A stretch of DNA of 64,000 nucleotides from Alphaproteobacteria bacterium. Its GTDB lineage: Bacteria > Pseudomonadota > Alphaproteobacteria > MPNO01 > UBA830. The DNA lies in NCBI GenBank assembly GCA_038146925.1, contig JAYQSP010000009.1, forward strand, positions 4,265 to 68,264, given 5' to 3'. The notes below the pieces were generated by a model. It did not search any database and had not been told where the DNA came from. It was given only the letters and a program-made list of their open reading frames with translations. Numbering within the stretch: the stretch's first letter is position 1; each line of letters starts with the position of its first letter. Positions 1-64,000 of this stretch are shown here, piece by piece. The translations under genes were made by a program, and so were the position numbers.

Positions 1-28
1 ATCATGCAGTGACGTTACGGCCGACCGG

Positions 29-823
29 TCAGGCCGGTTCGAGTTCGGACTCGCCGACGTGCAGCAGCGACATCAGCTGCGACACGTACTGGCCGATCTT
101 CGGGTCCTTGCGCCGCTCCATAGGATTGGCGCGGTTCGGAATATCGACGTCGATCTCTTCGATAATCGTGCCGGGACGCTGACTCATGACCAGCACACGG
201 TCGGACAGCGCTACCGCTTCGACCAGGTCGTGGGTGATGAAAAGCGCCGTCTTGCTGGCGTCTGACAAAGTCTGCGCCAGATCCTGCTGCAGGATCATCT
301 TGGTCTGCGCGTCGAGCGCGGAGAACGGCTCGTCCAGCAGCAGCACATGCGGGTCGGTCGCCAATGTTCTGGCCAGCGCCGCGCGCTGGCGCATGCCCCC
401 GGAAAGCTGGTGCGGGTAATGATCGGCGAAATCGGCGATCTTGCAGCGTGCCAGCCAGTCGTCGGACCGCTTGCGGCGTTCGGCCTTCGGGATGCCGTGA
501 ATTTCAAGACCGAACTCCACGTTCTCGCGGATCGATCGCCAGGCAAGGAGCAGATCCTTCTGCAGCATGAAAGAGACATGTTCGTTCACTTCGACCACTT
601 CCTCGCCATCGACGAAAACCTTGCCGCCGCTGGTGCCGTTCAGCCCGGACGCCATATTCAGCAAGGTCGACTTGCCGCAGCCCGACGGGCCAATCAGCGA
701 GACGACTTCGGCGTCATTGACCGACAGCGTCACGCCTTCGACGGCGGTGATCGTCTGACCGGATCCCTGGCGGTCCTGGAACTTTTTCGTGACGTCACGA
801 AATTCGAGGCGCGTTTCCGACAC
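29..823 (-). CDS. ABC transporter ATP-binding protein, NitT/TauT (TauB/SsuB-like) family
   Basis: Walker A GPSGCGKST, signature LSGGMRQR, Walker B LLLDEPF, H-loop ITHD. Confidence 0.93.
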   Translation of the reverse strand: MSETRLEFRDVTKKFQDRQGSGQTITAVEGVTLSVNDAEVVSLIGPSGCGKSTLLNMASGLNGTSGGKVFVDGEEVVEVNEHVSFMLQKDLLLAWRSIRENVEFGLEIHGIPKAERRKRSDDWLARCKIADFADHYPHQLSGGMRQRAALARTLATDPHVLLLDEPFSALDAQTKMILQQDLAQTLSDASKTALFITHDLVEAVALSDRVLVMSQRPGTIIEEIDVDIPNRANPMERRKDPKIGQYVSQLMSLLHVGESELEPA

Positions 824-826
824 GAA

Positions 827-1063
827 TCAGGCGCCCAGCTCGGCCATGACGGCGCGAAAACTGTCGACCGTCCACGCCTTGTTCCGCTCGTCGCGAACGC
901 CGTCCTTGTTCAGCCGTTCGACCAGCGCATCGATTTCGGTAACGCCGTCGCCGAACGCGGTTTCCATTGCCATGGACAAGCGACGCTCGAACGCGGTCTG
1001 TTCATGTGTCCGCGTCTGCCAGACGATATTCTTCGGTTCCTGAATTCTGGCTTCCTGTTCCAT
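827..1063 (-). CDS. Small recombinase-like helix-turn-helix domain protein
   Basis: 78 aa; WQTR..T.FE..L...METAF..GV.E...LV..LN..G......WT..SF...M..LG pattern typical of this family; stop 3 bp before the ABC gene start. Confidence 0.7.
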   Translation of the reverse strand: MEQEARIQEPKNIVWQTRTHEQTAFERRLSMAMETAFGDGVTEIDALVERLNKDGVRDERNKAWTVDSFRAVMAELGA

Positions 1064-1105
1064 CCGACCTCCTGACGCCCGGTTTTTCGGACATACCCAA
1101 CAATT

Positions 1106-1141
1106 GTCTCAAATATGAGACGTTTGTTTCATATATGAGAC
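1106..1141. promoter_or_regulatory. Tandem palindromic operator pair
   Basis: GTCTCA-AATA-TGAGAC (1106-1121) and GTTTCA-TATA-TGAGAC (1126-1141), 20 bp apart in an AT-rich divergent intergenic region. Confidence 0.6.
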
Positions 1142-1235
1142 GTACTCAATACCTGTATATGCCGAACTGAGTCAACAATGGGACATCACAAAACATGGAA
1201 TTTCGATTCGAGGCCCGTCCCGATACAATCGCCGA

Positions 1236-2111
1236 ATGGCCAACCCGCTCCCCGCCGGCGATCCGGACGTCGCCGCACGCGAACATGTGCGCGCCATTAC
1301 CCGCGCCGCCGGTTCTTCTTTCTATTGGGGCATGCGAATACTGCCGGAACAGCGCCGGGATGCGATGTTTGCCGTTTACGCGTTCTGCCGCGAGGTCGAC
1401 GATATAGCCGATGGCGACGCCCCCCTCGACGAGAAACGCGCCGGCCTTCAACGCTGGCGACGTGACATCGATGCCCTGTATTCCACAACCGCACCCGCCC
1501 CCACTAAACCCACCCTGCGGGCTCTGTGGCTGGCGATCAACCGTTACAGACTGGATAAACAGGACTTTTTCGAGATCATTGCCGGCATGGAAATGGACAC
1601 CGACGGTTCCATGCTGGTGCCGGATTGCGAACGCCTGCAACTATATTGCGACCGGGTAGCAGGCGCGGTAGGGCTTCTGTCGATAAAGATATTCGGCGAT
1701 TCGGGTGAATCCGCCCGCGCGTTCGCGCTTAGTCTCGGAACGGCGCTGCAGCTCACCAATATCCTCCGCGATCTGAAGGACGACGCCGCGATGGGAAGAC
1801 TTTATCTCCCCCGCGAGCAGTTCGAACAGCGTGGCGTTGCCATCGGAACGCCGGACGACATGCTTAGTCATCCGAAACTCCCGGAAATCTGCGGACCGGT
1901 CGCCGAACGCGCCCGCGAAAAATTTTCGGAAGCGGAAGCGATGCTGGCACGCGCCGACACCCGCGCGCTCAAGCCGGCGATCGTCATGATGATGAACTAC
2001 CGTCGTATCCTCGACCGGCTGATCGCCAGACGTTGGCAAAACCTTGATGACGATGCCGGTCTTTCCAAGCCGGAAAAGTTATGGATTACCTTGCGCTATG
2101 GGGTCATGTGA
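1236..2111 (+). CDS. hpnD: Presqualene diphosphate synthase HpnD
   Basis: GSSFYWGMRILP..RR.AMFAVYAFCREVDDIAD, YCDRVAGAVG, LQLTNILRDLKDDA.MGRLYLP; upstream of shc. Confidence 0.88.
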   Translation: MANPLPAGDPDVAAREHVRAITRAAGSSFYWGMRILPEQRRDAMFAVYAFCREVDDIADGDAPLDEKRAGLQRWRRDIDALYSTTAPAPTKPTLRALWLAINRYRLDKQDFFEIIAGMEMDTDGSMLVPDCERLQLYCDRVAGAVGLLSIKIFGDSGESARAFALSLGTALQLTNILRDLKDDAAMGRLYLPREQFEQRGVAIGTPDDMLSHPKLPEICGPVAERAREKFSEAEAMLARADTRALKPAIVMMMNYRRILDRLIARRWQNLDDDAGLSKPEKLWITLRYGVM

Positions 2112-2205
2112 CCGATATATGTCAGTGTGCGGTGCAGCAGAACGGCGCGGCTGATGCCGCGACGCGTCGCTGCACCCTTATTTCAGCGGCAAACAAAGAG
2201 ACAGG

Positions 2206-4191
2206 GTGGCGTTAGTGGAAGGCTCGACAGCCAGACAGGCCGTCGAAGGCGCGGCAGGCGGCGTAATTGATTCCGCCATCCTCGACGCTCGACTTGATGC
2301 CGAGATCGTCGAGGCTGCGGATTCGCTGCGCGCGCGCCAGCACGAAGACGGCTACTGGGTATTCGATCTCGAAGCCGACGCGACGATCCCCGCCGAATAC
2401 ATTCTGCTGAATCATTTTCTTGGCGAACCGGAACCGGTGCTTGAAGCCAAGCTTGCCACGTATCTTCGACGAATTCAGTCCGACCGCCATGGCGGCTGGC
2501 CGCTTTTTCACGATGGCGATTTCGACATGAGTGCCAGCGTGAAGGCGTATTTCGCCCTGAAACTCGCCGGTGACGACCCAGACGCGTCGCATATGACTCG
2601 CGCGCGCGAGTCCATTCTTTCGGCCGGCGGCGCAGCGCTCTCAAACGTCTTTACGCGGATTACACTTGCCCTGTTCGGCCAGGTACCATGGCGGGCAGTC
2701 CCGGTGATGCCGGTCGGCATCATGTTGCTGCCCAAGTGGTCGCCGTTCCATATATTCAAAGTTTCCTACTGGTCGCGCACAGTGATCGCGCCGCTGCTGA
2801 TCCTGATGTCGGAAAAGCCGCAGGCCGTGAACCCGAAAGGCGTGGACATACGCGAATTATTCGTCACCCCGCCGGAGGAAGAGCGGCGGTACCTGGTAAA
2901 CCCGACCGGCGCCAAGCTCGGCTACGCCTTTCTCGCGCTCGATAAAGTGCTGCGCGTTGTCGAGCCCAAGCTGCCCGGACGCGCCCGCCGCCGCGCCATC
3001 GACGCCGCCGTCGACTTCATCACCGAACGACTGAACGGCGAAGACGGCCTGGGCGGTATTTTTCCGGCGATGGCCAACACGGTCATGGCCTTCAAGACGA
3101 TGGGCTGCGCCGACGACCACCCGGATTACGTCGTCGCGCGGCAATCCATCCGCAAACTGCTTGTCGAAGCCGATGAAGAAGCCTGGTGCCAGCCTTGTCT
3201 GTCGCCGGTATGGGACACCAGTCTCGCCATGCTCGCCCTGATGGAAGCCGGCGACCGCGACGACAGCCCACAGATCAGACGTGCTTCGGCCTGGCTGCGC
3301 GATGTCCAGATTACCGACGTCGCCGGCGACTGGGCCGATTCCCGCCCCGATGTCGCGCCCGGCGGCTGGGCGTTCCAGTTCCGCAACGATTTCTATCCCG
3401 ACGTCGACGATACCGCCGTAGTCGCGATGGCGTTGCATCGGGCACATTCGCCGGAAAACGATGTCGCGCTTCAGAAGGCGGCAGACTGGATCATCGGCAT
3501 GCAGTCGGAAAACGGCGGCTGGGGCTCATTCGATGCCGACAACACGCATTATTACCTGAATCATATTCCGTTCGCCGATCACGGCGCCCTGCTCGATCCG
3601 CCGACAGCCGATGTCTCGGCCCGGTGTCTTGCGTTCCTCGCCCAGACCGGTCACGGCAATCATCGCGCCTCGATCGAACGCGCGATAGCCTATCTGCGAA
3701 AGGAACAGGAACCCGACGGGTCCTGGTTCGGGCGATGGGGAACCAACTACATCTACGGTACCTGGTCAGTGTTGTCCGCCTTCAACGCAGCCGGCGTACC
3801 AGCGGACGACCCCGCCGTACAGAAAGCCGTGGCGTGGCTGAAATCACGCCAGCGTGCCGACGGCGGCTGGGGAGAAGACGGCGCCACCTACTGGGAAGAC
3901 CGCAAGGACGAGGTCAAGACCTCTACCGCGACGCAGACGTCCTGGGCCCTGCTCGGCCTGATGGCCGCCGGCGAAGTCGGATCCGGGGAAGTGGAAAAAG
4001 GCGTTCGCTTTCTACTCGACGCGCCGCACGCAGACGGGAAATGGGAAGAGAAGCACTACAACGCCGTCGGTTTCCCGAAGGTCTTCTATCTGCTGTATCA
4101 CGGTTACCCGGCTTATTTCCCGGTGTGGGCTCTGGCACGATATCGCAAGCTGCGCGATGGCAATGCCGCCAGCACGGAATGGGGTATGTAG
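2206..4191 (+). CDS. shc: Squalene-hopene cyclase
   Basis: 661 aa; catalytic DVDDTAVV (DXDD), QW repeats (QHEDGYW, QSENGGW, QEPDGSW, QRADGGW), GRWGTNYIYGT. Confidence 0.97.
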   Translation: MALVEGSTARQAVEGAAGGVIDSAILDARLDAEIVEAADSLRARQHEDGYWVFDLEADATIPAEYILLNHFLGEPEPVLEAKLATYLRRIQSDRHGGWPLFHDGDFDMSASVKAYFALKLAGDDPDASHMTRARESILSAGGAALSNVFTRITLALFGQVPWRAVPVMPVGIMLLPKWSPFHIFKVSYWSRTVIAPLLILMSEKPQAVNPKGVDIRELFVTPPEEERRYLVNPTGAKLGYAFLALDKVLRVVEPKLPGRARRRAIDAAVDFITERLNGEDGLGGIFPAMANTVMAFKTMGCADDHPDYVVARQSIRKLLVEADEEAWCQPCLSPVWDTSLAMLALMEAGDRDDSPQIRRASAWLRDVQITDVAGDWADSRPDVAPGGWAFQFRNDFYPDVDDTAVVAMALHRAHSPENDVALQKAADWIIGMQSENGGWGSFDADNTHYYLNHIPFADHGALLDPPTADVSARCLAFLAQTGHGNHRASIERAIAYLRKEQEPDGSWFGRWGTNYIYGTWSVLSAFNAAGVPADDPAVQKAVAWLKSRQRADGGWGEDGATYWEDRKDEVKTSTATQTSWALLGLMAAGEVGSGEVEKGVRFLLDAPHADGKWEEKHYNAVGFPKVFYLLYHGYPAYFPVWALARYRKLRDGNAASTEWGM

Positions 4192-4198
4192 TCGCCGG

Positions 4199-5014
4199 TC
4201 AGACGGCCTTCGTCCGACGGCGCAGCGCAGCCACCAGCAACATTGCGAAACCGACCGCGGCCGGCATCTCGGGCTCCGGCACAGCAACCTGTTCGCCGAT
4301 TTCCAGAGAACTGGTTATTCTGAGGCCGCCGTAGATCTCGGGCGAGCTACCGGCCAAATCGATGGGACCGAACGATGTCCCGGTCCATGTTCCCGGAAAG
4401 ATCGACAGCGATCCGACGGATTTGGTGCCGCTGAACACGTTGGTGATGAAACCGGTCGAGTAGTCGATATCGATCGTGAAAATACCGCCGGTATAGGACG
4501 CGACCTCGGCAAACACATTCGGCGCCGTTTCCTCGAAAACCTTCACTTCGCCGTTTCGGTAAATCCGTCGCTCTGTCGTCGCCCCGGTCGTGAACAGATC
4601 GGCCGCATTTCCGAAATCGAGAGTTAAACCGCGAATGCCGAGGTGGAGCGCGCCGTTGATCCCGACGGATGCCAGCGCCGCGGAAGCGGGCGCGGTTGCG
4701 CCGAGAGACCGCGTGGGCGCGTTGGCCCCGATGGCGAGTTCGCCGCCGGTGACAAAATCATAGGCATCCGGTGTCGCCAGCGACGTGTATGGGCCTGCCA
4801 CGCCGAACGTGGAATAGAAAGCTCCCATCGGGGCATTGGCGGCGCCAACGGTTCCCGCCGATACGAAATCATGCCCGATCACGCCCTGATCCGTGCCACC
4901 CACGGCCGCGTTGCCGGTAAACAGCACTGTCACGGCGGACGCCTGACCACTGAAAAACACTGAAAAAGCGACTGCGACGAGCAGCGCAAACGAGTAATGC
5001 CTGTACTTTGCCAA
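4199..5014 (-). CDS. PEP-CTERM sorting domain protein
   Basis: Signal peptide (YSFALLVAVAFSVFFSGQASA), Gly/Thr/Ala-rich body, C-terminal VPEP + hydrophobic helix + RRR; TTG start at 5014 inferred. Confidence 0.85.
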   Translation of the reverse strand: MAKYRHYSFALLVAVAFSVFFSGQASAVTVLFTGNAAVGGTDQGVIGHDFVSAGTVGAANAPMGAFYSTFGVAGPYTSLATPDAYDFVTGGELAIGANAPTRSLGATAPASAALASVGINGALHLGIRGLTLDFGNAADLFTTGATTERRIYRNGEVKVFEETAPNVFAEVASYTGGIFTIDIDYSTGFITNVFSGTKSVGSLSIFPGTWTGTSFGPIDLAGSSPEIYGGLRITSSLEIGEQVAVPEPEMPAAVGFAMLLVAALRRRTKAV

Positions 5015-5099
5015 CCGACTACCCCCCGGACAATCCCCCCACCGGACCTGCTTGTTACACCAACGATGCGTTTTTGGGAACAACCGATCCTCGGATAGA

Positions 5100-6350
5100 T
5101 CAGGCGGTCGCCATACGGGGCCCCTTGGACCGGAACAGAATCATCACCATGATGCCGACGTTCAGAACGTTCCAGGCAATGCCGTGGAGGAACGCGGCCT
5201 GATACGAACCGGTCATGTCGAAGATCCAGCCCGACGTCCAGCCGCCGAACGCCATGCCGACGATCGTCATCATGATGAGAAAGCCGACGCGCTCCGCCGC
5301 CACCTTCGCCGGCATGTATTCGCGGACGATGATGGCGTAGCTGGGTACGATGCCGCCCTGCGCAAGGCCGAACATCAGCGAAATCACATAGAGCGACATC
5401 AGCCCGTCGAAGGGCAGATAGAACAGAAGGGCCAGCCCCTGTAGCACCGAGCCGATCAGCAGCGTCCGCACGCCGCCGATATAATCGGCAATGAAGCCCG
5501 ACACCACGCGGGTCACCGCGCCGCCCGCCAGCATAAGCGACAGCATTTCCGCCCCCCGTGCCGCGCCGTACCCCAGATCGGCGCAGTACGCGACGATATG
5601 TACCTGGGGCATCGACATGGCGACGCAGCAGGCGATGCCCGCGATCGACAGCAGGATCATCAGCGAGCGCTGAGACAGGTCGATGGTCTTCCGGTCCGTC
5701 GCAACCGGCGTCGATGCGTCTGCGACAGGTATTTCGTCCATCATCGGCGGCGGCCGACGCAGCATCAGTGCCAGCGGGACCATCGTCACCACCACGACAA
5801 CCGCGATCACCAAATAGGTGAAACGCCACCCGTTCGCGTCCATCAGCGCCTGAACCACCAGCGGCCATATCGTGCCGCCGATATAGTTGCCGCAGGCGCA
5901 CAGCGCCACGGCGACGCCGCGACGTTTCAGAAACCAGTGGGACACGTCGGCGATCAGCGGCCCGAAACTGGCGGCGGTGCCGATGCCGATAAAAACGCCC
6001 TGCAACAGAGCGAACAGCCAGATGTTCTGGACGGCGGACGCGCCGGCGAAGCCGATTCCCATCGCAACGGCCGCCGCAATAATCGGAACCACGATCCCCA
6101 GCCGGTCGACGTATCTTCCGATCAGGACGTTGCCCGCCGCGAAACCGACCATGGTGAGCGTATATGGCATAGACGCATCGCTGCGGTCGACGCCGAACTC
6201 CGCCTGCACTTCCGGCAGGATTACGACCACGCCCCAGAACCCGATGCTGCCGATGGTCCCCAGCAGCATAGACACGGCGAGACGTAGCCACGCGTAGGAC
6301 CCATCGATCAGATCTTTGCCTGACGGGGCGGCGGGGTTTTCAGTTGTCAC
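5100..6350 (-). CDS. MFS transporter
   Basis: 416 aa, about 12 hydrophobic segments, GRYVDRLG and GFIADYIGG loop motifs. Confidence 0.9.
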   Translation of the reverse strand: MTTENPAAPSGKDLIDGSYAWLRLAVSMLLGTIGSIGFWGVVVILPEVQAEFGVDRSDASMPYTLTMVGFAAGNVLIGRYVDRLGIVVPIIAAAVAMGIGFAGASAVQNIWLFALLQGVFIGIGTAASFGPLIADVSHWFLKRRGVAVALCACGNYIGGTIWPLVVQALMDANGWRFTYLVIAVVVVVTMVPLALMLRRPPPMMDEIPVADASTPVATDRKTIDLSQRSLMILLSIAGIACCVAMSMPQVHIVAYCADLGYGAARGAEMLSLMLAGGAVTRVVSGFIADYIGGVRTLLIGSVLQGLALLFYLPFDGLMSLYVISLMFGLAQGGIVPSYAIIVREYMPAKVAAERVGFLIMMTIVGMAFGGWTSGWIFDMTGSYQAAFLHGIAWNVLNVGIMVMILFRSKGPRMATA

Positions 6351-6491
6351 GTTGGATGTCTTGGAAACACGGGTCGGAAATTAGCATCCAAGCGGGTCGC
6401 GTGGCGATGGGAAAAGCCCGCGCCGGAGATCAGAAACCGGTGAGTGAAAAATCAGGCAGGAAAAACGGGTGCCCGCGCCTGCTGAATTTCT

Positions 6492-7331
6492 CTAACCCCG
6501 TTCGGGCCCCTGTGCGACAGGCCGGTCGGGATCGCCGGTCCAGGCCGACCAGGACCCGACATAGAGCGGGGCTTCCAGTCCGGCGGCATATATACCGGCG
6601 AGCTCGAACGAGGCCGCATTGCCGCTGCCGCAATAAACGCCTGCCGGCTGCGAACCATCGACGCCAAGGGCCTTGAACATGGCCTGCAGGTCTTCGGTTG
6701 ATTTGAAGCCGCCGTCGGGGCCGAGCGCGTCTTTCGCGCCGGCACAGATTGCGCCCGGAATATGCCCGGTTGCCGGTTTTTCGGTATCGCCTTCATAGGC
6801 CGTCTTACCGCGGGCATCGAGCAATGCGCCTTCGCGCGCGATGCGGGCTGCGTCGTCCGCCTCGATCACGGGCATGCCGCCGGGAGAAACGGTGATGGTA
6901 CCGCCGCCGGGCGCATGTGCAGTCTCGTGAACGGTGTCGCGTCCCGCAGCGGTCCACGCGGCGAGTCCGCCATCGAGCAGACGAACATTCGCGTGACCGG
7001 CCCAGCGGAGCGTCCACCAGGCACGTCCCGCCTGCGCACCGGACGCATTGTCGTATACGACGACCATAGACTCGGGATGTATTCCGAAACCGCGCAGCGT
7101 TTCCTGGAGAACCGCCGGATCAGGGAGCGGACGACGCCCGCCTTCTTTCGTCGCGGGGCCGGATATGTCCGAAGCAAGCGACACGGCGACCGCCCCCGGA
7201 ATGACCGGGCGTTCTAGCGGCGCCGTTTCCAGATCGTCACTGATATCGAGCAAAACCAGGCCATCGGGACCAGCCATCCGATCGGCCAGGGCATCGACCG
7301 TGATCAGAACATCGGAACGTGTATCCGCCAT
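6492..7331 (-). CDS. Sulfurtransferase (SseA/3-mercaptopyruvate sulfurtransferase-like tandem rhodanese)
   Basis: RAWWTLRWAGH..V.LLDGG..AW, GHIPGA, active site VYCGSG, YVGSWSAW. Confidence 0.9.
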   Translation of the reverse strand: MADTRSDVLITVDALADRMAGPDGLVLLDISDDLETAPLERPVIPGAVAVSLASDISGPATKEGGRRPLPDPAVLQETLRGFGIHPESMVVVYDNASGAQAGRAWWTLRWAGHANVRLLDGGLAAWTAAGRDTVHETAHAPGGGTITVSPGGMPVIEADDAARIAREGALLDARGKTAYEGDTEKPATGHIPGAICAGAKDALGPDGGFKSTEDLQAMFKALGVDGSQPAGVYCGSGNAASFELAGIYAAGLEAPLYVGSWSAWTGDPDRPVAQGPERG

Positions 7332-7338
7332 CTTCCGG

Positions 7339-8217
7339 TTACGCCGTCATCGTGCAGCGATAGAGCAGCCGCGTGGCGTCGCCGTCGTAATCCTTCACGG
7401 CACGGTGCTGGACGACTCGGTTGTCCCAGACCGCCAGCGTGCCCTGCTCCCATTCGAAACGGCAGGTGGCTTCCGGCGACTTGATCATGTCGAACAGGAT
7501 TCCGAGAATATTCTGACTGTGCACGCGGCTGACGCCCTTGATGTAACAGACATAGGATTCGTTTACCGCGACCCACTTGCGACCCGATTCCGGATGCGTC
7601 CGGATCAGGGGCATTTCGAAAGGCGGCATGCGGAGGCGCGCCTGGGCTGCTTCTTCCGGGTCGAGATACCGATCGGTGATGTGCCCGGTCGCATCCGGCG
7701 ACTGAATGACGTTCAGGGTTTCGAGATACTGTGCGAATAGCGGGTCCAGCATGTCGTACACATGCGCCGCGTTCGAAAACATCGTGTCGCCGCCGTTCTT
7801 GGGAGTCGCTTTTCCGAACAACGCCGTAAAAGCGGGAGCATCGGCGCGAAAGCCGCCATCGGCATGCCAGACATGATTGCGAAGATGCGCGTCCTTGCCG
7901 GCGCTGATGACGGTTGCATCCGGATTTTCCGGCGCACGCGGCGTGTGCGGGCCTGCGTAGTGAAAAAATTCGCCCAGAAAACCGGCAAACTTCGTGAAAT
8001 TTTCGGCCGTCACCGTGCCCGGATCGAAAACGACAAGCCCGCGGTTGTGCAGCAAATGACGCATCGCGGTACGGAATTCGTCTGCTACCGAGTCTCCGTT
8101 GAAGATGTACCCTGAAACCCTGGAACCGATCGAGGCCTTGATCGGCGTGACAGAGGCACCGTCCAGCGCCGACACGTTATCGGCGGCGAGTTCAATAGCG
8201 GGATTCGAAGCATTCAT
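7339..8217 (-). CDS. TauD/TfdA family Fe(II)/2-oxoglutarate dioxygenase
   Basis: WHADG (HxD), GGDTMFSN, HPESGRK, WDNRVVQHRA; start refined to MNASN. Confidence 0.9.
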   Translation of the reverse strand: MNASNPAIELAADNVSALDGASVTPIKASIGSRVSGYIFNGDSVADEFRTAMRHLLHNRGLVVFDPGTVTAENFTKFAGFLGEFFHYAGPHTPRAPENPDATVISAGKDAHLRNHVWHADGGFRADAPAFTALFGKATPKNGGDTMFSNAAHVYDMLDPLFAQYLETLNVIQSPDATGHITDRYLDPEEAAQARLRMPPFEMPLIRTHPESGRKWVAVNESYVCYIKGVSRVHSQNILGILFDMIKSPEATCRFEWEQGTLAVWDNRVVQHRAVKDYDGDATRLLYRCTMTA

Positions 8218-8240
8218 TTCTAAAACTTTCAAATATACAC

Positions 8241-8256
8241 CATACGGTACCGTATG
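8241..8256. promoter_or_regulatory. Perfect 16-bp palindrome upstream of tauD-like gene (TetR-type operator candidate)
   Basis: CATACGGTACCGTATG, 24 bp upstream of the ATG at 8217. Confidence 0.6.
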
Positions 8257-8371
8257 TAGCGCTCGGACGCCGAATTTTCAATACCTTACGCCATGCACTT
8301 GTTGCACACCCTGTTGCAATTTGGACCGGTCCTTTGGGCACAGGCGCCGGCAGTCGTTATACTCGCGAACG

Positions 8372-9109
8372 ATGAATGTCTCCTCCGAAACAAAATTCCG
8401 CCTCGGCATCGTCACCGGACTACAGTTCGAAGCCGACATCGTCCGTCGACTGAGTGGTCAAACCGGCGACCGTATTCCCGGCGACGATTCCCTCGCGGTG
8501 TGCTGCCTGGGACCGGGGCCCGCACGCGCCGGAGATGCCGCGCGGTCGCTGATAGAGGACGGCGCCACCGCCCTTCTGTCATTCGGAGTCGCCGGCGGAT
8601 GCGACCCTGCGTTGCCGCCGGGCACCGCGATTGTCGCAACGGGTATCCGCGATCTCGGCGCCGGCAATGAGATCCTATATACAAACCGCGACTGGCAGCG
8701 CCGCCTGAAATCGCTCCTGCTGGGCAATGTGCTGATCGAAACCGCGCAGATCGCGTCGGCGGAAACCCCGATGTTCACATCGTCAGACAAACGTACTTTG
8801 TTCGGCGATCTCGGCGTCGCGGCGGTCGATATGGAAAGCGCGGCGATCGCCCGTACCGCGATCGGTGCCGGGGTCCCGTTCATGGCGCTGCGCGTGATAA
8901 TCGACCCGCAGGATCTCGGCCTGCCCCAGGCGGCCGTCAGCGGCATGCGTCCGGACGGCAGCACGGCGCTGGCCGCGGTCACCGGGTCCGTTCTGCGCCG
9001 CCCCGGCGACCTTTGGGCCATGATCCGGCTGGCGCGGTACGACCGCATCGCGCGAAAAGCGCTGACGACTGCGGCACAAAGCAGCGCACCGCTGTTCGCC
9101 GCTGTTTAG
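8372..9109 (+). CDS. hpnG: Hopanoid-associated nucleoside phosphorylase HpnG
   Basis: GIVTGLQFEA start, LLSFGVAGG.DP.LPPG, AVDMES, PF.ALRVI.DP; hopanoid neighbourhood; start refined to MNVSS. Confidence 0.8.
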   Translation: MNVSSETKFRLGIVTGLQFEADIVRRLSGQTGDRIPGDDSLAVCCLGPGPARAGDAARSLIEDGATALLSFGVAGGCDPALPPGTAIVATGIRDLGAGNEILYTNRDWQRRLKSLLLGNVLIETAQIASAETPMFTSSDKRTLFGDLGVAAVDMESAAIARTAIGAGVPFMALRVIIDPQDLGLPQAAVSGMRPDGSTALAAVTGSVLRRPGDLWAMIRLARYDRIARKALTTAAQSSAPLFAAV

Positions 9110-9164
9110 AAACCTGTCGCCCTGTTTCGGGACGTCTCGGACTGTTTAATTTGGTTTGAATTGC

Positions 9165-9532
9165 CCGGAACGCTCTGACACGGGAGCGTCCGGGGAGAAG
9201 ACTCAGTCCTGGAGGTTCGTTGTCTCCTTCGGGATGCGTCCGCCTTCGAGACAGTCGGCAAGGGTATGCAACAACATGGCCCCGCCAAACAATTGCCGGT
9301 TGTCCGTATCGCCAGTATCAAGAACTTGACCGGTCCATCAATTGAACTGGCCGTAGTCAGGATACGTTTGTGCGTGGCCGGCGAGATCGGGGAAGTGGAA
9401 GTAAATCTTTCCAGTCGTTCGGAATTCAACAATCGTTTGCTGGTTGGCCGTACCTTTTTATCTGACCGCATCCTGGTCGATTCCAGCCGGACGAGAATGC
9501 ACCCCGGTAAATGCAGGACCACCCCCAAGTGA
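9165..9532 (+). pseudogene. Frameshifted/truncated retropepsin-like RimK/LysX-associated protease
   Basis: C-terminal VVRIRLCVAG....EVNL..R..F...LLVGR.FL...LVD.S in ORF 9266-9532; a DTGAS motif lies at 9177-9191 in a different frame. Confidence 0.5.
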
Positions 9533-9822
9533 GCAGCGGCGAGGTCGATGAAAGCCAGGTCGATCTCGATATCGACACGATCGGCCATCTGCGGGAAATT
9601 GCGTGGAAGCGGTCCCCCGCCAATGTCCAAGCGCTGATCGACCGGCTTCAGGCTCAGATTTACACGATCAAGATGCCAAAGCGGCGACGACGACTCGATC
9701 GGGCGCTGATCGACTACTATGAAGAAGTGCTTGAAGCCCGGGAGGATTCCGCAGGCCCCGCGCGCGAGCGTTTGTCGCCGCTGGAGTACGCCCGTCAGAT
9801 CATCAAGGGAATCGAGGACTGA
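9529..9822 (+). CDS. Hypothetical protein
   Basis: GTG start overlaps upstream TGA (GTGA); coding-like codon usage; 97 aa, helical. Confidence 0.6.
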   Translation: MSSGEVDESQVDLDIDTIGHLREIAWKRSPANVQALIDRLQAQIYTIKMPKRRRRLDRALIDYYEEVLEAREDSAGPARERLSPLEYARQIIKGIED

Positions 9823-9861
9823 GTTTGGCGGAGTGGTCTGGCTGGCGATCCCGGATTTCGT

Positions 9862-10461
9862 TCAAGGCCTGACCATCGCGTAGTTGAAAACTTTCTTCAC
9901 GCCGTCGCCCTCTTCGAGCTTGGCGATCGCTTTCTTCAGTTCTTCGCGCGACCGGGCCCGGCCCATCAGGTACAGATTGCCGTAGGGGTCGCCGGTCACC
10001 CGGAAGTTGACGTCGGCGACGCCGGCGGTACCGATCAGACGCGCGCCCGCCTTGGTTTCGAAGGCCAGCACGTCTTTCCAGTCCATCATGCGACCGTCCT
10101 TGATCGCTTCTTCCTTGGCTTCGTCGGTCATGTAGGCAACGTGCCAGTACAGGTTCTTGACGCCCTCGACCTCGCGGACGCCGGTTTCGAATTTCTTGTA
10201 AGTCTCGGCGTCGGAAAACAGGCCGGTCACAAGCAGCCGCTGTTCGTATATCTCCGTCGATGCCTTGATCGTGCCGAGATCCGCCATGACCTTGTTCACG
10301 TCGATCACGATCGCGTTGTCGCGGGCGATGTCCGACGACGACCGCGCTTCGATCGCCCGGTCGATCAGTTTTTTGGGACCGAGCAGAATATCGGATAGCT
10401 GGGCAGATGCCGGCGTAGCGGCAAATACCCCGGCGAGAAGAACGAATACAACACGACGCAT
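9862..10461 (-). CDS. BON domain periplasmic/lipoprotein-like protein (two BON domains)
   Basis: Signal peptide MRRVVFVLLAG; LLVTG...GVREVEGVKNLY and VNFRV....GNLYLMGRA..E...A......GDGVKKVFN. Confidence 0.75.
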   Translation of the reverse strand: MRRVVFVLLAGVFAATPASAQLSDILLGPKKLIDRAIEARSSSDIARDNAIVIDVNKVMADLGTIKASTEIYEQRLLVTGLFSDAETYKKFETGVREVEGVKNLYWHVAYMTDEAKEEAIKDGRMMDWKDVLAFETKAGARLIGTAGVADVNFRVTGDPYGNLYLMGRARSREELKKAIAKLEEGDGVKKVFNYAMVRP

Positions 10462-10530
10462 GACGGAAACTCCGAACTTATTGATTACCGAGACCAATAT
10501 CGGGTCGAAATGGGGCGATTTAAAGGCAAT

Positions 10531-11292
10531 TCATCGAATGCCGGTATCGATCCGCGGCAGGATGTCGGTATTTGCGCGCGCGACGTCTTGGGGAAAATCG
10601 ATCTCTACCCACGGAATCCCTGTTACGTCCTCGAACCCGATCCGGGCCGGATCCCGCAGGATGGCATCCCGGATGACCTCTTCGTAGGGTGCGTCGCGGT
10701 CGCCACGATCGATATATGCCTGCGCGCCCTCGATCAGTTCTCTGCACAGCCCAGGCGACCATTTGAAGAACCCGACGGATTCGCCGCACCAGTCGAACGG
10801 CGTCTCCACGATCTTGCGGAAATCCACCACCGTATTTTCGTCCGACACGCAGATTTTAACGGGTTCGTCCCCTTCCTCGAAATCGCGGTCGACCAGCAGG
10901 CAGTTCGGATGGCCCGAATTTGCAAGCCGCGCCAGCATCCGGGGGTCGTACAACACGTCCGCGTCCATCAGAATCACCGGACCGGACGCCGCCGCCATCC
11001 AGTCGCCCATGACGGCAAGCGTGAGCACGCTGCCCTCGGTGAAATCGGGATTGAAAACGTAGCTTATATCGCCGGGAAAAAGGACTTTTTCAGCCGCTGC
11101 CTCGATCTCCGGGGCACGATAACCGACCCCGATACTGACATCCCGGACCCCGATCCGCGCGAGATTTTCGAGATGCCGCGCAAGCAGCGTTTTTCCGCCG
11201 AAGTCAAGCAGCGCCTTGGGCGGTTTATCGTCCATGTCGCCGAGCCGGTTGCCGACGCCGGCCGCCAGGATACAGGCCGAGTTCGCCGTCAT
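10531..11292 (-). CDS. Phosphocholine/phosphonate cytidylyltransferase family nucleotidyltransferase (LicC/PntC-like)
   Basis: ILAAGVGNRL, PKALL, MDADVLYD, GESVGFFK, WVEIDFPQD; start refined to MTANS. Confidence 0.85.
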   Translation of the reverse strand: MTANSACILAAGVGNRLGDMDDKPPKALLDFGGKTLLARHLENLARIGVRDVSIGVGYRAPEIEAAAEKVLFPGDISYVFNPDFTEGSVLTLAVMGDWMAAASGPVILMDADVLYDPRMLARLANSGHPNCLLVDRDFEEGDEPVKICVSDENTVVDFRKIVETPFDWCGESVGFFKWSPGLCRELIEGAQAYIDRGDRDAPYEEVIRDAILRDPARIGFEDVTGIPWVEIDFPQDVARANTDILPRIDTGIR

Positions 11293-11389
11293 GACCCGGC
11301 ATCCCCACCGGAGACGGCGGGGAAATCCGCATTCCGTAAATTCACTGTGAAGTACTCCGCATCGGTCATTGCACGTCACTCTGACGCGC

Positions 11390-11407
11390 CTTACATAAAC
11401 CTGTAAC
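11390..11407 (+). promoter_or_regulatory. Pho-box-like direct repeat upstream of hpnM
   Basis: CTTACAT-AAAC-CTGTAAC, 7-4-7 with 11-bp period. Confidence 0.5.
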
Positions 11408-11464
11408 ACAAAGTGCGCTGTATTTGCGGTTGGCGTCTTTGCGTCTCATGACGGGAGAAACGGG

Positions 11465-12115
11465 TTGGTATCGAATTCGATCTGGAGACTGCGCCGCGGC
11501 GCGGCAGTACTCGGGTTTGCGCTGTGCTTTTTCGCGACCGGGGTAACGGCGCAGACAGCGCCGCCTGCCGATCCCGGACGCCCCCAGGCCATCATCGCCG
11601 GTTTCAACGAATCTCTGCTGGGCGCCATGAAGAATGCCGATACGCTTGGCTTCCCGGGCCGGTGGAAAGCCCTGGCGCCGCCATTGACGCAGGTTTTTCA
11701 TCTGCCCGTCATGACGCGGATCGCGGTCGGGACGCACTGGCGCAAATTGACTCCCGAACAGCAGGACCGTCTGGTCGACAGCTTCAGCCGCCTGACGATC
11801 GCCACCTATGCCAACCGGTTCGACGGCTGGTCGGGCGAAAGCTTCGAAATGCGCGGCATGGAAAATGTCCGCGACAAAACGGTGCTGGTCAAAACCGCGA
11901 TTATCCGGCCTAACGACGAGCCCGTGGAAATCAATTATCTGATGCGCCGGTTCGAGACCGGGTGGCGGGTAATCGATGTGTTCCTCAAACGGTCCTACTC
12001 GGAGCTGGCCACCAAACGATCGGAATATTCCAGCGTCCTGCGGCGCCATGGCTTCGACACGCTGATCCGCCAGATCGAGGAGAAGATAACCCAGTACGCC
12101 GCCGGCACGGGCTGA
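11465..12115 (+). CDS. hpnM: HpnM / Ttg2D (MlaC)-like periplasmic lipid-binding protein
   Basis: Signal peptide; F....M.RIAVG..WRKLTPEQQ..L...F....ATYA.RF, W.VIDV.....SELA..RSEY; GGGAGA RBS before TTG. Confidence 0.8.
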   Translation: MVSNSIWRLRRGAAVLGFALCFFATGVTAQTAPPADPGRPQAIIAGFNESLLGAMKNADTLGFPGRWKALAPPLTQVFHLPVMTRIAVGTHWRKLTPEQQDRLVDSFSRLTIATYANRFDGWSGESFEMRGMENVRDKTVLVKTAIIRPNDEPVEINYLMRRFETGWRVIDVFLKRSYSELATKRSEYSSVLRRHGFDTLIRQIEEKITQYAAGTG

Positions 12116-12116
12116 T

Positions 12117-12773
12117 ATGGGCAATCCCCTGACAAAAGCGTTCGCCGTCTGCGCGGCATTGTTCGCGCTCGCGGTCGCCGACACACGGTCCGCGGCGGCC
12201 GCCGGCAACGTCGTGCGCCTCGACCCGGAGAAGGCTTCACACCTGTTGAGCCTTGCGCGCATCGACGGGCGTCCGTTAACGCCGGATCTGCTTCATGGCC
12301 GCGCGGTGATCGTGTCGTTCTTCGCCAGCTGGTGTCCGCCCTGCAACACGGAATTCGAGCATCTAAACCTGCTGAACGTCACGCACGCGGCGAAAGGGCT
12401 GACCATCGTCGCGGTCAACCAGTTCGAGGATTTCACGGGGTTCGGCGACGACGGTAAGCGGCTGAACCGGTTTCTCGACCGACACCAGCCGGTCTTCTCC
12501 ATGGTCAAAGGCACCGATGAGACGGCGAAACTGTTCGGCGACGTTAAACGCATCCCGACGGTGTTCGTATTCGACCGGTCGGGTGGCGCCCGGCTCCATT
12601 TCATCCATGCAGAAGGCGCCGTGAAAACCAATCCCGGCATGGACGAGCTGCAAAAGGCGGTACGCGATGCGCTGGGCGTCAGCGCGGCCGGCACCTTCCC
12701 GTTGTTGCCCGAGTCGCCGGATTCTGTAACAAAGCCGTCACATTTCACCAAACTGGCAAAAGGCCGCTCCTGA
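12117..12773 (+). CDS. TlpA family thiol-disulfide oxidoreductase
   Basis: Signal/anchor peptide, [10 protein letters not shown] (CxxC), [10 protein letters not shown]. Confidence 0.85.
12724..12741 (+). promoter_or_regulatory. Pho-box-like direct repeat upstream of pepM
   Basis: CTGTAAC-AAAG-CCGTCAC, within the AT-richer 3' tail of the tlpA-like ORF. Confidence 0.45.
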
Positions 12774-14443
12774 TGGCGACGAATGTCGAAACCGGCGCGA
12801 TGCCGGGCAAACCCGGTTCCGCGCTCAGCAAATCCGCCCGGCTGCGTGCATTGCTGGAGGGCCCCGAACTTGGCTTTCTGATGGAGGCGCATGACGGCCT
12901 GTCGGCAAAGATTGCGGAAGAAGCCGGCTTCGAAGCCATCTGGGCGTCCGGGCTTTCGATGTCCGCCGCGCTGGGCGTGCGCGATTCCAACGAGGCCTCG
13001 TGGACCCAGGTGCTGGAAGTTCTGGAATTCATGGCCGATGCGACCGGCATCCCGATCCTGATGGACGGCGACACCGGTTACGGCAATTTCAACAATGTCC
13101 GCCGGCTGGTGATGAAGCTCTGCCAGCGCGGCATCGCCGGCGCCTGCATCGAGGACAAGCTGTTCCCGAAGACCAATTCCTTTATCGGCGACGGCCAGCC
13201 GCTGGCCGACATGGAGGAATTCTGCGGCAAGATCAAGGCCGGCAAGGACAGCCAGACCGATCCCGGCTTCGTGCTCGTCGCCCGGGTCGAGGCGCTGATT
13301 TCCGGCTGGGGACTGGACGAAGCGCTGAAGCGCGCCCACGCCTACCGGGACGCCGGCGCCGACGCCGTGCTGATCCATTCGAAGCAGTCCAGCGCCAACG
13401 AGATCATGTCCTTCATGCGCGAATGGGACGATTCCTGCCCCGTCGTGATCGTGCCGACCACCTATTACGGGACGCCGACCGACCAGTTCCGCGCCGCCGG
13501 GGTCAACGCCGTGATCTGGGCCAATCATTCGGTCCGAGCCTCCATCAGCGCCATGCGCGAAGCCGCCCGTAAGATTCACGACGAAGAAAGCGTCGTCGAC
13601 CTGGAAGACCGGATCGCCACCGTGAAGGATATCTTCCAGCTTGCCGGAAACGACGAGCTGAAAGACGCCGAAGACCGTTACCTGCCCACCGACGACGACG
13701 CGCCGCGCGGCATCGTGCTGGCCGCCACCCGCGGCAGCGCGCTGGGACCGCTGACCGAGGACAAGCCGAAATGCATGGTGGAAATTCAGGGCCAGCCCCT
13801 GCTCCGTCGCCTGACCCGGTCGCTGCGACAGTCGGGCGTGCGCGACGTCGCCGTCGTGCGCGGCTATGCCAAGGACGCCGTCGACCTGCCGAACCTGACC
13901 TATATCGACAACGACGCGTTTGAGACCACGGGCGAAGCCGCGTCGCTCGCCACGGCGATCGACCGGCTCACCGGCGACACCGTCATCGCCTATGGCGACA
14001 TTCTGTTCCGCCGCTACATTCTGGACGCGCTGGTCGAGACCGAAGGCGATATCGTGCTCGCCGTCGACGGCATGTGGCGCGAACGCACCGACCGGTCGGA
14101 AAATTCGGGCCGCGACCTGGTGCGCTGTTCCCGCCCCTTCAGCCCCAGCTTCATCGAGGACGATCCGGTCCTGTTCGAAGGCATCGTCGCGGATGCGAAC
14201 GATGCCGACGACTGCACCGGCGAATGGATCGGTATTGCGCGGCTCAGCAAGAAGGGCGCCGAACTGGTCCGCAAAGAACTCGAAGCCATGAAAAGCGACG
14301 GTACGCTGGAAACCGCCGACCTCGCCACCCTGTTCGCAAGGCTGGCCGATGCCGGTAACGCACCGCACGTGCATTACGTCGCCGGCCACTGGCTTGACGT
14401 AAACGACGCCTTCGATCTCGCCCGCGCGCGGGATTTTTTGTAG
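12773..14443 (+). CDS. pepM: Phosphoenolpyruvate mutase fused to C-terminal nucleotidyltransferase domain
   Basis: Diagnostic [10 protein letters not shown] (EDKxxxxxNS), [16 protein letters not shown]; C-terminal LAATRGSAL...KPKCM, YGDILF, WLDVND. Confidence 0.96.
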
Positions 14444-14457
14444 ACTCCTTCCCGTTC

Positions 14458-14530
14458 GTCATCCCCGCGCAGGCGGGGATCTCTCTGAATACAGAATCCT
14501 CCACAAGATTCCCGCCTGCGCGGGAATGAT
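14458..14530. repeat. REP-like inverted doublet, family A
   Basis: GTCATCCCCGCGCAGGCGGGGATCT (14458-14482) and inverted AGATTCCCGCCTGCGCGGGAATGAT (14506-14530). Confidence 0.85.
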
Positions 14531-14566
14531 GGACAAAACAGCGCGACAATCACCAGAGCCCTCACC

Positions 14567-15703
14567 ATGATCAACGCCGACGATTTCCTCTCTCCCGCCC
14601 GCGACGCCGGATACGATTTCTACACCGGTGTGCCGTGTTCGTTCCTGACAGAGATCATCAACCGGGTCATTTCGGATACGTCGCTGGACTATGTCGGCGC
14701 GGCGAGCGAGGGCGAAGCGGTAGCCATCGCATCGGGCGCCTGGCTGGCGGGACGCAAAACCGTGGTCATGTGTCAGAATTCCGGTCTCGGCAACACGGTC
14801 AATCCGCTGACGTCGCTGAACCACCCGTTCAGGATCCCCACCATGATGATCGTCACCTGGCGTGGCCAGCCCGGCATCACGGACGAACCGCAACACGAAC
14901 TGATGGGCCCGATCACCCCGGATTTGCTGGACACCATGCATATTCCGCACAGCGTATTCCCCCAGTCGGAAGACGAGATAGCGGACGCGCTGGCAGCGGC
15001 GCAGGCGAAAATGGACGAAACCGACCTGCCCTTTGCCTTTGTCATGCCGAAAGGCTCCGTCGCACCGGAGAAACTGGACGAAGCCGCCCGCGCATTGCCG
15101 CCGCGCGGCACGCTGACGGATTACACGGAAGGCGGCGAGCGTCCGACGCGCTACCGGACGCTGGAACGCCACCTGGCGCTGGTGCCGGACACCGCGGCGG
15201 TAATCGCGTCCACGGGCAAGTCCGGACGCGAGCTGTTCACCCTCGACGACCGCGACCAGCATCTCTACCAGGTCGGCTCCATGGGCTGCGCCAGCGGCAT
15301 GGCGCTCGGCGTGGCGCTGAATTCGGACCGCAAGGTCGTCGCGCTGGACGGCGACGGCGCCGTGCTGATGAAAATGGGCGCGCTGGCGACCGTCGGCGCC
15401 TATCAGCCGGATAACCTGATCCACATCGTCCTCGACAACGGCGTCCACGATTCCACGGGCGGCCAGTCCACCGTCTCCGCCTCGGTCGAATTCGCCGAGA
15501 TCGCCATTTCGTCCGGCTACGCGACAGCGGCGAAATGCGACAGCCTCGACGGGTTCGAAAAGGCCTATTCGGCGGCGCTGTCGGCAGACGGCCCGCACCT
15601 GATCCATATGCGCATCCAGCCGGGCTCGCTGAAGGAACTCGGCCGGCCGACGGTGAAGCCGCCGGAAGTAGCCCGGCGGTTCAAGGCGTTTCTGGCGGGG
15701 TAA
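14567..15703 (+). CDS. ppd: Phosphonopyruvate decarboxylase
   Basis: FYTGVPCSFL, EGEAVAIASGAWL, MCQNSGLGN.VNPL.SL, DEPQH, GSMGCAS, ThDP motif DGDGAVLMKMG..NG.HDSTGGQ. Confidence 0.95.
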   Translation: MINADDFLSPARDAGYDFYTGVPCSFLTEIINRVISDTSLDYVGAASEGEAVAIASGAWLAGRKTVVMCQNSGLGNTVNPLTSLNHPFRIPTMMIVTWRGQPGITDEPQHELMGPITPDLLDTMHIPHSVFPQSEDEIADALAAAQAKMDETDLPFAFVMPKGSVAPEKLDEAARALPPRGTLTDYTEGGERPTRYRTLERHLALVPDTAAVIASTGKSGRELFTLDDRDQHLYQVGSMGCASGMALGVALNSDRKVVALDGDGAVLMKMGALATVGAYQPDNLIHIVLDNGVHDSTGGQSTVSASVEFAEIAISSGYATAAKCDSLDGFEKAYSAALSADGPHLIHMRIQPGSLKELGRPTVKPPEVARRFKAFLAG

Positions 15704-15717
15704 CAGACAAGAATGAG

Positions 15718-15808
15718 CCCCTCCCCCTTTTAGGGGGAGGGCTAGGGAGAGGATTAAATAAGCTTGTCTCCCCCTCTCCCTAGCCCTCTCCCCGGAGGGG
15801 CGAGGGGA
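15718..15808. repeat. GC-rich nested palindrome, family B
   Basis: GAGGGCTAGGGAGAGG (15737-15752) perfectly inverted at 15773-15788, plus hairpin CCCTCCCCCT-TTT-AGGGGGAGGG. Confidence 0.75.
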
Positions 15809-15883
15809 TATTCAGTGCCGTCGTCCCGCATTGACTCCCCTGCCCGTTGGCGCAAGAAACACGGCACAAAAGGGAGACATCCG

Positions 15884-16639
15884 ATGGCCGACATCACGCT
15901 TTACTGCTTTCCGCAATCGACCTGCAGCCAGAAGGTGCGCCTTGCGCTGTGGGAAAAGGGCATTCCGTTCGAGGAAAAGCATGTCGATCACAAGAACCGC
16001 GAACACCTCAGCGACTGGTACCTAAAGCTCAACCCCAACGGCGTGGTGCCGACCCTGACCGACGGCGACGACGTGATCATCGATTCCTCGGTCATTCTGG
16101 AATATCTGGAAGACGTCTATCCCGAACATGAAATGTCGCCGAAGGACTTCGTGAAGCGCGCCCACATGCGGAAATGGCTGCGCTATCTGGAAGAGGTCCC
16201 GACCCCGGCGATCCGCGTGCCGTCCTTCAACAAGCATCTCGCGAAGCGCTACGAGAACATGGAGGACGACGCCTATCAGGCGATGGCCGAGGCGCATCCC
16301 GTCCGCAAGCATTTCTACCAGCGCATGAACAAGACCGGCTTCAGCGCGGAAGAAACGGCGGAATCCCTCGACCGCTTGGACAGCGCCGCACAACGGGTGG
16401 CCGAAGCGCTCGACGGCCACGGCAAGGACTGGATCATGGGCGACATGCTGACCATCGTCGATGCCGCCTACATGCCGACCGTCGACCGCATGATCGATCT
16501 CGGCCTGAACGACATGATCGACAGCCGCCCGGCGCTCAAGGCCTGGTACGACCGCTACGCGGCCCGAGACGCTTTTTCTAAGACGTTCTACGAAGGCGCG
16601 CGGTTGACCGATATCTTCGGCAAGGATGCGGCGGCGTGA
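15884..16639 (+). CDS. Glutathione S-transferase family protein
   Basis: STCSQKVRLAL.EK, YLKLNPNGVVPTL, DSSVILEYLED; GGGAG RBS before MADIT. Confidence 0.92.
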   Translation: MADITLYCFPQSTCSQKVRLALWEKGIPFEEKHVDHKNREHLSDWYLKLNPNGVVPTLTDGDDVIIDSSVILEYLEDVYPEHEMSPKDFVKRAHMRKWLRYLEEVPTPAIRVPSFNKHLAKRYENMEDDAYQAMAEAHPVRKHFYQRMNKTGFSAEETAESLDRLDSAAQRVAEALDGHGKDWIMGDMLTIVDAAYMPTVDRMIDLGLNDMIDSRPALKAWYDRYAARDAFSKTFYEGARLTDIFGKDAAA

Positions 16640-16650
16640 CACCGGCCAAA

Positions 16651-16768
16651 AGATCCCCGCCTGCGCGGGGATGACAGTTTAAGTTAAGTTCCGTCATTCC
16701 CGCGCAGGCGGGAATCTTCTTGCCACCGAAACAGACACGTAGACCCTCGGATCAAGTCCGAGGGCGAC
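16651..16768. repeat. REP-like cluster: family A doublet plus family C palindrome
   Basis: AGATCCCCGCCTGCGCGGGGATGAC (16651-16675), GTCATTCCCGCGCAGGCGGGAATCT (16693-16717), GACCCTCGGATCAAGTCCGAGGGCGAC (16742-16768). Confidence 0.85.
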
Positions 16769-16801
16769 AGTCTTCTTGTTTGATCCGACGAAACAACAAT
16801 C

Positions 16802-17797
16802 TCAGTCCAGCCGCCCGTGCGTGGGCGCGAACAGATCGTCGACCGGGATGATCTCCGGGATGAAATTCTGCTGGTGCATGTATTTGACGAACGCCTCCAG
16901 CGTCGGCCGGTTCTCGTCAACGCCGTAGGGCCACGGGTCGCCGCCGAACACCTCGTCGATTTCGCGCAGGTCGTCGAACAGCCAGGGCAGCATGTACTTC
17001 TGCGCGCCGGAGAAATACATCGCCTCCTGCGCCCAGTCCTTGGCCGCCAGGAACGCCTTGTACAGGCTCTGCGCCACCCATTTGTGCCGGGCGTATATGT
17101 CTTTGCGGATCACCACCGTGTGCATGATCGGGTGAATGCGGTGCTCCTTGTAGTATCTCTTTTCTTCCTCGCGGAAATCGGGAAAAAGGTAGCCGACCTT
17201 GTCCGGATCGGTGCGCACGGAATCCGGCATGCGCGAACCCAGCACGGCGTCGATGTCCCCGTCCCGCAGCATTTCCGACAGGGACTTGTCGGACGTGTTC
17301 GGCGTGATTTCCACCGGTTTCAGAAGCTGCGGCGGCGCGGGCGGATCGCCGTGGCTGCCGGCCTTTTCCATCGCGCCCTGGATCCACTGCACGTCCGACA
17401 GGTCGACGCCGTAGATGTTTTCCAGATCCCCGCGGATCCAGATCGCCGCCGTCTGGGTATAGAGCGGCGTGCCGATCCGCTTGCCCGCCAGGTCCTTGGG
17501 TTCTTTGATACCGGCCTTCTTGTTGACGCAGATGAAGGCGTGGCGGAATGCCTTTGACGGGAACACCGGAATGGCGATGAAAGGGCTGATGTCCTTTGCC
17601 GTCATGGTGACGTATTCGGCCAGCGACATTTCCGACAGGTCGAATTCCTGGGCGCCGACCATGCGGTCGAAGATTTCGCGCGGCGCCTGAATTTCGAGAA
17701 AGTTCAGATCGATGCCCTCGACGTCGATCAGCCCGTAATTCAGCGCCTCCATGCGGTCATACGGCCCGCAGGCGAAAGTAAGCGGCAGTTTGGACAT
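16802..17797 (-). CDS. 4,5-dihydroxyphthalate decarboxylase-like protein (periplasmic-binding-protein fold)
   Basis: LTFACGPYDR..AL..G, FD.SEMSL..Y, PVFPS..FRH, TAAIWIRG.L, IHPIMH.VVIR, DPWPYGV..NR. Confidence 0.8.
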   Translation of the reverse strand: MSKLPLTFACGPYDRMEALNYGLIDVEGIDLNFLEIQAPREIFDRMVGAQEFDLSEMSLAEYVTMTAKDISPFIAIPVFPSKAFRHAFICVNKKAGIKEPKDLAGKRIGTPLYTQTAAIWIRGDLENIYGVDLSDVQWIQGAMEKAGSHGDPPAPPQLLKPVEITPNTSDKSLSEMLRDGDIDAVLGSRMPDSVRTDPDKVGYLFPDFREEEKRYYKEHRIHPIMHTVVIRKDIYARHKWVAQSLYKAFLAAKDWAQEAMYFSGAQKYMLPWLFDDLREIDEVFGGDPWPYGVDENRPTLEAFVKYMHQQNFIPEIIPVDDLFAPTHGRLD

Positions 17798-17926
17798 CGG
17801 TTTCCCCTTCTATGTTCCAGCGGCGTGGTGCGTGGACCCGTTTTACGTGCCGCTATAGCTATCACAGGCGCCTGCAGGGGGAAATCATGACACGAACCTG
17901 CGCGGCCCGGATACGGCGCCGGACCT

Positions 17927-19462
17927 TCAGTTTCCCGTGACGATGTCCTTCAATTCGCGGCGCAGAACCTTGTTGGCGGCGTTGCGCGGCAAGGCGTCGA
18001 GAAACCGGTATTCCCGGGGCCGCTTGTAGTTCGCGAGCGCGGAGTCCCGGCACCACGCATCGAGCGTATCGGCATCGATGCCATTCGCGACGACACAGGC
18101 GACGACCCTTTCCGACCACCGATCGTCCGGCATGCCGATCACGGCCGCCTCGCGCACGGCTTCGTGCTGCATCAGGATCGTTTCGACCTCTTCGGGGTGA
18201 ATGTTCTCCCCGCCCGACACGATCATGTCATCCACCCGGCCGCACAATTCCAGATCGCCGTCGGGACGCCGGAAGATGATGTCGCCGGTCCGGTACCAGC
18301 CGCCGGTCAGTTTTTCCGCCGTCGCATCGGGCCGGTTGAGGTAGCCGAGGAACGTGGCGTCGGCCGTCGCGTCGACCAGCAGTTCGCCTTCTTCACCGGC
18401 GTCGCAGACATCGTCGACGTCGCCGCCGATCCGCCCGACCCGCACCCGCGAATAGAAACCGGGCCGGTATTGCAGCGGTCTGCCCGCGGGGTCCGGCATA
18501 TACAGCGCGTTCATGACTTCCGTCGTGCCGTAAATGTTCGTTATCCTGGCGTTGGGGAAGGCCGGTTTCACGCGGTCGAGCAACGGCCCCGGCATCACCG
18601 CACCGGCGTAAACCAGCGTGTCCACAGAACCCATGTCGGCGGGATCGAAACCGGGCGCCGCCAGCATGGCATGAAAATGCGCCGGCGCACCGAACACATA
18701 GGTGAGGCCGTGGGTTTTGATCGCTTCGACGGCGGCGGCAGGATCGAACGCGGAATGCACGTAATAAGTGCCGTTCAGCGACAGCGTCGTGACCAGCGCC
18801 GCATAGAACCCGACGGCGTGAAACAGCGGCATCAGGCCAAGCGCCCTGTTCTGCGGCCCATGGCGCAGGCCGCACTGTACCGGCACAAACAGAACGCGTC
18901 CGTCGGTGGCGCGATGCGGGATCATGACGCCCTTGGGCAACCCGGTGGTTCCGGACGTATAGAGAACGAAGGCGACGTCTTCGGGATCGGGTGGCGTCCA
19001 GGCCGTCAGGTCCGCCGCGTCGGCGCGGCAGGTTTCAAAGGTAGCCGCGCCGTCGAATTCGCCCCCGACGGTCAGGATGGGCGCGTTTTCCGGCAGCGCG
19101 GCCCCGGCCGCGGCGACGATATCTTCATCGGCGATGCAAACGGCGCCCGCCATGTCCGCATCCGCGATCAGGGACCCTGCCTCGTCCGGTTTCAGGCGCG
19201 GGTTGATCATGCAGACGACCGCCCCCAGCCGGTGCAGCGCCAGGAGCGCGATCACATGCTGCAGCACATTGGGCAGAACGGTCGCGACATACTGACCGGG
19301 CCGCAGGCCGGCCTCGGCAAGACCCGCTGCCGCGGTTTCGACCTCGTCCACCAACTCGGCGAACGTCAGCCGGCGGTCGCTGCGGTCGTCGACCACGGCG
19401 ATGTTGTCCGGCGTCCGGTCCGCGGCCAGCCATATGTGATCCCACACCGTCTGCATACCCAT
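17927..19462 (-). CDS. AMP-dependent acyl-CoA ligase, 4-chlorobenzoate-CoA ligase-like
   Basis: YTSGTTGLPKG, RVLF..Q.GLRHG..N..LGLMPL.H.VGF, NIYGTTE.MN.LYM, PGFYS.VR..RIGG; matches my recollection of the Alcaligenes 4-CBA ligase; start refined to MGMQTV. Confidence 0.8.
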   Translation of the reverse strand: MGMQTVWDHIWLAADRTPDNIAVVDDRSDRRLTFAELVDEVETAAAGLAEAGLRPGQYVATVLPNVLQHVIALLALHRLGAVVCMINPRLKPDEAGSLIADADMAGAVCIADEDIVAAAGAALPENAPILTVGGEFDGAATFETCRADAADLTAWTPPDPEDVAFVLYTSGTTGLPKGVMIPHRATDGRVLFVPVQCGLRHGPQNRALGLMPLFHAVGFYAALVTTLSLNGTYYVHSAFDPAAAVEAIKTHGLTYVFGAPAHFHAMLAAPGFDPADMGSVDTLVYAGAVMPGPLLDRVKPAFPNARITNIYGTTEVMNALYMPDPAGRPLQYRPGFYSRVRVGRIGGDVDDVCDAGEEGELLVDATADATFLGYLNRPDATAEKLTGGWYRTGDIIFRRPDGDLELCGRVDDMIVSGGENIHPEEVETILMQHEAVREAAVIGMPDDRWSERVVACVVANGIDADTLDAWCRDSALANYKRPREYRFLDALPRNAANKVLRRELKDIVTGN

Positions 19463-19622
19463 TTCGGCACTCTTCCCGTTACGTCGGAGCATCATACTGA
19501 GGCGATGCACCGCCCTTCAACCGCGGCGAGACAACGCATTGGTTAACCGAAGTTAAACCTGTCGCCGGTAGAGTTCCGGCATTCGCGCGCGTTCCCTGCG
19601 CGCTTCAACAGAGATCGCGACC

Positions 19623-20607
19623 ATGAGCAATGCAAACGCGGCGCCAGCCGACAGCCACGACAGTTTCGACAACGCCTTCGAAGCGATAGACGATCTCGAA
19701 GCCGGGACGCTCGATTTCGAAGAGGACATCAAGGCGGTCGCAGGCGTGGCCGACCAGGTCCAGGCAATCGCGAAACAGACCAATCTGCTGGCGCTGAATG
19801 CCACGATCGAAGCGGCGCGCGCGGGCGATGCCGGCAAAGGATTCGCCGTCGTCGCCGCCGAAGTGAAACAGCTGTCGGACGAAACCCGCAAGGCCACCGA
19901 CCAGATCGGCGCGACGCTGAAATCGCTGACCGCCAAGCTGGAACAGTTCGTGGCGAGAACCGAAACTGCGCGCAAATCCATCGAACACGCCCAGGACCGG
20001 TCGGGCAGCCCGGTCGGGATCGTTTCCGATACGCCGGCGCAAGAGCCCGCCGCCGCGGCGCGGATTTCCGAAGCGCCGCCCCGGGTCGAAACCGCCGCAG
20101 CGCCGGAACCGCCGCCCCCCCGCCGCGCCCGAAACCGTGCCCGAACCTGCCGCCCCCGCGAAGCCGGCACAGGCGGCCGGTCCGTGTCCGGATCTTCCCA
20201 TCTCCACCGGCGACATCAAACATGTGCAGCAGAGCTTTATCGCCATCGGCCTCGATTCCGCCGAAACGGCAGACATGTTCTACGGGCGTCTATTCGAAAC
20301 CCATCCGGATCTGGAAAGCCGCTTTACCGGCGAAATGAAAGAATACGGCCACCAGCCGATCGAAATCATGCAGGTGATGGTCGCCGGTATCCTGAGCAAC
20401 GAATCCGTCCTGCCGGTGGTTCGGGAACTGGGCAACCGGTACCGGGAATACGGCGTGGAAGTAGGCGATTATGCGGCCGTGGCAGAAGCGCTGATGTGGA
20501 CGCTGGAGCAGAAGCTTGGCGACAGGTTCACGCCGGATATCCGCAATGCCCGGGTGAACTTCTATGCCCTTATCGCGGAATCGATGATCAAGGGTCCGGT
20601 GACGTAG
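19623..20607 (+). pseudogene. Frameshifted soluble MCP signalling domain - Pro/Ala linker - C-terminal globin
   Basis: [28 protein letters not shown]; globin VQQSF....[13 protein letters not shown]...YGV..L.WTLE in +1 frame; removing one C from the C7 run at 20115-20121 joins them. Confidence 0.8.
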
Positions 20608-20613
20608 ACCGAT

Positions 20614-21855
20614 TCATTCTTCGTCCTGTTCCGGCCCGCGAGGATCCATCAGTGCCGCCGCAGGACCTGCGCGGGCAAGCGCGACGAAGGCTGTTTTGTC
20701 GTCCGGAGAAACGGGCGGCTGCCCGATGAGCCGATAAAGCGAGAATGCGCCGATCGCCAGAAAGACCGCTCCGATAAAGGCATAGAGCGCCCGCACATCG
20801 GTCAGTTCCATCAGCAGCCCCGATACCAGCGGGCCGATCACCGCGCCGACCGCATATACCAGCAGCAGACTGGCGCTCAACGACACGATATCGGTTTTGT
20901 CCGTACAGTCGTTCGCATGCGAAACCGCGAGGGAATAGACGGCAAACGACCAGCCGCCGTACCCGATGGCAAACAGATAGAACGTCATCGCGTCGGCCCG
21001 GTACGTCAAAAAGACGATTACAGCGGCCAGTACCGTGCTTAACAACGCGACCACGAAGATAACCAGACGACGGTCGTAGCGGTCTGACACCCAGCCGATC
21101 GGCCATTGCAGAATCAATCCGCCGAATATCGTGCAGGTCATGAATATCGCCGTGCCGTTTTCTCCCAGCCCTGCCTCGGTGGTGAAGACCGGCGTCAGCG
21201 ACCAGAAGGCCCCCTGTCCCATGCCGACGCCGAAACAGGCGACAAGCCCGAGCGGAGAGATCAACCAAAGCCGCCGAATGCCCAGCCGGGTATAGGATTC
21301 CAGAACGGGTTGCGGACTGCTGGAAATCGACAACGGTACCGCCGCGAGAGAAATCAGGATCGAGACGCCGCAGAACAGAACAAACCCGGATGAATCCGCG
21401 GTCAGCAGCAACAGCTGGCCGAAACCAAGCGCGCCGAGATTGACCATCATGTAGATGGCGAAGATTCGTCCCCGCGATTCCGCGGTTGCCCGGTCGTTCA
21501 GCCAGCTTTCGATCACCATGTACAACCCGGCGAAACAGAAGCCCGCGATCCCGCGCAACAATGCCCAGAAGATCTCGTCGACCATCATGATGTGGGCCAG
21601 GGATGCCGCGGACGCGATGGCCGTCAGCGCCGCATAGGTCCGGATATGGCCGACATTCTGAACCAGCCGCGGGCAGCCCAGACAACCGAGCAGAAAACCC
21701 AGATAGTAGGCGCCCATGATGAGCCCGATCGCGCTGGAGGAAAATCCCTCGCCGATGCCGCGTATCGCCAGCAACGTCGCATACAGGCCGCTGCCAAGCA
21801 GCAGCAGAGCTGTGCCCAGCAGCAGGGCGGAGACGGGAAGGACGAAGGACCGCAT
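20614..21855 (-). CDS. MFS transporter (YcaD-like)
   Basis: [53 protein letters not shown]. Confidence 0.9.
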
Positions 21856-21895
21856 AGGGTCTACCGGTCGGCCGGGATCGATACGCCGGACGCTT

Positions 21896-23002
21896 TCACG
21901 GCGTCGCGCCCATTTCCTGCATCACATCGGACACCGCCGCGACGGCCGCGCGCATGTCGTCGGGAAACACCTGTCCGATGCAGCCGATCCGGAACGAATC
22001 CGCTTTCGTCAGTTTGCCCGGATAAATCGTAAAACCTCGCGTTTGCAGCCCGGTGTAGAACCGGTTGAAATCGAATGCAGGGTCGTCCGGCATATCGAAC
22101 GTGACGATGATCGGCGCCTGCAGGTTATGAGACAGATAGGTGCGAAAGCCGAGCGCCGTCATACCATCGACCAGAACGTCGCAGTTTTCCCGGTAACGTG
22201 CGTGCCGGCCGGCAACGCCGCCCTCCTCGTCCAGTTGTTCGAGCGCGGCATCCAGCGCGGCGACGACATGCGTCGGCGGGGTGAATCGCCATTCGCCGGA
22301 TTTTTCGAATCCCGCGGCCTGGGCATGGAGATCGAGCACCACGGACGGCGCGTTTCCCGCCGACGCCGCGAGGATTTCATGTCGCGCGACGACAAAGGCG
22401 ATTCCGGGCACGCCCTCCAGACATTTGTTCGATGACGCGATCAGCACGTCGACCGGCGTCGCATTGACGTCGACCGGTATGCCGCCGAACGAGCTCATTG
22501 CGTCCACGATCAGGGAACGTCCGGCCTTCTGAACGGTCTCCGCTATTTCCGCAAGCGGGTTGAGGATGCCCGACGTGGTTTCGCAATGAACCATGGCGAC
22601 GTGGGTGATGGTGACGTCGGCATCCAGCAGTCTGCCCAGTTCGGCGGGATCGGGCGGCACATTCTCCGGCGTCTCGTAAACCGTCACCCGGCGGCCCAGC
22701 GTTTCGGCGATTGTTCCCATGCGATGGCAATACGCGCCATTCGCCGGGATCAGGACATGACCGTCCGGCGGAATGAACGTCGCCGCCGCCGCTTCCAGCC
22801 CGAATGTTCCGCTGCCCTGCAACAGCACGCAGGCGTGGGTCTCGGCGCCGCCCGCGATAGCGGCGATCCGTTCTCGGACACGGCGCGTCAGATTGATAAA
22901 GGCGGGATCGCGGGACCCCCAGTCGCGCAGCATTGCGGCGCGCGTACGCTCCGACGTTGTCAGCGGTCCGGGGGTCAGGAGAATCTGGGGCTTGTCAGAC
23001 AT
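21896..23002 (-). CDS. phnW: 2-aminoethylphosphonate--pyruvate transaminase
   Basis: LLTPGPLTTS..RAAML.DWGSRD, QGSGTF..EAA, HCETTSGILNP, DAMSSFG, PLP lysine SSNKCLEGVPG, WRFTPPTH, IYPGKLT. Confidence 0.95.
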   Translation of the reverse strand: MSDKPQILLTPGPLTTSERTRAAMLRDWGSRDPAFINLTRRVRERIAAIAGGAETHACVLLQGSGTFGLEAAAATFIPPDGHVLIPANGAYCHRMGTIAETLGRRVTVYETPENVPPDPAELGRLLDADVTITHVAMVHCETTSGILNPLAEIAETVQKAGRSLIVDAMSSFGGIPVDVNATPVDVLIASSNKCLEGVPGIAFVVARHEILAASAGNAPSVVLDLHAQAAGFEKSGEWRFTPPTHVVAALDAALEQLDEEGGVAGRHARYRENCDVLVDGMTALGFRTYLSHNLQAPIIVTFDMPDDPAFDFNRFYTGLQTRGFTIYPGKLTKADSFRIGCIGQVFPDDMRAAVAAVSDVMQEMGATP

Positions 23003-23069
23003 GGAGAATATTTAGATCAATTCCTTCGGCGTCGCAGAATCTTTTCGTAGTCCCGGCGCCGACATAAAG

Positions 23070-23114
23070 TGGGACAAATCCCAATATTGACTATTGCAAA
23101 AATATTGGGACAAT
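23070..23114. promoter_or_regulatory. Inverted-repeat operator overlapping a sigma70-like promoter
   Basis: TCCCAATATT (23079-23088) N12 AATATTGGGA (23101-23110); TGGGACAA repeated at 23070 and 23106; TTGACT-N16-GACAAT. Confidence 0.6.
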
Positions 23115-23146
23115 TGAACATTCGAAGCAAGTCAAAGGTGGGGCGA

Positions 23147-24553
23147 ATGACCGAACATGCCGAACTGATTGCGCGAATTGAATCTTACTGCCGCGGCGCC
23201 GAGATCGCGGAATCCACATTCGGACGACGCGCGGTCAACGATGGGAAATTCGTCGGCAGGTTGCGGGAAGGCAAAAGGGTGACCACGGCGACAATCGGCC
23301 GGGTGGAAAAATTCCTGGACGATCATGCGGCCGATGGGGATGAAACAGAGACATACGACCCCCGCATGAGTGCGGGAGCAAAACCAGCCACCGAGACGAA
23401 AGCGCCCGCGGATGCGAACGGCGGGGGCGAAGACAAGACCCATTTCCGGTTTTACGACAACCGCCAGAAATATCTGCTGTTCGTGAACACCTGCTCGGAG
23501 AAATGGGCCGTCGCCGACCGGGTTGGGCAGGAACTTAACCGGCTGCAGGTCCGGCCGCCCTCCCTTCGCGTTTTCGATGCGGGGATGGGGGATGGCACGG
23601 TCCTGACCCGCGTCATGCGGCACATGCACAAGCTGTATCCCACCGTGCCGTTTTACGTGGTCGGCAAGGAAATCAGCCTCGAAGACGTACGCCTGACGCT
23701 GGAAAAACTGCCCGACCGGTTCAACGAACATCCTGCCATGGTCGTCGTGATCACCAACATGTTCTACGCGGAAGCACCGTCGCTGATGCCGCGCGCGCCG
23801 GAAAACGCCGCCCGCCTGAACTGGCGCGAAGTCGCGCTGGACGGCAATTCGGCGCACGAGTTCGAGGAACAGATCGCGGCGCTGGAGCCGGAGATCGCCG
23901 ACGGATGGCAAGTCCGCACCAGCGAGAAGACCGGCAATCCGCTTTATGTCCGCCCTTCGGTGATGATCCTCTATCGCGGCGATCACAAGCTGCTGCTCGA
24001 CAACATCATCCCGCGTCCCGGCCTGTCGGTGAAAGACTACAACCTGATCATCGCGTCGCAGCCGTTCCGCCTGCGGGCATCGCTGGATCTGAAGGTGAAA
24101 CGCGTACTCGCACCGCTCGCCCGCGCACTGGCGCCCGGCGGCCGCATGCTGACGATCCATTCCCACGGCAACGATCCCGGTATCGAGATCATCAGACGGG
24201 TGTGGCCGGACGAGGACCCGTTCCAGCACAACCGCCAGGCCTTGCTGCAGGCGCTCAAGAAGGAACTCGGCCGCGACGGGCGCGACCTTAATTTCACCGC
24301 CGCCGCCGACAAGCGCGCCCTGTTCCGCTATGTGATGCATACGCTGCCCACGGAGATCGGCTCGTCCATCGGAACGTCTACCCTGATGGCTGCATGGAAT
24401 GCCGCCGTTTACGTCGCTCAGATCGAGGACGACCGCCTCGAAGCGGCCATGGCTGACAACAGCTATCTGCAGGCCACGAGCGACGTTCTGAAGGAATACA
24501 ACGGCCTCTGGTTCAACGACGAATCGTTCGTCGTCTCGCGGCGGCGCGACTGA
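23147..24553 (+). CDS. Small HTH domain fused to class I SAM-dependent methyltransferase-like domain
   Basis: N-terminal IESYC......STFGRRAVNDGKFV.RLR.G...T..T..RV..F; motif I VFDAGMGDG; start refined to MTEHA. Confidence 0.75.
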   Translation: MTEHAELIARIESYCRGAEIAESTFGRRAVNDGKFVGRLREGKRVTTATIGRVEKFLDDHAADGDETETYDPRMSAGAKPATETKAPADANGGGEDKTHFRFYDNRQKYLLFVNTCSEKWAVADRVGQELNRLQVRPPSLRVFDAGMGDGTVLTRVMRHMHKLYPTVPFYVVGKEISLEDVRLTLEKLPDRFNEHPAMVVVITNMFYAEAPSLMPRAPENAARLNWREVALDGNSAHEFEEQIAALEPEIADGWQVRTSEKTGNPLYVRPSVMILYRGDHKLLLDNIIPRPGLSVKDYNLIIASQPFRLRASLDLKVKRVLAPLARALAPGGRMLTIHSHGNDPGIEIIRRVWPDEDPFQHNRQALLQALKKELGRDGRDLNFTAAADKRALFRYVMHTLPTEIGSSIGTSTLMAAWNAAVYVAQIEDDRLEAAMADNSYLQATSDVLKEYNGLWFNDESFVVSRRRD

Positions 24554-25449
24554 TGAGCGCGCTGTCCGACGCCATCGCCGCCGGCCGTTTCGCCATCACG
24601 GCGGAAATTACGCCGCCGCTATCGGCCGATCCCGCCGACCTGCTGACGAAAGCCTCGGTTCTGAAAGGCCATGTCGACGCCGCCAACGTCACCGACGGCG
24701 CCAGCGCGCGGGCGCACATGTCGAGCGTCGCCGCGGCCGGGCTGCTGGTGCAGAACGGTATCGAGCCGGTGCTGCAATTTACCTGCCGCGACCGCAATCG
24801 TATCGCATTGCAGTCGGACCTGTTGGGCGGCGCCGCGCTGGGGGTGGAGAACCTGCTGATCCTGCGCGGCGACGATCCGTCCGCCGGCGATCAGCCGGAC
24901 GCCAAACCGGTATTCGACTACGAAAGCCGCGACCTGATGGAGTGCGCGAAGCAAATGCGCGACGACGGCACACTACCCTCGGGTCGGGAAATCAGGTCCC
25001 CGCCGAAGCTGTTTATCGGCGGCGCGGATACGCCGATGGATCCTGCCGACGAACGCTGGAAACCGGACGGACTGATCGCCAAGATCGACGCCGGCGCCGG
25101 TTTTTTTCAGACCCAGTTCTGTTTCGACGTTGATATCGTCCGTAAATACGCGGCCGCGCTGGTCGATCACGGTATCGCCGAAAAAGCCGGCGTGCTGATC
25201 GGGATCGGTCCGCTGGCGTCGGCGAAATCGGCGCGATGGATGCGGGAAAACCTCTGGGGAACGACTATCCCCGACGCGCTGATCGACCGGCTGGAAAGTG
25301 CGGAGGATCAGAAAGCGGAAGGCACGGCGATCTGCGCCGAACTGATCGCGGCTTATTCGGGGATCGAAGGCGTCGCAGGCGTTCACCTGATGGCGCCGCT
25401 CGGGGTTGACGCGGTACCGCTCGCCATCGAACAATCGGGGGTAAGATAG
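24553..25449 (+). CDS. metF: Methylenetetrahydrofolate reductase
   Basis: TAEITPP, DAANVTD, QFTCRDRNR.ALQSDLLG, LRGD, KIDAGA.FFQTQ; TGATG coupling to upstream gene. Confidence 0.9.
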   Translation: MSALSDAIAAGRFAITAEITPPLSADPADLLTKASVLKGHVDAANVTDGASARAHMSSVAAAGLLVQNGIEPVLQFTCRDRNRIALQSDLLGGAALGVENLLILRGDDPSAGDQPDAKPVFDYESRDLMECAKQMRDDGTLPSGREIRSPPKLFIGGADTPMDPADERWKPDGLIAKIDAGAGFFQTQFCFDVDIVRKYAAALVDHGIAEKAGVLIGIGPLASAKSARWMRENLWGTTIPDALIDRLESAEDQKAEGTAICAELIAAYSGIEGVAGVHLMAPLGVDAVPLAIEQSGVR

Positions 25450-25599
25450 GCCGTTCGCCGTCTCGAGGGTTTCATACCTGGCTTGCTCCGGGAAACCACG
25501 GGAAACCGTCGTCACAGCCCCTCGGTTGAAGCCGCGATACGGACAAAGGCCCGAGGAAGACAAACAGAAATTCGTCTGGAACCCAAGGGGGAGCCCACC

Positions 25600-26712
25600 A
25601 TGTCCGTCAAGCCGTTTTTCCGCGCCGATCAGGTGGGTAGCCTGCTGCGCCCGCAGAAACTTCTGGATGCGCGCCTTGACTGGAAAGCCGGAAAGATATC
25701 CGCTGAAGACCTCCGCGCCGTCGAAGACGAGGCCATCGCCGAAGTGGTGAAAATGCAGGAGGATCTCGGCCTCGAAGCCGTCACCGACGGTGAGTTTCGG
25801 CGCGAAAACTGGTGGATTGATTTTATCTCGGCCATCGACGGAATCGAGATCAGCGAACCGGACGTCGATTCCGCCTTCCACGAAAACCCCGAACACGGCG
25901 GCAATTACGTGCCGAAGAACGTACTCACCACGGGCAAGATCGGCGGCGGCGGCAGTATCTCCATTGACGATTTCGACTATCTGAACCGGTGCACGTCGAA
26001 AACGGCCAAGGTGATGATCCCGTCGCCCAGCCGCATCCATTTCCACGGCGGACGCGCCGCGGTCAGCCGGGATGTCTATCCATCCATGGACGATTTCTGG
26101 GCCGATATCGTCACGCTGTACCAGGAAGAAATCGCGGCACTGGAAAGACACGGCTGCACATATATCCAGATAGACGACCCGGTACTGACCTATTTCCTCG
26201 ACGACCGTCTGCGCGCCAACACGGCGGATATCGGGGAAGACCCGGACAAGCTGCTGGGCCTATACGGCGACGTGCTGAACGCCTGCATGGAGAAACGATC
26301 CCCCGATACCTACCTGTCGATTCATCTGTGCCGGGGCAACGCACAAAGCCAGTGGATCGCCGCCGGCAGCTACGACGCCATGGCCGAAGAACTCTTTCCC
26401 CGCGTCGATGTCGACGCCTGGTTCCTAGAATACGACGACGACCGCTCCGGCGGGTTCGAGCCGCTGCGTTTCATGCCCGACGGCACCAGGGTCGTTCTCG
26501 GCCTGATCACCACCAAGACCGGCCGGATGGAAGACCCGGACGAAATCCGCGCCCGCATCGCCGAGGCGGCGAAGGTAATGCCGCTCGACAGCCTCGCCCT
26601 GTCGCCGCAATGCGGCTTCGCGTCTATCGATATCGGCAACAAGATCGCCTTCGACGAACAGACCGCGAAACTGAAAATGATGCTGGAGATCGCGGAAGAC
26701 GTGTGGGGATAG
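25600..26712 (+). CDS. Cobalamin-independent methionine synthase II family protein (MetE C-terminal-like)
   Basis: RADQVGSLLRP, VTDGEFRR..W..DF, YIQIDDP, Zn ligands IHLCRGN, LEYD, SPQCGF. Confidence 0.9.
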   Translation: MSVKPFFRADQVGSLLRPQKLLDARLDWKAGKISAEDLRAVEDEAIAEVVKMQEDLGLEAVTDGEFRRENWWIDFISAIDGIEISEPDVDSAFHENPEHGGNYVPKNVLTTGKIGGGGSISIDDFDYLNRCTSKTAKVMIPSPSRIHFHGGRAAVSRDVYPSMDDFWADIVTLYQEEIAALERHGCTYIQIDDPVLTYFLDDRLRANTADIGEDPDKLLGLYGDVLNACMEKRSPDTYLSIHLCRGNAQSQWIAAGSYDAMAEELFPRVDVDAWFLEYDDDRSGGFEPLRFMPDGTRVVLGLITTKTGRMEDPDEIRARIAEAAKVMPLDSLALSPQCGFASIDIGNKIAFDEQTAKLKMMLEIAEDVWG

Positions 26713-26809
26713 CGCCGCAGGCGTTACCAAATCGTCGGTCCGCTTTACATTTCCCACTGAGGCATCGCCTCATAACTTCTAATGCATTGATTTAAGATGA
26801 TAAATTTTG

Positions 26810-26825
26810 TGGCATGGAAATTGCT
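26810..26825 (+). promoter_or_regulatory. Sigma-54 (-24/-12) promoter
   Basis: TGGCATGGAAATTGCT = GG-N10-GC, 67 bp upstream of the PEP-CTERM-type gene. Confidence 0.75.
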
Positions 26826-26892
26826 TTAATCTAGTCACAAGGCGCGCGATCGAATTGCGGGCCGAACCATTGTAGTGAAAGCGTAGTTTACA

Positions 26893-27537
26893 ATGACAAT
26901 CCCTCAAATGCGTTTCGCGGCGGCGGCCTTCGCCGCGGAGCTGTTTTCCACCTCGATCTCCGTTCAGGCGGCTGTGATCGTCGATCAGGAAGTCGATCTG
27001 CCCAGCTCCGGGTTTAACGACCTGACAACAACGCACTGGCAATCCTTTCAGCAGGCAGGGGACAACATCGCCGGCGCCGCCATCCGCATCGATTCCACCG
27101 GATCCAATGGTAATGCGCTGTCGGGATCGATCACACTTACCATTCTCGACGGGGCGCCGGATGGCGGCGGCAACGTCATCACGGCCGCCACCGCACTGGC
27201 GGCGACGGCGACACCGGCACCGGACGACGAACGCTGGTTCACGGTCTTCTTCGCGCCTGTCGCCGTCATACCGGATACGGTCCTCTTCCTTCAGATCACC
27301 AGCGACAACGATTTAATTTCGATCTCCAGCATCAACAGTTCACCGTATCTGCGCGGCGAACAGTTTCTCGACGGCATCGGATCGAGTAGCGGCGGCAAGA
27401 AGAGCAAGAACGCCGACACCGGATTCCGGACGTTCACGGACACGTCTTTCGCCACGACAATCCCTGCGCCCGGCATGGTGGCGATTGTCGGGTTCGCTCT
27501 GGTTGCTCTCGGCATCTCGAGACGCCGGAACCGCTAG
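26893..27537 (+). CDS. PEP-CTERM-type sorting domain protein (IPAPG variant)
   Basis: Signal-like N-terminus ending VQA, Ser/Thr/Gly-rich body, C-terminal IPAPG + hydrophobic helix + RRRNR. Confidence 0.8.
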   Translation: MTIPQMRFAAAAFAAELFSTSISVQAAVIVDQEVDLPSSGFNDLTTTHWQSFQQAGDNIAGAAIRIDSTGSNGNALSGSITLTILDGAPDGGGNVITAATALAATATPAPDDERWFTVFFAPVAVIPDTVLFLQITSDNDLISISSINSSPYLRGEQFLDGIGSSSGGKKSKNADTGFRTFTDTSFATTIPAPGMVAIVGFALVALGISRRRNR

Positions 27538-28097
27538 CCCATCCTTTCCAGGTCGAACCCGTGCGTCAGGGTGCCTAAGCCGCCTTCCAGCGCGACTTCG
27601 AACCGGTCCGCGTCGACGCTTTCTCCCAGTCCTGCGGGATGGCCTATGAAGACGGCGGTGCCCGGTTTCAGCCCGGCGGCATTACCCAGCGATTTCATGA
27701 CGTCCGACGGAGTCATCAGGGCCGACAGTTCCTCGGTCACGAAGCCCGTCCTTTGTCCGGCCCGCACCGTCCAGGAGCGCAGCACGATATCGCCGTAGCC
27801 GTTGCGGATATCGTCATAACGCCAGGCGGCTCTGGCCAGCGGCAGAACATCCCGCGCGATCACGCCGACCGACACCAGCATCCCGAAACTCGCCGCCACC
27901 AGCACCACGGCCGGCGCGCCGAGCGGCGCTTCGACAGGTTCCTGGATGACGGTGGACGACGTCAGGCGCGCGACCGGCTCCGCCTCCAGCCCGGACGATG
28001 TCATGGTCGCATAGACCCGGTCGATGGCGATATCGGGAGTGATCACCGTGCCGTCGGATTGTACGACGTGGGGCTGGAAGACAAAGCTGCTGGACAT
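27534..28097 (-). CDS. Divergent DUF2848-like (FAH-fold) protein
   Basis: LARAAW...I...YGDIVLRSW......F..E.LSAL..P, G..VF.G pattern resembles DUF2848, but the SDHTDR segment is absent. Confidence 0.5.
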   Translation of the reverse strand: MSSSFVFQPHVVQSDGTVITPDIAIDRVYATMTSSGLEAEPVARLTSSTVIQEPVEAPLGAPAVVLVAASFGMLVSVGVIARDVLPLARAAWRYDDIRNGYGDIVLRSWTVRAGQRTGFVTEELSALMTPSDVMKSLGNAAGLKPGTAVFIGHPAGLGESVDADRFEVALEGGLGTLTHGFDLERMG

Positions 28098-28152
28098 GCG
28101 CAAAGCGTAGCGCATTATCGGCCCCGGTTGAACGCAGGAAAAGGAAAGACGG

Positions 28153-29139
28153 ATGCGTCTGGTCACCTACAACCGCGCGGGACGGGACCGTGTCGGCGCC
28201 TTCATCGACGACGACCGTAACGTTCTGGATCTCGCGAGCGCCCATGAAACCGTTCATGGCCAAAAGACCCGGATGTTCGAAACGATGCTGACGCTGATCG
28301 ATGCGGAAAGCGCGGCACTGGCGGCGGCGCAGACGCTTGTCGATACGGCGCCGGCCGAAGCCGTGCACGAAACCGGGGCCGTGACCCTGCGGTCGCCCCT
28401 GCCACGCCCCCGTCAGATGCGCGATTTCATGGCTTATGAAGGCCACGCCCGCGGTGCGCGGGAAGTCCATTTCCGGAAATCGGCGGCAAAGAAGGACGAC
28501 CCCGAAGCGGCGATGGAAACCTATCGCGCGCGCGGCCAGCTCGACCCGCCGCCGGTGTGGTTCGAACAGCCGGTCTATTTCAAATGCAACCGGCTTAACG
28601 TCATCGGACCCGGCGAAGACATCGTCTATCCATCGGCGACGTCGGAGCTGGACTACGAGCTGGAACTCGCCTTCGTCATCGGGCGCAAGGGCAGGAACAT
28701 CTCCCTGGACGCCGCCCGCGCCCATATTTTCGGATACACGATTTACAACGACGTCAGCGCGCGCGACATCCAGATCAACGAAATGCGCGGCCAGCTCGGC
28801 CCCGCCAAGGGCAAGGATTTCGATACCGGCAATATCCTCGGCCCCTGCATCGTGACGGCGGACGAAATCCCCGATCCATACGATCTCGACATGTGTGCGC
28901 GGCTCAACGGCGAGGAACTGTCGCGTGGGCGGTCAGGCGATCTGTATCATTCGTTCGAACGCATGATCGAACATGTCAGCCGCGACGAAACCATCTGGCC
29001 GGGCGAAGTGTTCGGCGCCGGCACCATCGGCGGCGGTTCCGGTCATGAACACGACCGATTGCTTCAGGTCGGCGACACGGTAGAACTCGAGATCGAAAAG
29101 ATCGGCGTGCTGCGGAATACCGTCGTGGCGGGGGAATGA
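28153..29139 (+). CDS. Fumarylacetoacetate hydrolase family protein
   Basis: QMRDFMAYE.H, P.YFKCN, LDYELELA.VIG, IFGYTIYND.SARD.Q, KGKDFD, GE..GAGT. Confidence 0.92.
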   Translation: MRLVTYNRAGRDRVGAFIDDDRNVLDLASAHETVHGQKTRMFETMLTLIDAESAALAAAQTLVDTAPAEAVHETGAVTLRSPLPRPRQMRDFMAYEGHARGAREVHFRKSAAKKDDPEAAMETYRARGQLDPPPVWFEQPVYFKCNRLNVIGPGEDIVYPSATSELDYELELAFVIGRKGRNISLDAARAHIFGYTIYNDVSARDIQINEMRGQLGPAKGKDFDTGNILGPCIVTADEIPDPYDLDMCARLNGEELSRGRSGDLYHSFERMIEHVSRDETIWPGEVFGAGTIGGGSGHEHDRLLQVGDTVELEIEKIGVLRNTVVAGE

Positions 29140-29148
29140 CGCAAAATT

Positions 29149-29175
29149 GTCCCCCTCCCCCGAGGGGAGAGGAGA
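29149..29175. repeat. Degenerate family B palindrome between convergent genes
   Basis: CCCCCTCCCCCGAGGGGAGAGG. Confidence 0.5.
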
Positions 29176-29202
29176 CTTTGAATATTTTCGGTCCCGCGCC
29201 CC

Positions 29203-30144
29203 CTACCCCAGCTCTTCGCGAATGCGGATCAGCTCTTCCATCTGGGCGGCGTCGTCGCTGCCGGTGAAGCGGATGCACATATGGGAGGCCCCGCCAGCGG
29301 CGAATTCGGCGAGCCAGTCGACCGCCCCGGCGCGGCTGCCGGCGAAGCAATACTGCTGGGTACGGATTTCCTCTGCCGGGCGCAGGTAATAGCCTTCGAG
29401 ATAACCGTCCAGCTCGGCATCGGCCGCTGCCTGGTCGTCACTGACGGAGATCGTCACATAAGCGGCGCCGGTAATATCGGCGGGATCCCGTCCCGCCTCC
29501 CGGGCGAACTGCTGCACCCCTTTCCAGCCCTCGGTCCAGTCCTTGCCGGTGCCGGCGCCGGACGGGAACCAGCCGTCGAAGTAACGGCCAGCCCTCTTCA
29601 GCGCGGCCTCCACTCCGCCGCCGGACCAGATGGCCGGACCGCCAGGCGTATACGGCACGGGCGCCAGCTCGCCCTGCCTGACCGTCCACAGGCCGTCCCA
29701 GTCGACCGGTTCGCCTTTCCACAGCGCACGGCACAACCGCATCTGTTCGAGCATGCGCCCGATGCGTTTTTCGAACGGCACGCCGGCGGCTTCGAACTCG
29801 TTGCGGATTGCCGGCACGTCGCGCGCGGTCCCGATGCCGAGAATCATGCGCCCTTCCGCGATCTGATCCAGCGTCGCCACCTGATGGGCCAACAGCACCG
29901 GATTGCGCAGCATGGGCAGCAGGACGGCCGTACCCATCTTCACGCGCTTGGTACGTCCGGCAATCGCGCCGATCAGGGCGAGCGGATCGTGCCGCGGTTT
30001 CGCCAGCAGGGAATCGCCTATCCAGACGCTGTCGACGCCCAGCTCGTCCGCCAGGTCGCCAAGCGCGAGAATTTCCTGAACTTCATGCTTGCCGACCATG
30101 ATGCGTTCGCGCGTCGGCAGCAGATACCCAAGTTGTAGTGACAT
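29203..30144 (-). CDS. LLM class flavin-dependent oxidoreductase
   Basis: DSVWIGDSLLAKPR.DPL, GTAVL...RNPVLLAHQVATLDQI..GR.ILG.G, DGWFP. Confidence 0.92.
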   Translation of the reverse strand: MSLQLGYLLPTRERIMVGKHEVQEILALGDLADELGVDSVWIGDSLLAKPRHDPLALIGAIAGRTKRVKMGTAVLLPMLRNPVLLAHQVATLDQIAEGRMILGIGTARDVPAIRNEFEAAGVPFEKRIGRMLEQMRLCRALWKGEPVDWDGLWTVRQGELAPVPYTPGGPAIWSGGGVEAALKRAGRYFDGWFPSGAGTGKDWTEGWKGVQQFAREAGRDPADITGAAYVTISVSDDQAAADAELDGYLEGYYLRPAEEIRTQQYCFAGSRAGAVDWLAEFAAGGASHMCIRFTGSDDAAQMEELIRIREELG

Positions 30145-30162
30145 GTTCAGAGCTCTCTTTGC

Positions 30163-31752
30163 TTATCTCGTTAATACCGTGAACCTGGCGTCTCCGTCCG
30201 CCTCGATCTGAGCCGGCAGGTTTTCTTCCCACTCCAGATAGGCGAGCGCGGCTTCGTCGCTCCCCATGTGCCGCTTCGACACCCAGAACAGGTAATCGAT
30301 ACAGTCCGCATCGGGTGGCGTATCCGGCGAGGCTTCGACCGGCAGCCCCGCTGCGACCCAGGCTTCGCGCCCGCCCTGCAGAACCGCGATGGAAGTGTCG
30401 ACAACCTCCGACAGATCGATAGCGGCTAGCCGGGCGCGGGTCTCGTGTTCTGAATAAAGCACTACCTGCACACCGGCCGGCACCTCCAGCCGGTCGATCC
30501 GCGGACGAATGCTCCACACCGCGCCGGGCAGGTGCGCATCGCGGTAATCCATCGAATGATCGACGTCGACCACCAGTACCGACCCGCCGCCGATGGCGTT
30601 GGACAGTTCCGCCGGCGTCACCATTTCGAGATCGATAGCGCCAGCCGCCGGAAGCGGCGGAAGCCCTTTCTCCGACGCTTCGGAGGGATCCAGCCCGCCA
30701 TCCAGGATGTGCACGTCCCAGCCCATCTGTTTCAGCCAGTGCGCGGTGATCGCGGCACGGGCGCAGGGCGCGGTGTCGATCAGCACGACGCGCGCGCCCC
30801 AGACGCCGCACCATTGGTCGGTTGCCTGAACCAGCTGGCCTCCCGGCGCATGGACCGAGCCCGGCAAATGTCCGTCGATATATTCGCCCTCGGCCCGCAC
30901 GTCGAGCAGGAACAGGGTCCGCGCATCGTCGCCCTGCCAGGCTGCCAGGGTTTCTCGGCCGACGCTCGGCAGGCCGAATTTTTCCATCACGTCGGCGGCA
31001 TATTCGGCGGCCTTCGCCGCGCCGTGCTCGGTCGGCGTATCGGGATATTTCAGCGTCGAGCCATGCTCAAGCTCGAACCCGGCAAGCGTCCAGCCCATGG
31101 TGCCGGCTTTCAGGGCCACCACCTTGTTCGGCAGGCCCGCATTGATCAGCGCCTGGGCCCCGATGATCGACCGGGTGCGCCCGGCGCAGTTCACCACCAC
31201 CGTGGTTTCGGGATCGGGCGCCAGATCGTGAATGCGGTAGATCATCTCGGCATTGGGGACGCTGATGCCGCCTGGGATGGACATGCGGTTATGTTCCGCC
31301 GGCGTGCGCCCGTCGACGATCACCATGTTCTCGCCGGCTTCCATCATCGCGTTCAGTTCTTCGGCCGGGATGCGCGGCGTGTCGGCGGCGTGTTCGACCA
31401 CCTCGCCAAACGCTTTCGACGGCACGTTGACGCCCTGGAACACCTCGTACCCCGCCTCGGCCCAGGCTGCGTTTCCGCCGCGCAGAATGGATATATCGGT
31501 ATACCCCATGGCTTCGAGCCGACGCGCCGATTTCTGCGCCGTGCCGTCGCCCGCATCGACCAGTGCCACGCGGACGGTCGTGCGCGGCGCCAGCAACAGG
31601 GCACGCGTTTCTATGATACTGTACGGGCAGGGGATCGCATGGAGCATGTGATCCTCGCCGAACTGCCCGGCTTCGCGCACGTCAAGCAGCGCAAGTTCCT
31701 TGTCGTCCTTGATCCATGATTTCAGGGTCGGTGCGTCGATAAATTCAGCCAT
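30163..31752 (-). CDS. Four-domain rhodanese-like sulfurtransferase
   Basis: Repeated LDVRE/DGRT/LDVRA..H.PG motifs; GVNVPSKAFGE.VE; catalytic-type loop VNCAGRTRSIIG in domain 2. Confidence 0.88.
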   Translation of the reverse strand: MAEFIDAPTLKSWIKDDKELALLDVREAGQFGEDHMLHAIPCPYSIIETRALLLAPRTTVRVALVDAGDGTAQKSARRLEAMGYTDISILRGGNAAWAEAGYEVFQGVNVPSKAFGEVVEHAADTPRIPAEELNAMMEAGENMVIVDGRTPAEHNRMSIPGGISVPNAEMIYRIHDLAPDPETTVVVNCAGRTRSIIGAQALINAGLPNKVVALKAGTMGWTLAGFELEHGSTLKYPDTPTEHGAAKAAEYAADVMEKFGLPSVGRETLAAWQGDDARTLFLLDVRAEGEYIDGHLPGSVHAPGGQLVQATDQWCGVWGARVVLIDTAPCARAAITAHWLKQMGWDVHILDGGLDPSEASEKGLPPLPAAGAIDLEMVTPAELSNAIGGGSVLVVDVDHSMDYRDAHLPGAVWSIRPRIDRLEVPAGVQVVLYSEHETRARLAAIDLSEVVDTSIAVLQGGREAWVAAGLPVEASPDTPPDADCIDYLFWVSKRHMGSDEAALAYLEWEENLPAQIEADGDARFTVLTR

Positions 31753-31819
31753 CTTTCCAATCTCTGTCGGTTGCAGCTATTGGTGACATCTCGGCGAAAC
31801 GAACGCAAGTAAGGTGCCC

Positions 31820-32236
31820 ATGAGTTCCGCAATTCCCATCACCCGCATCGGCACATCCCGGCTGTCCAACACGCGCTGCCGGTCCATCGTGCATCAGGGT
31901 GTGCTGACCACCGTCGCCGTCGCCCCGGAAACGCCGCCCGATCTGTACGCCCAATCTCGCGATGCGCTGGCCGTTCTCGACGCAAACCTGGCGGAAGCCG
32001 GCAGCGACAAATCGCGGATTCTGATGGTGATGATCTACCTGCAGAACGTCGACGCAAAGCCGGACTTCAACCGCGCCTGGGACGACTGGGTAGACCGCGG
32101 GAACCTGCCGCTCCGCGCCTGCGTCGGCGCGCCGCTGAAAGGCGACTTCCTGGTCGAAATCGTCGCGACGGCGCTCTTGATCCCGTATCCGGACATGCCA
32201 TCGGCGTTGACCGTTTTGACGGTGGACAGGGTATGA
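31820..32236 (+). CDS. RidA family (YoaB-like) protein with C-terminal read-through
   Basis: Q...AL..LD..L.EAGSDKSRIL...IYL, FN..WD.W, P.RACV.A.L, VEIVATA; about 20 extra C-terminal residues. Confidence 0.85.
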   Translation: MSSAIPITRIGTSRLSNTRCRSIVHQGVLTTVAVAPETPPDLYAQSRDALAVLDANLAEAGSDKSRILMVMIYLQNVDAKPDFNRAWDDWVDRGNLPLRACVGAPLKGDFLVEIVATALLIPYPDMPSALTVLTVDRV

Positions 32237-32590
32237 AGCGCCAAAACAACAAGAAGGGCGCCAGCCCCGAAACACAGAGCAGTCACGATATTTTCGACTG
32301 TCGCCAGTTTCGCTTCCTGTTTCATTCTAAATACGAAATCGGTGAAAGTGATCGTTTTCAACCAGGACCTGGAAGCGGAATGGGGATTGTCCTTCCTCGA
32401 CTTTCTCAAAACCCATGAGAACACGGCCGATATTCCGGTCATCCTGTTGAGCCAGACATCCGCCCGCTTCGCGCCACGCATCGAAGACGTCGCCGACGAC
32501 ACAAAGTGTTTCCAGAAACCCATCGCAATCGAGCCCTTCGTGGAACATTTCCAGAAGGTGATCGGCGAAAACCAGACAGCGGTTTCCTGA
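32195..32590 (+). pseudogene. Response-regulator receiver domain interrupted by in-frame TGA
   Basis: MPSALTVLTVD-RV-stop(32234-32236)-...VKVIVFN...GLSFLDFLK...ADIPVILLS...KCFQKP all in one frame. Confidence 0.6.
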
Positions 32591-32610
32591 CACCGATCTT
32601 TCCTCTCCAT

Positions 32611-32664
32611 TTGACGCCCCCTCCCTTTGAACTATTCTCCCCGTTTCGACGGGGAGATTTTTTT
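32611..32664 (+). terminator. Intrinsic-terminator-like hairpin overlapping the promoter and RBS of the next gene
   Basis: TCTCCCCGT-TTCG-ACGGGGAGA-T7 (32636-32664) directly before ATG 32665; TTGACG-N16-TATTCT at 32611-32638. Confidence 0.7.
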
Positions 32665-33327
32665 ATGGCCGAACGCATTTCAGTAAGCGCTTCCGACGGA
32701 CATGTTCTGGACGCCTGGCGGGCGGATCCGGCGGAAACACCCAAAGGCGGTATAGTCTTTCTGCAGGCGATTTACGGCCTCACCGACCATCTCGGCGACG
32801 TGTGCGACTGGTTCGCGGAGGACGGTTTCAGCGCCATCGCACCGGCGACCTACGACCGCACGGAGCGCAACAAGGTCTTCGCCTATGACGACCATGGCGG
32901 CATGCAGTTTCGCGAAAACCTGAAGGAAGAAACCGTCCTCCTCGATATCGCCGCCTGCGCGGACCTGCTCCGCCAAAAAACGGACAAGATCGCCATTTCC
33001 GGGTTCTGCACCGGCGGCACGTGGGCGTGGATCGCCGCGGACCGACTGGATATGGACGCCGCGGTCGTTTTCTATGGCAGCGACATCCACGACAATCTCG
33101 ACCGGCGGCCGAATTGTCCCGCCATTCTGCACTACGGCGATGCCGATCACGTCGTGCCGTTCGACCTCGTCCAGAAGATACAGGCCACCTATCCCGATAC
33201 CGAGTTCCACGTCTATCCGGGCGCCGGTCACGCTTTCTACAACCCGGAACAGGCGCACCACGACGCGGACGCCGCCAGGCTGGCGCATCAACGCTCGGTC
33301 GCATTCCTCGAAAAGCATTTTGCCTGA
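32665..33327 (+). CDS. Dienelactone hydrolase family protein
   Basis: GFCTGG nucleophile, FYGS, HYGD.DH, YPGAGHAF; start refined to MAERI. Confidence 0.92.
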   Translation: MAERISVSASDGHVLDAWRADPAETPKGGIVFLQAIYGLTDHLGDVCDWFAEDGFSAIAPATYDRTERNKVFAYDDHGGMQFRENLKEETVLLDIAACADLLRQKTDKIAISGFCTGGTWAWIAADRLDMDAAVVFYGSDIHDNLDRRPNCPAILHYGDADHVVPFDLVQKIQATYPDTEFHVYPGAGHAFYNPEQAHHDADAARLAHQRSVAFLEKHFA

Positions 33328-33333
33328 CACCGG

Positions 33334-33567
33334 ATGATCGACCGAAGCAACCGGCTGGTGCTGGCGTCGCTGGAGGACGGGACCGGGCTGCGCTGCGTCG
33401 ATGTTTACCGCACCCGCGACGGTGCGGTGCTGTGGGACGAATGGCGCCGCGATCCGGAAGACCCGTCCGGCTGGCACGCGACCGGACGGCGCGCCGCTTC
33501 AACATTTGACGACGAAAGCACCGCCCGGCACGCTGCAGCGGCCACGATCGAGTGGCTGGCGGATTAG
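33334..33567 (+). CDS. Small hypothetical protein
   Basis: 77 aa; SLED..G.RCVD.....DG.....EWRRDPED..GW pattern, closely spaced after the hydrolase. Confidence 0.65.
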   Translation: MIDRSNRLVLASLEDGTGLRCVDVYRTRDGAVLWDEWRRDPEDPSGWHATGRRAASTFDDESTARHAAAATIEWLAD

Positions 33568-34493
33568 CTGCCGGCTTTTTTACGGGCTTCCAGACGGGCG
33601 ATGAAACTTGTCGAGCCGACGATGACCAGCGCGCCGACAATCGTCCAGATGTCCGGGATCTCGCCGAAGATGGCGAAACCGAACGCCGCTGCGAAAACCA
33701 GGCGGATATACTCGGTCGGTCCGATCACGCTCGCCTCCCCGACCGCAAACCCCCGGATAAACCCGATCATGCCGACGGCGGTCAGAAACCCGATGGCCAG
33801 CGCCATCAGCCACGAGACGAGATCCGGCGGCGTCTGCCACAGGATGATCGTCGGCGGCAGGAACACCAGAATGCCACCCGCCTGATAGTAGAACAGTATC
33901 CGGTTGGGCGGCTCGGTCGTGGACATGATCTTGATCAGCACGTTGGCGATCGCGAACGTACATGCCGCGCCAATGGCGACGAACACGACGGGATCAATCT
34001 CGCCGCCGGGCCGCACCATGACAATGACCCCGACGAAGCCGGCAATAGTCGCCGACCAGCGGCTGCCGCTGACAATTTCGCGCAGAAATATAACGGCGAT
34101 GACGGTGGTGAACAGGATGCGGGAAAACGCCAGCGCCGTCGCGTCTGCCAGCGGCAGATAGACGACGGAGGTATAGACGCCGACCTGCGCGATACAGGCC
34201 AGGATCAGGCGGACGAAATGGATGCCCGGGCGACTTGTTCTGAGCTCTCCAACGCCCATCCGCATGAAAAACGGCACCATCAGCATAAATCCGATACCGT
34301 AGCGGAAGAACGCCATCTGGAACGGAGACATCGTCTGCCCCAGCGACTTGACGAAGAGATCGTTCACCGCGAAGGCGAGCGTACCCATCACAAGCCAGAG
34401 GATGCCGCGCAGGTTCGGCGGCAAACGCGTCCATCGGGATGTCAGGGCCTGAAACAATCGAGCGGTCTTTCGAATATGACGGATATATAGCAT
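33564..34493 (-). CDS. DMT (EamA-like) transporter
   Basis: About 10 TM segments; FLREIV...RW.A..AGF.GV..M.RPG, GEASVIGP.EY.RLVFA; start uncertain (34458-34493). Confidence 0.9.
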   Translation of the reverse strand: MLYIRHIRKTARLFQALTSRWTRLPPNLRGILWLVMGTLAFAVNDLFVKSLGQTMSPFQMAFFRYGIGFMLMVPFFMRMGVGELRTSRPGIHFVRLILACIAQVGVYTSVVYLPLADATALAFSRILFTTVIAVIFLREIVSGSRWSATIAGFVGVIVMVRPGGEIDPVVFVAIGAACTFAIANVLIKIMSTTEPPNRILFYYQAGGILVFLPPTIILWQTPPDLVSWLMALAIGFLTAVGMIGFIRGFAVGEASVIGPTEYIRLVFAAAFGFAIFGEIPDIWTIVGALVIVGSTSFIARLEARKKAGS

Positions 34494-34775
34494 ACCCGTT
34501 GCCGGATATTGCCGCAGCGGCGTCACGCAACACAACCACGGCAAAGAATCGGGGTCGGCAGTTTTGCCCATCAGGCAGTTGCCGTGCGAAGACCGTTCCG
34601 GGTTATCGAGGCAGCGGCTCCGATGAACAAGGAGTTAAAACCAGGCGAGGTCCACGGTCGCGGCAGTTTCTACAACGGATACCCGACGACCAAGCCTCGC
34701 CGGACCGAAGGCAGGAAACAGACAATACCAGCGAAAAGGGCGAAAACGGCCCGGCCTGCCGCACTTAAAGTCGCG

Positions 34776-34789
34776 TTCTATGCATAGAA
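34776..34789. promoter_or_regulatory. Perfect 14-bp palindrome upstream of bug gene
   Basis: TTCTATGCATAGAA in an AT-rich divergent region. Confidence 0.45.
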
Positions 34790-34879
34790 TTTATAGCAAT
34801 TGAGGTATAGGCCGATTTCTGTTGAAATCGCGCTGCGTTCAAACGCGGCCAAAAGGCCAATTAACAACCGGGAGGTACT

Positions 34880-35905
34880 ATGAAAAACATACTGATTAAA
34901 TCGCTTGCTGCAGCGGCACTCGTTGCCGGCAGCGTGACTGGCGCGCAAGCCCAATCGGCCGCCGATTTCTACAAGGGCAAACAGGTCAAGATCCTTATCG
35001 GATTCGGTGTCGGGGGAACCTACGGCAAGTATTCGACGATTCTGGCCGAACGGATCAAACCGCTGATCGGCGCCGGGTCGGTCGTCGTACAGTCGATGCC
35101 CGGCGGCGGCGGTCTGCGGATGACCAACTACGCCTACAATGTCGCTCCGAAAGACGGCTCGGTTCTGATGATGCCGCCGGACACGATTGTCGTCACGCAA
35201 CTGATGAAACCGAAAGCGGCGAAATTCGATGCCAGCAAGCTGACCTGGCTCGGCTCGGCGATCCAGGCGAACGCGACGATCGGCATCCGGGCGGATTCCG
35301 GTGTCACGAAAATAGAGCACGCAATGGAAAAGCAGGTCGCCATGGGCTCGTCCGGCATCGGCTCACAGACCTATCTGGTGCCGCAACTGACCAACGGACT
35401 GATCGGCACCAAGTTCAAGATCGTCAAGGGCTACAAGGGCTCGCGCAAGATGCAGCTGGCGATGGAACAGAACGAAGTCCAGGGCGTCAGCCTGACCTGG
35501 CTTGCCTGGAAAACCAACAAGCTTGACTGGTACCAGAAGGGCTTTGCCAAGATCATCCTGCAGATGGGACCGACGGACGAACCGGATCTGCCCGGCGTGC
35601 CGCAGCTTTCTTCGATGGTTTCCGACGCCGACAAACCGATTGTCAGCTTCATGTCCACGATGTCGCCGATCGGGCGCGGGCTCGCCGTTCCGCCGGGCGT
35701 GCCGCAGGACCGCATCGCGTTCCTTCGCGACGCGTTCAAGAAGGCCGTCACCGACCCGGCCTTCGCCGCGGCCGCCAAGGAGCGCAAGCTGCAGGTGAAT
35801 TACAAGTCCGGCGAAGAAATCCAGGGCATCGTGAACGACGCCGTGAAAACCGACGCCGCGCTGGTTAAACGCGCACAGACGATTCTGTTCGGCGGCGCTT
35901 CCTGA
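34880..35905 (+). CDS. Bug/TctC family tripartite tricarboxylate transporter substrate-binding protein
   Basis: Signal peptide, FYKGK.V.I.IG..GG..., MPGGGG...N..YN.AP.DG, GY.GS....LAME.NEV.G. Confidence 0.9.
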   Translation: MKNILIKSLAAAALVAGSVTGAQAQSAADFYKGKQVKILIGFGVGGTYGKYSTILAERIKPLIGAGSVVVQSMPGGGGLRMTNYAYNVAPKDGSVLMMPPDTIVVTQLMKPKAAKFDASKLTWLGSAIQANATIGIRADSGVTKIEHAMEKQVAMGSSGIGSQTYLVPQLTNGLIGTKFKIVKGYKGSRKMQLAMEQNEVQGVSLTWLAWKTNKLDWYQKGFAKIILQMGPTDEPDLPGVPQLSSMVSDADKPIVSFMSTMSPIGRGLAVPPGVPQDRIAFLRDAFKKAVTDPAFAAAAKERKLQVNYKSGEEIQGIVNDAVKTDAALVKRAQTILFGGAS

Positions 35906-35929
35906 TCCGCTGACCGTCTGGTAAAAATC

Positions 35930-35961
35930 AACGCCCCGGCCATTGGTCGGGGCGTTTTTTT
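35930..35961 (+). terminator. Rho-independent terminator
   Basis: AACGCCCCGGCC-ATT-GGTCGGGGCGTT followed by T run, preceded by A run. Confidence 0.85.
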
Positions 35962-35976
35962 ATAAAGGTACAGAAT

Positions 35977-37200
35977 TTGTCCAAAGCCGGCCGCGATATC
36001 GGCAACGTCGCCGTCCTCAGCACCTGTCAGATGCTGTTCGGAACCGGCCGCGGCCTGTTCATGGTAACAGCGCCCGCCGTCGCCCTGCTGCCGGGGTTCG
36101 CGCCGCATCTTGCCCTTGCCACCCTGCCGGCGGCAACCGTGGTCATCGGGACCGCGCTGTCAGCCTGGATCGCCTCGATGATCACGCGGAGAACAGGCCG
36201 CCGGGTCGGGTTTCTGATCGGCACGGCGCTGGCGACGATGAGCGGCGTCCTGTGTTTCGCTGCCGTGATTCACATGAATTTCTGGCTGCTGGCGCTGGGT
36301 GGGCTGGTCTTCGGGTTTTTCGCCGGTTTCGCGCAGCTTTACCGGTTCGCCGCCGCCGACGGTATCTCTGAAAAATATCGCAGCGTCGCCATTTCACTGG
36401 TGCTCGCGGGCGGGGTATTTGCAGGCTTTGCCGGGGCGGGGCTCGCCGTGTGGGGCGAAGACATGGTTCCCGCCGACTGGTACAGCGGCGATGTCCGGAA
36501 ATTCGGTGGCACGTTCCTGTTTCTGGTGGGAACCGCTCTGGTCGCGGCCCTGGCGCTGATATTCCTCCGCATTCCCAACCTGACCAAGGCACAGATGGAA
36601 GGGCCGCAGCGGCCCATGTGGGAAATCATGAAACAGCCGGTGTTCATCGCAGCCGCCGTCTCCGCCACGGTGGCCCAAAGCGTGATGAATTTTCTGATGA
36701 CGGCAACGCCGGTTGCCATGATATCGATCTGTGGCCACAGTTTCGGCGCTACCGCCAATGTCATCGCCTGGCACACTTTTGCAATGTTCGCGCCGGGCGT
36801 TTTCACAGGCCTTCTGATCCGCAAGTTCGGCGAAGTCACGATCATCATGGTCGGCCTGCTGCTGGAGGCCGCCTGTATCGGCATCGCGCTGTCCGGCATC
36901 GAGGTATTCGATTTCTGGCTCTCGATGTTCCTGCTGGGGGTGGGCTGGAACTTCACGTTCACCGCCGCCACCAGTCTGATGACGACCGCGTATACCCCGG
37001 CGGAACGTGCCAAAACCCAGGGCATGATGAACCAGATCATCTATACCGTCGTCGCCTGCGGCGCGCTGTCCTCCGGCGCGTTCATCCATTTCTTCGGCTG
37101 GAACTGGGTGAATATCGGCGCCATGCCCCTGCTGGTCATCGCTGCCGCAGTAACCTTCTGGTACGTCATGGGCCAGAAAAAGGCAGCAGCCGCGGCATAG
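35977..37200 (+). CDS. MFS transporter
   Basis: RRTGRRVGFLIG, QLYRFAAAD, AISLVLAGG..A, M.APG.FTG.LI.KFG, LLGVGWNF. Confidence 0.9.
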   Translation: MSKAGRDIGNVAVLSTCQMLFGTGRGLFMVTAPAVALLPGFAPHLALATLPAATVVIGTALSAWIASMITRRTGRRVGFLIGTALATMSGVLCFAAVIHMNFWLLALGGLVFGFFAGFAQLYRFAAADGISEKYRSVAISLVLAGGVFAGFAGAGLAVWGEDMVPADWYSGDVRKFGGTFLFLVGTALVAALALIFLRIPNLTKAQMEGPQRPMWEIMKQPVFIAAAVSATVAQSVMNFLMTATPVAMISICGHSFGATANVIAWHTFAMFAPGVFTGLLIRKFGEVTIIMVGLLLEAACIGIALSGIEVFDFWLSMFLLGVGWNFTFTAATSLMTTAYTPAERAKTQGMMNQIIYTVVACGALSSGAFIHFFGWNWVNIGAMPLLVIAAAVTFWYVMGQKKAAAAA

Positions 37201-37299
37201 TCTCCGCCAGCGCGGCTCTTGCGTCTCCTCCAAAAATAGGAGACCCTTGTTTTAAGAACCAAACAGACGACAAGTCCATTCGTAATAGGGAGTTCCAAT

Positions 37300-38295
37300 A
37301 TGAAAAAATTCGCACTTTCCGCCATTGCTGCCGTCGCACTCGGCGGCATCCTGGCGATACCGGTTGCGCAGGCCGCCGAAGTCCAGCTCAAGGGTATCTC
37401 CGCCTGGCCGAAGAACTTTCCGCTGACGGGCGATTTCCTCCGTTTTATCGAGGAAGCCAACAAGCGCGGCAAAGGCCATTTCAAGATTCGCCATATCGGC
37501 GGGCCTGAAATCTCCAAGGCCCCCGCGCAGTCCAAGGGCTTCAAGTCGGGTCTGTACGACCTGATGTACACCGCCGCCAGTTACCATCGCGGGGTTGTCC
37601 CGGAAGTCGATGCCCTGTCGGCAACCCAGGTCCGCCCCTGGGACGCGCGGAAATCGGGCGCGATGGCGGCGCTCGACGCGGCAATCACCAAACGGATCGA
37701 CGGCATTCTCCTGTCGCAGACGGCGACCAGCGTTTCCTTCATTCTCTATCTCAGCAAGGAACCGAAGATCAACGCCGACGGGATGGTCTCGCTCGAGGGC
37801 TTCAAGATGCGCTCCGTGCCCGTTTACGATGCCTTCCTGAAGGCGCTGGGCGCGACCACCGTCACCGTGCAGGTGCCGGAACTGTACAACGCCCTGGAAC
37901 GCGGACTGGTGAACGGCTTCGCATTCCCGGAAATGTGGACGCGCGGGCTAAGCTGGGCAAAGTTCATCAAATACCGGGTGTATCCGAATTTCTATCAGCT
38001 CGAACCTTCGGTGTTCATGTCGAACAAGGCGCTGAAAAAACTCAGCCCGGAAGGCCGGAAGATCATCCGGGAAGTCGGCATGGAATGGGAAAAGAAATCG
38101 GCCGAATACTGGGGGCCTCTGGTGGCCAAGGAACGCGAAATCCTGGCCAAGGAATTCGGCCAGAAGGAAATCACCCTGTCGCCGGAAGCGGGCAAGAAAT
38201 ACCGTGCCCTTGCGAACGAGGTGCCGATCGCACGGTTGAAAGCCGTCGGCACGCCCGAAGCAGCGACGCTTAGCAAGCTTTATCACGGACAATAA
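37300..38295 (+). CDS. dctP: TRAP transporter substrate-binding protein DctP
   Basis: Signal peptide; L.G.KMRS.P, ALGAT.V......LY.ALERG.V.G; followed by dctQM. Confidence 0.9.
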   Translation: MKKFALSAIAAVALGGILAIPVAQAAEVQLKGISAWPKNFPLTGDFLRFIEEANKRGKGHFKIRHIGGPEISKAPAQSKGFKSGLYDLMYTAASYHRGVVPEVDALSATQVRPWDARKSGAMAALDAAITKRIDGILLSQTATSVSFILYLSKEPKINADGMVSLEGFKMRSVPVYDAFLKALGATTVTVQVPELYNALERGLVNGFAFPEMWTRGLSWAKFIKYRVYPNFYQLEPSVFMSNKALKKLSPEGRKIIREVGMEWEKKSAEYWGPLVAKEREILAKEFGQKEITLSPEAGKKYRALANEVPIARLKAVGTPEAATLSKLYHGQ

Positions 38296-38312
38296 GGCAC
38301 GGACTGACGCGA

Positions 38313-38352
38313 ACGCTCCGGTTCCGGACCAGACGGTGCGGAACCGGAGCGT
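38313..38352 (+). other. Intercistronic stem-loop between dctP and dctQ
   Basis: ACGCTCCGGTTCCG-N12-CGGAACCGGAGCGT perfect 14-bp stem; typical mRNA-stabilising element after binding-protein genes. Confidence 0.7.
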
Positions 38353-38373
38353 CGTTTTGCGACTGGGCGAGGC

Positions 38374-38886
38374 ATGGCATTTATCTGGAAAGCCTATAAC
38401 GGGCTGATCATCGGGCTGGCCATTGTGGGCGGGCTGATGCTTGCGCTTATTTTCGTGGGCATCGTTGCGGACGTGACGATGCGCACCCTGGGTTTCAACT
38501 CGATACAATGGTACAGCGCCATTGCCGAATACTGTCTGCTGTTCTCGACCATGTTCGGCGCGCCGTGGCTCGTTCGACTGAAAGGGCACGTGGTCGTCGA
38601 ATCTCTGACCATGGCACTGCCGGAGCTGATGAGAAAGCTGATGGCAAAACTGGTCTACCTTCTCTGCATCCTGCTATCGCTCCTTTTCGTTTATTTCGGC
38701 TGGATCGAAATGGTTGGCGCCATCAGTTCCGGCGAGCTCGACCTCCGGTCGATCGACATGCCGAAATGGATCCTCTTCGTGCCGTTCCCTCTCGGATTTT
38801 CGCTGGTGGCAATTGAGTTCGGCCGCTACCTACTGGGCTTCGATTCATACTATTCCGGCAAGGTCGGTTCCGGGGAGTCGCTCTGA
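38374..38886 (+). CDS. dctQ: TRAP transporter small permease DctQ
   Basis: 4 TM segments; E..LL..TMFGAPW.....GHV.VE, P.W......P.G. Confidence 0.9.
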   Translation: MAFIWKAYNGLIIGLAIVGGLMLALIFVGIVADVTMRTLGFNSIQWYSAIAEYCLLFSTMFGAPWLVRLKGHVVVESLTMALPELMRKLMAKLVYLLCILLSLLFVYFGWIEMVGAISSGELDLRSIDMPKWILFVPFPLGFSLVAIEFGRYLLGFDSYYSGKVGSGESL

Positions 38887-40232
38887 TGGAAATCCTCACC
38901 GAGTGGTATTCGGTTGCCGGGTTCCTCGTCGGCATGGTCATCGGGTTGATGCTGCTGGGAATCCCCGTCGCTTTCGCCTTTCTGGCCGCGAATATTATCG
39001 GCGCCATCGTCTTCATGGGTGACGGCACGATCATGGGGGGGCTGGCGGCAATGCCGCAGATCGTCGTCAACGCCGTCGAGGCGGTGACGATCTTCGCCCT
39101 GATCCCTGTGCCGCTGTTTATAATCATGGGCGAACTGTTTTTTCATACCGGCCTAGCCGTTCGCGTGTTCGACACGCTTGAACTCTGCTTCGGTCGCCTG
39201 CCCGGGCGGCTGTCCTACATTACCGTCGCCGGCGGCACGATCTTCGCGACCCTGTCGGGATCCACTATGGCGAATACCGCGATGATGGGATCCCTGATGG
39301 TTCCGGAAATGACACGGCGCGGGTACAAGGGCCACATGTCGATGGGGCCGATACTCGGCACGGGCGGGCTGGCGATGATCATTCCGCCCTCGGCGCTCGC
39401 CGTGCTGCTGGCCAGCCTTGCCGAAATCGATATCGGCAAGCTGCTGATCGCGGGCGTTCTGCCCGGTCTTGTTCTCGCCGTTCTGTACTCGATCCTGATC
39501 TACGTACAGGTCAAGATCGACCCGGAAGCCGCGCCCGAATACCAGGTGGAGTCCCATACTTTCGGCCAGGTGATGAAATCGGTGGTCGTGAACGTCCTGC
39601 CGATGAGCCTTGTCGTTTTCTGCGTCATCGGACTGATCATCCTGGGTGTCGCAACGCCGACCGAGGCTGCCGGTTTCGGTGCCCTGGGTGTCGTTGTTCT
39701 TGCCCTGGTATACCGGGTTCTTACGTGGGACATCCTGGTAAAATCGTTCTCGGGATCGCTGCGCGTCACCGCGATGGTGCTGCTGATCATCCTGGCGTCA
39801 TCGACCTTCAGCCAGTTGCTCGCCTTTACCGGTGCCAGCGCCGGGCTCATCGAATGGGCCACGCAGGTGGAACTGGCGCCGCTCGTCATGCTTCTGATCA
39901 TGTTCGCGGTGCTGCTGGTCCTCGGCATGTTCATGGATCAGGTGTCGATGATGCTGCTGACAGTGCCGATTTTCTTCCCGCTGGCGACGACGTTGCAGTT
40001 CGACCTGATCTGGTTCGGGCTCGTCATGCTTCTGGCGCTGGAAATCAGCCTGACCACCCCTCCGTTCGGACTGCTGCTGTTCGTCATGATGGGCGTCGCG
40101 CCGCAGGGCACGACGCTGTGGCAGGTCGCCAAGGCGGCCGCGCCCTATATCGGCTGCGCGCTGGTCGTTCTCGTGCTGCTGATAATCTTCCCCGAGCTCG
40201 GAACCTATCTGCCGAGCCTGATGGAGAAATAG
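38886..40232 (+). CDS. dctM: TRAP transporter large permease DctM
   Basis: P.PLFIIMGE, FATLSGST.A, GGLAMIIPPS, PTEAA, TPPFGL.LFV; TGATG coupling. Confidence 0.95.
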   Translation: MEILTEWYSVAGFLVGMVIGLMLLGIPVAFAFLAANIIGAIVFMGDGTIMGGLAAMPQIVVNAVEAVTIFALIPVPLFIIMGELFFHTGLAVRVFDTLELCFGRLPGRLSYITVAGGTIFATLSGSTMANTAMMGSLMVPEMTRRGYKGHMSMGPILGTGGLAMIIPPSALAVLLASLAEIDIGKLLIAGVLPGLVLAVLYSILIYVQVKIDPEAAPEYQVESHTFGQVMKSVVVNVLPMSLVVFCVIGLIILGVATPTEAAGFGALGVVVLALVYRVLTWDILVKSFSGSLRVTAMVLLIILASSTFSQLLAFTGASAGLIEWATQVELAPLVMLLIMFAVLLVLGMFMDQVSMMLLTVPIFFPLATTLQFDLIWFGLVMLLALEISLTTPPFGLLLFVMMGVAPQGTTLWQVAKAAAPYIGCALVVLVLLIIFPELGTYLPSLMEK

Positions 40233-40236
40233 ACAC

Positions 40237-42606
40237 ATGGACGGTTCCGCCCGCGCTCCCGGCGCCGCCGACACCGCGATCGGCGCGTCGCCCGCCCGCC
40301 TGATGGCCCGGCGCGCCGTCGAAGGCAAAGGACGCCATGTCGACGACTTCACACTCTCCCGCACGGTAGAGGTCGCCTATGTGCGCAGCCCCTACGCGCA
40401 CGCCAACATCGGCGAAATAGAAACTTCGGCAGCAGCCGCGGTGCCCGGGGTGATCGCCGTCGTCACGGGGCGCGAGATCGCGGAGCGTATGACGCCGTGG
40501 ACCGGGATCATGGAAAACCAGCCGGCGTTGAAGTCGGTGCCGCAATACGCGCTTGCCGTCGATCGCGCCACCTGGCAGGGAGAACCCGTGGTCGCTGTCG
40601 TCGCCGAGACCCGCGCCATCGCGGAGGACGCGGCAGAACTCGTCGCCGTCGACTGGACGGAAAAAACCGCCATAGCCGACATGCTTACCGCCCTCGACCC
40701 CGAAACGCCGGTGCTGCATCCGGAACTGGGCGACAACAAGATGTACGAACGCGTTGCCGAAAAGGGCGACGTCGGCGCCGGATTCGCCGCCGCCGCGCAT
40801 GTCGTCGAAGGCACGTTCGATTTCGGCCGCCACACCGGCGTGACGCTGGAACCGCGCGTCATGACGTCGTCCTGGGATTCGTCGGAAAAGCAGCTGACAG
40901 TTTATTACGGCGGCCAGGCCGTTCACATGATCCAGGTCCTGTTTTCGAAGCACCTGGGCATCCCGGAACGCGACATTCGCGTCATCGCGCAGGACTGCGG
41001 CGGCTCCTACGGCATTAAGAGCCATTTGTACGGCGACGAATTCGCCACCGCCGTGCTGTCGATCATGCTGGACCGGCCGGTGCGCTACCGCGCCGACCGG
41101 ATGGAATCCTTCGTCTCCGACATTCACGCCCGCCAGCACCGGCTGACCGGTAAAATGGGCATAGATTCGGAAGGCAGGATCGTCGCCTTCGAATTCGACG
41201 ACATCACCGCCGCCGGCGCCTATTCCGCCTACCCGCGCACCAGCTGCGTCGAGGCCAACCAGGTGCTCAATATCGCGGGCGGGCCCTACAACATCGAAAA
41301 TTTCCGGGCCAGGACGACGGTGGTTTTCCAGAACATGGTACCGACATCGCAATACCGCGCCGTCGGCCATCCGATGGGCATCGTTATCTGCGACAGCCTG
41401 CTCGACAAGGCCGCCGTCGCCGCCGGGATAGACCGGATGGAGATCCGCCGGCGCAATCTGATTTCCGACGAGGCTTATCCGGCCGCCTCGCCGGCCGGCA
41501 TCCCGCTGCACGATCTGTCGCACCAGGCGTGTCTCGAAAAGCTGACCAGGGTGATCGACGTCGACGCGCTGAAGGCGGATCAGACCGCCGCCCGCGAACG
41601 GGGCATACATCGCGGCATCGGCTACGCGTCCTTTATCAAGGGCACCAATCCCGGGGCACTGATCTACGGCCCCGCCAAAGTGCCGATCTCCGCGCAGGAC
41701 GGCACCACGGTACGGCTGGAGCCGGCAGGCGGCGTCACCGTACTGACCGGCGTCACCGAACAGGGCCAGGGCACAGAAACCGCGCTGGCGCAGGTCGTCG
41801 CAGCCGCAATCGGTCTCAGGTTCGAAGACGTGCGTGTCATCACCGGCGACACCAACGCCGTGCCGTATGGCGGCGGCACGTACGGCTCGCGCGGCGCCGG
41901 AATCGGCGGCGAAGCGTCGTGGAAAGCCGGCCAGACCTTGCGCAGCCAGATTCTCGAACTCGCAGCCGTCCTGCTGCAGACCGATGCGGACAGCCTCGAC
42001 ATCCGGAACAGCGTCGTGGTCGATGCCGACGGCGGTGGCGAACGCATCACGCTGGAAGAGCTTGGCAACATCGCATTCCTGCGGTCCTACGAACTGCCCG
42101 ACGATTATCACCCTGTGCTGGTCGCGACCGAACGCTTCCGGGTGCGCGACTACATCTTCACCAATGCCGCACACGCCGCCTATGTTGAGGTCGATCCCGA
42201 CACCGGCATCGTAAAGGTGCTGAATTACTGGGTGGTGGAAGATTGCGGCCGGGTCATCAATCCGCAACTGGTCGCCGAACAGCAGCGCGGGTCGGTCGTA
42301 CACGGTCTCGGCGACGCGCTCTATGAACACTGTCTCTACGACCGGGACGGCCAGTTGCAGAATGCCACCATGGCGGATTATCTGGTGCCGATGTCGGGCG
42401 AATCCCCCGATATCGTGATCGAACACGTCTCCACACCCACGTCTAAAACCACGCTGGGCGCGAAGGGCGCGGGGGAAAGCGGCATGGCGGGCGTTCCGCA
42501 ATCCATCCTCAGTGCCGTGAACGATGCGATCCGGCCTTTCGGCGGCGAGGTGTCCGCCGTACCGGTCACGCCGGAAGACGTATTGCGGGCAACAGGCCGT
42601 CTATAG
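40237..42606 (+). CDS. Xanthine dehydrogenase family molybdopterin-binding large subunit (no adjacent small or medium subunit)
   Basis: RSPYAHA.I, GGSYGIK, QYRAVGHP, EQGQG..T, GG.YGSR, EDCG..INP, GAKGAGESG. Confidence 0.93.
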   Translation: MDGSARAPGAADTAIGASPARLMARRAVEGKGRHVDDFTLSRTVEVAYVRSPYAHANIGEIETSAAAAVPGVIAVVTGREIAERMTPWTGIMENQPALKSVPQYALAVDRATWQGEPVVAVVAETRAIAEDAAELVAVDWTEKTAIADMLTALDPETPVLHPELGDNKMYERVAEKGDVGAGFAAAAHVVEGTFDFGRHTGVTLEPRVMTSSWDSSEKQLTVYYGGQAVHMIQVLFSKHLGIPERDIRVIAQDCGGSYGIKSHLYGDEFATAVLSIMLDRPVRYRADRMESFVSDIHARQHRLTGKMGIDSEGRIVAFEFDDITAAGAYSAYPRTSCVEANQVLNIAGGPYNIENFRARTTVVFQNMVPTSQYRAVGHPMGIVICDSLLDKAAVAAGIDRMEIRRRNLISDEAYPAASPAGIPLHDLSHQACLEKLTRVIDVDALKADQTAARERGIHRGIGYASFIKGTNPGALIYGPAKVPISAQDGTTVRLEPAGGVTVLTGVTEQGQGTETALAQVVAAAIGLRFEDVRVITGDTNAVPYGGGTYGSRGAGIGGEASWKAGQTLRSQILELAAVLLQTDADSLDIRNSVVVDADGGGERITLEELGNIAFLRSYELPDDYHPVLVATERFRVRDYIFTNAAHAAYVEVDPDTGIVKVLNYWVVEDCGRVINPQLVAEQQRGSVVHGLGDALYEHCLYDRDGQLQNATMADYLVPMSGESPDIVIEHVSTPTSKTTLGAKGAGESGMAGVPQSILSAVNDAIRPFGGEVSAVPVTPEDVLRATGRL

Positions 42607-42682
42607 GCCCGGGCGGAAACCTGATCCGATAGATCCACCAACGCGTTTCAGAGAATACGGTGCTTCAACGAGGCGTCAGGCG

Positions 42683-43828
42683 ATGACCGAGCCCACTGCC
42701 GGTTTCTATACGGAAATACCCGTTTTCAGGGATTTTTCGCAGGTGATCGACGACAGCGTCTATCGCCCGATGCCGGATGACTGGTTCATCGGCCTTACCG
42801 ACGTGATCGGATCGACCAGAGCCATCGAGAACGGCCAGTACAAGGCCGTCAACATGGCCGGCGCCGCGGCGATCTCCGTCGTCATGAACGCGCTCGGGCA
42901 CCGGGAATTTCCGTTCGTGTTCGGCGGCGACGGCGTCAGTTTCGCGGTGCCGCCGAAAGCCCGCGACATCGCCGCCGACGCGCTGGCGCGCACCGCTCGC
43001 TGGGTGGAAGAAGAGATCGATCTGTCCCTGCGCGCCGCGATGGTGCCGGTCAGCGATATCCGCGCCTCCGGAAACGACGTTCTGGTCGCTCGCTACGGTG
43101 CGTCGCCCGCCGTCGCCTATGCGATGTTTTCCGGCCACGGCGTCGAATGGGCGGAAACCGAGATGAAGCGGGACCGGTTCGCCGTCGATCCGGCGCCGCC
43201 CGGCGCTCGCCCCGACCTGACCGGCCTGTCCTGCCGATGGAAACCCATCGAATCCAACCGGTGATGCATCCTGTCGATGATCGTCGGCCCCGCGGACGGC
43301 GTGACGGGGGAGGCCTATGACGCGGTTGTCGCCTCTCTGATCGAGCTGATGGAAGGCGCCGGTCGCGGCGGTCACCCCATTCCCGGACAGGGCCCCGATT
43401 TCGGCTGGCCCCCGAAGGGCCTCGATATCGAGTCCAAGGCAGTTGCGGAAAAGAAGGACCGGGGCAAGAAAAAGAGAGAGTTGCTCATTCTCTGTTTGAT
43501 CGGTTGGATTCTGTTCAAAACCGGCTGGAAGACGAAAAATTTCGATCCCGCGCACTACCGGAAGACCACCGGGCTGAATACCGATTTCCGCAAATTCGAC
43601 GATGTGCTGCGGATGACCGTCGACTGCGATCCGGCAACACTTGCATCGGTTAAAGGCATCCTGGAACGGGCCGACGCCGACGGGATCGTCCGCTACGGCC
43701 TGTACGAGCAGGACGCCGCGATCATGACCTGCATCGTGCCGTCGATCGAAACCGACGATCACCTGCATTTTCTCGACGGCGCCAATGGCGGTTACGCGCT
43801 CGCTGCCAAGATGATGAAGGCGGGGTAA
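42683..43828 (+). pseudogene. DUF3095 family protein interrupted by in-frame TGA
   Basis: P.DW.I.LTDV.GST.AI..GQYK.VNM.GA, FVFGGDG, TGLSCRW, then TGA at 43262-43264 and same-frame continuation to NTDFRKFDD.LRM, H.HFLDGA.GGY..AA. Confidence 0.8.
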
Positions 43829-43879
43829 ATGCAAAATCCGTATCCGCTGACGCAGGGTCAGGAAGATACCGGTCGCCTC

Positions 43880-45115
43880 TCAGTCTGAGTGAAGCTGTTC
43901 CTTGGTCCGCGCCACCCAGACTGCCAGACCGCCGATCAGGCACATGCCGAGCAGACCGATCACATAGAACGAGGCCTCCAGGCCGATCACTTCGGCAAGT
44001 GCGCCCATGCCGATCGGAAACAGCGCCGCGCCGAGCCGGTTGAACGATATGCGCAAGGCCGCGACCCGGCCCTGCAGTGTCGGGGCGACCGCGCGCGATG
44101 CGATGGAGATCATCAAGGGCAGGTTCAGCCCCTGCCCCACGCCCCGCAGGCCAATGGCGAGCGACAGCAGGACCAGACCTTCGAGCATAGGGGTCAGCGC
44201 AACGCCGACGATGGCGAATCCGACCATCGCGAGGAGCAGCCAGTAATCGGCGAAACGACGGGTCAACGGCCCGATGGTCAGCGCAGAGGCGGCCGAGACG
44301 AGATTGCCGAAACCGATCAGGAATCCGATCGTGGTTCCTGAAAGACCGAGTTCCTCGCTCAACCAGACGCCGTAGAAGGACGACTGCACGCCGGAGCCCG
44401 TCTGACGCATGAACGTCGCCATGATCACCAGCGCGACCGCCGACATGCCCAGCAACCGGAGCGTATCCCGGTAATCGGAAGTTTTCACCATCACGCCGGG
44501 GCCTTTCCTGCGACGGTTCTCCGCACCAGCGTCGTCGGTCGGTGTTTCGGGTTTGGGATGACGCGGCAGGAACGATGCCGCCGCCGCTCCGCAGGCGAGC
44601 CAGCCCGTCAGGAACAGAAACCCGCCATAGGGCCCGTAGGTCTCCCACATGAACCCTGCCAGGACCGGCCCGAAGAAACCGCCCGTCCGCGCCGCGGCGG
44701 TCATCCTGCCGGCATAGACCGGCTGGCCTTTCAGAATGGTGCCGACGGCGCTTTGCACGCCGATCCAGTTGGTGGTTTCGGCAAACCCGGTGACGATCTG
44801 CAACAGCATGGCCGCCCAGATGAACGGCAGCACGGGAAACATCCCGGTGCACAATGCGCCGATCATTCCCATCCACATGATCACGGCCCGGGGGCCGAAG
44901 CGATCGAGCAAGGCACCACCATGGATCGACAGCAACACAGGCAGAATCTGGCGGCAGGAAATGATGAACCCGATGACCAGCGGCGAACCGGTCAGTTCCA
45001 GCGCCCAGAGCGGCATCAGTACGTGGATCATGGGAAACACGTTGCCGGTGAAAAACGCCGTGGCGTAGATCGGCGTTTCCAGCCGCACATCGTAGCCGGT
45101 GCCGCGTCCGCTCAT
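43880..45115 (-). CDS. MFS transporter
   Basis: GALLDRFGPR, about 12 TM segments, QGRVAALRISFNR. Confidence 0.88.
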   Translation of the reverse strand: MSGRGTGYDVRLETPIYATAFFTGNVFPMIHVLMPLWALELTGSPLVIGFIISCRQILPVLLSIHGGALLDRFGPRAVIMWMGMIGALCTGMFPVLPFIWAAMLLQIVTGFAETTNWIGVQSAVGTILKGQPVYAGRMTAAARTGGFFGPVLAGFMWETYGPYGGFLFLTGWLACGAAAASFLPRHPKPETPTDDAGAENRRRKGPGVMVKTSDYRDTLRLLGMSAVALVIMATFMRQTGSGVQSSFYGVWLSEELGLSGTTIGFLIGFGNLVSAASALTIGPLTRRFADYWLLLAMVGFAIVGVALTPMLEGLVLLSLAIGLRGVGQGLNLPLMISIASRAVAPTLQGRVAALRISFNRLGAALFPIGMGALAEVIGLEASFYVIGLLGMCLIGGLAVWVARTKEQLHSD

Positions 45116-45149
45116 GAAATGTCCGCGAAGAAAACGTTCATCTGCGATG

Positions 45150-45164
45150 GTTTATCCGATAAAC
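45150..45164. promoter_or_regulatory. Palindromic operator candidate between divergent MFS and CoA-transferase genes
   Basis: GTTTATC-C-GATAAAC. Confidence 0.55.
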
Positions 45165-45198
45165 ATCGGAAACACACATACCGACGCTGGAAATTCAT

Positions 45199-46395
45199 AT
45201 GACCGACAACCGTCAGGGACAGGTTCTGTCCCACATTAAAGTTCTCGACCTCACCCGCGCACGCTCCGGGCCGACCGCCGTGCGCCAGCTTGCCGACTGG
45301 GGCGCCGAGGTGGTGAAGATCGAGACGCCCGGTGCGGACGCCGATGCCGATCTCGGTCAGCGCCACGGCCCGGATTTTCAGAACCTGCACCGCAACAAGC
45401 AGTCGATGACGCTGGATCTGAAATCCGACGAGGGCAAGGAGGTCTTCTACCGCATGGCGAAAGAGGCCGATGTGGTGGTCGAAAACATGCGCCCCGGAGT
45501 GAAGCACCGCCTCAAGGTCGACTACGAAACGCTCAAAGCCATAAACCCCGGCATCGTCTACGCTAGCATCTCCGGCTTCGGGCAGGACGGCCCCTACGCC
45601 GAACGCCCTTGCCTCGACCAGATCGCCCAGGGCATGGGCGGTCACATGATGGTCACCGGCGTGCCCGGCGACGGGCCGATGCGGTCCGGCGCCGCGATCA
45701 GCGACATGACGGCCGGCATTCTGTGCGCCAACGGCATCGCACTGGCGCTGCTGGAACGCGAACGGTCGGGTGAAGGCCAGTGGGTCCAGACGTCCCTGCT
45801 GGAAGCGATGATCTTCCTGCTCGACTTCCAGGCCGCGCGCTGGCTGGTCGATCGCGAAGTGCCGCCGCAGCAGGGCAATCACCATCCGACCATCGCGCCG
45901 ATGGGCGCGTTTCGCACCGAGGACGGATTCATCAATATCGCACCGATGCCCAATCACTGGCCGGCGTTCTGCAGGACAGCGGGGCTGGATACCCTGATCG
46001 ACGATCCGAAATATTCGTCCTTCGATGCCCGCGCGGAGAACCGTGCGGACCTGATCGTGGAAATAGAGAAGGTCACGACGCAGAAACCGTCCGATTTCTG
46101 GATCGAGGCCCTGAACGAAGCGCGGGTGCCCTGCGGCCCGATCTACGCGATGGACCAGGTATTCGCCGATCCGCAGATCGTACACAGCGGGATCGCAAAG
46201 AAAGTCGCCTCGCCGGTGCGCGGCGAGATAGAGATCGTCGGACAGCCCCTGCACCTGACCCGCACGCCGAACCGCCACGATGCGGACGCCGTAACCCCGG
46301 CGCCGGAATACGGCGAGCACACCGTGGATGTGCTGCAGCGATACGGCTATTCGGACGAGGATATCGCGGCACTGAAGGACAGCGGCGCGGTATAG
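45199..46395 (+). CDS. CaiB/BaiF family III CoA-transferase
   Basis: VLDLTRARSGP...LADWGAEVVKIE, RNKQS.TLDLK, ADVVVENMRPG, SISGFGQDGPY, D...G. Confidence 0.95.
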   Translation: MTDNRQGQVLSHIKVLDLTRARSGPTAVRQLADWGAEVVKIETPGADADADLGQRHGPDFQNLHRNKQSMTLDLKSDEGKEVFYRMAKEADVVVENMRPGVKHRLKVDYETLKAINPGIVYASISGFGQDGPYAERPCLDQIAQGMGGHMMVTGVPGDGPMRSGAAISDMTAGILCANGIALALLERERSGEGQWVQTSLLEAMIFLLDFQAARWLVDREVPPQQGNHHPTIAPMGAFRTEDGFINIAPMPNHWPAFCRTAGLDTLIDDPKYSSFDARAENRADLIVEIEKVTTQKPSDFWIEALNEARVPCGPIYAMDQVFADPQIVHSGIAKKVASPVRGEIEIVGQPLHLTRTPNRHDADAVTPAPEYGEHTVDVLQRYGYSDEDIAALKDSGAV

Positions 46396-46423
46396 AAGAG
46401 AGACCGTTTAAAGAGATTCCCGC

Positions 46424-46990
46424 CTACTCGATCGACACCGGCTCTCCGTCGCTCTGGCGCAGAACGATTCCGTCCTCGCCGTCTTCCAGCGTCCAGCGAT
46501 ACCGGGTGGCGTAGCGCTGCACGTCGTTTTCCTGCCACGCCTCGCGCAACGCGTCGCCGGCAAGGTCGGTATTGGCCTGAACGTCGGCCTCCGACAGAAC
46601 TTGCGACGGCGGATGACGCAACAACCAGCACAGAGCTTCCCAGCCGGTCTTGCCGTCGCGCCGGCTGGGTTGCGGTTCTACATAACCGGGCCCTTCCGGT
46701 CCGCCCATGACCTCGACGCCTTTCCAGAAAGCGATGTGATCTCGGATATTCTCGGCCTGTCCGTACGGGGCGTTGTACCGCCATGCCGCGCCCTCCAGCC
46801 GCTCGCCGTCGACCACGACGTCATAATAATCGGCATGGCCTTTCCAGTGACAGAACGTGGTGCCGAAACCGGGGTTTTCCTCCAGCTTCGACATGTCGAT
46901 CGCGCTTACCGGGAAATAGGCGTTGCCTTCCACATGTTCGATTTCGTCTGTCTCGGCGATCGTGACGCCTTTCCAGCTTGCCTTGGCCAT
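46424..46990 (-). CDS. DUF427 domain protein with C-terminal extension
   Basis: W.G..IAE......VEGN.YFP, T.CHWKG.A.YY, AAW.Y..P...A..I..H.AFW, then about 85 extra residues. Confidence 0.85.
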   Translation of the reverse strand: MAKASWKGVTIAETDEIEHVEGNAYFPVSAIDMSKLEENPGFGTTFCHWKGHADYYDVVVDGERLEGAAWRYNAPYGQAENIRDHIAFWKGVEVMGGPEGPGYVEPQPSRRDGKTGWEALCWLLRHPPSQVLSEADVQANTDLAGDALREAWQENDVQRYATRYRWTLEDGEDGIVLRQSDGEPVSIE

Positions 46991-47001
46991 TGTCTCCCCC
47001 T

Positions 47002-47940
47002 CTATACCGCCGCTTCCAGCAGCAAATCCGCGACTGCACCGGGTTCCGTCACCATTGCATCATGGGTGGTATCGAGCTCGCGGTAGATCCAGCTGTCATC
47101 GCTGCGGATCGTCTTCGCCTGCGTCATGAACGGCGTCGGCCCGGAAGCGTCGGTGCAGAGAATATAGGTCCGCGCCAGACCGTCGCCCCCGCCATTCGTC
47201 AGACGAACCGGGGTGATCTGCGTATTGACGGGATGCGGCACCACGCGGCGCGCCACCCAGTCGAAACGGTCGGCGGGTTCGCGCGGCAGGTCGAACATCC
47301 GCGCCGTGTCGGGCGGCACGCCGCCATTTGCGTTGGCGGCGGCGCGGCGTCGGGCGATTTCGGCTTCAACCGCGTCGTCGTCTCCCCCGGCCTGCGTCAG
47401 GCGCACAGTCATCGTCGCCGAACTGTCGCCCACCTGATGCACGAAGGCGATGTTGTTCGGTGCTTCGTCCCAGACCATCGGCGCACCGTCGGCCGCCGCG
47501 CCCTCGGTATCCACGATCGCGGGCAACGGGTCGTAGTCGACGACGATCGCCTCCGCCGCGTCCAGCGCCTGCATTTTCGTCTGCGCCACCACGAAGGCCA
47601 CGCAGTCCCCGACGCAGCGCACCCGGTCGGATACCAGCGCGGGAAACGGGGGCGCGAAGGCGATGGACCCGTCCCGGAGTTTCCGCGGCGGATCGCCCGG
47701 CACGTCGCCCCAGCCGAGTTCCTGCCAGTCCGCACCGGTCAGTACCGCCAGCACCCCGGGCGCGGCTTCGACCGCCGAGGTGTCGATGGACAGGATTTTC
47801 GCGTGTGCATGCGGCGAGCGCAGCACGACGCCGTGCGCCATGCCGGGCAGAGACCGGTCGTCGGCAAACTTCCCCCCGCCGCGCAGAAGCCGCGGGTCCT
47901 CCGACCGCGGCACCGATTGTCCGAGCGCGTATTTACCCAT
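47002..47940 (-). pseudogene. In-frame chimera: CoxL/XDH large-subunit N-terminus joined to alpha/beta-hydrolase C-terminus
   Basis: GQSVPR.ED.RLL.G.G.F.DD, RSPHAHA.I up to NNIAF...GD; then DWV.RR..PHP, RTYI.CT, RELDTTHDAMVTEP..VA.LL. Confidence 0.75.
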
Positions 47941-47968
47941 TTAATTTAAGTCTTCTCGGCGGCCTGCC

Positions 47969-48790
47969 TTACGCCCCGGCTTCGGCCTCCTGGCGGTATT
48001 TCGGATCGACGTAGCGTTCTCCCGCCGCGCGGATATGCGCGATGATGTCGTCGTCGAACCGGTCCTGCGGGACCGGGTCGTCGTCCCAGTAGCCGTAGTC
48101 ATCCACGCCGCGTACGAGACATGCGGTACGCCGCCCGATGGTCGATTTCACATGGGTGGGGATGAAAAACAGCGCCAGTCCGATACGGGTGGTGTCGGTG
48201 TCGTTGGGATCCGACGCGTGCAGGATACGCTCGTGGTGGCACGAGAACTGCCCCTGTTTCAGGGGCAGGTACATGGCGTTGCTGTCGTCGATCCCGCGAA
48301 TGACCTGACCGCGAGCCAGAAGATTGTCCTCGGCGAAGGTTTCCTCATGCTCGTAGGCCGCCCCGCGATGCGACCCGGGAATAACCTTCATGCAGCCCAT
48401 GTCCGGCGTGGAATCCGTGATCGCCAGCCATACGGTGACGAGTTCGTGCGGATCGAGACCGAAATAGGCGGAATCCTGGTGCCAGGATACGAAAGAGCCG
48501 TCCTGCGCGCCCTTGATCCAGAAGCGCGACGCGAACGCCAGGATATTCGGGCCGATCAGGTCTTCGACGACATCGAGAATACGCTCGTTGAACGTGAAGT
48601 CGTACGACCGGCGGAAACAGAGATGTCCCTTGATCTGAAGCTGGCCGGCGGAGATCCCGTTGGCGGCTTCGAAGGCGTCGAGATCCTCCAGCATCGCCGC
48701 GGCTTCGGACGGATCGATCCCCTCCATCGGCGCGAGAAAGCCGTTCTCGCGGTAAGATTCGATCTGTTCTTCGGTCAGCACTTTCGGCAT
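47969..48790 (-). CDS. Phytanoyl-CoA dioxygenase (PhyH) family protein
   Basis: Y.ENGF, LIGPNIL, WHQDSAY (HxD), TVWLA..D.....GCM.VIPGSH, HH..ILHAS.PN. Confidence 0.92.
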   Translation of the reverse strand: MPKVLTEEQIESYRENGFLAPMEGIDPSEAAAMLEDLDAFEAANGISAGQLQIKGHLCFRRSYDFTFNERILDVVEDLIGPNILAFASRFWIKGAQDGSFVSWHQDSAYFGLDPHELVTVWLAITDSTPDMGCMKVIPGSHRGAAYEHEETFAEDNLLARGQVIRGIDDSNAMYLPLKQGQFSCHHERILHASDPNDTDTTRIGLALFFIPTHVKSTIGRRTACLVRGVDDYGYWDDDPVPQDRFDDDIIAHIRAAGERYVDPKYRQEAEAGA

Positions 48791-48890
48791 CCGTCGGCTC
48801 CCTCTGAGTGAGAACGAAGTTTAGGGGATGCGATGGGCGGTGGGAAGTTCGGCTTTCGCGCGACTGCGGCGTCTCGAAGGCCCTGCCGCG

Positions 48891-49445
48891 CTAATGCACC
48901 TTTTTCTTGTCTTCCAGTTTTTCCGGCGGGTCGGGATAGCGGACGGCTGACCGGGAATCGATTTCGACCTCCGTCTCGATCTCGCCGGCGCGGGCGAAGG
49001 CGATCACGATGGGGAGCATGTCGCCCTTGTGCAGATCCCGGGTCAGTTCCTGCAGTTCCAGCGCCGCGACGCCGGGTTCGAAATGGAACACTTCGTGACC
49101 TTCGACCGGCACCGGGCCGACCATGACAGGGCGCAGCATCGGGCCGTGCTTCTTGAACTGGACGATACGGACCCGTTTGGCGACGTTCACTTCGCCGCCT
49201 TTCAGACGCACGGCGCTCTCGCTGTCGTTCCTGACGGTCAGGAATATATAGGCGTTTTCGCCCTTGCGTGCGGCGCGGGTCCAAATGCCCTTCACATGTA
49301 TGTCTTCGATATTCGCCGGGGGCGGCAGCGGTGCTTTTTCGCCCTTTTTTTTGGGTTTGGCGGGCGCACCCGCGTCGGCGCCGATCGACATCAGCCCCAC
49401 GATCAGCGCGACCGCAACCGATTGAACGAACTTACGAGTACCCAT
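48891..49445 (-). CDS. PCu(A)C copper-chaperone-like periplasmic protein lacking canonical Cu ligands
   Basis: Signal peptide; W.RA......A..F.T..N......L.G.....A..V, F.PG...L.L..L...L..GD..P....F..AG. Confidence 0.7.
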   Translation of the reverse strand: MGTRKFVQSVAVALIVGLMSIGADAGAPAKPKKKGEKAPLPPPANIEDIHVKGIWTRAARKGENAYIFLTVRNDSESAVRLKGGEVNVAKRVRIVQFKKHGPMLRPVMVGPVPVEGHEVFHFEPGVAALELQELTRDLHKGDMLPIVIAFARAGEIETEVEIDSRSAVRYPDPPEKLEDKKKVH

Positions 49446-49532
49446 GATCCTGCCCGCTGCGTTACCCAACGGAAGAACTATGTCGGCGACAGGTTTACAG
49501 CCCCCTAACCGGCATCGTTAATTTTCGAATTT

Positions 49533-50432
49533 TCAACTCCCGGGCACGGTCCCGGCAGGCAAGCCGCTTGCATGCTCATAGATATCCCTCGGCCGGCAGA
49601 ACCAGATTTTTTCGGCATCCGGATGATTGACGATATGGGTCAGGATATCCCGCAGGCCCGCCAGACGGTAAGGCTGGCCGACCACGAAGGTATGCATCGC
49701 CAGGCTGAAAATCAGCGGCTGGTTGTCACACTGGCGCATCTGTTCGTCGAAATGGGCGGTAACCATGCGGGTAAAATCGTCCGACGTATGACGGCGGCTC
49801 AGCTGGGCGGGAGAATCGTTGATCTCGATGTGATACGGGATGGACAGGATCGGCCCCGTCCCGGTCGTCATCCAGAACGGCTGGTCGTCCGCGGACCAGT
49901 CCATGATGTAGCGGTACCCGTTGGCATGAAGCAGGTCCGGCGTGTGGGCGCTTTCCGAGATCCACGGCCCCATCCAGCCGCCCGGTCCGTCGCCTTCGTG
50001 CGTGCGGAACGCCTCGGTCGCCCTGGCGATGAGATCGGCTTCCTCGTCTTTGGGGTAGCCGCCCTGCTCTTCCGAATTGGTCACGCCGTGACCGACGAAT
50101 TCGTCGCCGCGGGCGCGAATTTTCGCAGGTATCTGCGGGGCGTAATCGTAAATCGACGTGTTCATCAGGTGACACATCGGCAGGCCGAACTGGTCGAACA
50201 GGTCGAAGACCCGCCATATTCCAACGCGCAGGCCGTAATCCCGCCATGCGTAATTGCGCACGTCCGGCTGGGTGCCGGGATTGGTCGGGGTGTGGCCCAG
50301 CCCTTCGCCGAAGCTGAAATGCTCGATATTCAGGGCGAAATAGACGGCCAGACGCTTGCCGTCCGGCCAGTCGTAATCCGGCCGTTCGGTGATCGGCGAG
50401 TAGTCGTAGCGATTGTGTTTTTTCAGTTCCAC
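49533..50432 (-). CDS. Polysaccharide deacetylase family protein (PuuE allantoinase-like)
   Basis: RYDYSPI.ERP.Y.WP.GKRLA, WRDYG.RVG.WR, EFVGHG, GWMGP..SES..TP.LL...GY.Y..DW..DDQP; GTG start at 50432. Confidence 0.88.
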   Translation of the reverse strand: MELKKHNRYDYSPITERPDYDWPDGKRLAVYFALNIEHFSFGEGLGHTPTNPGTQPDVRNYAWRDYGLRVGIWRVFDLFDQFGLPMCHLMNTSIYDYAPQIPAKIRARGDEFVGHGVTNSEEQGGYPKDEEADLIARATEAFRTHEGDGPGGWMGPWISESAHTPDLLHANGYRYIMDWSADDQPFWMTTGTGPILSIPYHIEINDSPAQLSRRHTSDDFTRMVTAHFDEQMRQCDNQPLIFSLAMHTFVVGQPYRLAGLRDILTHIVNHPDAEKIWFCRPRDIYEHASGLPAGTVPGS

Positions 50433-50593
50433 CTGCGATGGCCCCTCTGTCCGGTATCCCGCTGGATATTCCCAGCGCGGCGGTTGCAGATCAAGGGCAG
50501 CGCCATGCGTTTTCGCCTCTTGAACTGCGTACGGCGAGGTGGGACATTTGCGCCTGATTTCCGGGATGAGGAAGACCAAAAAGGGAGGTAGCC

Positions 50594-51466
50594 GTGAAGG
50601 CGCCGAAATTTTCTTATGTACGGGCGGACAGCGTGGATCACGCGCTCGAACTGCTCGACAAGCACGGCGAGGACGCACGCATTCTCGCCGGCGGACAAAG
50701 CCTGATGCCGACGCTGAACATGCGTCTGTCGCAGCCTGAGATTCTGATCGACATCAACCGACTGGACGAGATGAAAGGTATTTCGCTGGACGGCGATACC
50801 GTCGTCATCGGCGCGCTGACCAGACATGTCGAGGTTATGAACTCCAACATCGTCGCTGAACACCTGCCGCTGATCGCAGAAGCCATGCCGCATGTGGCGC
50901 ACGTCGCGGTCCGCAACCGGGGCACCATCGGCGGCAGCATCGCGCTGTCCGATCCGGCGGCCGAAATGCCGGCCTGCGCCCTGGCGCTGGGGGCGACGCT
51001 TGTTGTGCAAAGCAGCAGCGGCAAGCGCGAGATTCCGGCGGAAGAATTTTTCCACGGGCTTTACGAAACTGCGCGGGCGGAGAACGAGCTGCTGGTCGAG
51101 ATCCGCTATCCGTCGCAGAAAAAGGAAAACGTGTCGGTATTCCTGGAACTGGCGCGCCGCCATGGCGATTTCGCCATCGCGGGCATCTGCGCCTACGGCA
51201 AGGTTTCCGGAAACACGATCGACGACATGCGGCTGGTCTATTTCGCCAGCGAGGATCGCCCGGTGATCGGCGAGAACGCCATCGCCGCCCTGAACGGCAA
51301 GACGTGGTCGGACGATACCAAGGAGGCCGTCACCTCGGCCCTCGAAAACGACCTCGACCCCATGGCCAATCTGCATGGATCATCCGCCATGAAAATGCAC
51401 CTGCAGAAAGTGCTGACGGGACGCGCCATGGATGCCGCGGTCGCCCGGGCGGGAGGCGCGTCATGA
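50594..51466 (+). CDS. XDH/CoxM family FAD-binding medium subunit
   Basis: AGGQSLMP.LN.RL..P..LIDIN, H.A.RNRGT.GGS....DPAAE, E.ARRHGDFA. Confidence 0.93.
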   Translation: MKAPKFSYVRADSVDHALELLDKHGEDARILAGGQSLMPTLNMRLSQPEILIDINRLDEMKGISLDGDTVVIGALTRHVEVMNSNIVAEHLPLIAEAMPHVAHVAVRNRGTIGGSIALSDPAAEMPACALALGATLVVQSSSGKREIPAEEFFHGLYETARAENELLVEIRYPSQKKENVSVFLELARRHGDFAIAGICAYGKVSGNTIDDMRLVYFASEDRPVIGENAIAALNGKTWSDDTKEAVTSALENDLDPMANLHGSSAMKMHLQKVLTGRAMDAAVARAGGAS

Positions 51467-51945
51467 GCGAGGAAATGGTCACCGTCAACATGACGGTCAA
51501 CGGCGAGGCGGTCACGAAGACCATCCCTGTCCGCACCCATCTGGTCGATTTCATCCGCACCGAGCTTGGCTTTACGGGGTCCCATCTCGGCTGCGAGCAC
51601 GGCATCTGCGGCGCGTGTTCGGTGCGCGTCGACGGCGACGTGGTGCGCGGCTGCCTGATGCTGGCGGCCCAGGCCGAAGGCGCGGAGGTGATGACCATCG
51701 AAGGCATCACCGACACCGGCGAGATCGCCGACCTGCAGGACAAGTTCGTCGAGCGTAACGCGCTGCAATGCGGGTTCTGCACGCCCGGCATGCTGATGAC
51801 CGCCGCCGAACTGCTGGCGCAGAAAACCGAGATGAGCCGCGAGGACATCCGCGAATTCATGTCCGGCAACTACTGCCGCTGCACCGGCTACCACGCCATC
51901 GTGGATGCGATCGAATCCATCAATAACGAACGCCTGAAGGGATAA
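51463..51945 (+). CDS. XDH/CoxS family 2x[2Fe-2S] small subunit
   Basis: GCEHGICGAC.V, QCGFCTPG, GNYCRCTGY; ATGA overlap with medium subunit. Confidence 0.95.
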   Translation: MSEEMVTVNMTVNGEAVTKTIPVRTHLVDFIRTELGFTGSHLGCEHGICGACSVRVDGDVVRGCLMLAAQAEGAEVMTIEGITDTGEIADLQDKFVERNALQCGFCTPGMLMTAAELLAQKTEMSREDIREFMSGNYCRCTGYHAIVDAIESINNERLKG

Positions 51946-51947
51946 TC

Positions 51948-54329
51948 ATGGGCTTTATCCATCCTTACGACCGGCCCAATTCCTACATTGGCCGTACCCT
52001 GCCCCGCTCCCGCGCCAAGCGCGCCGTCGCCGGCCGCGGCCGCTATACGGACGACATCACGCCGCCCCGCACCCTGCACGCGGCGTTCGTCCGCAGCCCC
52101 TATGCCCATGCGAAAATTCTGAACATCGACGTCGATGCCGCCAAGGCGGCCCCTGGCGTGAAACTGGTCATGACCGGCGCGGAACTGGCCGAGATGTGCA
52201 CCGGTCCGTGGGTCGGCACGCTGACCGTATTCGAGAACATGAAGGCCGAGCCGCAATACCCGATGGCGGTCGACCGGGTCTGCTGGCACGGCGAACCGGT
52301 GGTGATGATCATCGCCGAGACCCGCGCTCAGGCGGAAGACGCCGGTGAGCTGGTCCTGATCGATTACGAGGAACTGCCCGTCGTCATCAACAAGGAAACC
52401 GCGCTGGATGCGGATTCTCCCGTCATCCACGCCAATCTCGGCGACAACAAGGCGTGGGAAAACACGCTGGGCTCCGGCGACGTCGACAAGGCGTTCGAGG
52501 AAGCCGACCACGTGCTGGAGGAAACCTTCTATTTCGGCCGTCACACGGCGGTCAGCCTGGAATCGCGGATTGTGCTGAGCGAATACGATCCCGGCACCGA
52601 GCGGCTGACCATCCATACGTCCAGCCAGTGTCCGCATATGATCGAAACCGTGTTCGCGCAGACGCTCGGCGTGCCGGAACACAATGTGCGGATCGTCGCG
52701 CCGGACGTCGGCGGCTCGTTCGGCCTCAAGATTCATACCTTCGGCGACGAGGTCGCAGCCACCGCGGCGGCGATCAAGCTCGGACGCCCGGTGAAGTTCG
52801 TCGCTGACCGTCTGGAATCCTTCGTCTCCGACATTCACGCCCGCGAAAACCGGGTGAAGGCCAAGATCGGCATCATGAACGACGGCACCATGATCGCCGC
52901 CGAGATCGACGATCTGTCCGGCGTCGGCGCCTATTCACAGTATCCGCGGACCTCGGTGTTCGAGGCCAACCAGATCCTCAACATCACCTTCGGCCCCTAC
53001 AAGCATCCGAACTATCGCGCCAAGGCGACCGTCGTCTATCTGAACGCGGTGCCGACATCGCAGTACCGCGCGGTCGGCCATCCGATCGGCATTTCGGTCG
53101 GCGAGTTCATGATGGACTGGGCGGCCGACGTGACCGGCCTCGATCCGTTCGAGATCCGGCGTCGCAACGTGATGGAAGACGATTCCTATCCGCGCAATAT
53201 CGGCTCCGGCATTCCGATGAAGGACCTGTCGCATCAGGCGTGCCTCGAAAAACTGCACGGGCTGATGGAATACGACAAGCTTCTCGCCGAACAGGCCGAA
53301 CTGCGTGAAAAGGGCATCTATCGCGGCATCGGCGTCGCCGGGTTCATCAAGGGCACGGCCCCCAGCCCTGTCGGCTATTACGGCGCCGGCGGCGCGCGGA
53401 TCGCAGCTCAGGACGCCACGACCGTGAAGCTGGAACCCAATGGCGGCGTGATCGTCGCGCTGGGCGTGACCGATCAGGGCCAGGGCGTCGACACCGTGAT
53501 GGAACAGATCGCGGCGGCGGCCATCGGCTGCGACATGGACATGGTCCGTGCCATTTCGGGCGACACCGACGCCATTCCCTATGGCGGCGGCACCTATGCG
53601 TCGCGCGCCACCGCCATCGGCGGCGAGGCGACCTATCAGGCGGCGCTCGATCTGCGGCGCGAAATCCTGCACATGGCGGGAATTCTGCTCCAGACCGACC
53701 CGGAAAACCTCGATATCGTCGATGGCGCGGTGGTCGACGAAGGATCGACCGATGCGCGTATTCCGCTTTCCGAAATAGGACGCATAGGGCATTTCCAGCT
53801 CGGCGAACTGCCCAACGACTATCAGCCGGTGCTGTCGCACACGCGGCGCTACCGGTTGCAGGATTCGCCCTATATCTACACCAACGGCATTCACGGTGCC
53901 TATGTTGAGGTCGATGTCGATACCGGCTGGATCAGGCACCTGAAGCACTGGGTGGTAGAGGATTGCGGACGCATCATCAACGAACAGCTCGCCGACGAAC
54001 AAATCCGCGGCGGCTGCGTCCAGGGTCTGGGCGGCGCGCTGTACGAGCACTGCATCTACGACGAGTACGGCCAGCTGCAGAACGGTACCATGGCGGATTA
54101 CGTGACGCCGATGATGTCGGAAATGCCGGACATTCACGTCGGACACGTCCAGACACCGACCAGCGAATCCGAACTCGGCGCAAAGGGCGCCGGCGAATCC
54201 GGAACCGGGGCGGCCCCCGGCGTGATGATGAACGCCGTCAACAACGCCATCAAACCGCTGACCGACGGCCGTGTGACCGAACAGCCGATCACGCCGGAAG
54301 TGGTGCTGAAAGCGCTGGGGAAGATCTAA
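51948..54329 (+). CDS. XDH/CoxL family molybdopterin-binding large subunit (not CO dehydrogenase)
   Basis: RSPYAHAKI, GGSFGLK, QYRAVGHP (no AYXCSFR or AYXGAGR), DQGQG, GAKGAGESG. Confidence 0.93.
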   Translation: MGFIHPYDRPNSYIGRTLPRSRAKRAVAGRGRYTDDITPPRTLHAAFVRSPYAHAKILNIDVDAAKAAPGVKLVMTGAELAEMCTGPWVGTLTVFENMKAEPQYPMAVDRVCWHGEPVVMIIAETRAQAEDAGELVLIDYEELPVVINKETALDADSPVIHANLGDNKAWENTLGSGDVDKAFEEADHVLEETFYFGRHTAVSLESRIVLSEYDPGTERLTIHTSSQCPHMIETVFAQTLGVPEHNVRIVAPDVGGSFGLKIHTFGDEVAATAAAIKLGRPVKFVADRLESFVSDIHARENRVKAKIGIMNDGTMIAAEIDDLSGVGAYSQYPRTSVFEANQILNITFGPYKHPNYRAKATVVYLNAVPTSQYRAVGHPIGISVGEFMMDWAADVTGLDPFEIRRRNVMEDDSYPRNIGSGIPMKDLSHQACLEKLHGLMEYDKLLAEQAELREKGIYRGIGVAGFIKGTAPSPVGYYGAGGARIAAQDATTVKLEPNGGVIVALGVTDQGQGVDTVMEQIAAAAIGCDMDMVRAISGDTDAIPYGGGTYASRATAIGGEATYQAALDLRREILHMAGILLQTDPENLDIVDGAVVDEGSTDARIPLSEIGRIGHFQLGELPNDYQPVLSHTRRYRLQDSPYIYTNGIHGAYVEVDVDTGWIRHLKHWVVEDCGRIINEQLADEQIRGGCVQGLGGALYEHCIYDEYGQLQNGTMADYVTPMMSEMPDIHVGHVQTPTSESELGAKGAGESGTGAAPGVMMNAVNNAIKPLTDGRVTEQPITPEVVLKALGKI

Positions 54330-54352
54330 ACTAGTTCATCGACGCTCATTCG

Positions 54353-55138
54353 ATGGAAATGAACCCCGCCGACGGCCAGTTTCTCGGCATGGTCGGGATT
54401 AACGTGTGGTCCTTTATCGGGCTGAACGCCTCCGCGCTGTTCAGTGCATTTGTCGCCTCGATTGCAGGTACCGCCGGCGGGCTCATTCTCATCGGCCTGA
54501 TGGCGCTTGTATTTCCGCCGGCGCTGCTGATTCCCGTTCACACCATCGTTCAGCTGGGAGCTGCGGTCAGTCTCGGAACATCCCGCTGGCGGTACATGTT
54601 GTGGGACAAAGTACTGCCGTTCGTGGTCGGCACTGTCATCGGAGCTGCGATCGGCGGGCAGATTTTCATCGGGCTGTCGGAAAGCGTATTGCTGTTTGTC
54701 CTGGGCGTCAGCATCCTGATCCTGTGCTGGGTGCCGAAGCTCGCGCAGTTCGGTCCGGAAAAGGGACGCTTCGTCTTCGTCGGCTTCGTGGTCACTTTTC
54801 TGGGCGTGTTCATCAGCGCCACCGGTACGCTGCTCGCGGCATTTACCGCCGTTGTCGCCCCCGACCGGCGCAACCACATCGCCATGGTGGGCATCCTGAT
54901 GTCCATCGTGCATATCGCGAAGCTGACCGCGTTCGGATTGCTGGGGGTCAGCTTCGGATCATACGTGCCGCTGATGGCCACCATGATCGCGATGTCGTTT
55001 CTCGGGACCTGGATCGGCAAACACGCAATGGACCGGATCCCCGAACGCGTGTTTCGTATCGGATTTCAGGTTTTGCTGACCCTGCTGGGACTCAGGCTGA
55101 TTTGGCTGGCGGCGGATGCTAGTTTCAACCTGAACTGA
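54353..55138 (+). CDS. TauE/SafE family sulfite exporter-like membrane protein
   Basis: About 8 TM segments; SIAGTAGGLIL, P.HT.VQL, G.V.G..IG, G.WIG......IPE..FR. Confidence 0.8.
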   Translation: MEMNPADGQFLGMVGINVWSFIGLNASALFSAFVASIAGTAGGLILIGLMALVFPPALLIPVHTIVQLGAAVSLGTSRWRYMLWDKVLPFVVGTVIGAAIGGQIFIGLSESVLLFVLGVSILILCWVPKLAQFGPEKGRFVFVGFVVTFLGVFISATGTLLAAFTAVVAPDRRNHIAMVGILMSIVHIAKLTAFGLLGVSFGSYVPLMATMIAMSFLGTWIGKHAMDRIPERVFRIGFQVLLTLLGLRLIWLAADASFNLN

Positions 55139-55160
55139 CCAACCAAGCGGAGACAACACC

Positions 55161-55766
55161 ATGGCACGCGGCATAGTCGATACCGAAGGACTGAACGAAC
55201 CGGACGTCGTGGCGCTGCGTAACACGCCCACACCGGACGGGTTGCCGTTCAGCATCAACAAAATCGGGCACGTGGTCCTGATGGTGCAGGATCTCGAAAA
55301 ATCGGTGAAGTTCTATACCGAGGTTCTGGGGTTCCGGGTCTCCGACGTATATCCGGCCACGATGGTGCCGGGGCGCATGGTGTTCATGCGCTGCGCCCAG
55401 GATCATCATGGCGTCGCGCTGGTCGGCGGTGCGGAAGCGCCGGGCAACAGCAACGAGCTGAACCACCTGGCGTTCGAAGTATCGTCCATCGACGAGGTGT
55501 TCCGCGCCCGCGATCATCTCGAAAAACACGGCGTCAAGATTTCCTATCTCGGGCGCCGCCGCGCCGGCTGCCAGGTCGCGGTGGAGTTCTTCGACCCCGA
55601 CAATCACATGCTGGAAATCTACTGGGGCATCGACCAGATCGGCACCAACGAATGCGCCCGCCCGGCAGAGGAATGGCGCGAGGAAATGACGCTGGAAGCT
55701 GCCGTCGACAATGCGCCCCCGGGCCAGGATACGACCATGACAGACACGTCGCTGCGAAGGGATTGA
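55161..55766 (+). CDS. VOC family (glyoxalase/extradiol dioxygenase-like) protein
   Basis: IGHVVL.V.DLE.S..FY.EVLGF.VSD, DHH..AL, NHLAFEV, F.DPD...LEIY. Confidence 0.9.
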   Translation: MARGIVDTEGLNEPDVVALRNTPTPDGLPFSINKIGHVVLMVQDLEKSVKFYTEVLGFRVSDVYPATMVPGRMVFMRCAQDHHGVALVGGAEAPGNSNELNHLAFEVSSIDEVFRARDHLEKHGVKISYLGRRRAGCQVAVEFFDPDNHMLEIYWGIDQIGTNECARPAEEWREEMTLEAAVDNAPPGQDTTMTDTSLRRD

Positions 55767-55778
55767 GACTGGTCATAA

Positions 55779-55876
55779 CCCCTCTCCCTAGTCTTCTCCA
55801 CGGGAGGGAGAGGGGACTCTTTCTGTAGCATGAGGCGCCATCGAAACCCCTCGCCGCGACGGGGCGAGGGAGAGGA
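55779..55876. repeat. Family B palindrome pair between convergent genes
   Basis: CCCCTCTCCCTAG...GGGAGGGAGAGGGG and CCCCTCGCC...GGGGCGAGGGAGAGG; shares CCCCTCTCCCTAG with 15771-15783. Confidence 0.7.
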
Positions 55877-55889
55877 GGAAACAGGTATC

Positions 55890-56369
55890 CTAGCGTCGCA
55901 AAGGCGCCCGGCTTTCGCTGTTATTGCCGTTGGCCATTTTGCCGAGCAGGCGCATGAACTGAGCGCGTTCGGATGCGGTCAGGGGCGCCAGCATCCGATC
56001 CTGTGCCGCCTCGGCGGACGGCAAGACGTCGCGGATCAGGCCGGCGCCTTTCTTAGTGATCGACACCGGTTTTGAGCGCCGGTCTTTTTCGGACACGGAC
56101 CGTTCCACCAACCCCCGTTCCTCCAGCTTTTTCACCACCACGCCGATGGTCGTCCGGTCCAGCGCCAGAGCGCCGCCGAGACCGACCTGATCGTCCGGCC
56201 CGTCCCGGTTAAGCTCCGCCAGCACGGCGAATTGCAGCGGCGTCAGATCCCACGGCCGGCATTCATCCAGAAAAACCGACACTGCGATCTGCTGACAGCG
56301 GCGCATCAGATGGCCCGGCGCGGCGCGAAGGTCGTCAAGAATGCCCGTCTTTTCGGCAACGACCACCAT
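55890..56369 (-). CDS. MarR family transcriptional regulator
   Basis: PGHL.RR.QQIAV..F, LTP.QFA.L, DQ..L...A.DR.T...VV..LE.RGL..R..S..DRR; TGATG coupling to monooxygenase. Confidence 0.92.
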   Translation of the reverse strand: MVVVAEKTGILDDLRAAPGHLMRRCQQIAVSVFLDECRPWDLTPLQFAVLAELNRDGPDDQVGLGGALALDRTTIGVVVKKLEERGLVERSVSEKDRRSKPVSITKKGAGLIRDVLPSAEAAQDRMLAPLTASERAQFMRLLGKMANGNNSESRAPLRR

Positions 56370-57559
56370 CAGGCGTCCACCTTCGCCTCGTTGTGGCCGT
56401 ACAGCCAGTTGAGATTGTCGTAGTAGTCCTCGGCCGTCATGCCGCCCATGATCTCGTTCCGCAGCCGGCGGTGCACGCCGTCGACGTGGAACCAGTTGTC
56501 GCTCAGCTGGCGCGATCCGATCTGGATGCGCGCGGTGCGCACGACGCGACGTTCCTGATACCCTAGCAACGCCGCATCCAGGTTGTCCGGATTGGCGCCG
56601 ATCAGCTTCGACAGGCAGACGCCGTCCTCCAGCGCCATGCAGGCGCCCTGCGCGTAATACTGCAGGGTCGGATGGGCGGCGTCCCCCAGCAGGACCGCCC
56701 GTCCGTCGACCCAGTTTTCGACCGGTTCCCGGTCGCACAGCACCCACACCTTCCAGTGCTCGCTGAGATCGATCAGGCGACGCGGGGTTTCGTGGATATG
56801 ATTGAAGTTTTCATGCACTTCATCCTTGGTCATCGGCTTGCCGGCAACCACTTCCTGCGCGCCGTTGTCCTTGGTGACCACCAGATTGAACACCTTCCAG
56901 CCGGACAGCGGATAGTGAACCAGATGGCATTTCGGCCCCATCCACAGCGTTGCCGCATTCCAGCGCAGATCGTCAGGCATGGATTCGACCGGGATCACGG
57001 CCCGATACGTCGAATGGCCGGAGGTTCGTGGTGCGCCGTCTCCCACCAGCTTTGCACGTACCGCGGAATGGAGACCGTCTGCGCCGACCAGCAACGTACC
57101 GCTCACATCCTCGCCGTTCGACAGATGGGCGGTGACACTGGCACCGTCCTGATCGTATCCGGTGACTTCGCTATTAACGCGCAGTTCCACAAGATCGTGT
57201 TCCTCGCAGGCCTTGACCAGTTCCTTGTGAAGATCCGCCCGGTGCACCACGGCATAAGGATTGCCGAACCGTTCGCGAAACGCCTCGTCCAGCGGGACGT
57301 GATTGATCTCCTCGGCTGTCATCGCATCCATGAAACGAAGCCGTTCGACGTAAACCGCCTGTTCGCGCGCACCCTTGCCTACGCCGAGATAATCGAACGC
57401 ATGGAAGGCGTTCGGGCCAAGCTGAATACCGGCGCCGATCTCGCCGAGCTCTGGCGCTTTTTCCAGCACGACGGCACGTTTTCCATTCTGCGCCAGACCC
57501 AGCGCGACAGCCAACCCGCCAAGCCCGCCGCCAGCGACCACAACCCGATCTTCCGTCAT
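56369..57559 (-). CDS. 3-hydroxybenzoate 6-monooxygenase (XlnD-like flavoprotein hydroxylase)
   Basis: GGGLGG, LGEIGAGIQLGPNAF, GNPYAVVHRADLH, GADG..S.VR, SGH.TYR.VIP, WVLCDR.P..NWVDGR..LLGDAAHP..QY.AQGA. Confidence 0.88.
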   Translation of the reverse strand: MTEDRVVVAGGGLGGLAVALGLAQNGKRAVVLEKAPELGEIGAGIQLGPNAFHAFDYLGVGKGAREQAVYVERLRFMDAMTAEEINHVPLDEAFRERFGNPYAVVHRADLHKELVKACEEHDLVELRVNSEVTGYDQDGASVTAHLSNGEDVSGTLLVGADGLHSAVRAKLVGDGAPRTSGHSTYRAVIPVESMPDDLRWNAATLWMGPKCHLVHYPLSGWKVFNLVVTKDNGAQEVVAGKPMTKDEVHENFNHIHETPRRLIDLSEHWKVWVLCDREPVENWVDGRAVLLGDAAHPTLQYYAQGACMALEDGVCLSKLIGANPDNLDAALLGYQERRVVRTARIQIGSRQLSDNWFHVDGVHRRLRNEIMGGMTAEDYYDNLNWLYGHNEAKVDA

Positions 57560-57586
57560 GAAATCCTCCATCCAAAAAATATTTAT

Positions 57587-57614
57587 TCAGTATTATGCGC
57601 TTAGTGCTGACTAA
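57587..57614. promoter_or_regulatory. MarR-type operator candidate
   Basis: TTAGT-GCTG-ACTAA (57601-57614) overlapping imperfect TCAGTATTA...TAGTGCTGA repeat, upstream of the monooxygenase. Confidence 0.5.
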
Positions 57615-57655
57615 TTCAAGCGCGGATATCCCTCCTGCCGGAAAATCATGAAAGA

Positions 57656-58477
57656 TCAGACCGGTTTGACCGTCAGCGCGAGTACGCTGGTGAACGCGCC
57701 GTCCGCCATACCTTGTGCGAGATTGCGGGATCGTTCGGGAAAATCCGCGCCGGCGATCAGACTTACTCCCAGTTTACCGCGCCGGGCCTGCTGGTTCGGG
57801 TTCTGAAAAATGTTTACCGCTTCTTCGGTGGTGTCGCGCCATTCAACGATGCAAAATCCGGCGCTTTCCATCGCCGTCCGCATTTCGTCTTCCGTCGCCA
57901 CGTAACTGATCGACGGCTCACGCGCCCATGGCAACGGCCAGGCCGGTTCTCCTCCAAGTCCGACGACCACATCAGACGTCACGAACCGCCCGCCGGGTCT
58001 GAGAACACGCGCGATCTCGGCATAGAAATCCGTCTTTTCGGCGACGTTCATGGAGACATTCTGGCTCCACCCGATATCGAACAGACCGTCACCGAAGGGC
58101 AGATCGAGGGCGTTGGCCCGCTCGAAGCGCGCCCGGTCGAACAAACCGCAGCGTTCGGTCAGCATATTTGCTACGTCGATATAGTCCGGCGTCAGGTCGA
58201 TGCCGGTAACCTCGCAGTCGAATTCGGCCGCCAGGTACCGTGCGGGACCGCCGACCCCGCAACCGATATCGATCACCTTTTCGCCCGGTTCCGGCGCAGC
58301 AAGTGCTGCCTGATCCCGCGTCGCCGGGAAGCCGCGCGTGTGAAACTGGTCGAACGACGTCAGCCGGTCCCAGCTCAGCGCATCGATATCCATGCCCTCC
58401 CCGGTCAGCGCAGACAGCACCCGGTCGGCCATGCCGGAACCGCTGTAATGCGCGGCGATCCTGTTTCCTTCGCTCAT
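57656..58477 (-). CDS. Class I SAM-dependent methyltransferase
   Basis: DQFHTRG..AT, VIDIGCGVGGPAR.LA, GIDLT, A.DLPF.D..FD..WSQ...MN. Confidence 0.92.
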   Translation of the reverse strand: MSEGNRIAAHYSGSGMADRVLSALTGEGMDIDALSWDRLTSFDQFHTRGFPATRDQAALAAPEPGEKVIDIGCGVGGPARYLAAEFDCEVTGIDLTPDYIDVANMLTERCGLFDRARFERANALDLPFGDGLFDIGWSQNVSMNVAEKTDFYAEIARVLRPGGRFVTSDVVVGLGGEPAWPLPWAREPSISYVATEDEMRTAMESAGFCIVEWRDTTEEAVNIFQNPNQQARRGKLGVSLIAGADFPERSRNLAQGMADGAFTSVLALTVKPV

Positions 58478-58713
58478 TTCCGCTCCCTTATTTCCGATCT
58501 GAGTATTTTTCCATTAATGGTTTTCGGCAATTCACGTTCAAACGAGATCACCCTCGGATACATATAGGTTGCGGCGTTGGTCTTCACGTAATCCTGCAGC
58601 TCGCCGACCAGCGCATCGTCTCCATCTCGGCCGGCCGCGGTCACGATCTAAGCCTTGACGACGTGTCCGCGTCTGCCCGACGGGTCCGGCGCCGGCACGC
58701 AGGCGCATTCCTG
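58474..58713 (-). pseudogene. C-terminal remnant of an AMP-dependent acyl-CoA ligase
   Basis: QECACVPAPDP..RGHVVKA-TAG(58648-58650)-IV...DDAL..ELQDYVK..AATYMYPR.I.F..ELPKT.NGKI.R; its TGA overlaps the methyltransferase ATG; absent from the ORF track. Confidence 0.75.
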
Positions 58714-58844
58714 TCCCTCCGGTTTTCTGTTAATCGTTGGCAACATGTTTGTCGCACCCAGAATGGTCGTGGACAATACCCGCCCCTTGTCCGTCGCCGA
58801 CGAAGCATGCACGATGCCGCCACACAAAACCAGGAGAACACAAA

Positions 58845-59141
58845 ATGACCGTACAGCATATCGTGATGCTCGAATTCAACGACGGCGTGGACGAAGACAC
58901 GCGGATGAATTCGCTGAAGGCGGTGGAAGGCCTGAAAGACAAGATCGACGGGATCAAGAAGATCGAATCCGGCAAGGATTTTTCCGGCCGCGCCGGAGAC
59001 TTCACGCATGCAGTTATTGTCACCATGCGCGACAAGGACGTGCTGTCGGCTTACGGCCCTCACCCGGCGCACAAGGAGGTGCAGGGGCTTCTCGGCCCGG
59101 TGGTCAAAACCCTTTGGGTGATCGATTTCGAACCGTCCTGA
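58845..59141 (+). CDS. Dabb family stress-responsive A/B barrel protein
   Basis: HIVMLEF, L..L...I.GI..I..G.DFS, FTHA...T..D...L..Y..HP.H, V.DF; AGGAG RBS. Confidence 0.88.
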   Translation: MTVQHIVMLEFNDGVDEDTRMNSLKAVEGLKDKIDGIKKIESGKDFSGRAGDFTHAVIVTMRDKDVLSAYGPHPAHKEVQGLLGPVVKTLWVIDFEPS

Positions 59142-59174
59142 CGGCGCCCGCGATATGAACAACACGACCGGCGA

Positions 59175-60419
59175 ATGACCGCCGCCCCAGATACCCGGTC
59201 CTACGCTGCCCTTCGGTATCCGGCATCGCGCATTTATCTGCTGGGTGCGGCGCTGGCGATGATGGCCGACAGCATCGAGCACGTGATCAGCTACTGGATC
59301 ATCTTCGAAAAGTTCCAGTCGCCGTCGCTGGCAGGGTTCGCGGTGATCGCCCACTGGGTGCCGTTTCTTCTGTGCTCCATCTGGGCGGGCGCGTTGGCCG
59401 ACCGCTACGATCCGCGCCGCATTATCCAGGCGGGGATGGCCCTGTTCATGCTGGTGTCGCTGGGCTGGGGAATCCTGTTCGCCACCGACAGCCTGGAGAA
59501 GTGGCATGCGGTGATCCTGCTGATTGTCCACGGTCTGGCCGGCGTGTTATGGGCGCCGGCGGGCCAGGTGCTCGTGCACGACGTGGTCGGCGGCCGCCAG
59601 TTGCAAAGCGCCATCCGCCTGCTGGCGACGTCGCGCACGCTGGGACTGCTGCTCGGACCGGCCGCAGGCGGCGCCTTGCTGCTGATCGTCGGTCCGACCT
59701 GGGGCATATTCATCAACGTGCTGATTTATCTGCCGCTGACCCTTTGGCTGATCCGCAACCCGAAGGAAGTGAACACCGACCGTAACTCGACCGGCGCGGC
59801 CATGACCAGCTTTCGCGACATGTTCGAAACCGTGCGGCAGGTTTCCGGCATCCCGGTCGTCTTCGCGATGTCGTTTCTCGCCGGTCTCGCCGCGTTTTTC
59901 ATCGGCAACGCGCATGAACCGCAGATGCCGGAATTCGCCCGCGATCTCGGCTATGGCGGCGAAGGGCTGTATTACAGCATGTTGCTGGCCGCCAACGCCG
60001 TGGGCGCGTTGATGGCGGGCATCATCCTCGAAGCCGGTAACATGCTGCCGGCGAAAACACGGACGTCCTTCATTCTCGGTCTGTTGTGGGCGCTGGCAAT
60101 ACTTGGATTTGCTGTTTCGCAAAACTACATTCTCGCATTCTGTCTGCTGGCCTGTGCGGGTTTCCTGGACCTGTCGTTCAATTCGATGACCCGCACGCTG
60201 GCGCAGCTCCATTCGCCGCCCGAAATCCGGGGCCGCGCGATCGGGTTATTCAACGTCGGCAGCCTCGGCTGCCGGACGTTCAGCGGGTTCACGGTCGGCT
60301 TCGGCGGCGGGATGATCGGGATTCACTGGTCGCTGGGCCTCAGCGCCCTGGCCCTGTTTGCCTGCATGGCGGCGCTGTTCGTCTGGGCGGGGCGGCGCGG
60401 GGTGATGGAGAAGGCATAA
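59175..60419 (+). CDS. MFS transporter (H+ antiporter-like)
   Basis: GALADRYDPRR, P.GQ..V.D.VG...L.SAI.L, QL..P.E.RGR. Confidence 0.9.
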   Translation: MTAAPDTRSYAALRYPASRIYLLGAALAMMADSIEHVISYWIIFEKFQSPSLAGFAVIAHWVPFLLCSIWAGALADRYDPRRIIQAGMALFMLVSLGWGILFATDSLEKWHAVILLIVHGLAGVLWAPAGQVLVHDVVGGRQLQSAIRLLATSRTLGLLLGPAAGGALLLIVGPTWGIFINVLIYLPLTLWLIRNPKEVNTDRNSTGAAMTSFRDMFETVRQVSGIPVVFAMSFLAGLAAFFIGNAHEPQMPEFARDLGYGGEGLYYSMLLAANAVGALMAGIILEAGNMLPAKTRTSFILGLLWALAILGFAVSQNYILAFCLLACAGFLDLSFNSMTRTLAQLHSPPEIRGRAIGLFNVGSLGCRTFSGFTVGFGGGMIGIHWSLGLSALALFACMAALFVWAGRRGVMEKA

Positions 60420-60431
60420 GGAGATACGCGA

Positions 60432-61199
60432 ATGACGCGCGAGGAAAACCGAAACGCGGGCGCCGGGCGCCGCCGGGCAGCCGGCCAACCCGACGACGAC
60501 CCGGGCCTGAACGCGCCCGGTTACGCCGCCTATGTCGATGAATATTACCATCAGGATATTTCCGGCAGGGATATCCTGCCGGCCGAAGACCGCGTGATTC
60601 CCGCGCTGACGGCACTGTGTTTCCGGGGGGCCGAGAAAGCGACGGAACGCATGGTCGGCGCCGCGCTCGACGCCGGGCTGGAATCGCGTGCCGTTCTCGA
60701 GATCTTTATCCAGTCGGCGCTGTATAGCGGCCTGCCGAGAACGGAAGAGGCGATCGCCGCCGCGAACCGCGTTTTCGCCGCCCGCGGCATTTCTCTACCC
60801 GACGACCCGGAAGACACGCGTACGGTGGCACAGATGGACGCGGACGGCGCGGCCGTCATGGAAAAGCTGCACGGCCCGCGTCAGGCCGGTGGCTACGCCT
60901 CGCCCGACAATCCGGTGACGTTTTCGCTCTATCAGGGCGCCATCCGGCACGGATACGGTCAGCTCTGGGTCCGACCGGGCCTCGATCTGCGCCAGCGGGT
61001 GATCGTCGCCATCGCGGGCTTCACCTCCGCCGCCCTGCACGACTCCCTGCGCAAATTCGCGGTCTCGGCGCTGAATGTCGGCCTGTCGAAAGACCAGGTC
61101 GCCGAAGCCGCCATCCAGACCGCGCCGTGGAACGGTCTGCCAATCGCGCTCAACGGCCTGACCGTGATCAGCGCCGCCTTTGACGAGGCGGGCGTCTGA
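60432..61199 (+). CDS. Carboxymuconolactone decarboxylase family protein (double domain)
   Basis: ALD.GL....V.E..IQ..LY.G.P; YG..W.RPGLD.R.R....IA, AL..GLSK.Q..E...Q.A...G.P. Confidence 0.82.
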   Translation: MTREENRNAGAGRRRAAGQPDDDPGLNAPGYAAYVDEYYHQDISGRDILPAEDRVIPALTALCFRGAEKATERMVGAALDAGLESRAVLEIFIQSALYSGLPRTEEAIAAANRVFAARGISLPDDPEDTRTVAQMDADGAAVMEKLHGPRQAGGYASPDNPVTFSLYQGAIRHGYGQLWVRPGLDLRQRVIVAIAGFTSAALHDSLRKFAVSALNVGLSKDQVAEAAIQTAPWNGLPIALNGLTVISAAFDEAGV

Positions 61200-61272
61200 A
61201 ACTGGATTTCCGGAAACAGTCGTGCGAACGTACTAAAACGCGATCCGAGACTGGAAATGCCCCGGTGACATC

Positions 61273-61578
61273 ATGAGCGATACCGATACCAATACCGGCA
61301 CCGTCACGCGGACCAAGACCAAACGCCCGCGCATGTACAAGGTGATGCTTGAAAACGACGACTTCACCCCGCGCGAATTCGTCATCAAGGTTCTGAAGAC
61401 CGTCTTCCGCATGACCGACGAAGAAGCCTATCACAAGATGATGACGGCGCATCAGCAGGGCAGCTGCGTGATTTCCGTCTACACCCGCGACGTCGCCGAA
61501 TCCAAGGCCAGGGAAGCCACCGACATGGGCAAGGAAGCCGGCCACCCGCTGATGTTCACCATCGAGCCGGAGGAGTGA
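61273..61578 (+). CDS. clpS: ATP-dependent Clp protease adaptor ClpS (ClpS2-like)
   Basis: YKVML.NDDFTPREFV..VL..VF, MMTAH..GS, AE.KA.EATD.GKEAG.PLMF..EPEE. Confidence 0.92.
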   Translation: MSDTDTNTGTVTRTKTKRPRMYKVMLENDDFTPREFVIKVLKTVFRMTDEEAYHKMMTAHQQGSCVISVYTRDVAESKAREATDMGKEAGHPLMFTIEPEE

Positions 61579-61602
61579 AGGTATAAGGTTATTGCTAGGC
61601 AA

Positions 61603-61688
61603 ACCCTCGGGTCAGGCCTGAGGGTGACAAATCAAGTTAAGCCCCAAAGAACACTTGTCATCGTCGGGCTTGAGTATTCTCGACGATT
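61603..61688. repeat. Family C REP-like doublet
   Basis: ACCCTCGGGTCAGGCCTGAGGGTGACAA and degenerate inverted TTGTCATCGTCGGGCTTGA...CGACGAT; related to 16742-16768. Confidence 0.65.
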
Positions 61689-61694
61689 GATCGC

Positions 61695-64000
61695 TCACCC
61701 CCGCGCCGCCGCAATCACCTCCAGCACATGCTCCGGCGTGAAGGGCCTGCTTGGTCACCTGCGCGCCCAGCGGGCGGAGCGCGTCGTTCACGGCGCACCA
61801 CAAAGCGGCGATGGCGCCGATGGTGCCGGACTCGCCGATGCCGTTGGCGCCAAGCTCGGTGTTGGTGAGTGGGGTTTCGACATGGGCGATTTTAATGTCG
61901 GGCATTTCGCCGGCCATCGGCAGCAGATAATCGGCCAGCGTCGCGTTCAGCAGCTGACCGGTTTCGTCGTACTGGCTGTGTTCGTAGAGCGTGTTGCCGA
62001 TACCCTGGATGACGCCGCCGCGGATCTGTTCGTCGACCATCAGCGGGTTCACGACGCGGCCGCAATCGTCTGCCACCCACCAGCCGAGCAATTTGATGAA
62101 ACCGGTCTCGATGTCGACCTCGACATGCGCGCCCTGCACGCCGTTGGCGACGTAGTACGGCGTATCGGGGACGTGGTGGCGGGTCACCATCAGTTCCGGC
62201 TGGGTGCCGCCCGGCAGCGTGTCCTGGCGGAAATAGCCGACCTTGGCGAGCTCGGCGAGATCCATCCGGGCTTCGCCGGTCGCGGCATCGCAGATTTCTC
62301 CCTCTTCCAGCGTCAGCGCGTCGGCCGTGGTCTGCAGCACCGACGCGGCGAGATCGAGGATGTTCCCCTTCAGCGCCTTGCCGGCCTGCAGCGCGGCTTC
62401 GCCGCCCATCGCCATGCCGCGCGACGCCCAGGCGCCGCCGCCATAGGGAGTGGTGGCGCTGTCGCCGGCGATGACGTCGATATCGTCCATGCCGATTCCG
62501 AGCTGGTCGCCGACGATCTGGGCGATGCCGGTCAGCGTCCCCTGCCCCTGGTCGGTAACACTGGTCATCACGCGGACGACGCCGGTCGGTTCCAGCTTGA
62601 CGGTGCAGCCGTCCTGGGTGGAGACGCGGGCGCCCGACGGGCCGTAATAGACAGGGCCGAAGGCGGCGGCCTCGACGAAGGTCGCCACCCCGACGCCGCG
62701 CCACACGTTGTTTTCCCGCTGCGCCGCCTGTTCCGCCCGCAGGCCGTCGTAATCCATGATGTCGACGCAGGCGTCGAGACACCGGTGCAGCGACATGTAT
62801 TTCGCCGCATAGCCGCCGACGCTGGTCAGCGGATAGTCTTCATCGCGGTGATAATTCTTCCGGCGAAACTCGACCGGATCGATCTCCGCCTTCGCGGCCG
62901 CCTGGTCGACCAGAACCTCGGTCACGGCACAGCCGACCGGTACGCCGACGCCACGGAACATGCCGACGATGCCCTTGTTCACGTAGGCCACCCGCGTGCG
63001 CGCATGATAATCCGTCAGTGCGTAGGGCGCGGCGGCGCAGGTGATCGCCATCATGCCTTCGGCAAGGCCGAAGCGGATATAGGCGGTGTAGGCCCCGACC
63101 GACAGCGCGTTCTCGAAATCCATCGAGGTGATGCGGCCGTCCCCGTCCACGCCCATCTTCGCCGTGGCGATGTGATCGCGGGTCTGACAGTCGGCGGCGA
63201 ACGATTCCAACCGGTCCGCGGTGAACTTCACCGGTTTGCCCAGCATTTTGGCGATAGCGGCGACGGCCAGTTCCTCGCCATGGACGTTGATCTTCAAGCC
63301 GAACCCGCCGCCGATATCGGGCGTGATGACGCGCACCCTGTGTTCGGGAATGCCGAGATGACGCGAAAACACATCCTGCATCTGGTAAGGCGACTGGTGG
63401 GAATGGTGTACGGTCAGTCGTTCTTCGACCGTATCCCAATGGGCCAGGATCGCGCGACCTTCGAGCGTCACCGCCGTGTGACGCCCGAATTCGAAATCCT
63501 GTTCGACCGTGAACGCCGCATTCGACAGCGCCACCGGTGCGTCACCGGTGACGGTGGTGTGTTCGAAACACCGGTTGTCGCCGAGATCTGGATGAATCGG
63601 CGGCGACGCCGGATCCAGCGCCTCCAGGATATCCATCACGGCAGGCAGTTCCTCGTACTCGACGATCACCAGATCGGCGGCGTCTTCCGCCTCGGCGCGG
63701 CTCGCGGCGACGACGGCGGCGACGGGTTCGCCCTGGTAACAGGCATGATCGACCGCCATGGCATGCTGCGGCGCGGATTTGTGACCCGGCCGATGCGCGG
63801 CGATGGCCACCATGGGTTCGCATATCTCGGCGACCTCGGCCGCCGTGACGATGCGGACCACGCCCGGCGCTTCCGCTGCCATGGATGTGTCGATACCGTT
63901 GATCCGGGCGTGACCATAGGGGCTGCGCACGAAGGCGATGTGCAGCATGTGGGGCACGGAAATGTCGTCGGTATAGCGTCCGCGCCCGTGAATGAGCCGT
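61695..64000 (-). CDS. XDH family molybdopterin-binding large subunit, 5' end outside window, +1 frameshift near 3' end
   Basis: RSPYGHARI, GGGFGLK, MFRGVG, DQGQG, DDCG..VNP, GANGIGE; removing one base at 61746-61747 restores KQPFTPEHVL and TGA at 61695. Confidence 0.88.

Follow-up and report, generated by a model that had tools for sequence, protein, structure and literature searches.

Why should the genes for synthesis and activation of 2-aminoethylphosphonate (AEP) share an operon with the gene for a predicted hopanoid carrier, as they do in the uncultured estuarine alphaproteobacterium from which this DNA derives, and onto what is the AEP transferred? Such an arrangement suggests a membrane lipid, possibly a hopanoid, that carries a phosphonate and has never been observed; it is predicted here from the genes. 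All genes named in the original prediction were checked for identity and coordinates in the window (the whole 64-kb stretch of DNA that was analysed) using profile matches and gene calls. The named genes were confirmed, but a nucleotidyltransferase domain fused to PepM and a gene for a GST-family protein had been missed. The relevant features are as follows:

1236-2111, plus strand: hpnD, presqualene diphosphate synthase (TIGR03465, 318 bits against a cut-off of 279; SQS_PSY)
2206-4191, plus strand: shc, squalene-hopene cyclase (SQHop_cyclase_N 422 bits, SQHop_cyclase_C 460 bits; start at 2215 in public gene calls)
8372-9109, plus strand: hpnG-like hopanoid-associated phosphorylase (TIGR03468, 177 bits, just below the cut-off of 187)
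9862-10461, minus strand: BON-domain periplasmic protein (PF04972, 26.8 bits)
10531-11292, minus strand: NTPdiv, a PntC/IPCT-like cytidylyltransferase of 253 aa (NTP_transf_3)
11293-11464: divergent intergenic region of 172 bp between the NTPdiv ATG and the hpnM start
11465-12115, plus strand: hpnM, MlaC-family periplasmic lipid-binding protein of the HpnM subfamily (TIGR03481, 188 bits against 160; signal peptide)
12117-12773, plus strand: TlpA/ResA-like periplasmic thiol:disulfide oxidoreductase (Redoxin/AhpC-TSA; WCPPC; signal peptide)
12773-14443, plus strand: pepM (TIGR02320, 387 bits against 320; PEP-mutase motif EDKxxxxxNS)
14454-14534: REP-like palindrome in the pepM-ppd gap (-55.9 kcal/mol, z -6.1), with a second copy at 16644-16724
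14567-15703, plus strand: ppd, phosphonopyruvate decarboxylase (TIGR03297, 445 bits against 312)
15884-16639, plus strand: GST-family protein (GST_N and GST_C; best solved relative LigF, 4XT0)
21896-23002, minus strand: AEP:pyruvate transaminase of the AEPT/PhnW type (NF010006, 525 bits against 296; also above the cut-offs of TIGR02326, 476 bits, and TIGR03301, 457 bits)

The cytidylyltransferase gene is thus divergent from hpnM, as had been proposed, and hpnM is followed on the plus strand by the tlpA-like gene, pepM, ppd and the GST gene, with hpnD, shc and hpnG on the upstream flank and the transaminase gene on the downstream flank. A single nucleotide separates hpnM from the tlpA-like gene (TGA stop at 12113-12115, ATG at 12117; TGAtATG), and the TGA stop of the latter overlaps the pepM ATG by one nucleotide at 12773 (TGATG), so that these three genes are translationally coupled. 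The earlier description of a packed unit holds for this trio but not for pepM and ppd, which are separated by 123 bp that hold the palindrome. Metatranscriptome contigs, with an uneven, RNA-like depth, span the hpnM/tlpA, tlpA/pepM and pepM/ppd boundaries and cross every operon junction; hpnM is co-transcribed with pepM. Both promoters are presumed to lie in the 172-bp divergent region, in which no match to the sigma-70 consensus was found, and the TTG start of hpnM is preceded by GGGAGAA at a distance of 7 nt.

The AEP pathway itself was correctly read, with PepM, Ppd and the transaminase scoring above curated cut-offs, and family assignment supports the synthesis of AEP by these three enzymes. 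PepM is a 556-aa fusion of a PEP mutase (residues ~24-294) with a C-terminal LicC/PntC-type NTP_transf_3 domain (residues ~313-556), and the locus therefore encodes two nucleotidyltransferase domains. The best solved relative of the fused domain is LicC (1JYK), but its P-loop is non-canonical, a variant kept in 105 of 120 homologues among the matches listed, and it has Ala where the catalytic Arg is expected, which suggests that a stand-alone enzyme is needed for activation. NTPdiv is the likely candidate: among solved structures it is closest to Treponema denticola PntC (6PD1/6PD2; full-length alignment, E 1.7e-12), its P-loop reads GVGNRLGDMDDKPPK, and equivalents of PntC Arg15, Lys25, Lys153 and Glu196 are present, with Glu104 replaced by Asp. 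As PntC enzymes prefer AEP and yield CMP-AEP (PMC6697681), the family assignment supports CMP-AEP as the predicted product of NTPdiv; the fused domain may also form it.

The MlaC-family protein belongs by its profile scores to the HpnM subfamily and not to canonical MlaC, given that it reaches only 40 bits against the MlaC equivalog cut-off of 195, and 51 of 80 orthologous loci have shc or hpnG no more than 10 kb from hpnM. Hopanoid trafficking by HpnM, previously taken as established, is a prediction from AlphaFold 3 models and synteny (bioRxiv 10.1101/2025.07.29.667474), and the function of the protein has been termed elusive (PMC12583986).

Adjacency of hpnM and pepM, for which a genome count had been called for, is not unique to this genome. 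Phosphonate genes occur within 10 kb of hpnM in 13 of the 80 species-level (GTDB-representative) HpnM loci; in 12 of them pepM-ppd lies immediately downstream of hpnM on the same strand, and in the other (L054) it lies 3 kb downstream. Conversely, all seven sampled PepM relatives (64-71% identity) adjoin hopanoid-cluster genes: six are embedded in complete hpn clusters, whereas the last (L095) begins in an hpnM remnant. Since it recurs in both sets, the arrangement is beyond chance; it is kept in about 20 related lineages. In the HpnM tree, the supporting loci all belong to a single broad clade, where pepM-less loci are mixed among them, and the counts can be explained by one ancestral linkage that was later lost in places. 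In relatives, hpnG lies directly 3' of shc. In the window's group, the remaining hopanoid cluster is split by unrelated genes, while the module is intact. The palindrome-bearing gap is replaced in relatives by a 4-nt overlap of pepM and ppd, and the GST gene, conserved as the final operon member, is part of the conserved block; in L097 and the P0216 contig it overlaps the stop codon of ppd.

Several relatives also couple the two gene sets. In L093, one series of stop/start overlaps joins pepM, ppd and a CDP-alcohol phosphotransferase gene, and another joins hpnN to a CDP-alcohol phosphotransferase gene, with hpnL 19 nt beyond, while in L094 and L096 they join hpnB, hpnC and the transaminase gene, which in L062 adjoins ppd instead. 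L061 carries ppd, the transaminase gene and genes for PhyH and a CDP-alcohol phosphotransferase between hpnN/hpnL and the nucleotidyltransferase gene, and PhnY*-like hydroxylase genes adjoin pepM in L093, L094, L096 and L061. Given this interleaving of CDP-alcohol phosphotransferase and PhnY*-like genes with hpnN, hpnL, hpnB and hpnC, a phosphonate head group bound to a lipid is plausible.

There is good support for a functional link of AEP synthesis to the hopanoid lipid system, because the linkage recurs, relatives show stop/start overlaps and metatranscriptome contigs cross the junctions. More tentatively, and as the best reading although at somewhat short of even chances, the block 10531-16639 and the transaminase gene form a Pnt-type phosphonyl-tailoring module within a hopanoid cluster, with the AEP ending on a hopanoid. 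Judging from the operon interleaving in relatives, the phosphonyl group of CMP-AEP would be transferred to an inner-membrane lipid alcohol by an enzyme of the CDP-alcohol-phosphotransferase type, a bacteriohopanepolyol being the best candidate acceptor, through its polyol side chain, and the HpnN/HpnM route would take the product to the outer membrane; some relatives probably 1-hydroxylate the AEP beforehand, by the product of the PhnY*-like gene, or methylate it. The 64-kb window holds no phosphonyl transferase, CDP-alcohol phosphotransferase, hpnH, hpnN or hpnA gene, so that the transferase, hpnH and hpnN would have to be encoded elsewhere if the model is right. The window thus does not establish the acceptor, which the original prediction (AEP on a bacteriohopanepolyol or a co-exported lipid) had overstated, while its lipid-bound head group gains plausibility from the relatives. 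Counting against the model, the small CDP-alcohol phosphotransferases of relatives are similar to AIP/PIP synthases, enzymes that usually take CDP-lipids as donors, and family likeness therefore does not fix the direction of transfer.

The strongest alternative, possible but rather unlikely, is a classical phosphonolipid, in which CMP-AEP serves diacylglycerol or another non-hopanoid lipid, the siting in a hopanoid cluster reflects co-regulation or co-export, and the MlaC-family HpnM may carry the phosphonolipid instead of a hopanoid. The gene logic matches the seven-gene Burkholderiales core of a Ppm-PntC fusion, Ppd, AEPT, alpha-ketoglutarate oxygenase, second PntC and phospholipid genes (PMC8942020), MlaC relatives bind phospholipids (PDB matches), and glycerolipids are the normal substrates of CDP-alcohol phosphotransferases. 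Moreover, published reports describe no phosphono-hopanoid, in agreement with the original prediction; a survey that covers 52 alphaproteobacteria and 63 bacteriohopanepolyol structures does not mention phosphonate (PMC12583986), although none of its strains that can be matched to loci here carries the module. On the other hand, a phosphonolipid leaves unexplained the overlap-level coupling of phosphonate genes with hpnB/hpnC and of the CDP-alcohol phosphotransferase gene with hpnN, as well as the tie of this HpnM subfamily to shc, and the Pfam-annotated loci hold no plsC, cdsA or similar glycerolipid synthesis genes.

The predicted 'Burkholderiales_CDP-OH' phosphonolipid clusters (Li & Horsman 2022, PMC8942020; Group 1 of Yu et al.), whose product is likewise uncharacterised, share with this locus the Ppm-PntC fusion, Ppd, AEPT and second PntC, and with its relatives the alpha-ketoglutarate/Fe(II) oxygenase and CDP-alcohol phosphotransferase genes, both absent from the window. 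They differ in that the module here is embedded in hpn genes, with which it forms stop/start overlaps.

It is improbable that NTPdiv, with HpnA and the CDP-alcohol phosphotransferases of relatives, constitutes a phosphonate-independent hopanoid side-chain system that activates, for example, a phospho-alcohol head group or a phosphorylated ribosylhopane intermediate, AEP being served by the PepM-fused domain only. In 11 loci where the 10 kb around hpnM hold no phosphonate gene, NTPdiv still lies near hpnM, often beside hpnA and in two cases (L050, L069) with a CDP-alcohol phosphotransferase gene, and thus need not be phosphonate-specific; its pocket residues do not differ between pepM-positive and pepM-negative loci, and HpnG and HpnA belong to the phosphorylase and NDP-sugar epimerase families, respectively. 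Against this stand the relationship to PntC, the non-canonical P-loop of the fused domain and the restriction of NTPdiv to PepM carriers in the subclade nearest L094, L092 and L021. Across loci, NTPdiv and PepM are associated (12/12/1/55; Fisher p = 5e-7, uncorrected for phylogeny).

Least probable is inherited synteny without a common product, in which a pepM-ppd cassette inserted between hpnM and GST in an ancestor has since been retained and AEP goes to glycans, proteins or release: the pepM-less L032, where GST directly follows hpnM, makes pepM-ppd look inserted, the HpnMs of pepM-positive loci group in a single clade in which losses are apparent, the window's transaminase gene lies 6 kb off among unrelated genes and most characterised bacterial AEP goes to glycans (PMC6697681), but the linkage persists even where HpnM identity has fallen to 42-50%, although everything around it is heavily rearranged, a single passive insertion does not predict different phosphonate genes coupled to different hpn genes per lineage, and the window has no glycan, LicD or glycosyltransferase genes anywhere.

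The identical four activities (Ppm, Ppd, AEPT and PntC) make CMP-AEP for cell-surface decoration in the Pnt pathway (Rice et al. 2019, PMC6697681). The window's Ppm carries a fused PF12804 nucleotidyltransferase domain, a feature of about one third of Ppm enzymes; here, the neighbours are hopanoid genes instead of LicD-type or glycosyl transferases, and the fused P-loop is variant. The Lic pathway (LicC/LicD) for phosphocholine decoration likewise activates a small head group by cytidylyl transfer, whereas the phosphonate here is made in situ, with no LicD, choline kinase or transporter. The predicted HpnN-HpnM-HpnS export route, modelled on MlaFEDB-MlaC-MlaA (bioRxiv 10.1101/2025.07.29.667474, which does not mention phosphonates), shares the signal-peptide-bearing HpnM-subfamily MlaC paralogue near shc, but here hpnM heads an operon with phosphonate genes and hpnN is absent from the window. 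The idea of a phosphonate-terpene is not new in kind, although no phosphonoterpene product has been characterised: squalene or hopene genes adjoin ppm in Nitrosococcus GCF 731 (PMC8942020, citing Wang, Lim & Klotz) and in Acetobacteraceae (PMC8776678), for which a phosphonoterpene and a terpene-phosphonate, respectively, were speculated. These are one-sentence remarks on other taxa, in which no hpnM/PntC-like/CDP-alcohol phosphotransferase module is identified and neither operon-level or expression evidence nor a lineage count is given.

Among the remaining genes, the tlpA-like gene, with orthologues at the equivalent position in L012-L018, L094 and L096, is an optional operon member. The BON gene flanks the module in the closest relatives only (L012-L018, where its 76-87% identical product is encoded next to the nucleotidyltransferase gene), and its membership is uncertain; it has the top metatranscriptome contig depth in three of four runs.

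The phosphonate (Pnt) module of the window is integrated into a hopanoid cluster and offers a well-defined lead, open to testing, towards what may be a new lipid class. The original prediction had read hpnM and pepM as one unit and as a candidate phosphono-hopanoid system; the observation is confirmed and the interpretation is partly supported, and the transferase that it calls for is not in the window. The map of the window draws on six-frame open reading frames, on scans against Pfam and NCBIfam, and on public gene calls for near-identical contigs; the coordinates are those of the gene calls.

Genes of the hopanoid and phosphonate region of the window (coordinates, strand, description)
1236-2111, +, hpnD
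2206-4191, +, shc
4199-4933, -, PEP-CTERM-like protein directly after shc, with the C-terminal sorting signal VPEP...RRRTKAV
5100-6350, -, MFS transporter
6492-7331, -, rhodanese
7339-8217, -, TauD-family oxygenase
8372-9109, +, hpnG
9529-9822, +, 97-aa open reading frame
9862-10461, -, BON-domain periplasmic protein, adjoining NTPdiv
10531-11292, -, NTP_transf_3 nucleotidyltransferase (NTPdiv), divergent from hpnM
11465-12115, +, hpnM
12117-12773, +, TlpA/ResA-like thioredoxin with signal peptide and WCPPC motif
12773-14443, +, PepM (PEP mutase) fused to a second NTP_transf_3 domain
14567-15703, +, ppd (phosphonopyruvate decarboxylase)
15884-16639, +, GST-family gene
16802-17797, -, SsuA/NMT1-like binding protein
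17927-19510, -, AMP-binding enzyme
19623-20729, +, MCP-globin
20614-21855, -, MFS transporter
21896-23002, -, 2-aminoethylphosphonate (AEP):pyruvate transaminase, 6 kb from ppd

The close packing described in the original prediction is exact at both junctions, hpnM meeting the tlpA-like gene as TGAtATG (12113-12119) and the latter meeting pepM as TGATG (12771-12775). Three features had been overlooked: pepM encodes a fusion, the conserved block includes the GST gene, and an 81-nt REP-like palindrome lies within the 123-bp gap between pepM and ppd. This element is present in two copies, at 14454-14534 in the gap and at 16644-16724 after the GST gene, and has a predicted RNA fold of -55.9 kcal/mol (z -6.1). 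Another palindrome with 35-nt arms (15718-15807) occupies the gap between ppd and the GST gene, and the junctions that hold palindromes in the window are overlapping stop and start codons in relatives. Same-species strains place the GST gene at distances from ppd that differ by 64 nt. A sigma-70 promoter scan gave no match, and terminator-like sites were no more frequent than in shuffled sequence.

By family membership, the window encodes the route from PEP via phosphonopyruvate and phosphonoacetaldehyde to AEP. PepM carries the EDKxxxxxNS catalytic motif at residue 127 and scores 387 bits against TIGR02320 (cut-off 320), while Ppd, with both its TPP N- and C-terminal domains, scores 445 bits against TIGR03297 (cut-off 312). 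The transaminase exceeds the cut-offs of NF010006 (525 bits), TIGR02326 (476 bits) and TIGR03301 (457 bits). The MlaC-family protein, which has a signal peptide, falls into the HpnM subfamily as proposed, with 188 bits against TIGR03481 (cut-off 160) compared to only 40 bits against the MlaC equivalog (cut-off 195). HpnM is predicted to bind and transport hopanoids, its role as a hopanoid shuttle being a recent AlphaFold 3 prediction in a preprint that mentions neither phosphonates nor nucleotidyltransferases (bioRxiv 10.1101/2025.07.29.667474).

The best solved relative of NTPdiv is the PntC domain of T. denticola (6PD1/6PD2), to which it aligns over its full length. PntC enzymes are recognised by a small pocket, lined by Glu104 and Glu196, that shuts out phosphocholine, and by kinetics that favour AEP over phosphocholine. 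With respect to the PntC residues defined by Rice et al. (PMC6697681), the equivalents of Arg15, Lys25 and Lys153 are kept in all 28 orthologues (NTPdiv and 27 others), as is that of Glu196, while Glu104 is replaced by Asp, as in LicC. The P-loop, GVGNRLGDMDDKPPK, fits GxG(T/S)Rx4-8PK except for an Asn in place of Thr/Ser. The conversion of AEP and CTP to CMP-AEP by this PntC-like enzyme is strongly inferred. The pocket residues were also considered as a discriminator between pepM-positive and pepM-negative loci and were rejected, being identical in both sets.

The nearest solved relative of the PepM-fused domain is LicC. Its P-loop (13709-13770, PepM residues about 313-333) is non-canonical: the catalytic Arg of the canonical loop is replaced by Ala, and an Arg stands three residues before it. 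The variant motif RG[SG]ALGPLTE[DK]xPK is conserved in the clade, recurring in 105 of the 120 homologues listed, which indicates that the domain is under selection; its activity is uncertain, and its mechanism may differ from those of the characterised PntC and LicC.

The gene neighbourhoods of seven PepM-fusion homologues (64-71% identical) on long contigs were examined, and all seven, L097 being of the same lineage as L021, adjoin hopanoid-cluster genes (L-numbers denote hpnM or pepM loci in relatives). The commonest order is hpnD-shc-hpnG-hpnH, followed by NTPdiv on the opposite strand and, divergent from it, hpnM-(tlpA)-pepM/nucleotidyltransferase-ppd-GST, in which pepM and ppd overlap by 4 nt and ppd and GST by 1-4 nt. 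The hpnH gene is flanked by hpnG and the nucleotidyltransferase gene in L021-L023, L092, L094, L096, L097 and the P0216 contig, and is found nearby in L093. Other lineages are arranged differently. In L093, hpnA and NTPdiv converge on a PhyH gene, behind which pepM, ppd and a CDP-alcohol phosphotransferase gene overlap; after MFS and CDP-alcohol phosphotransferase genes on the opposite strand, hpnN overlaps yet another CDP-alcohol phosphotransferase gene, and hpnL begins 19 nt after it. In L094 and L096, the transaminase gene closes an hpnB-hpnC-transaminase operon (HpnB 534 bits, HpnC 269 bits) and stands beside a PhnY*-like PhyH gene, whose sole NCBIfam match is methylphosphonate hydroxylase; such PhnY*-like genes are present in L061, L093, L094 and L096. 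CDP-alcohol phosphotransferase and methyltransferase genes are placed between hpnM and pepM in L092, whereas L095 begins in an hpnM remnant 67 nt before pepM and has two CDP-alcohol phosphotransferase genes after ppd. From these neighbourhoods, phosphonate and hopanoid genes are interleaved at the operon level, and differently so in different lineages.

CDP-alcohol phosphatidyltransferase genes are found in L054, L061, L062, L092, L093 and L095. Small (190-235 aa), AIP/PIP synthase-like members of the family occur in the same loci and, with no pepM within 10 kb, in L050 and L069; in all of these they sit in hopanoid clusters between hpnA, the nucleotidyltransferase gene, hpnN and hpnL. Their presence in hpn clusters hints at phospho-alcohol head-group chemistry on or around hopanoids, of which we found no description.

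Judging from these relatives, the phosphonyl head group would be passed to a membrane lipid by an enzyme of the CDP-alcohol phosphotransferase type, and the resulting phosphonolipid would then be exported with the hopanoid machinery. The most likely acceptor of AEP, although we hold it somewhat short of probable, is a bacteriohopanepolyol, which is favoured because the phosphonate genes are coupled to hpnB, hpnC, hpnN, hpnL and hpnM and to no glycerolipid gene. The same coupling speaks against the main rival, a diacyl phosphonolipid managed together with hopanoids, which we regard as rather unlikely. A broader form of the bacteriohopanepolyol reading, advanced tentatively, is that the hopanoid clusters of a large, mostly uncultured group of Alphaproteobacteria specify a head-group chemistry not recognised so far, in which a PntC/IPCT-like cytidylyltransferase and one to three small CDP-alcohol phosphotransferases would put head groups of the phospho- or phosphono-alcohol type (AEP, 1-hydroxy-AEP, perhaps N-methyl-AEP) on bacteriohopanepolyols, which HpnL, HpnN and HpnM would then flip and export.

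A complementary survey, in which an HpnM alignment was searched against one genome per GTDB species and flanks of up to 10 kb on each side were compared with the window proteins by tblastn, returned 80 loci. In 51 of these, shc or hpnG lies within 10 kb, showing that the HpnM protein family is truly hopanoid-associated. The linkage of pepM to hpnM extends beyond this genome: PepM-nucleotidyltransferase and Ppd are encoded in 13 of the 80 loci. In 12 of them pepM-ppd follows hpnM immediately and in the same orientation; in the other, L054, it lies 3 kb downstream. L061, where ppd, transaminase, PhyH and CDP-alcohol phosphotransferase genes lie between hpnM-hpnL-hpnN and the nucleotidyltransferase gene, was considered as a PepM-less case and rejected, as the locus stops just past the nucleotidyltransferase gene and absence cannot be inferred. 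The presence of NTPdiv and that of PepM are associated across the loci (12/12/1/55, Fisher p = 5e-7, kinship ignored). A role of NTPdiv independent of phosphonates is nevertheless suggested by 11 loci in which it lies near hpnM with no phosphonate gene within 10 kb, among them L050 and L069, which add a CDP-alcohol phosphotransferase gene; we consider such a role improbable. The seven closest relatives retain tlpA in its place between hpnM and pepM. Unrelated genes have split the remaining hopanoid cluster in the closest relatives (HpnM 62-67% identical), where the block from NTPdiv across the divergent hpnM-tlpA-pepM-ppd-GST is still intact; passive synteny appears improbable.

Neighbour-joining places the pepM-positive loci in one broad clade of the HpnM tree, with pepM-less loci interspersed. 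The simplest history would be a single ancestral hpnM-pepM linkage with later losses, in which case the locus counts do not represent independent events. In L032, the GST gene directly follows hpnM, which suggests that pepM-ppd was inserted into an older hpnM-GST unit.

The step that would fix the acceptor is not visible in the window, since the transferase, HpnH and others are absent from its 64 kb. Searches of the 64 kb by tblastn with the relatives' HpnH, HpnN, HpnA, HpnL and HpnB, CDP-alcohol phosphotransferases, PhnY*-like PhyH and methyltransferase recovered none of these; the relatives' proteins matched the TlpA orthologue and, weakly, a PhyH. The PhyH gene of the window, at 47969-48790, is not the PhnY*-like orthologue. 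Of the bacteriohopanepolyol gene set, shc, hpnD and hpnG are present and hpnH is not found in the 64 kb; if the species lacks hpnH altogether, there would be no polyol side chain to take AEP. Screening most of the predicted genes in the 64 kb against Pfam yielded no glycosyltransferase or LicD, the remainder of the window consisting of transporters and catabolic enzymes with no glycan-transfer genes.

Two candidates for missing enzymes were rejected. The TauD-family gene (7339-8217) was considered as an AEP 1-hydroxylase. The substrate of TauD, taurine, is the sulfonate analogue of AEP, and a sulfonate role is more likely for this copy because the closest relatives do not keep it next to hpnG and its neighbours are rhodanese and MFS genes. 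The MFS-rhodanese-TauD block (5100-8217, -) lies between shc and hpnG; of its three genes, the MFS gene alone adjoins hpnG in the closest relatives, and nothing links this TauD copy to the phosphonate genes. The 494-aa open reading frame at 23069-24553, divergent from the transaminase gene, was considered as the missing tailoring enzyme; its family is highly conserved, is followed by an MTHFR gene wherever checked and in a relative lies 150 kb from the phosphonate genes. The likely start at 23147 gives a protein of about 468 aa with no Pfam, NCBIfam or PDB sequence match and at least 8000 homologues, the best 120 of which are at least 61% identical; by eye, its motif VFDAGMGDGTV resembles SAM-methyltransferase motif I. 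In the window and in the one relative checked, the MTHFR gene follows directly, and in the window a short MetE-like gene follows as well (window coordinates 24553-25449 and 25483-26712); together these look like a conserved one-carbon operon with an uncharacterised protein, unlinked to the phosphonate genes.

Nucleotidyl activation and Ppm-nucleotidyltransferase fusions (Ppm being PepM) were already known (PMC6697681), as were clusters predicted to make phosphonolipids, which have two PntCs and CDP-alcohol transferases and whose chemistry is uncharacterised (PMC8942020). The window resembles the 'Burkholderiales_CDP-OH' phosphonolipid clusters in having two nucleotidyltransferases, one of them Ppm-fused, and encodes a Ppm-PntC fusion, Ppd, AEPT and a second PntC (PMC8942020). 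It differs from them in that the CDP-alcohol phosphatidyltransferase gene is absent from the 64 kb but present in relatives. As to the oxygenase gene of those clusters, the window has a TauD-family gene that relatives do not conserve and a PhyH gene that is not the PhnY*-like orthologue. A terpene-phosphonate product has been raised in single sentences for Nitrosococcus (PMC8942020) and Acetobacteraceae (PMC8776678), so that the underlying phosphono-terpenoid idea is not new. A hopanoid survey of 52 alphaproteobacterial strains reports 63 structures and leaves phosphonates unmentioned (PMC12583986). Our literature search found no paper combining bacteriohopanepolyol with aminoethylphosphonate. 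The apparent novelty lies in the definition of the module, in its interleaving at operon level in about twenty lineages, in its in situ expression and in the CDP-alcohol phosphotransferase/PhnY* context. The finding carries less weight because the transferase is absent from the window, the counts are phylogenetically non-independent and prior speculation has been published.

We know of no lipid joining a hopanoid to a phosphonate. If a phosphono-hopanoid exists, it would represent an additional class of lipids whose zwitterionic head group resists phosphatases, and hpn genes that have long lacked an assignment (hpnM, hpnL, perhaps hpnA and hpnB) would gain a function. It would also supply geochemists with a diagnostic biomarker and reveal a lipid-bound source of C-P compounds, to which much of the dissolved organic phosphorus of the sea belongs. 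The broader head-group reading, if true, would define 'hopanoid phospho(no)lipids' as a new lipid class, with a new estuarine and marine C-P source and a new biomarker family, and even the more conservative case, a diacyl phosphonolipid managed together with hopanoids, would for the first time offer a genomic entry point to the transport of such lipids to the outer membrane.

The carrier organism is common in public data: its exact HpnM sequence is indexed in 32 collection blocks, mostly metagenome assemblies, and a search for a cultured carrier of the module returned MAGs only. The sequence is present in metatranscriptomes from salt marshes and another aquatic site, where contigs span hpnM and tlpA (11549-12401, 11687-12144), tlpA and pepM (12302-12846, 12682-13479) and pepM and ppd including the palindrome (13924-15065). 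These unstranded contigs indicate co-transcription of hpnM-tlpA-pepM-ppd. Contig depth is 11-15 for the BON gene in three of four runs, compared to about 0-6 for NTPdiv and about 0-7 for the operon, and this unevenness points to RNA rather than contaminating DNA. The contigs have loose ends at the palindromic elements, as dispersed repeats predict. No gene of the region is covered more deeply in those three runs than the BON-domain gene (9862-10461, -), which the closest relatives share at 76-87% identity.

Among near-identical strains, the MCP-signalling/globin gene (19623-20729, +) is either fused (327 aa) or split (238 aa and 90 aa), or its site holds an unrelated 206-aa gene and a 127-aa globin gene. 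A second protein with a PEP-CTERM-like signal (PAPG...RRRNR) is encoded at 26893-27537 (+). A catabolic island, unrelated to the phosphonate/hopanoid finding, encodes four large subunits of the molybdopterin xanthine-dehydrogenase/CO-dehydrogenase family, of which three are full-length and one is truncated, together with an FAD subunit (40237-42606, 51948-54329, 61612-63957, 50594-51466 and 47002-47940), among TRAP/TTT/MFS transporter and CoA-transferase genes.

Follow-up and report, generated by a model that had tools for sequence, protein, structure and literature searches.

Two Pho-box-like motifs lie in front of hpnM and pepM in the genome of a marine Rhodospirillales-like alphaproteobacterium, which raises the question of whether phosphate status controls a phosphorus-consuming pathway together with a hopanoid carrier, as the original prediction held. 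How microbes control phosphonate production is a standing question for the marine phosphorus cycle, and none of the papers retrieved in our literature search links a Pho box to phosphonate biosynthesis. Here, we analyzed the two motifs in a 64,000-nucleotide stretch of this genome (the window), in the whole genome and in related bacteria.

Organization of the hpnM-pepM locus

The operon on the forward strand begins with hpnM (11465 to 12115, start codon TTG), which encodes an MlaC-family, HpnM-type periplasmic lipid-binding protein; in the profile search it matched PF05494 (E = 3e-36) and TIGR03481 (188 bits, cut-off 160). Next to hpnM lies a TlpA/ResA-like redoxin gene (12117 to 12773), an ORF of 218 amino acids that belongs to the Redoxin and AhpC-TSA families and matches the ResA and TlpA subfamilies under their cut-offs. 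The redoxin TGA overlaps the ATG of pepM (TGATG), and pepM (12773 to 14443) encodes a PEP mutase fused to a MobA-like nucleotidyltransferase (NTP_transf_3) domain, with matches to PF13714 (E = 2e-65), PF12804 and TIGR02320 (387 bits, cut-off 320). It is followed on the same strand by ppd (14567 to 15703), which encodes phosphonopyruvate decarboxylase (TIGR03297, 445 bits, cut-off 312). The names hpnM and pepM, which had been assigned from the letters alone, are thus borne out by TIGR03481 and TIGR02320 matches above cut-off. Divergent from hpnM, an NTP_transf_3 nucleotidyltransferase gene (PF12804) occupies 10531 to 11292 of the reverse strand, with its ATG at 11292 leading into MTANSACILAAGVGNRLG, and this gene is syntenic in eight relatives.

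Motif 1 (CTTACAT-AAAC-CTGTAAC-ACAA, 11390 to 11411, forward strand) is in the divergent intergenic region between the NTP-transferase gene and hpnM; its 18-bp core (11390-11407) is separated by 57 nt (11408-11464) from the hpnM TTG at 11465. Motif 2 (CTGTAAC-AAAG-CCGTCAC-ATTT, 12724 to 12745, forward strand) is not intergenic and covers redoxin codons 203-210, within the final 50 nt of that gene, with 31 nt between the end of its 18-bp core (12724-12741) and the pepM ATG at 12773. The sequences, the two distances, the common orientation and the 11-bp period given in the original prediction match these coordinates exactly.

Motif 2 scores as high as the pst boxes of the same genome

A Pho box is built from at least two direct 11-bp repeats, in which a conserved 7-bp core is joined to a less conserved, A/T-rich 4-bp spacer (PMC4415409). 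The genome encodes phoR-pstCAB-phoU-phoB, pstS and phoX, and canonical tandem 11-bp Pho boxes are found at the pst genes and at phoX. The assignment of PhoB, encoded at 95646 to 96323 of contig C1, is secure by profile (TIGR02154, 339 bits, above cut-off) and by its neighbors phoU and pstCAB, and PhoB is encoded in all eight close relatives. The reference boxes are CTGTAAC-AAAA-GTGTCAT-GCAA-CTGTCAC-AGAT-GTGTAGT at pstC, GCGTAAC-AAAA-CTGTCAC-TTAT-TCGTCAT-ATGT-CCGTCGC at pstS and GTGTCAG-AAAA-CCTTCAC-CGAC-AGGTCAC at phoX.

A clade-specific PhoB matrix (PWM1) was built from the pstS promoters of 25 relatives, with the window genome left out, and the motifs were ranked among 7.5 million positions of the window genome. 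The highest scores were 26.6 (pstC), 22.1 (motif 2), 21.8 (pstS), 21.4 (pstC) and 20.8 (motif 1). Motif 2 (22.14, rank 2; half-sites of 13.0 and 9.1 bits) is therefore placed between the pstC and pstS boxes of its own genome and above the phoX box, which scores just 13.6. It ranked 2, 3 and 5 in three model variants and 7 with an overfitted matrix made from eight half-sites of the window genome, which was retained as a sensitivity check and in which motif 2 was the second-best non-training site. The halves of motif 1 (20.84, rank 5) are unequal: the first, in which the GT dinucleotide is broken, is weak (7.1 bits) and the second is strong (13.7 bits). The rank of motif 1 depends on the model, falling to 25 and 82 without spacer terms and to 111, at background level, with the own-genome matrix. 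Scoring with an alphaproteobacterial PhoB matrix, the check proposed earlier, thus gives motif 2 a stable rank of 2 to 7 in four matrices, but motif 1 an unstable one.

Consensus sequences were less discriminating. Compared with the E. coli consensus on which the original prediction relied, motif 1 has three mismatches, a level reached by 11 sites across the genome, motif 2 has four, a level reached by 87 sites, and the pstS, pstC and phoX boxes of this genome likewise have three to four. The plain CTGTCAT-N4-CTGTCAT consensus, with four mismatches in both motifs and in 1,528 other sites, is too crude, since the pst boxes of this genome also deviate from it.

A composition-preserving local null gives about 1.2 sites scoring at least 22.1 and about 1.8 sites scoring at least 20.8 per genome, so that neither score alone is significant genome-wide. 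The two motifs are nevertheless the two best non-pst sites, 1.33 kb apart on the same strand of one operon, and apart from an AT-rich island their region is the top same-strand cluster; the remaining top PWM1 matches lie mostly in AT-rich islands of one contig (C11) or before genes without a link to phosphorus. By our own estimate, the chance that the two top non-pst sites fall within 1.4 kb on one strand is about 4e-4 (2 x 1400 / 7.5 million).

Motif 2 is conserved in part of the clade and maintained at synonymous positions

At the orthologous position, four of eight relatives have a PWM1 score of at least 16 (20.5 in L007, 18.7 in L011, 17.9 in L012 and 16.1 in L008), so motif 2 is kept in five of nine lineages when the window genome is counted. 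The site is half-decayed in L006 (10.5) and decayed in L005 (4.0), L009 (-7.2) and L010 (-18.1), and all four of these keep PhoB. Among the GC-rich pepM loci (L005-L047) there are seven matches of at least 16, of which four are the motif 2 site and two others are located within about 90 bp in front of pepM in a different clade. A matrix scan of the distant pepM loci (L013-L084) found no forward-oriented box upstream of pepM.

Since motif 2 overlaps redoxin codons, its conservation was compared with that of the coding sequence around it. Identical codons given identical residues were most frequent in redoxin codon windows 196-205, and the motif 2 codon window ranks first of 211, with a synonymous identity of 0.86 compared to 0.52 for the redoxin gene. 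The zone of elevated synonymous-site conservation runs from 12702 to 12752 on the forward strand, at the 3' end of the redoxin gene, and includes a -35-like GTTGCC (12704-12709; CTTGCC in seven of eight relatives and CTTGCG in L005), then motif 2 and finally about 7 nt past its end. Within the zone, a TTG (Leu) codon is the same in eight of eight aligned sequences and a TCC codon is the same in seven relatives. The motif 2 codons have a GC3 of 0.375 compared to 0.79, and rare codons are used. The fraction of usage-weighted synonymous recodings that score as high as the actual site is 4.6e-4 in the window genome and 1.8e-3, 2.5e-6, 1.1e-5 and 2e-6 in the other lineages that keep it; in L008 and L012, the score is the maximum possible for the peptide, and the result stands when the count of A/T-ending codons is fixed. 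These codon comparisons show that motif 2 is maintained by selection at synonymous positions. It is a clear case of an operator-like element written in the synonymous positions of an upstream gene.

Taken together, these results make it very probable that motif 2 is a genuine PhoB operator of pepM. That phosphate status is linked to pepM, one part of the earlier claim, is likely because motif 2 equals the genome's own boxes, about half of the relatives keep the site, and selection acts at the DNA level within a coding region. On this comparative basis, the best explanation, and one we consider more probable than all others combined, is that 12724-12745 is a functional PhoB operator through which PhoR-PhoB would control pepM-ppd transcription here and in close relatives. 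The other part of the claim, control of the hopanoid carrier, fared worse.

Motif 1 overlaps a conserved promoter-like element

In the regions upstream of hpnM in the eight relatives, no dimer match of at least 11 was found, and motif 1 is present in none of them. A conserved promoter-like element, TTG-N19-TACAT, aligns with the first half of motif 1, and its second half is in a stretch specific to the window genome. The putative sigma-70 promoter of hpnM (11369 to 11396, forward strand) has the -35 TTGCAC at 11369-11374, a 16-nt spacer and the -10-like TTACAT at 11391-11396, which predicts a transcription start near 11403, inside motif 1. The TTG is invariant in nine of nine sequences and (C)CTACATA is found in seven of eight relatives with the spacing fixed; we infer that TTGCAC-N16-TTACAT is the hpnM promoter. 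Binding of PhoB to motif 1 is less likely than not. The site may be a weaker addition, specific to the window genome, over the -10/+1 region of the operon promoter, and if PhoB does bind there, it would be repressive too. For motif 1 alone, a chance match or inert site is the likeliest reading.

Two further Pho-like elements in this part of the locus were rejected. A third core, TTTTCAT-CTGC-CCGTCAT (11695 to 11712, forward strand), lies within hpnM on the conserved residues (V/Y)(F/Y)HLPVM; it scores 17.4 as a core only and 9.4 over the full 22 bp, has a GC-rich spacer and was judged to follow from the conserved HLPVM codons. An intergenic AACCTAGATAAAAA-N7/8-CTGTCATTCG of the relatives, not recognizable in the window, contains a single half-site with no dimer score of at least 11, and probably serves the divergent NTP-transferase gene as its promoter.

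Promoter geometry slightly favors repression

Activation by PhoB needs strict spacing to the -10 element (PMC10294691). At the pst genes, the TAnnnT hexamers TAGGTT (pstS) and TAGTCT (pstC) begin exactly 10 nt past the last core. At the same distance, motif 2 has ACTGGC and motif 1 has CTGTAT, which lacks A at position 2; neither is TAnnnT, so neither motif has the geometry of a PhoB-activated promoter, with the box about 10 bp upstream of the -10 hexamer. The induction of a phosphorus-consuming pathway that was implied earlier is therefore not what the geometry of either box indicates. Motif 2 instead overlaps a putative internal promoter, (C/G)TTGCC-N17-TAACAA, whose putative -10 lacks the usual final T; a scan of 11200-12900 for strict E. 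coli-type promoters and terminators found none. With 31 nt to the start codon, the geometry of motif 2 is no less compatible with repression than with activation. The lack of activating spacing, the overlap of both motifs with putative -10/+1 regions and the position of motif 2 just upstream of the start codon tilt the balance slightly, and we think that an effect of PhoB on pepM-ppd would rather be repression than activation. In the proposed mechanism, phosphorylated PhoB (PhoB~P) would bind motif 2 when phosphate is scarce and, lying over the putative internal promoter, would lower pepM-ppd expression, so that phosphorus would be spared. If this is true, the arrangement follows ordinary phosphorus-sparing logic and is not an anomaly.

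The alternative that survives best, still clearly a minority reading, is that PhoB~P activates from one or both boxes and that phosphate starvation induces hpnM, the redoxin gene and pepM-ppd; starvation would thereby trigger a change to phosphatase-resistant phosphonate head groups, with a hopanoid or lipid carrier to deliver them. Both boxes are oriented to the genes like activating boxes, and the 57 nt from motif 1 to its start codon are comparable to the distances at pstC (46 nt) and phoX (63 nt). The phoX box also has no clean TAnnnT at 10 nt, which suggests that -10 elements in this genome may be loose. The L012 box stands 53 nt away from the ATG, with a GGAGA ribosome site in the interval, and in Prochlorococcus SB the phosphonate:phosphate ratio rises in the P-starved stationary phase (PMC8931226). 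Against activation, both motifs lack an A2/T6 hexamer at 10 nt, and standard spacing would start the motif 2 transcript about 8 nt before the ATG, a leader too short to hold a ribosome site; the conserved TGATG overlap suggests instead that pepM is translationally coupled to the redoxin ORF, and at motif 1 the box overlaps the conserved -10-like element.

Elements other than a PhoB operator explain motif 2 less well

A second alternative, which we rate as improbable, is that the element at 12702-12752 is real and serves something other than PhoB: an internal sigma-70 promoter, an mRNA element for translational coupling or an operator of another OmpR-family regulator. The synonymous constraint does start at the -35-like CTTGCC, 20 nt upstream of motif 2, and the alphaproteobacterial -10 (CTATAT-like) is similar to a Pho half-site, but the promoter model leaves the second half-site, xCGTCAy-ATTT, unexplained. 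Besides PhoB, the genome encodes five further full-length members of the OmpR family; the codon choice, however, maximizes the PhoB matrix score specifically, beyond A/T content, and the first half-site and spacer of motif 2 (CTGTAAC-AAA) are identical to the first repeat of the genome's pstC box. A weak conserved hairpin is predicted around the box, with UUCUGU pairing with GCAGAA, but its RNAalifold energy is only -8.9 kcal/mol, the stems close to the box contain no compensatory changes, and it is weakened in the window; the RNA-structure reading is thus unsupported. We also rejected a sigma-54 site at the conserved TGGCA that lies downstream of motif 2, since no TTGC follows at a distance of 5 nt and its GG is unconserved.

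Equally improbable for the locus as a whole is a chance match or PhoB binding without regulatory consequence: the number of sites expected at such scores, the inert majority of PhoB sites in E. coli (PMC10294691) and, for motif 1, its ranks of 25 and lower in other models, its absence in relatives and the promoter-like element that explains its first half all speak for it, but at motif 2 it is opposed by the retention at the orthologous position, the strongest synonymous constraint of the redoxin gene and recoding probabilities of 2e-6 to 2e-3, as well as by the clustering of both top non-pst sites.

Implications and comparison with known systems

With PhoB control of pepM-ppd through motif 2 as the preferred reading, a conserved and selected candidate operator at pepM offers a concrete regulatory link between phosphate and phosphonate in one marine alphaproteobacterial clade. 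Repression would extend the expected phosphorus-sparing logic to a new target, and activation would change the view of phosphonate production. It is unlikely, a shade more so than the general activation reading, that PhoB activates the whole operon, in which case starvation would switch on phosphonate synthesis together with the HpnM-type lipid carrier and the periplasmic redoxin. If so, the envelope would shift to C-P head groups that resist starvation-induced phosphatases of the cell itself or of its neighbors, such as PhoX, and marine phosphonate production would be a regulated starvation response and not a constitutive trait.

Compared with the canonical pstS, pstC and phoX boxes, motif 2 has the same direct 11-bp repeats, the core [C/G][T/C]GT[C/A]A[C/T], an A-rich 4-bp spacer and an orientation facing the gene. 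It differs in having two repeats, whereas those boxes have three or four, and in lying within a coding region, 31 nt from a start codon and with no TAnnnT at 10 nt. Most of the PhoB sites in E. coli lie within genes and are inert for transcription (Fitzgerald et al. 2023, PMC10294691), and motif 2 also lies inside a gene, without canonical spacing to core promoter elements. The E. coli sites, however, are weak and unconserved, whereas motif 2 is top-ranked, less than 50 bp from a gene start, shared by five of nine lineages and under synonymous selection.

Two systems are closer to the proposed repression. In S. meliloti, the PHO boxes of most PhoB-regulated genes are upstream of promoters (PMC3131613), but orfA-pit is described as repressed under Pi starvation in a PhoB-dependent manner, and its PHO box closely precedes the translation start (Bardin et al.; Yuan et al. 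2006, as cited in PMC3131613). Both cases come from alphaproteobacteria, place the box directly ahead of the start codon and concern a target that is less needed when Pi is scarce. At orfA-pit, this target is a low-affinity Pi transporter, whereas here it is a biosynthetic pathway, and the pepM box lies in the upstream ORF of the same operon, where repression is our proposal. In B. subtilis, the Pho regulator PhoP is described as repressing the phosphorus-rich teichoic-acid (tag) genes and activating the teichuronic-acid genes (Liu et al. 1998, as cited in PMC4415409). The proposed likeness is that a Pho regulator stops the synthesis of a phosphorus-containing envelope component under phosphorus limitation, which here would be phosphonate head groups; unlike the present case, the tag system uses a Gram-positive PhoP with a different box, and a phosphorus-free replacement pathway is known only there.

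Two Pho-box-like motifs in the hpnM-pepM region

Direct reading of the sequence bore out the positions, shared orientation and 11-bp period of the two motifs in the original prediction. The core of motif 1 (CTTACAT-AAAC-CTGTAAC, 11390-11407, + strand) stops 57 nt short of the TTG that starts hpnM, and that of motif 2 (CTGTAAC-AAAG-CCGTCAC, 12724-12741, + strand) stops 31 nt short of the pepM ATG. Motif 1 lies in the intergenic region (11293-11464) between hpnM (11465-12115, + strand) and a divergent NTP-transferase gene (ATG at 11292, - strand). Downstream of hpnM, also on the + strand, are genes for a TlpA/ResA-like redoxin (12117-12773), pepM (12773-14443), whose start overlaps the redoxin stop as TGATG, ppd (14567-15703) and a GST-like gene (15764-16639), while a squalene-hopene cyclase gene and an HpnG-like gene lie upstream of the hpnM region. 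The hpnM product passes the HpnM model TIGR03481 (188 bits vs a cut-off of 160), and the pepM product is a PEP mutase by TIGR02320 (387 bits vs a cut-off of 320) fused to a MobA-like nucleotidyltransferase domain. A scan between hpnM and pepM gave no terminator-like site, and with this gene layout motif 2 is therefore not intergenic but lies within redoxin codons 203-210.

A third Pho-like core at 11695 was rejected because the conserved HLPVM codons of hpnM account for it. The third-best Pho-like site in the window (2104-2125, - strand, CTGACAT-ATAT-CGGTCAC-ATGA, score 16.2) lies between an ORF that ends at 2111 and the gene for squalene-hopene cyclase, pointing away from the latter, and is probably due to chance.

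The Pho system of the window's genome and its relatives

In the genome (3.75 Mb on 12 contigs), the phoB gene, whose product passes the curated cut-off, neighbours phoU and pstCAB and follows a phoR-like gene. The Pho boxes of this genome are tandem 11-bp repeats of textbook form: CTGTAAC-AAAA-GTGTCAT-GCAA-CTGTCAC-AGAT-GTGTAGT at pstC, then TAGTCT after 10 nt; GCGTAAC-AAAA-CTGTCAC-TTAT-TCGTCAT-ATGT-CCGTCGC at pstS, then TAGGTT after 10 nt; and three repeats, GTGTCAG-AAAA-CCTTCAC-CGAC-AGGTCAC-AAAT (contig C9:108260-108292, + strand), upstream of phoX (C9:108352-110334). CTGTAAC-AAA, with which motif 2 begins, also opens the pstC box as its first repeat and the start of its spacer.

At 82-88% protein identity, the nearest pepM loci belong to assemblies of uncultured marine alphaproteobacteria of Rhodospirillales type. 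The arrangement BON gene, NTP-transferase gene, hpnM-redoxin-pepM-ppd recurs in eight of these loci (L005-L012), and PhoB is encoded in all eight genomes. A PstS match at E <= 1e-40 was present in only one of four same-genus genomes (68% identical there); a divergent PstS or incomplete assemblies may explain the three without a match. PstS is 80-89% identical in other genera of the family.

Motif 2 ranks high against the genome background

Compared with the E. coli consensus as originally quoted, motif 1 differs at three positions (a level reached by 11 sites in the genome) and motif 2 at four (87 sites); the authentic pst and phoX boxes likewise differ at 3-4. An independent half-site matrix was built from the pstS promoters of 25 relatives, excluding the window's genome (~15 effective sequences), and 22-bp dimers were scanned at all 7.5 million positions of that genome. 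The five best sites were pstC (26.6), motif 2 (22.1), pstS (21.8), a second pstC dimer (21.4) and motif 1 (20.8). Motif 2 ranked 2, 3 or 5 under 22-bp, 18-bp and core-only models, and motif 1 dropped to rank 25 and then 82 once the A-rich spacers were unscored. With a matrix of the genome's own eight half-sites, motif 2 ranked 7 (second-best non-training site) and motif 1 ranked 111. Thus, the proposed scoring against genome background kept motif 2 at rank 2-7 under every matrix, and the rank of motif 1 depended on the model (5 to 111).

Simulated genomes keeping local composition contained on average 1.2 sites scoring at least 22.1 and 1.8 sites scoring at least 20.8, and a third-order Markov null gave 1.0 expected site at the score of motif 2 with the own-half-site matrix. 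With such expectations, neither motif's score is genome-wide significant by itself. The clear phoX box has a dimer score of 13.3-13.6 (rank ~95-100 genome-wide), which shows that a functional box of this genome may have a score far lower than either motif. Placement of the two motifs, rather than their scores, is the unusual part: apart from the pst boxes, the two top-scoring sites of the genome share a strand, are separated by 1.33 kb and each precede a gene of a single operon. By our rough arithmetic, the chance of a second random top site so close on the same strand is ~2 x 1400 / 7.5 million (~4e-4), and under the core-only model the hpnM-pepM region is the sole genome region with at least two separate same-strand sites within 1.5 kb, although the third site counted there is the rejected core at 11695.

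Two other high-scoring Pho-like sites may mark further members of the Pho regulon: CCGTCAT-TTAA-CCGTCAT (C11:690783-690804, - strand), 230 bp upstream of a 457-aa membrane transporter gene, and TTGTCAT-GACA-TTGTCGC (C5:98918-98939, - strand), 20 bp upstream of the gene for a protein resembling, by eye, a SixA-type histidine phosphatase. The first ~60 kb of contig C11 form an AT-rich island, which may be horizontally acquired, with many false Pho-matrix matches (e.g. C11:4296, 17017-17609, 23733).

Motif 2 is conserved in half of the relatives, beyond its coding role

The position orthologous to motif 2 scored 20.5 in L007, 18.7 in L011, 17.9 in L012, 16.1 in L008, 10.5 in L006 (first half intact), 4.0 in L005, -7.2 in L009 and -18.1 in L010. 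Among the GC-rich pepM loci L005-L047 there are only seven matches of at least 16; four are the motif 2 orthologous site, and two belong to a different clade (L020, L023), within ~90 bp upstream of pepM and in opposite orientation. This second pepM clade (~61% identity) carries a conserved Pho-box-like element 70-90 bp upstream of pepM: TCGCAAC-AGAA-ATGTAAT at L020:4864-4885 (score 18.7; upstream gene co-directional) and GTGCAAC-AGAA-ATGTCAT at L023:4906-4927 (score 17.1), with another at the matching place in L034.

The redoxin proteins are just 46-64% identical, and their tail near motif 2 is variable. The eight motif 2 codons ranked first of 211 sliding windows for identical codons given identical residues (0.86 vs 0.52 for the gene), and also first for nucleotide identity exceeding amino-acid identity. 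Their GC3 is 0.375, the redoxin gene mean being 0.79, and they include the rare codons TCT (5%), GTA (7%), ACA (8%) and TCA (5% of their own families). We then fixed the peptide of each lineage and listed every synonymous recoding, with weights from genomic codon usage. Those scoring at least as high as observed made up a fraction of 4.6e-4 in the window, 1.8e-3 in L007, 2.5e-6 in L008, 1.1e-5 in L011 and 2e-6 in L012, and L008 and L012 reach the maximum that the peptide permits. The effect persists with the count of A/T-ending codons fixed (0.05-1.3%), and is therefore not mere A/T enrichment before a start codon. These codon-level and recoding results rule out protein coding as the sole cause of the conservation, and no covariation was found that would point to RNA structure. 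Taken together, these results thus indicate that motif 2 is a selected DNA element, with the match to the PhoB matrix as the selected property.

Motif 1 overlaps a promoter-like element

No dimer scoring at least 11 was found upstream of hpnM in any of the eight relatives. In the alignment of this region, TTG is invariant, (C)CTACATA is conserved and their spacing is fixed (TTGTAT-N16-CTACAT in relatives, TTGCAC-N16-TTACAT in the window), a pattern resembling a sigma-70 promoter for hpnM. CTTACAT, the weak half with which motif 1 begins, is the -10-like element itself. The strong second half of motif 1, CTGTAAC, falls downstream in ~26 extra nt (about 11405-11432) that the window has relative to seven relatives. 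Motif 1 may be a recently gained PhoB half-site beside a promoter, or a coincidence; PhoB binding there is conceivable but on balance improbable.

In L005-L011, a conserved AACCTAGATAAAAA-N7/8-CTGTCATTCG element lies in the NTP-transferase/hpnM intergenic region (e.g. L005:3560-3600) and includes one perfect CTGTCAT half-site. This element probably represents the promoter region for the divergent NTP-transferase gene; the window shows no recognisable counterpart with that spacing.

Direction of control

Activation by PhoB requires a box set ~10 bp ahead of the -10 element, and this distance is strict (PMC10294691); pstS and pstC of the window's genome conform to it. Motif 2 fails this geometry: ACTGGC occupies the expected -10 position, and activation would leave an ~8-nt leader before an ATG conserved in its TGATG overlap with the upstream ORF. 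At motif 1 the corresponding hexamer is CTGTAT, whose second base is not A. Instead, each box overlaps a putative core promoter. Motif 1 covers about -14 to +9 of the putative hpnM promoter, and motif 2 overlaps a -35-like (C/G)TTGCC-N17-TAACAA, in which TTG is a rare Leu codon in 8/8 sequences and the start of the synonymous constraint. In most PhoB targets of S. meliloti the box precedes the promoter; at orfA-pit, which is repressed in Pi starvation, it lies immediately before the translation start (PMC3131613). In B. subtilis, synthesis of P-rich envelope polymers is repressed by Pho regulators (PMC4415409). Because of the box geometry and these two precedents, we slightly favour a reading in which phosphate scarcity would repress pepM-ppd through motif 2.

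Activation, in which phosphate starvation would induce a P-consuming pathway, was the supposedly unusual control that the original prediction implied. It agrees with the phoX promoter, which likewise has no clean -10 element, with L012, where 53 nt that include a ribosome site separate the box from the ATG, and with Prochlorococcus SB, whose phosphonate share rises when P-starved (PMC8931226). It is the less likely direction, since the boxes are off the activation spacing and overlap putative promoters.

Comparison with known systems

Phosphate control is thus supported at pepM by rank, conservation and codon selection, but not at hpnM, where the site is absent from all eight relatives and its rank depends on the model. 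On these sequence comparisons, pepM is very probably a member of this clade's Pho regulon and motif 2 is a likely functional PhoB operator, while motif 1 is doubtful as a PhoB site. A link of a Pho box or PhoB to pepM or phosphonate biosynthesis was not found in the literature searched, the coverage of which was incomplete, so that the negative result is an absence of evidence and no more. The motif 2 finding opens the regulation of phosphonate synthesis in the sea to direct tests. By sequence, motif 2 qualifies as a Pho box under the published definition (PMC4415409) and matches the boxes of its own clade. Like the many inert PhoB sites of E. coli, it is intragenic; however, those are weak and unconserved (PMC10294691), whereas motif 2 is top-ranked, <50 bp from a gene start and under selection.

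What the first reader, a model, noticed from the sequence alone, without database searches (positions are those of the whole stretch)
19623..20607. Inverted HemAT architecture: mini-MCP with a C-terminal globin, split at a C7 tract, proximal His replaced by Tyr
Seen: a roughly 120-aa MCP hairpin tip, a Pro/Ala linker and a globin, in frame only if C7 (20115-20121) were C6 (about 327 aa). The globin reads [10 protein letters not shown] where homologues have LG.RH..YGV, and ARVNFY where AW..AY is expected. Established: HemAT-type sensors place the globin N-terminally. Inference: either a novel soluble O2/NO chemoreceptor layout, possibly switchable by slippage, or a decaying pseudogene; the H-to-Y and W-to-R changes favour decay.
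Basis: partly seen in the sequence, partly recalled or inferred. Interest (0 to 1): 0.7.

Follow-up and report, generated by a model that had tools for sequence, protein, structure and literature searches.

The report
Frameshifted tip-only chemoreceptor–globin fusion gene
The window holds a naturally broken copy of a gene that, when intact, joins the kinase-binding tip of a chemoreceptor to a globin whose heme-binding histidine has become tyrosine; the protein family is widespread in marine bacteria, and I found no paper describing it.

Summary
Window 19623-20607 reads as one 327-aa protein only if the C7 tract (20115-20121) is C6. The protein has an MCP signalling-tip hairpin (aa 11-127), a disordered Pro/Ala tether and a C-terminal globin.

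The layout is real. At least about 110 clusters of intact MCPsignal+Globin proteins exist, including a 97%-identical 327-aa one that reads C6.

It is not an inverted HemAT. The globin belongs to the myoglobin-like family (PF00042; closest to Hell's Gate globins and neuroglobin), not the sensor/protoglobin family. The MCP part is only the CheA/CheW-binding tip.

Tyr at the proximal-His position is not decay. It is fixed in a syntenic clade whose globin is under strong purifying selection (dN/dS 0.06-0.13).

Decay is real, but only within the window's own species-level population:
- C6 dominates, in 15 of 19 metagenome runs.
- C7, C8, a 10-bp duplication, a 10-bp deletion and a 13-bp deletion all occur, and only inside this gene. 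Flanks have almost no indels.
- Substitutions are 3.5 times denser in the gene than in the flanks, with dN/dS about 0.7.
- A nearly invariant Trp has become Arg.
- One allele pairs the 13-bp deletion with the 10-bp duplication and is back in frame.

Function is inferred: a tethered globin sensor that docks on chemoreceptor arrays.

The parts
19623..20607 (+). Whole gene (985 nt in the window, 984 nt when intact): a 327-aa MCP-tip / tether / globin protein, broken here by a +1 frameshift
   Evidence: The intact 97%-identical P0001/L081 sits in the same neighbourhood.
19653..20003 (+). MCP signalling-tip coiled coil, aa 11-127. It corresponds to Tsr 333-449 and has no HAMP, methylation helices or transmembrane segment. 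The hairpin turn AGDAG (aa 67-71) is at 19821-19835.
   Evidence: Pfam PF00015, profile positions 16-121 of 172. Aligns to Tm14 56-143, Tsr 342-438 and the 85-90-aa Tm14 tip fragments 3UR1/4JPB. About 40 invariant columns across the family.
19750..19759 (+). Site of a 10-bp deletion allele (CCGACCAGGT) that truncates the protein at 54 aa
   Evidence: L083 (=L100), L084 and L101.
19997..20018 (+). Two 9-bp direct repeats, CCGGTCGGG, 13 bp apart. One unit (19997-20009) is deleted in several alleles.
   Evidence: L098, L099 and L102. P0097 shows the same shift.
20004..20190 (+). Pro/Ala-rich disordered tether, aa 128-189
   Evidence: AlphaFold pLDDT 33-39. Sequence not conserved; dN/dS 0.17-0.45. 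In L099 about 40 aa of it are read in another frame while the ORF stays intact.
20115..20121 (+). C7 tract: the frameshift of this window. Intact alleles have C6.
   Evidence: C6 in 15 of 19 runs. C7 also in X10 and L101; C8 in P0015.
20118..20127 (+). 10-bp unit CCCCGCCGCG, tandemly duplicated in several alleles
   Evidence: X7, X19, X20, L082, L085, L089 and L099.
20191..20607 (+). Globin domain, aa 190-327, plus stop codon. It is in frame +1 relative to the ATG in this window.
   Evidence: PF00042. Foldseek hit to 3S1I with target TM 0.90. phmmer hits 3WFW 8e-15 and 3UBC 2e-13.
20440..20442 (+). Tyr273 codon (TAC) at the proximal-His (F8) position
20551..20553 (+). Arg310 codon (CGG) replacing a nearly invariant H-helix Trp. 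Position 20551 is a C/T polymorphism in the population.
   Evidence: T (Trp) in L081, L083, L090, L091 and L099. Column tally.
20122..20729 (+). Out-of-frame read-through tail of the frame-0 ORF. It is a nonsense peptide that overlaps the convergent MFS gene.

Best explanation
The window carries a naturally occurring +1 frameshift allele (C7 instead of C6) of a gene that normally encodes a 327-aa soluble protein.

The protein has three parts:
1. The kinase-control tip of a methyl-accepting chemotaxis protein: a coiled-coil hairpin with about 58 residues per arm, and no adaptation region.
2. A disordered Pro/Ala tether of about 60 aa.
3. A C-terminal 3-on-3 globin of the myoglobin-like family.

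What is shown:
- The architecture.
- A large family of intact homologues in marine Alphaproteobacteria.
- Synteny of the Tyr-type and His-type orthologues.
- Purifying selection on the Tyr-type globin.
- A cluster of independent indel alleles confined to this gene in the window's species.

What is inferred:
- The tip dimerises and docks on CheA/CheW in receptor arrays.
- The tethered globin modulates that docking or oligomerisation according to its ligand state. Coupling would be by proximity or occlusion rather than by helix motions, because the tether is disordered and the domain order and globin number vary in the family.
- In the window's clade the pocket was remodelled (F8 His->Tyr, E7 Gln->Tyr/Phe, a new His two residues later). 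The cofactor is therefore probably ferric heme with tyrosinate ligation, or a different ligand, and the protein would not be a reversible O2 binder.
- In the window's own species the gene has recently lost constraint and is being inactivated repeatedly. This copy makes no fusion protein, apart from possible trace +1 slippage at CCC-C.
For: Architecture:
- Domains and frames.
- The disordered tether and the globin fold.
- The tip matches the Tm14 fragment crystallised with CheA/CheW (PDB 3UR1, 4JPB) and Tsr 342-438.

Family:
- Nearly all of the 120 best hits carry PF00015+PF00042 at about 320 aa. P0001 is 97% identical and intact.
- MCP-globin-globin and globin-globin-MCP variants exist.
- Orthologues share the AMP-binding / MFS / Aminotran_5 neighbourhood.

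Selection:
- Within the Tyr clade, globin dN/dS is 0.06-0.13 at dS 0.8-1.4.
- Between the Tyr and His clades, globin dN is 0.42-0.48 against 0.13-0.17 for the MCP part.
- F8 is His in 406 of 419 domains. Tyr occurs in 11, of which 10 are this clade.

Population:
- C6 in 15 of 19 runs, the 10-bp duplication in 3, C7 in 1.
- Further alleles: 10-bp deletion, 13-bp deletion, C8, double hits, and one compensated allele (-13 +10) with an intact 326-aa ORF.
- All of these indels lie in the 985-bp gene. About 58 kb of aligned flank holds only one del/ins pair.
- Substitutions run at 5.3 per kb in the gene against 1.5 per kb in the flanks.
- Window versus L081: 11 nonsynonymous to 5 synonymous changes, while the flanking MFS has 4 changes in 1242 nt and the aminotransferase 0 in 1107 nt.
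- The gene's words occur in salt-marsh metatranscriptome contigs.
Against: - No experiment or paper supports CheA/CheW binding or heme binding for any member.
- AlphaFold drew aa 11-127 as one straight helix, not a hairpin. This was a monomer model from 33 sequences with pLDDT about 75.
- The gene is not next to che genes in any locus seen.
- Only assembler contigs were available, not raw reads, so allele frequencies within samples are unknown.
- The window's own C7 could still be a consensus error.
- The intact allele dominates most samples and a compensated allele exists. Both argue that the gene is not simply neutral.
- The dN/dS of 0.72 rests on 16 changes.
Confidence: 0.7

Rival explanations
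1. The C7 is a homopolymer error of sequencing or assembly in the window's source. The organism has the intact C6 gene and nothing is broken.
For: C6 is the dominant state in 15 of 19 runs. The lesion is a single base in a homopolymer in 62%-GC DNA. The exact 368-aa frame-0 product is not on record elsewhere.
Against: C7 is also found in an independent Logan contig (X10, depth 16, a different haplotype at 20218 and 20407) and in JGI contig L101. Five other indel types, recovered by different assemblers in different studies, hit the same gene. The window also carries derived changes at conserved residues.
Confidence: 0.12
2. The linker is a contingency (phase-variation) locus. Slippage at the C tract and the neighbouring short repeats switches the fusion protein on and off, and second-site indels switch it back on.
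For: C6, C7 and C8 all exist. C7 occurs on at least two haplotypes. The 10-bp duplication and 13-bp deletion sit at direct repeats. L099 combines them and is in frame. Indels are confined to this gene.
Against: The tract is only 6 long and is absent from sister species, which have C5 or less at other positions. The 10-bp deletion in the MCP domain is not readily reversible. Substitution density and dN/dS look like relaxed constraint rather than a maintained switch. Contigs show one dominant allele per sample, not mixtures.
Confidence: 0.13
3. The split is functional. The organism makes a free mini-MCP and a free 156-aa globin from two ORFs.
For: A 156-aa globin-only ORF (GTG 20137) is called in many assemblies (P0196, 16 member sequences).
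Against: There is no Shine-Dalgarno-like sequence before GTG 20137. The frame-0 ORF reads through the whole globin to 20729. Other alleles break the gene at different places, including inside the MCP domain. All sister species keep the fusion.
Confidence: 0.03
4. It is a HemAT-like aerotaxis receptor with swapped domain order that senses O2 by reversible binding to ferrous heme.
For: It combines a globin with an MCP signalling sequence in a soluble protein. His-type relatives keep the proximal His, B10 Tyr and E7 Gln.
Against: In this clade F8 is Tyr and E7 is Tyr or Phe. The globin is not of the sensor family. There are no methylation helices or rigid connector.
Confidence: 0.1

Closest known systems
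HemAT and other globin-coupled sensors (B. subtilis, H. salinarum, Atu1027)
   Same: A soluble protein that combines a globin with an MCP signalling sequence. It is presumably read out by CheA/CheW.
   Different: - Known members have an N-terminal sensor-family globin (reviews and papers). Here the globin is C-terminal and M-family (PF00042), with no Protoglobin match.
- HemAT has a full-length signalling domain. Here there is only about 115 aa of tip.
- The connector here is disordered.
- The proximal residue is Tyr, not His.
Hell's Gate globin I and HGbRL globin domain of Methylacidiphilum infernorum (PDB 3S1I/3UBC, 3WFW); neuroglobin
   Same: These are the closest solved globins by sequence (E 8e-15 and 2e-13) and by fold (target TM 0.90). 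By its PDB title, HGbRL is likewise an M-family globin fused to a signalling-type domain (Roadblock/LC7).
   Different: Those proteins have His at F8. From my own knowledge, HGbI has Gln at E7; the alignment puts Tyr241 there. The partner domain and domain order also differ.
Tm14 tip fragment in the CheA-CheW-receptor ternary complexes (PDB 3UR1, 4JPB)
   Same: aa 34-100 align end to end with the 85-90-aa fragment (E 1e-16). A hairpin of this size is therefore known to be enough to bind the kinase and coupling protein (own knowledge of those structures).
   Different: Those are laboratory truncations of a 213-aa-plus receptor. Here the truncation is the natural protein, and it carries a tethered globin.
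Haemoglobin M variants with F8 His->Tyr (Hb M Iwate, Hb M Hyde Park; own knowledge)
   Same: The same residue change at the same position of the globin fold. In those variants the iron is held ferric by tyrosinate.
   Different: Those are rare pathological human mutants. Here Tyr is fixed in a bacterial clade under purifying selection, with accompanying pocket changes.
Homopolymer contingency loci of Campylobacter, Neisseria and Haemophilus (own knowledge)
   Same: A G/C homopolymer inside a coding region, with length variants in natural populations that switch the reading frame.
   Different: The tract is short (6) and not conserved in sister species. It is accompanied by non-homopolymer indels and near-neutral substitution.

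Membership tests
Globin-coupled sensor / HemAT | Sensor globin at the N-terminus, output domain at the C-terminus | tested here: not met
   MCPsignal is at aa 13-125 and Globin at aa 219-320.
Globin-coupled sensor / HemAT | Globin of the sensor (protoglobin-like, PF11563) family | tested here: not met
   Only PF00042 matched at E<=1. The nearest PDB sequences are HGbRL, HGbI, neuroglobin, Vgb and flavohaemoglobins.
Globin-coupled sensor / HemAT | Proximal His that ligates heme | tested here: not met
   Tyr273 aligns with the proximal His.
Methyl-accepting chemotaxis protein (PF00015) | Match to the signalling-domain profile above Pfam's gathering score, with a conserved hairpin tip | tested here: met
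   88.3 bits against a cut-off of 34.6. The tip motif is invariant in the family.
Methyl-accepting chemotaxis protein (PF00015) | Full cytoplasmic bundle with methylation helices (24-44 heptads per arm; own knowledge of the Alexander-Zhulin classes) | tested here: not met
   Only profile positions 16-121 of 172 are matched. The helix spans aa 11-127, about 8 heptads per arm, equivalent to Tsr 333-449.
Methyl-accepting chemotaxis protein (PF00015) | Binds CheA/CheW and controls kinase activity | not testable with these tools
   Inferred only from the alignment to the 3UR1/4JPB fragment.
M-family (myoglobin-like) bacterial single-domain globin | 3-on-3 globin fold and a PF00042 match | tested here: met
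   27.8 bits against a cut-off of 22. Target TM 0.90 to 3S1I.
M-family (myoglobin-like) bacterial single-domain globin | His F8, with Tyr B10 and Gln E7 in the pocket | tested here: not met
   F8 is Tyr and E7 is Tyr (Phe in P0001). B10 Tyr and CD1 Phe are kept.
M-family (myoglobin-like) bacterial single-domain globin | Binds heme | not testable with these tools
Purifying selection on the pocket shows that some function is kept.
Phase-variable contingency locus | Repeat-length variants in the population that change the reading frame | tested here: met
   C6, C7 and C8.
Phase-variable contingency locus | A long repeat tract maintained across related strains or species | tested here: not met
   The wild type is C6. 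Sister species L092-L095 have no tract at this site.
Pseudogene (recent, polymorphic) | Disrupted reading frame relative to intact orthologues | tested here: met
Pseudogene (recent, polymorphic) | Relaxed constraint: several independent lesions and dN/dS near 1 | tested here: inconclusive
   At least 5 indel types occur only in this gene, and SNP density is 3.5 times that of the flanks. However, dN/dS of 0.72 rests on 16 changes, the intact allele dominates, and one allele is compensated.

The most novel reading that the evidence does not exclude
Tip-only MCP-globin fusions are a distinct class of array-docking sensors that couple through a disordered tether. Within it, the Tyr-F8 clade uses a tyrosinate-ligated (ferric) heme to sense something other than O2. 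In this species the repeat-rich tether acts as a multi-site slippage switch, in which frameshifts turn the fusion off and second-site indels restore it (as in L099).
Probability: 0.12. Interest if true: 0.8.

Novelty: new variant of a known kind. Interest (0 to 1): 0.58.

Why it matters
Reviews of aerotaxis and globin-coupled sensors list only N-terminal sensor-type globins on full-length receptors. This is a populous but unstudied alternative: a myoglobin-type globin tethered to nothing more than the CheA/CheW-binding tip.

It offers three things:
- If it docks on arrays, it is a natural minimal system for asking how kinase control can work without helix-borne signals or methylation.
- The Tyr-F8 clade is a rare natural test of what a globin does when the proximal His is replaced.
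- The population data give a clean example of a gene losing constraint in the wild. All indels fall inside one 985-bp gene, including a compensated double frameshift that a disordered linker tolerates.

Tried and rejected
- **Genome-contig scan.** It returned only ordinary MCPs, so it gave no named species for the family. The organism is known only as an uncultured marine alphaproteobacterium, from neighbour proteins named Rhodospirillaceae or Alphaproteobacteria bacterium MAGs.
- **Exact look-up of the 368-aa frame-0 ORF.** Nothing was on record.
- **Word-indexed search with the globin alone.** It scored only 26 candidates. It was useful mainly for showing that globin-only ORF calls (P0196) are common.
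- **Exhaustive HMMER search.** The best 150 included no separate representative of the Tyr clade and, apart from P0306, no other Tyr-F8 globin. It did reveal multi-globin giants.
- **AlphaFold monomer.** It did not fold the tip into a hairpin. I do not read this as evidence against a hairpin.
- **Six literature searches.** They found no paper on MCP-tip plus C-terminal globin proteins, nor on natural proximal-Tyr globins.
- **Promoter/terminator scan.** Nothing was found on the + strand.
- **Assembler artefact as a cause of the 10-13-bp indels.** Considered and rejected. The flanking homologies are 2-9 bp, far below k-mer size, and the same indels recur with different assemblers and studies.

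Full report
**1. The observation**

- ATG 19623 opens frame 0, which encodes a canonical chemoreceptor tip (…[34 protein letters not shown]…) followed by a Pro/Ala-rich stretch.
- A globin lies in frame +1 and ends at the stop codon 20605-20607.
- Deleting one C of the C7 run at 20115-20121 joins the two into a 327-aa ORF.
- As the window stands, frame 0 does not stop. It reads on to 20729, giving 368 aa, of which about 200 are nonsense.
- Pfam finds MCPsignal at aa 13-125 (88.3 bits) and Globin PF00042 at aa 219-320 (27.8 bits, above the cut-off). There is no Protoglobin match.
- The best non-MCP NCBIfam hit is the globin part of flavohaemoprotein.

**2. Intact relatives and the place of the shift**

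- A search with the repaired protein returned a large family. Almost all of the 120 best clusters carry PF00015+PF00042 and are about 300-340 aa. Some are longer forms of 420-570 aa.
- P0001 is 327 aa and 97% identical, and reads [12 protein letters not shown], which is exactly the C6 reading. Its contig L081 has the same neighbours as the window (MFS, class-V aminotransferase).
- The layout is therefore real and the intact state is C6.
- Variants with MCP-globin-globin (P0073) and globin-globin-MCP (P0111) exist, so domain order and globin number are not fixed in the family.

**3. What the parts are**

- *MCP part.* It aligns to Thermotoga Tm14 residues 56-143 and to Tsr 342-438. It also aligns end to end with the 85-90-aa Tm14 tip fragments of PDB 3UR1 and 4JPB. 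From my own knowledge, those are the receptor pieces crystallised with CheA and CheW.
- *Size of the MCP part.* The predicted helix covers aa 11-127. That is about 58 residues per arm around the AGDAG turn, equivalent to Tsr 333-449. It has the tip and flexible bundle but no methylation helices, HAMP or membrane segment.
- *AlphaFold model.* It drew the helix as one straight helix rather than a hairpin (monomer, 33 sequences, pLDDT about 75). It gave pLDDT 33-39 for aa 129-189 and 77-90 for the globin.
- *Globin.* It superposes on Hell's Gate globin I (3S1I, target TM 0.90) and on neuroglobins. By sequence it is closest to the HGbRL globin 3WFW (E 8e-15) and to HGbI 3UBC/3S1I (2e-13).
- *Family assignment.* It is a myoglobin-like (M-family) globin, not the sensor type of HemAT.

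**4. The Tyr at the proximal position**

- Tyr273 aligns with the proximal His of 3WFW and 3UBC (…RRHvkYGV…).
- In 419 globin domains from the family and from the 150 best library representatives, this column is His 406 times and Tyr 11 times. Ten of the Tyr cases are the window's own clade, and the other is the standalone globin P0306.
- The clade (the window, P0001-P0006, P0085; 70-97% identical) also changed three other pocket positions:
  - the residue aligned with HGbI's distal Gln, to Tyr or Phe;
  - the residue two places later, where it gained a His;
  - the His at the start of the G helix, to Asp.
- The clade kept the B10 Tyr and the CD1 Phe.
- The Tyr-type gene (L092) and a His-type gene (L095-L097, 56% identical) lie in the same neighbourhood of AMP-binding enzyme, MFS, class-V aminotransferase and MTHFR, with PEP mutase nearby. 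They are therefore orthologues.
- Nei-Gojobori estimates:
  - Within the Tyr clade, globin dN/dS is 0.06-0.13 at dS 0.8-1.4. The MCP part gives 0.04-0.11.
  - Between the Tyr and His clades, globin dN is 0.42-0.48 against 0.13-0.17 for the MCP part.
- The pattern is a burst of change in the globin followed by strong constraint. That is remodelling, not decay.
- What the remodelled pocket binds is unknown. From knowledge of Hb M and of tyrosinate heme proteins, I expect ferric heme that does not bind O2 reversibly, or possibly a non-heme ligand.

**5. The frameshift in its population**

*Runs surveyed.* The region occurs in salt-marsh, estuary and seawater metagenomes. Only assembler contigs, not raw reads, were available.

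| State in the Logan contigs | Runs |
|---|---|
| C6, no other indel in the part examined | 15 of 19 |
| C6 plus a 10-bp tandem duplication next to the tract | 3 (three different studies) |
| C7 | 1 (X10, a haplotype different from the window's) |

- For 14 of the 15 C6 runs the part examined was 19560-20300 or more. X17 was checked only downstream of 19950.

*Contigs from JGI, ENA and Logan that carry the same neighbours* add further alleles:
- a 10-bp deletion inside the MCP domain (19750-19759), which truncates the protein at 54 aa;
- a 13-bp deletion between two 9-bp direct repeats (19997-20018);
- the 10-bp deletion together with C7 (L101);
- the 13-bp deletion together with the 10-bp duplication (L099). 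The net change is -3, giving an intact 326-aa ORF in which about 40 aa of tether are read in another frame.

*Protein records* show C8 (P0015) and other double lesions (P0013, P0022, P0097).

*Comparison with the flanks* (15 loci aligned to the window):
- Every one of these indels lies in the 985-bp gene.
- About 58 kb of flank holds a single del/ins pair.
- Substitutions run at 5.3 per kb in the gene and 1.5 per kb in the flanks.

*Window versus L081*:
- The gene has 16 changes, 11 of them nonsynonymous (ratio 0.72).
- The adjacent MFS gene has 4 changes in 1242 nt.
- The aminotransferase has 0 changes in 1107 nt.

*Arg310.* It replaces a Trp that is otherwise almost invariant. It is one state of a C/T polymorphism at 20551 and is the derived state.

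*Other points.*
- The C6 tract itself is absent from sister species.
- The gene's words occur in salt-marsh metatranscriptome contigs, which suggests that it is transcribed.

**6. Interpretation**

- The simplest reading is that an old, conserved gene has recently lost constraint in this species-level population. It is being hit repeatedly at slippage-prone repeats of its GC-rich tether, and the window carries one such allele.
- A pure assembly error is unlikely but not excluded for this particular copy.
- A true phase-variation switch is not excluded either. C7 recurs on two haplotypes and a compensated allele exists. However, the short non-conserved tract, the irreversible lesions and the near-neutral substitution pattern all argue against it.
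- The mechanism for the intact protein is inference from the anatomy. It would dock on arrays through the tip, with control by a tethered globin through proximity or oligomerisation.

**7. Comparison with what is known**

- Papers and a 2026 review describe only N-terminal sensor globins on full receptors.
- Six full-text searches found nothing on this architecture or on natural proximal-Tyr globins.
- Databases label members only as 'globin domain-containing protein', 'hemoglobin-like flavoprotein' or 'methyl-accepting chemotaxis protein'.
- I file it as a new variant of a known kind (heme-sensor chemoreceptors), not as a HemAT. Three defining features of HemAT were tested and not met.

Noticed in passing
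Proteins P0207-P0209, P0212, P0215; not in the window: The exhaustive search with the globin found giant proteins made of many tandem globin domains. P0207, for example, is 2461 aa with 14 matched globin stretches, and others are 1000-2350 aa with 6-12.
   Followed up: no
window 12773-15703 and 21896-23002: The gene sits inside what looks like a phosphonate-biosynthesis neighbourhood: a PEP mutase fused to an NTP transferase, a TPP-dependent decarboxylase, and a class-V aminotransferase that JGI names 2-aminoethylphosphonate-pyruvate transaminase. The neighbourhood is kept in the His-type orthologue's locus.
   Followed up: partly
L099 (JGI Ga0181575_10055101), gene from locus position 269 on the reverse strand: A double frameshift (-13 bp and +10 bp, about 110 nt apart) leaves an intact 326-aa ORF. 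Its tether changes from acidic Pro/Ala-rich to Arg/Pro-rich. This allele carries the ancestral Trp310 and Gly301.
   Followed up: partly
P0306 (153 aa) and P0070 (315 aa): These are independent losses of the proximal His among relatives. P0306 is a standalone globin with Tyr at F8 and Cys at B10. P0070 is an MCP-globin with Leu at F8.
   Followed up: no
window 23069-24553 (+), 494 aa: A long ORF with no Pfam family. A gene of 463-468 aa with no Pfam hit on record occupies the matching position in related loci (L082-L088, L095-L097), between the aminotransferase and the MTHFR gene.
   Followed up: no
window 40237-42606 and 51948-54329: Two paralogous large subunits of the molybdenum hydroxylase / CO dehydrogenase type, by the names of cluster members. 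A squalene-hopene cyclase lies at 2206-4191.
   Followed up: no
L083 (JGI Ga0181577_10002042) 1854-2960: In this contig the neighbouring aminotransferase is also called as two pieces (294 + 65 aa), although no indel relative to the window was found there. A nonsense substitution is likely.
   Followed up: no
window 39035-39041: The only other G/C homopolymer of 7 in the window (G7). It lies inside the 448-aa ORF 38886-40232, which is open across it.
   Followed up: no
Runs X8, X12, X16, X17 around window 19773-19833 and 20103-20208: The Logan contigs break into short overlapping pieces at these spots. This suggests that more than one allele coexists within a sample.
   Followed up: no
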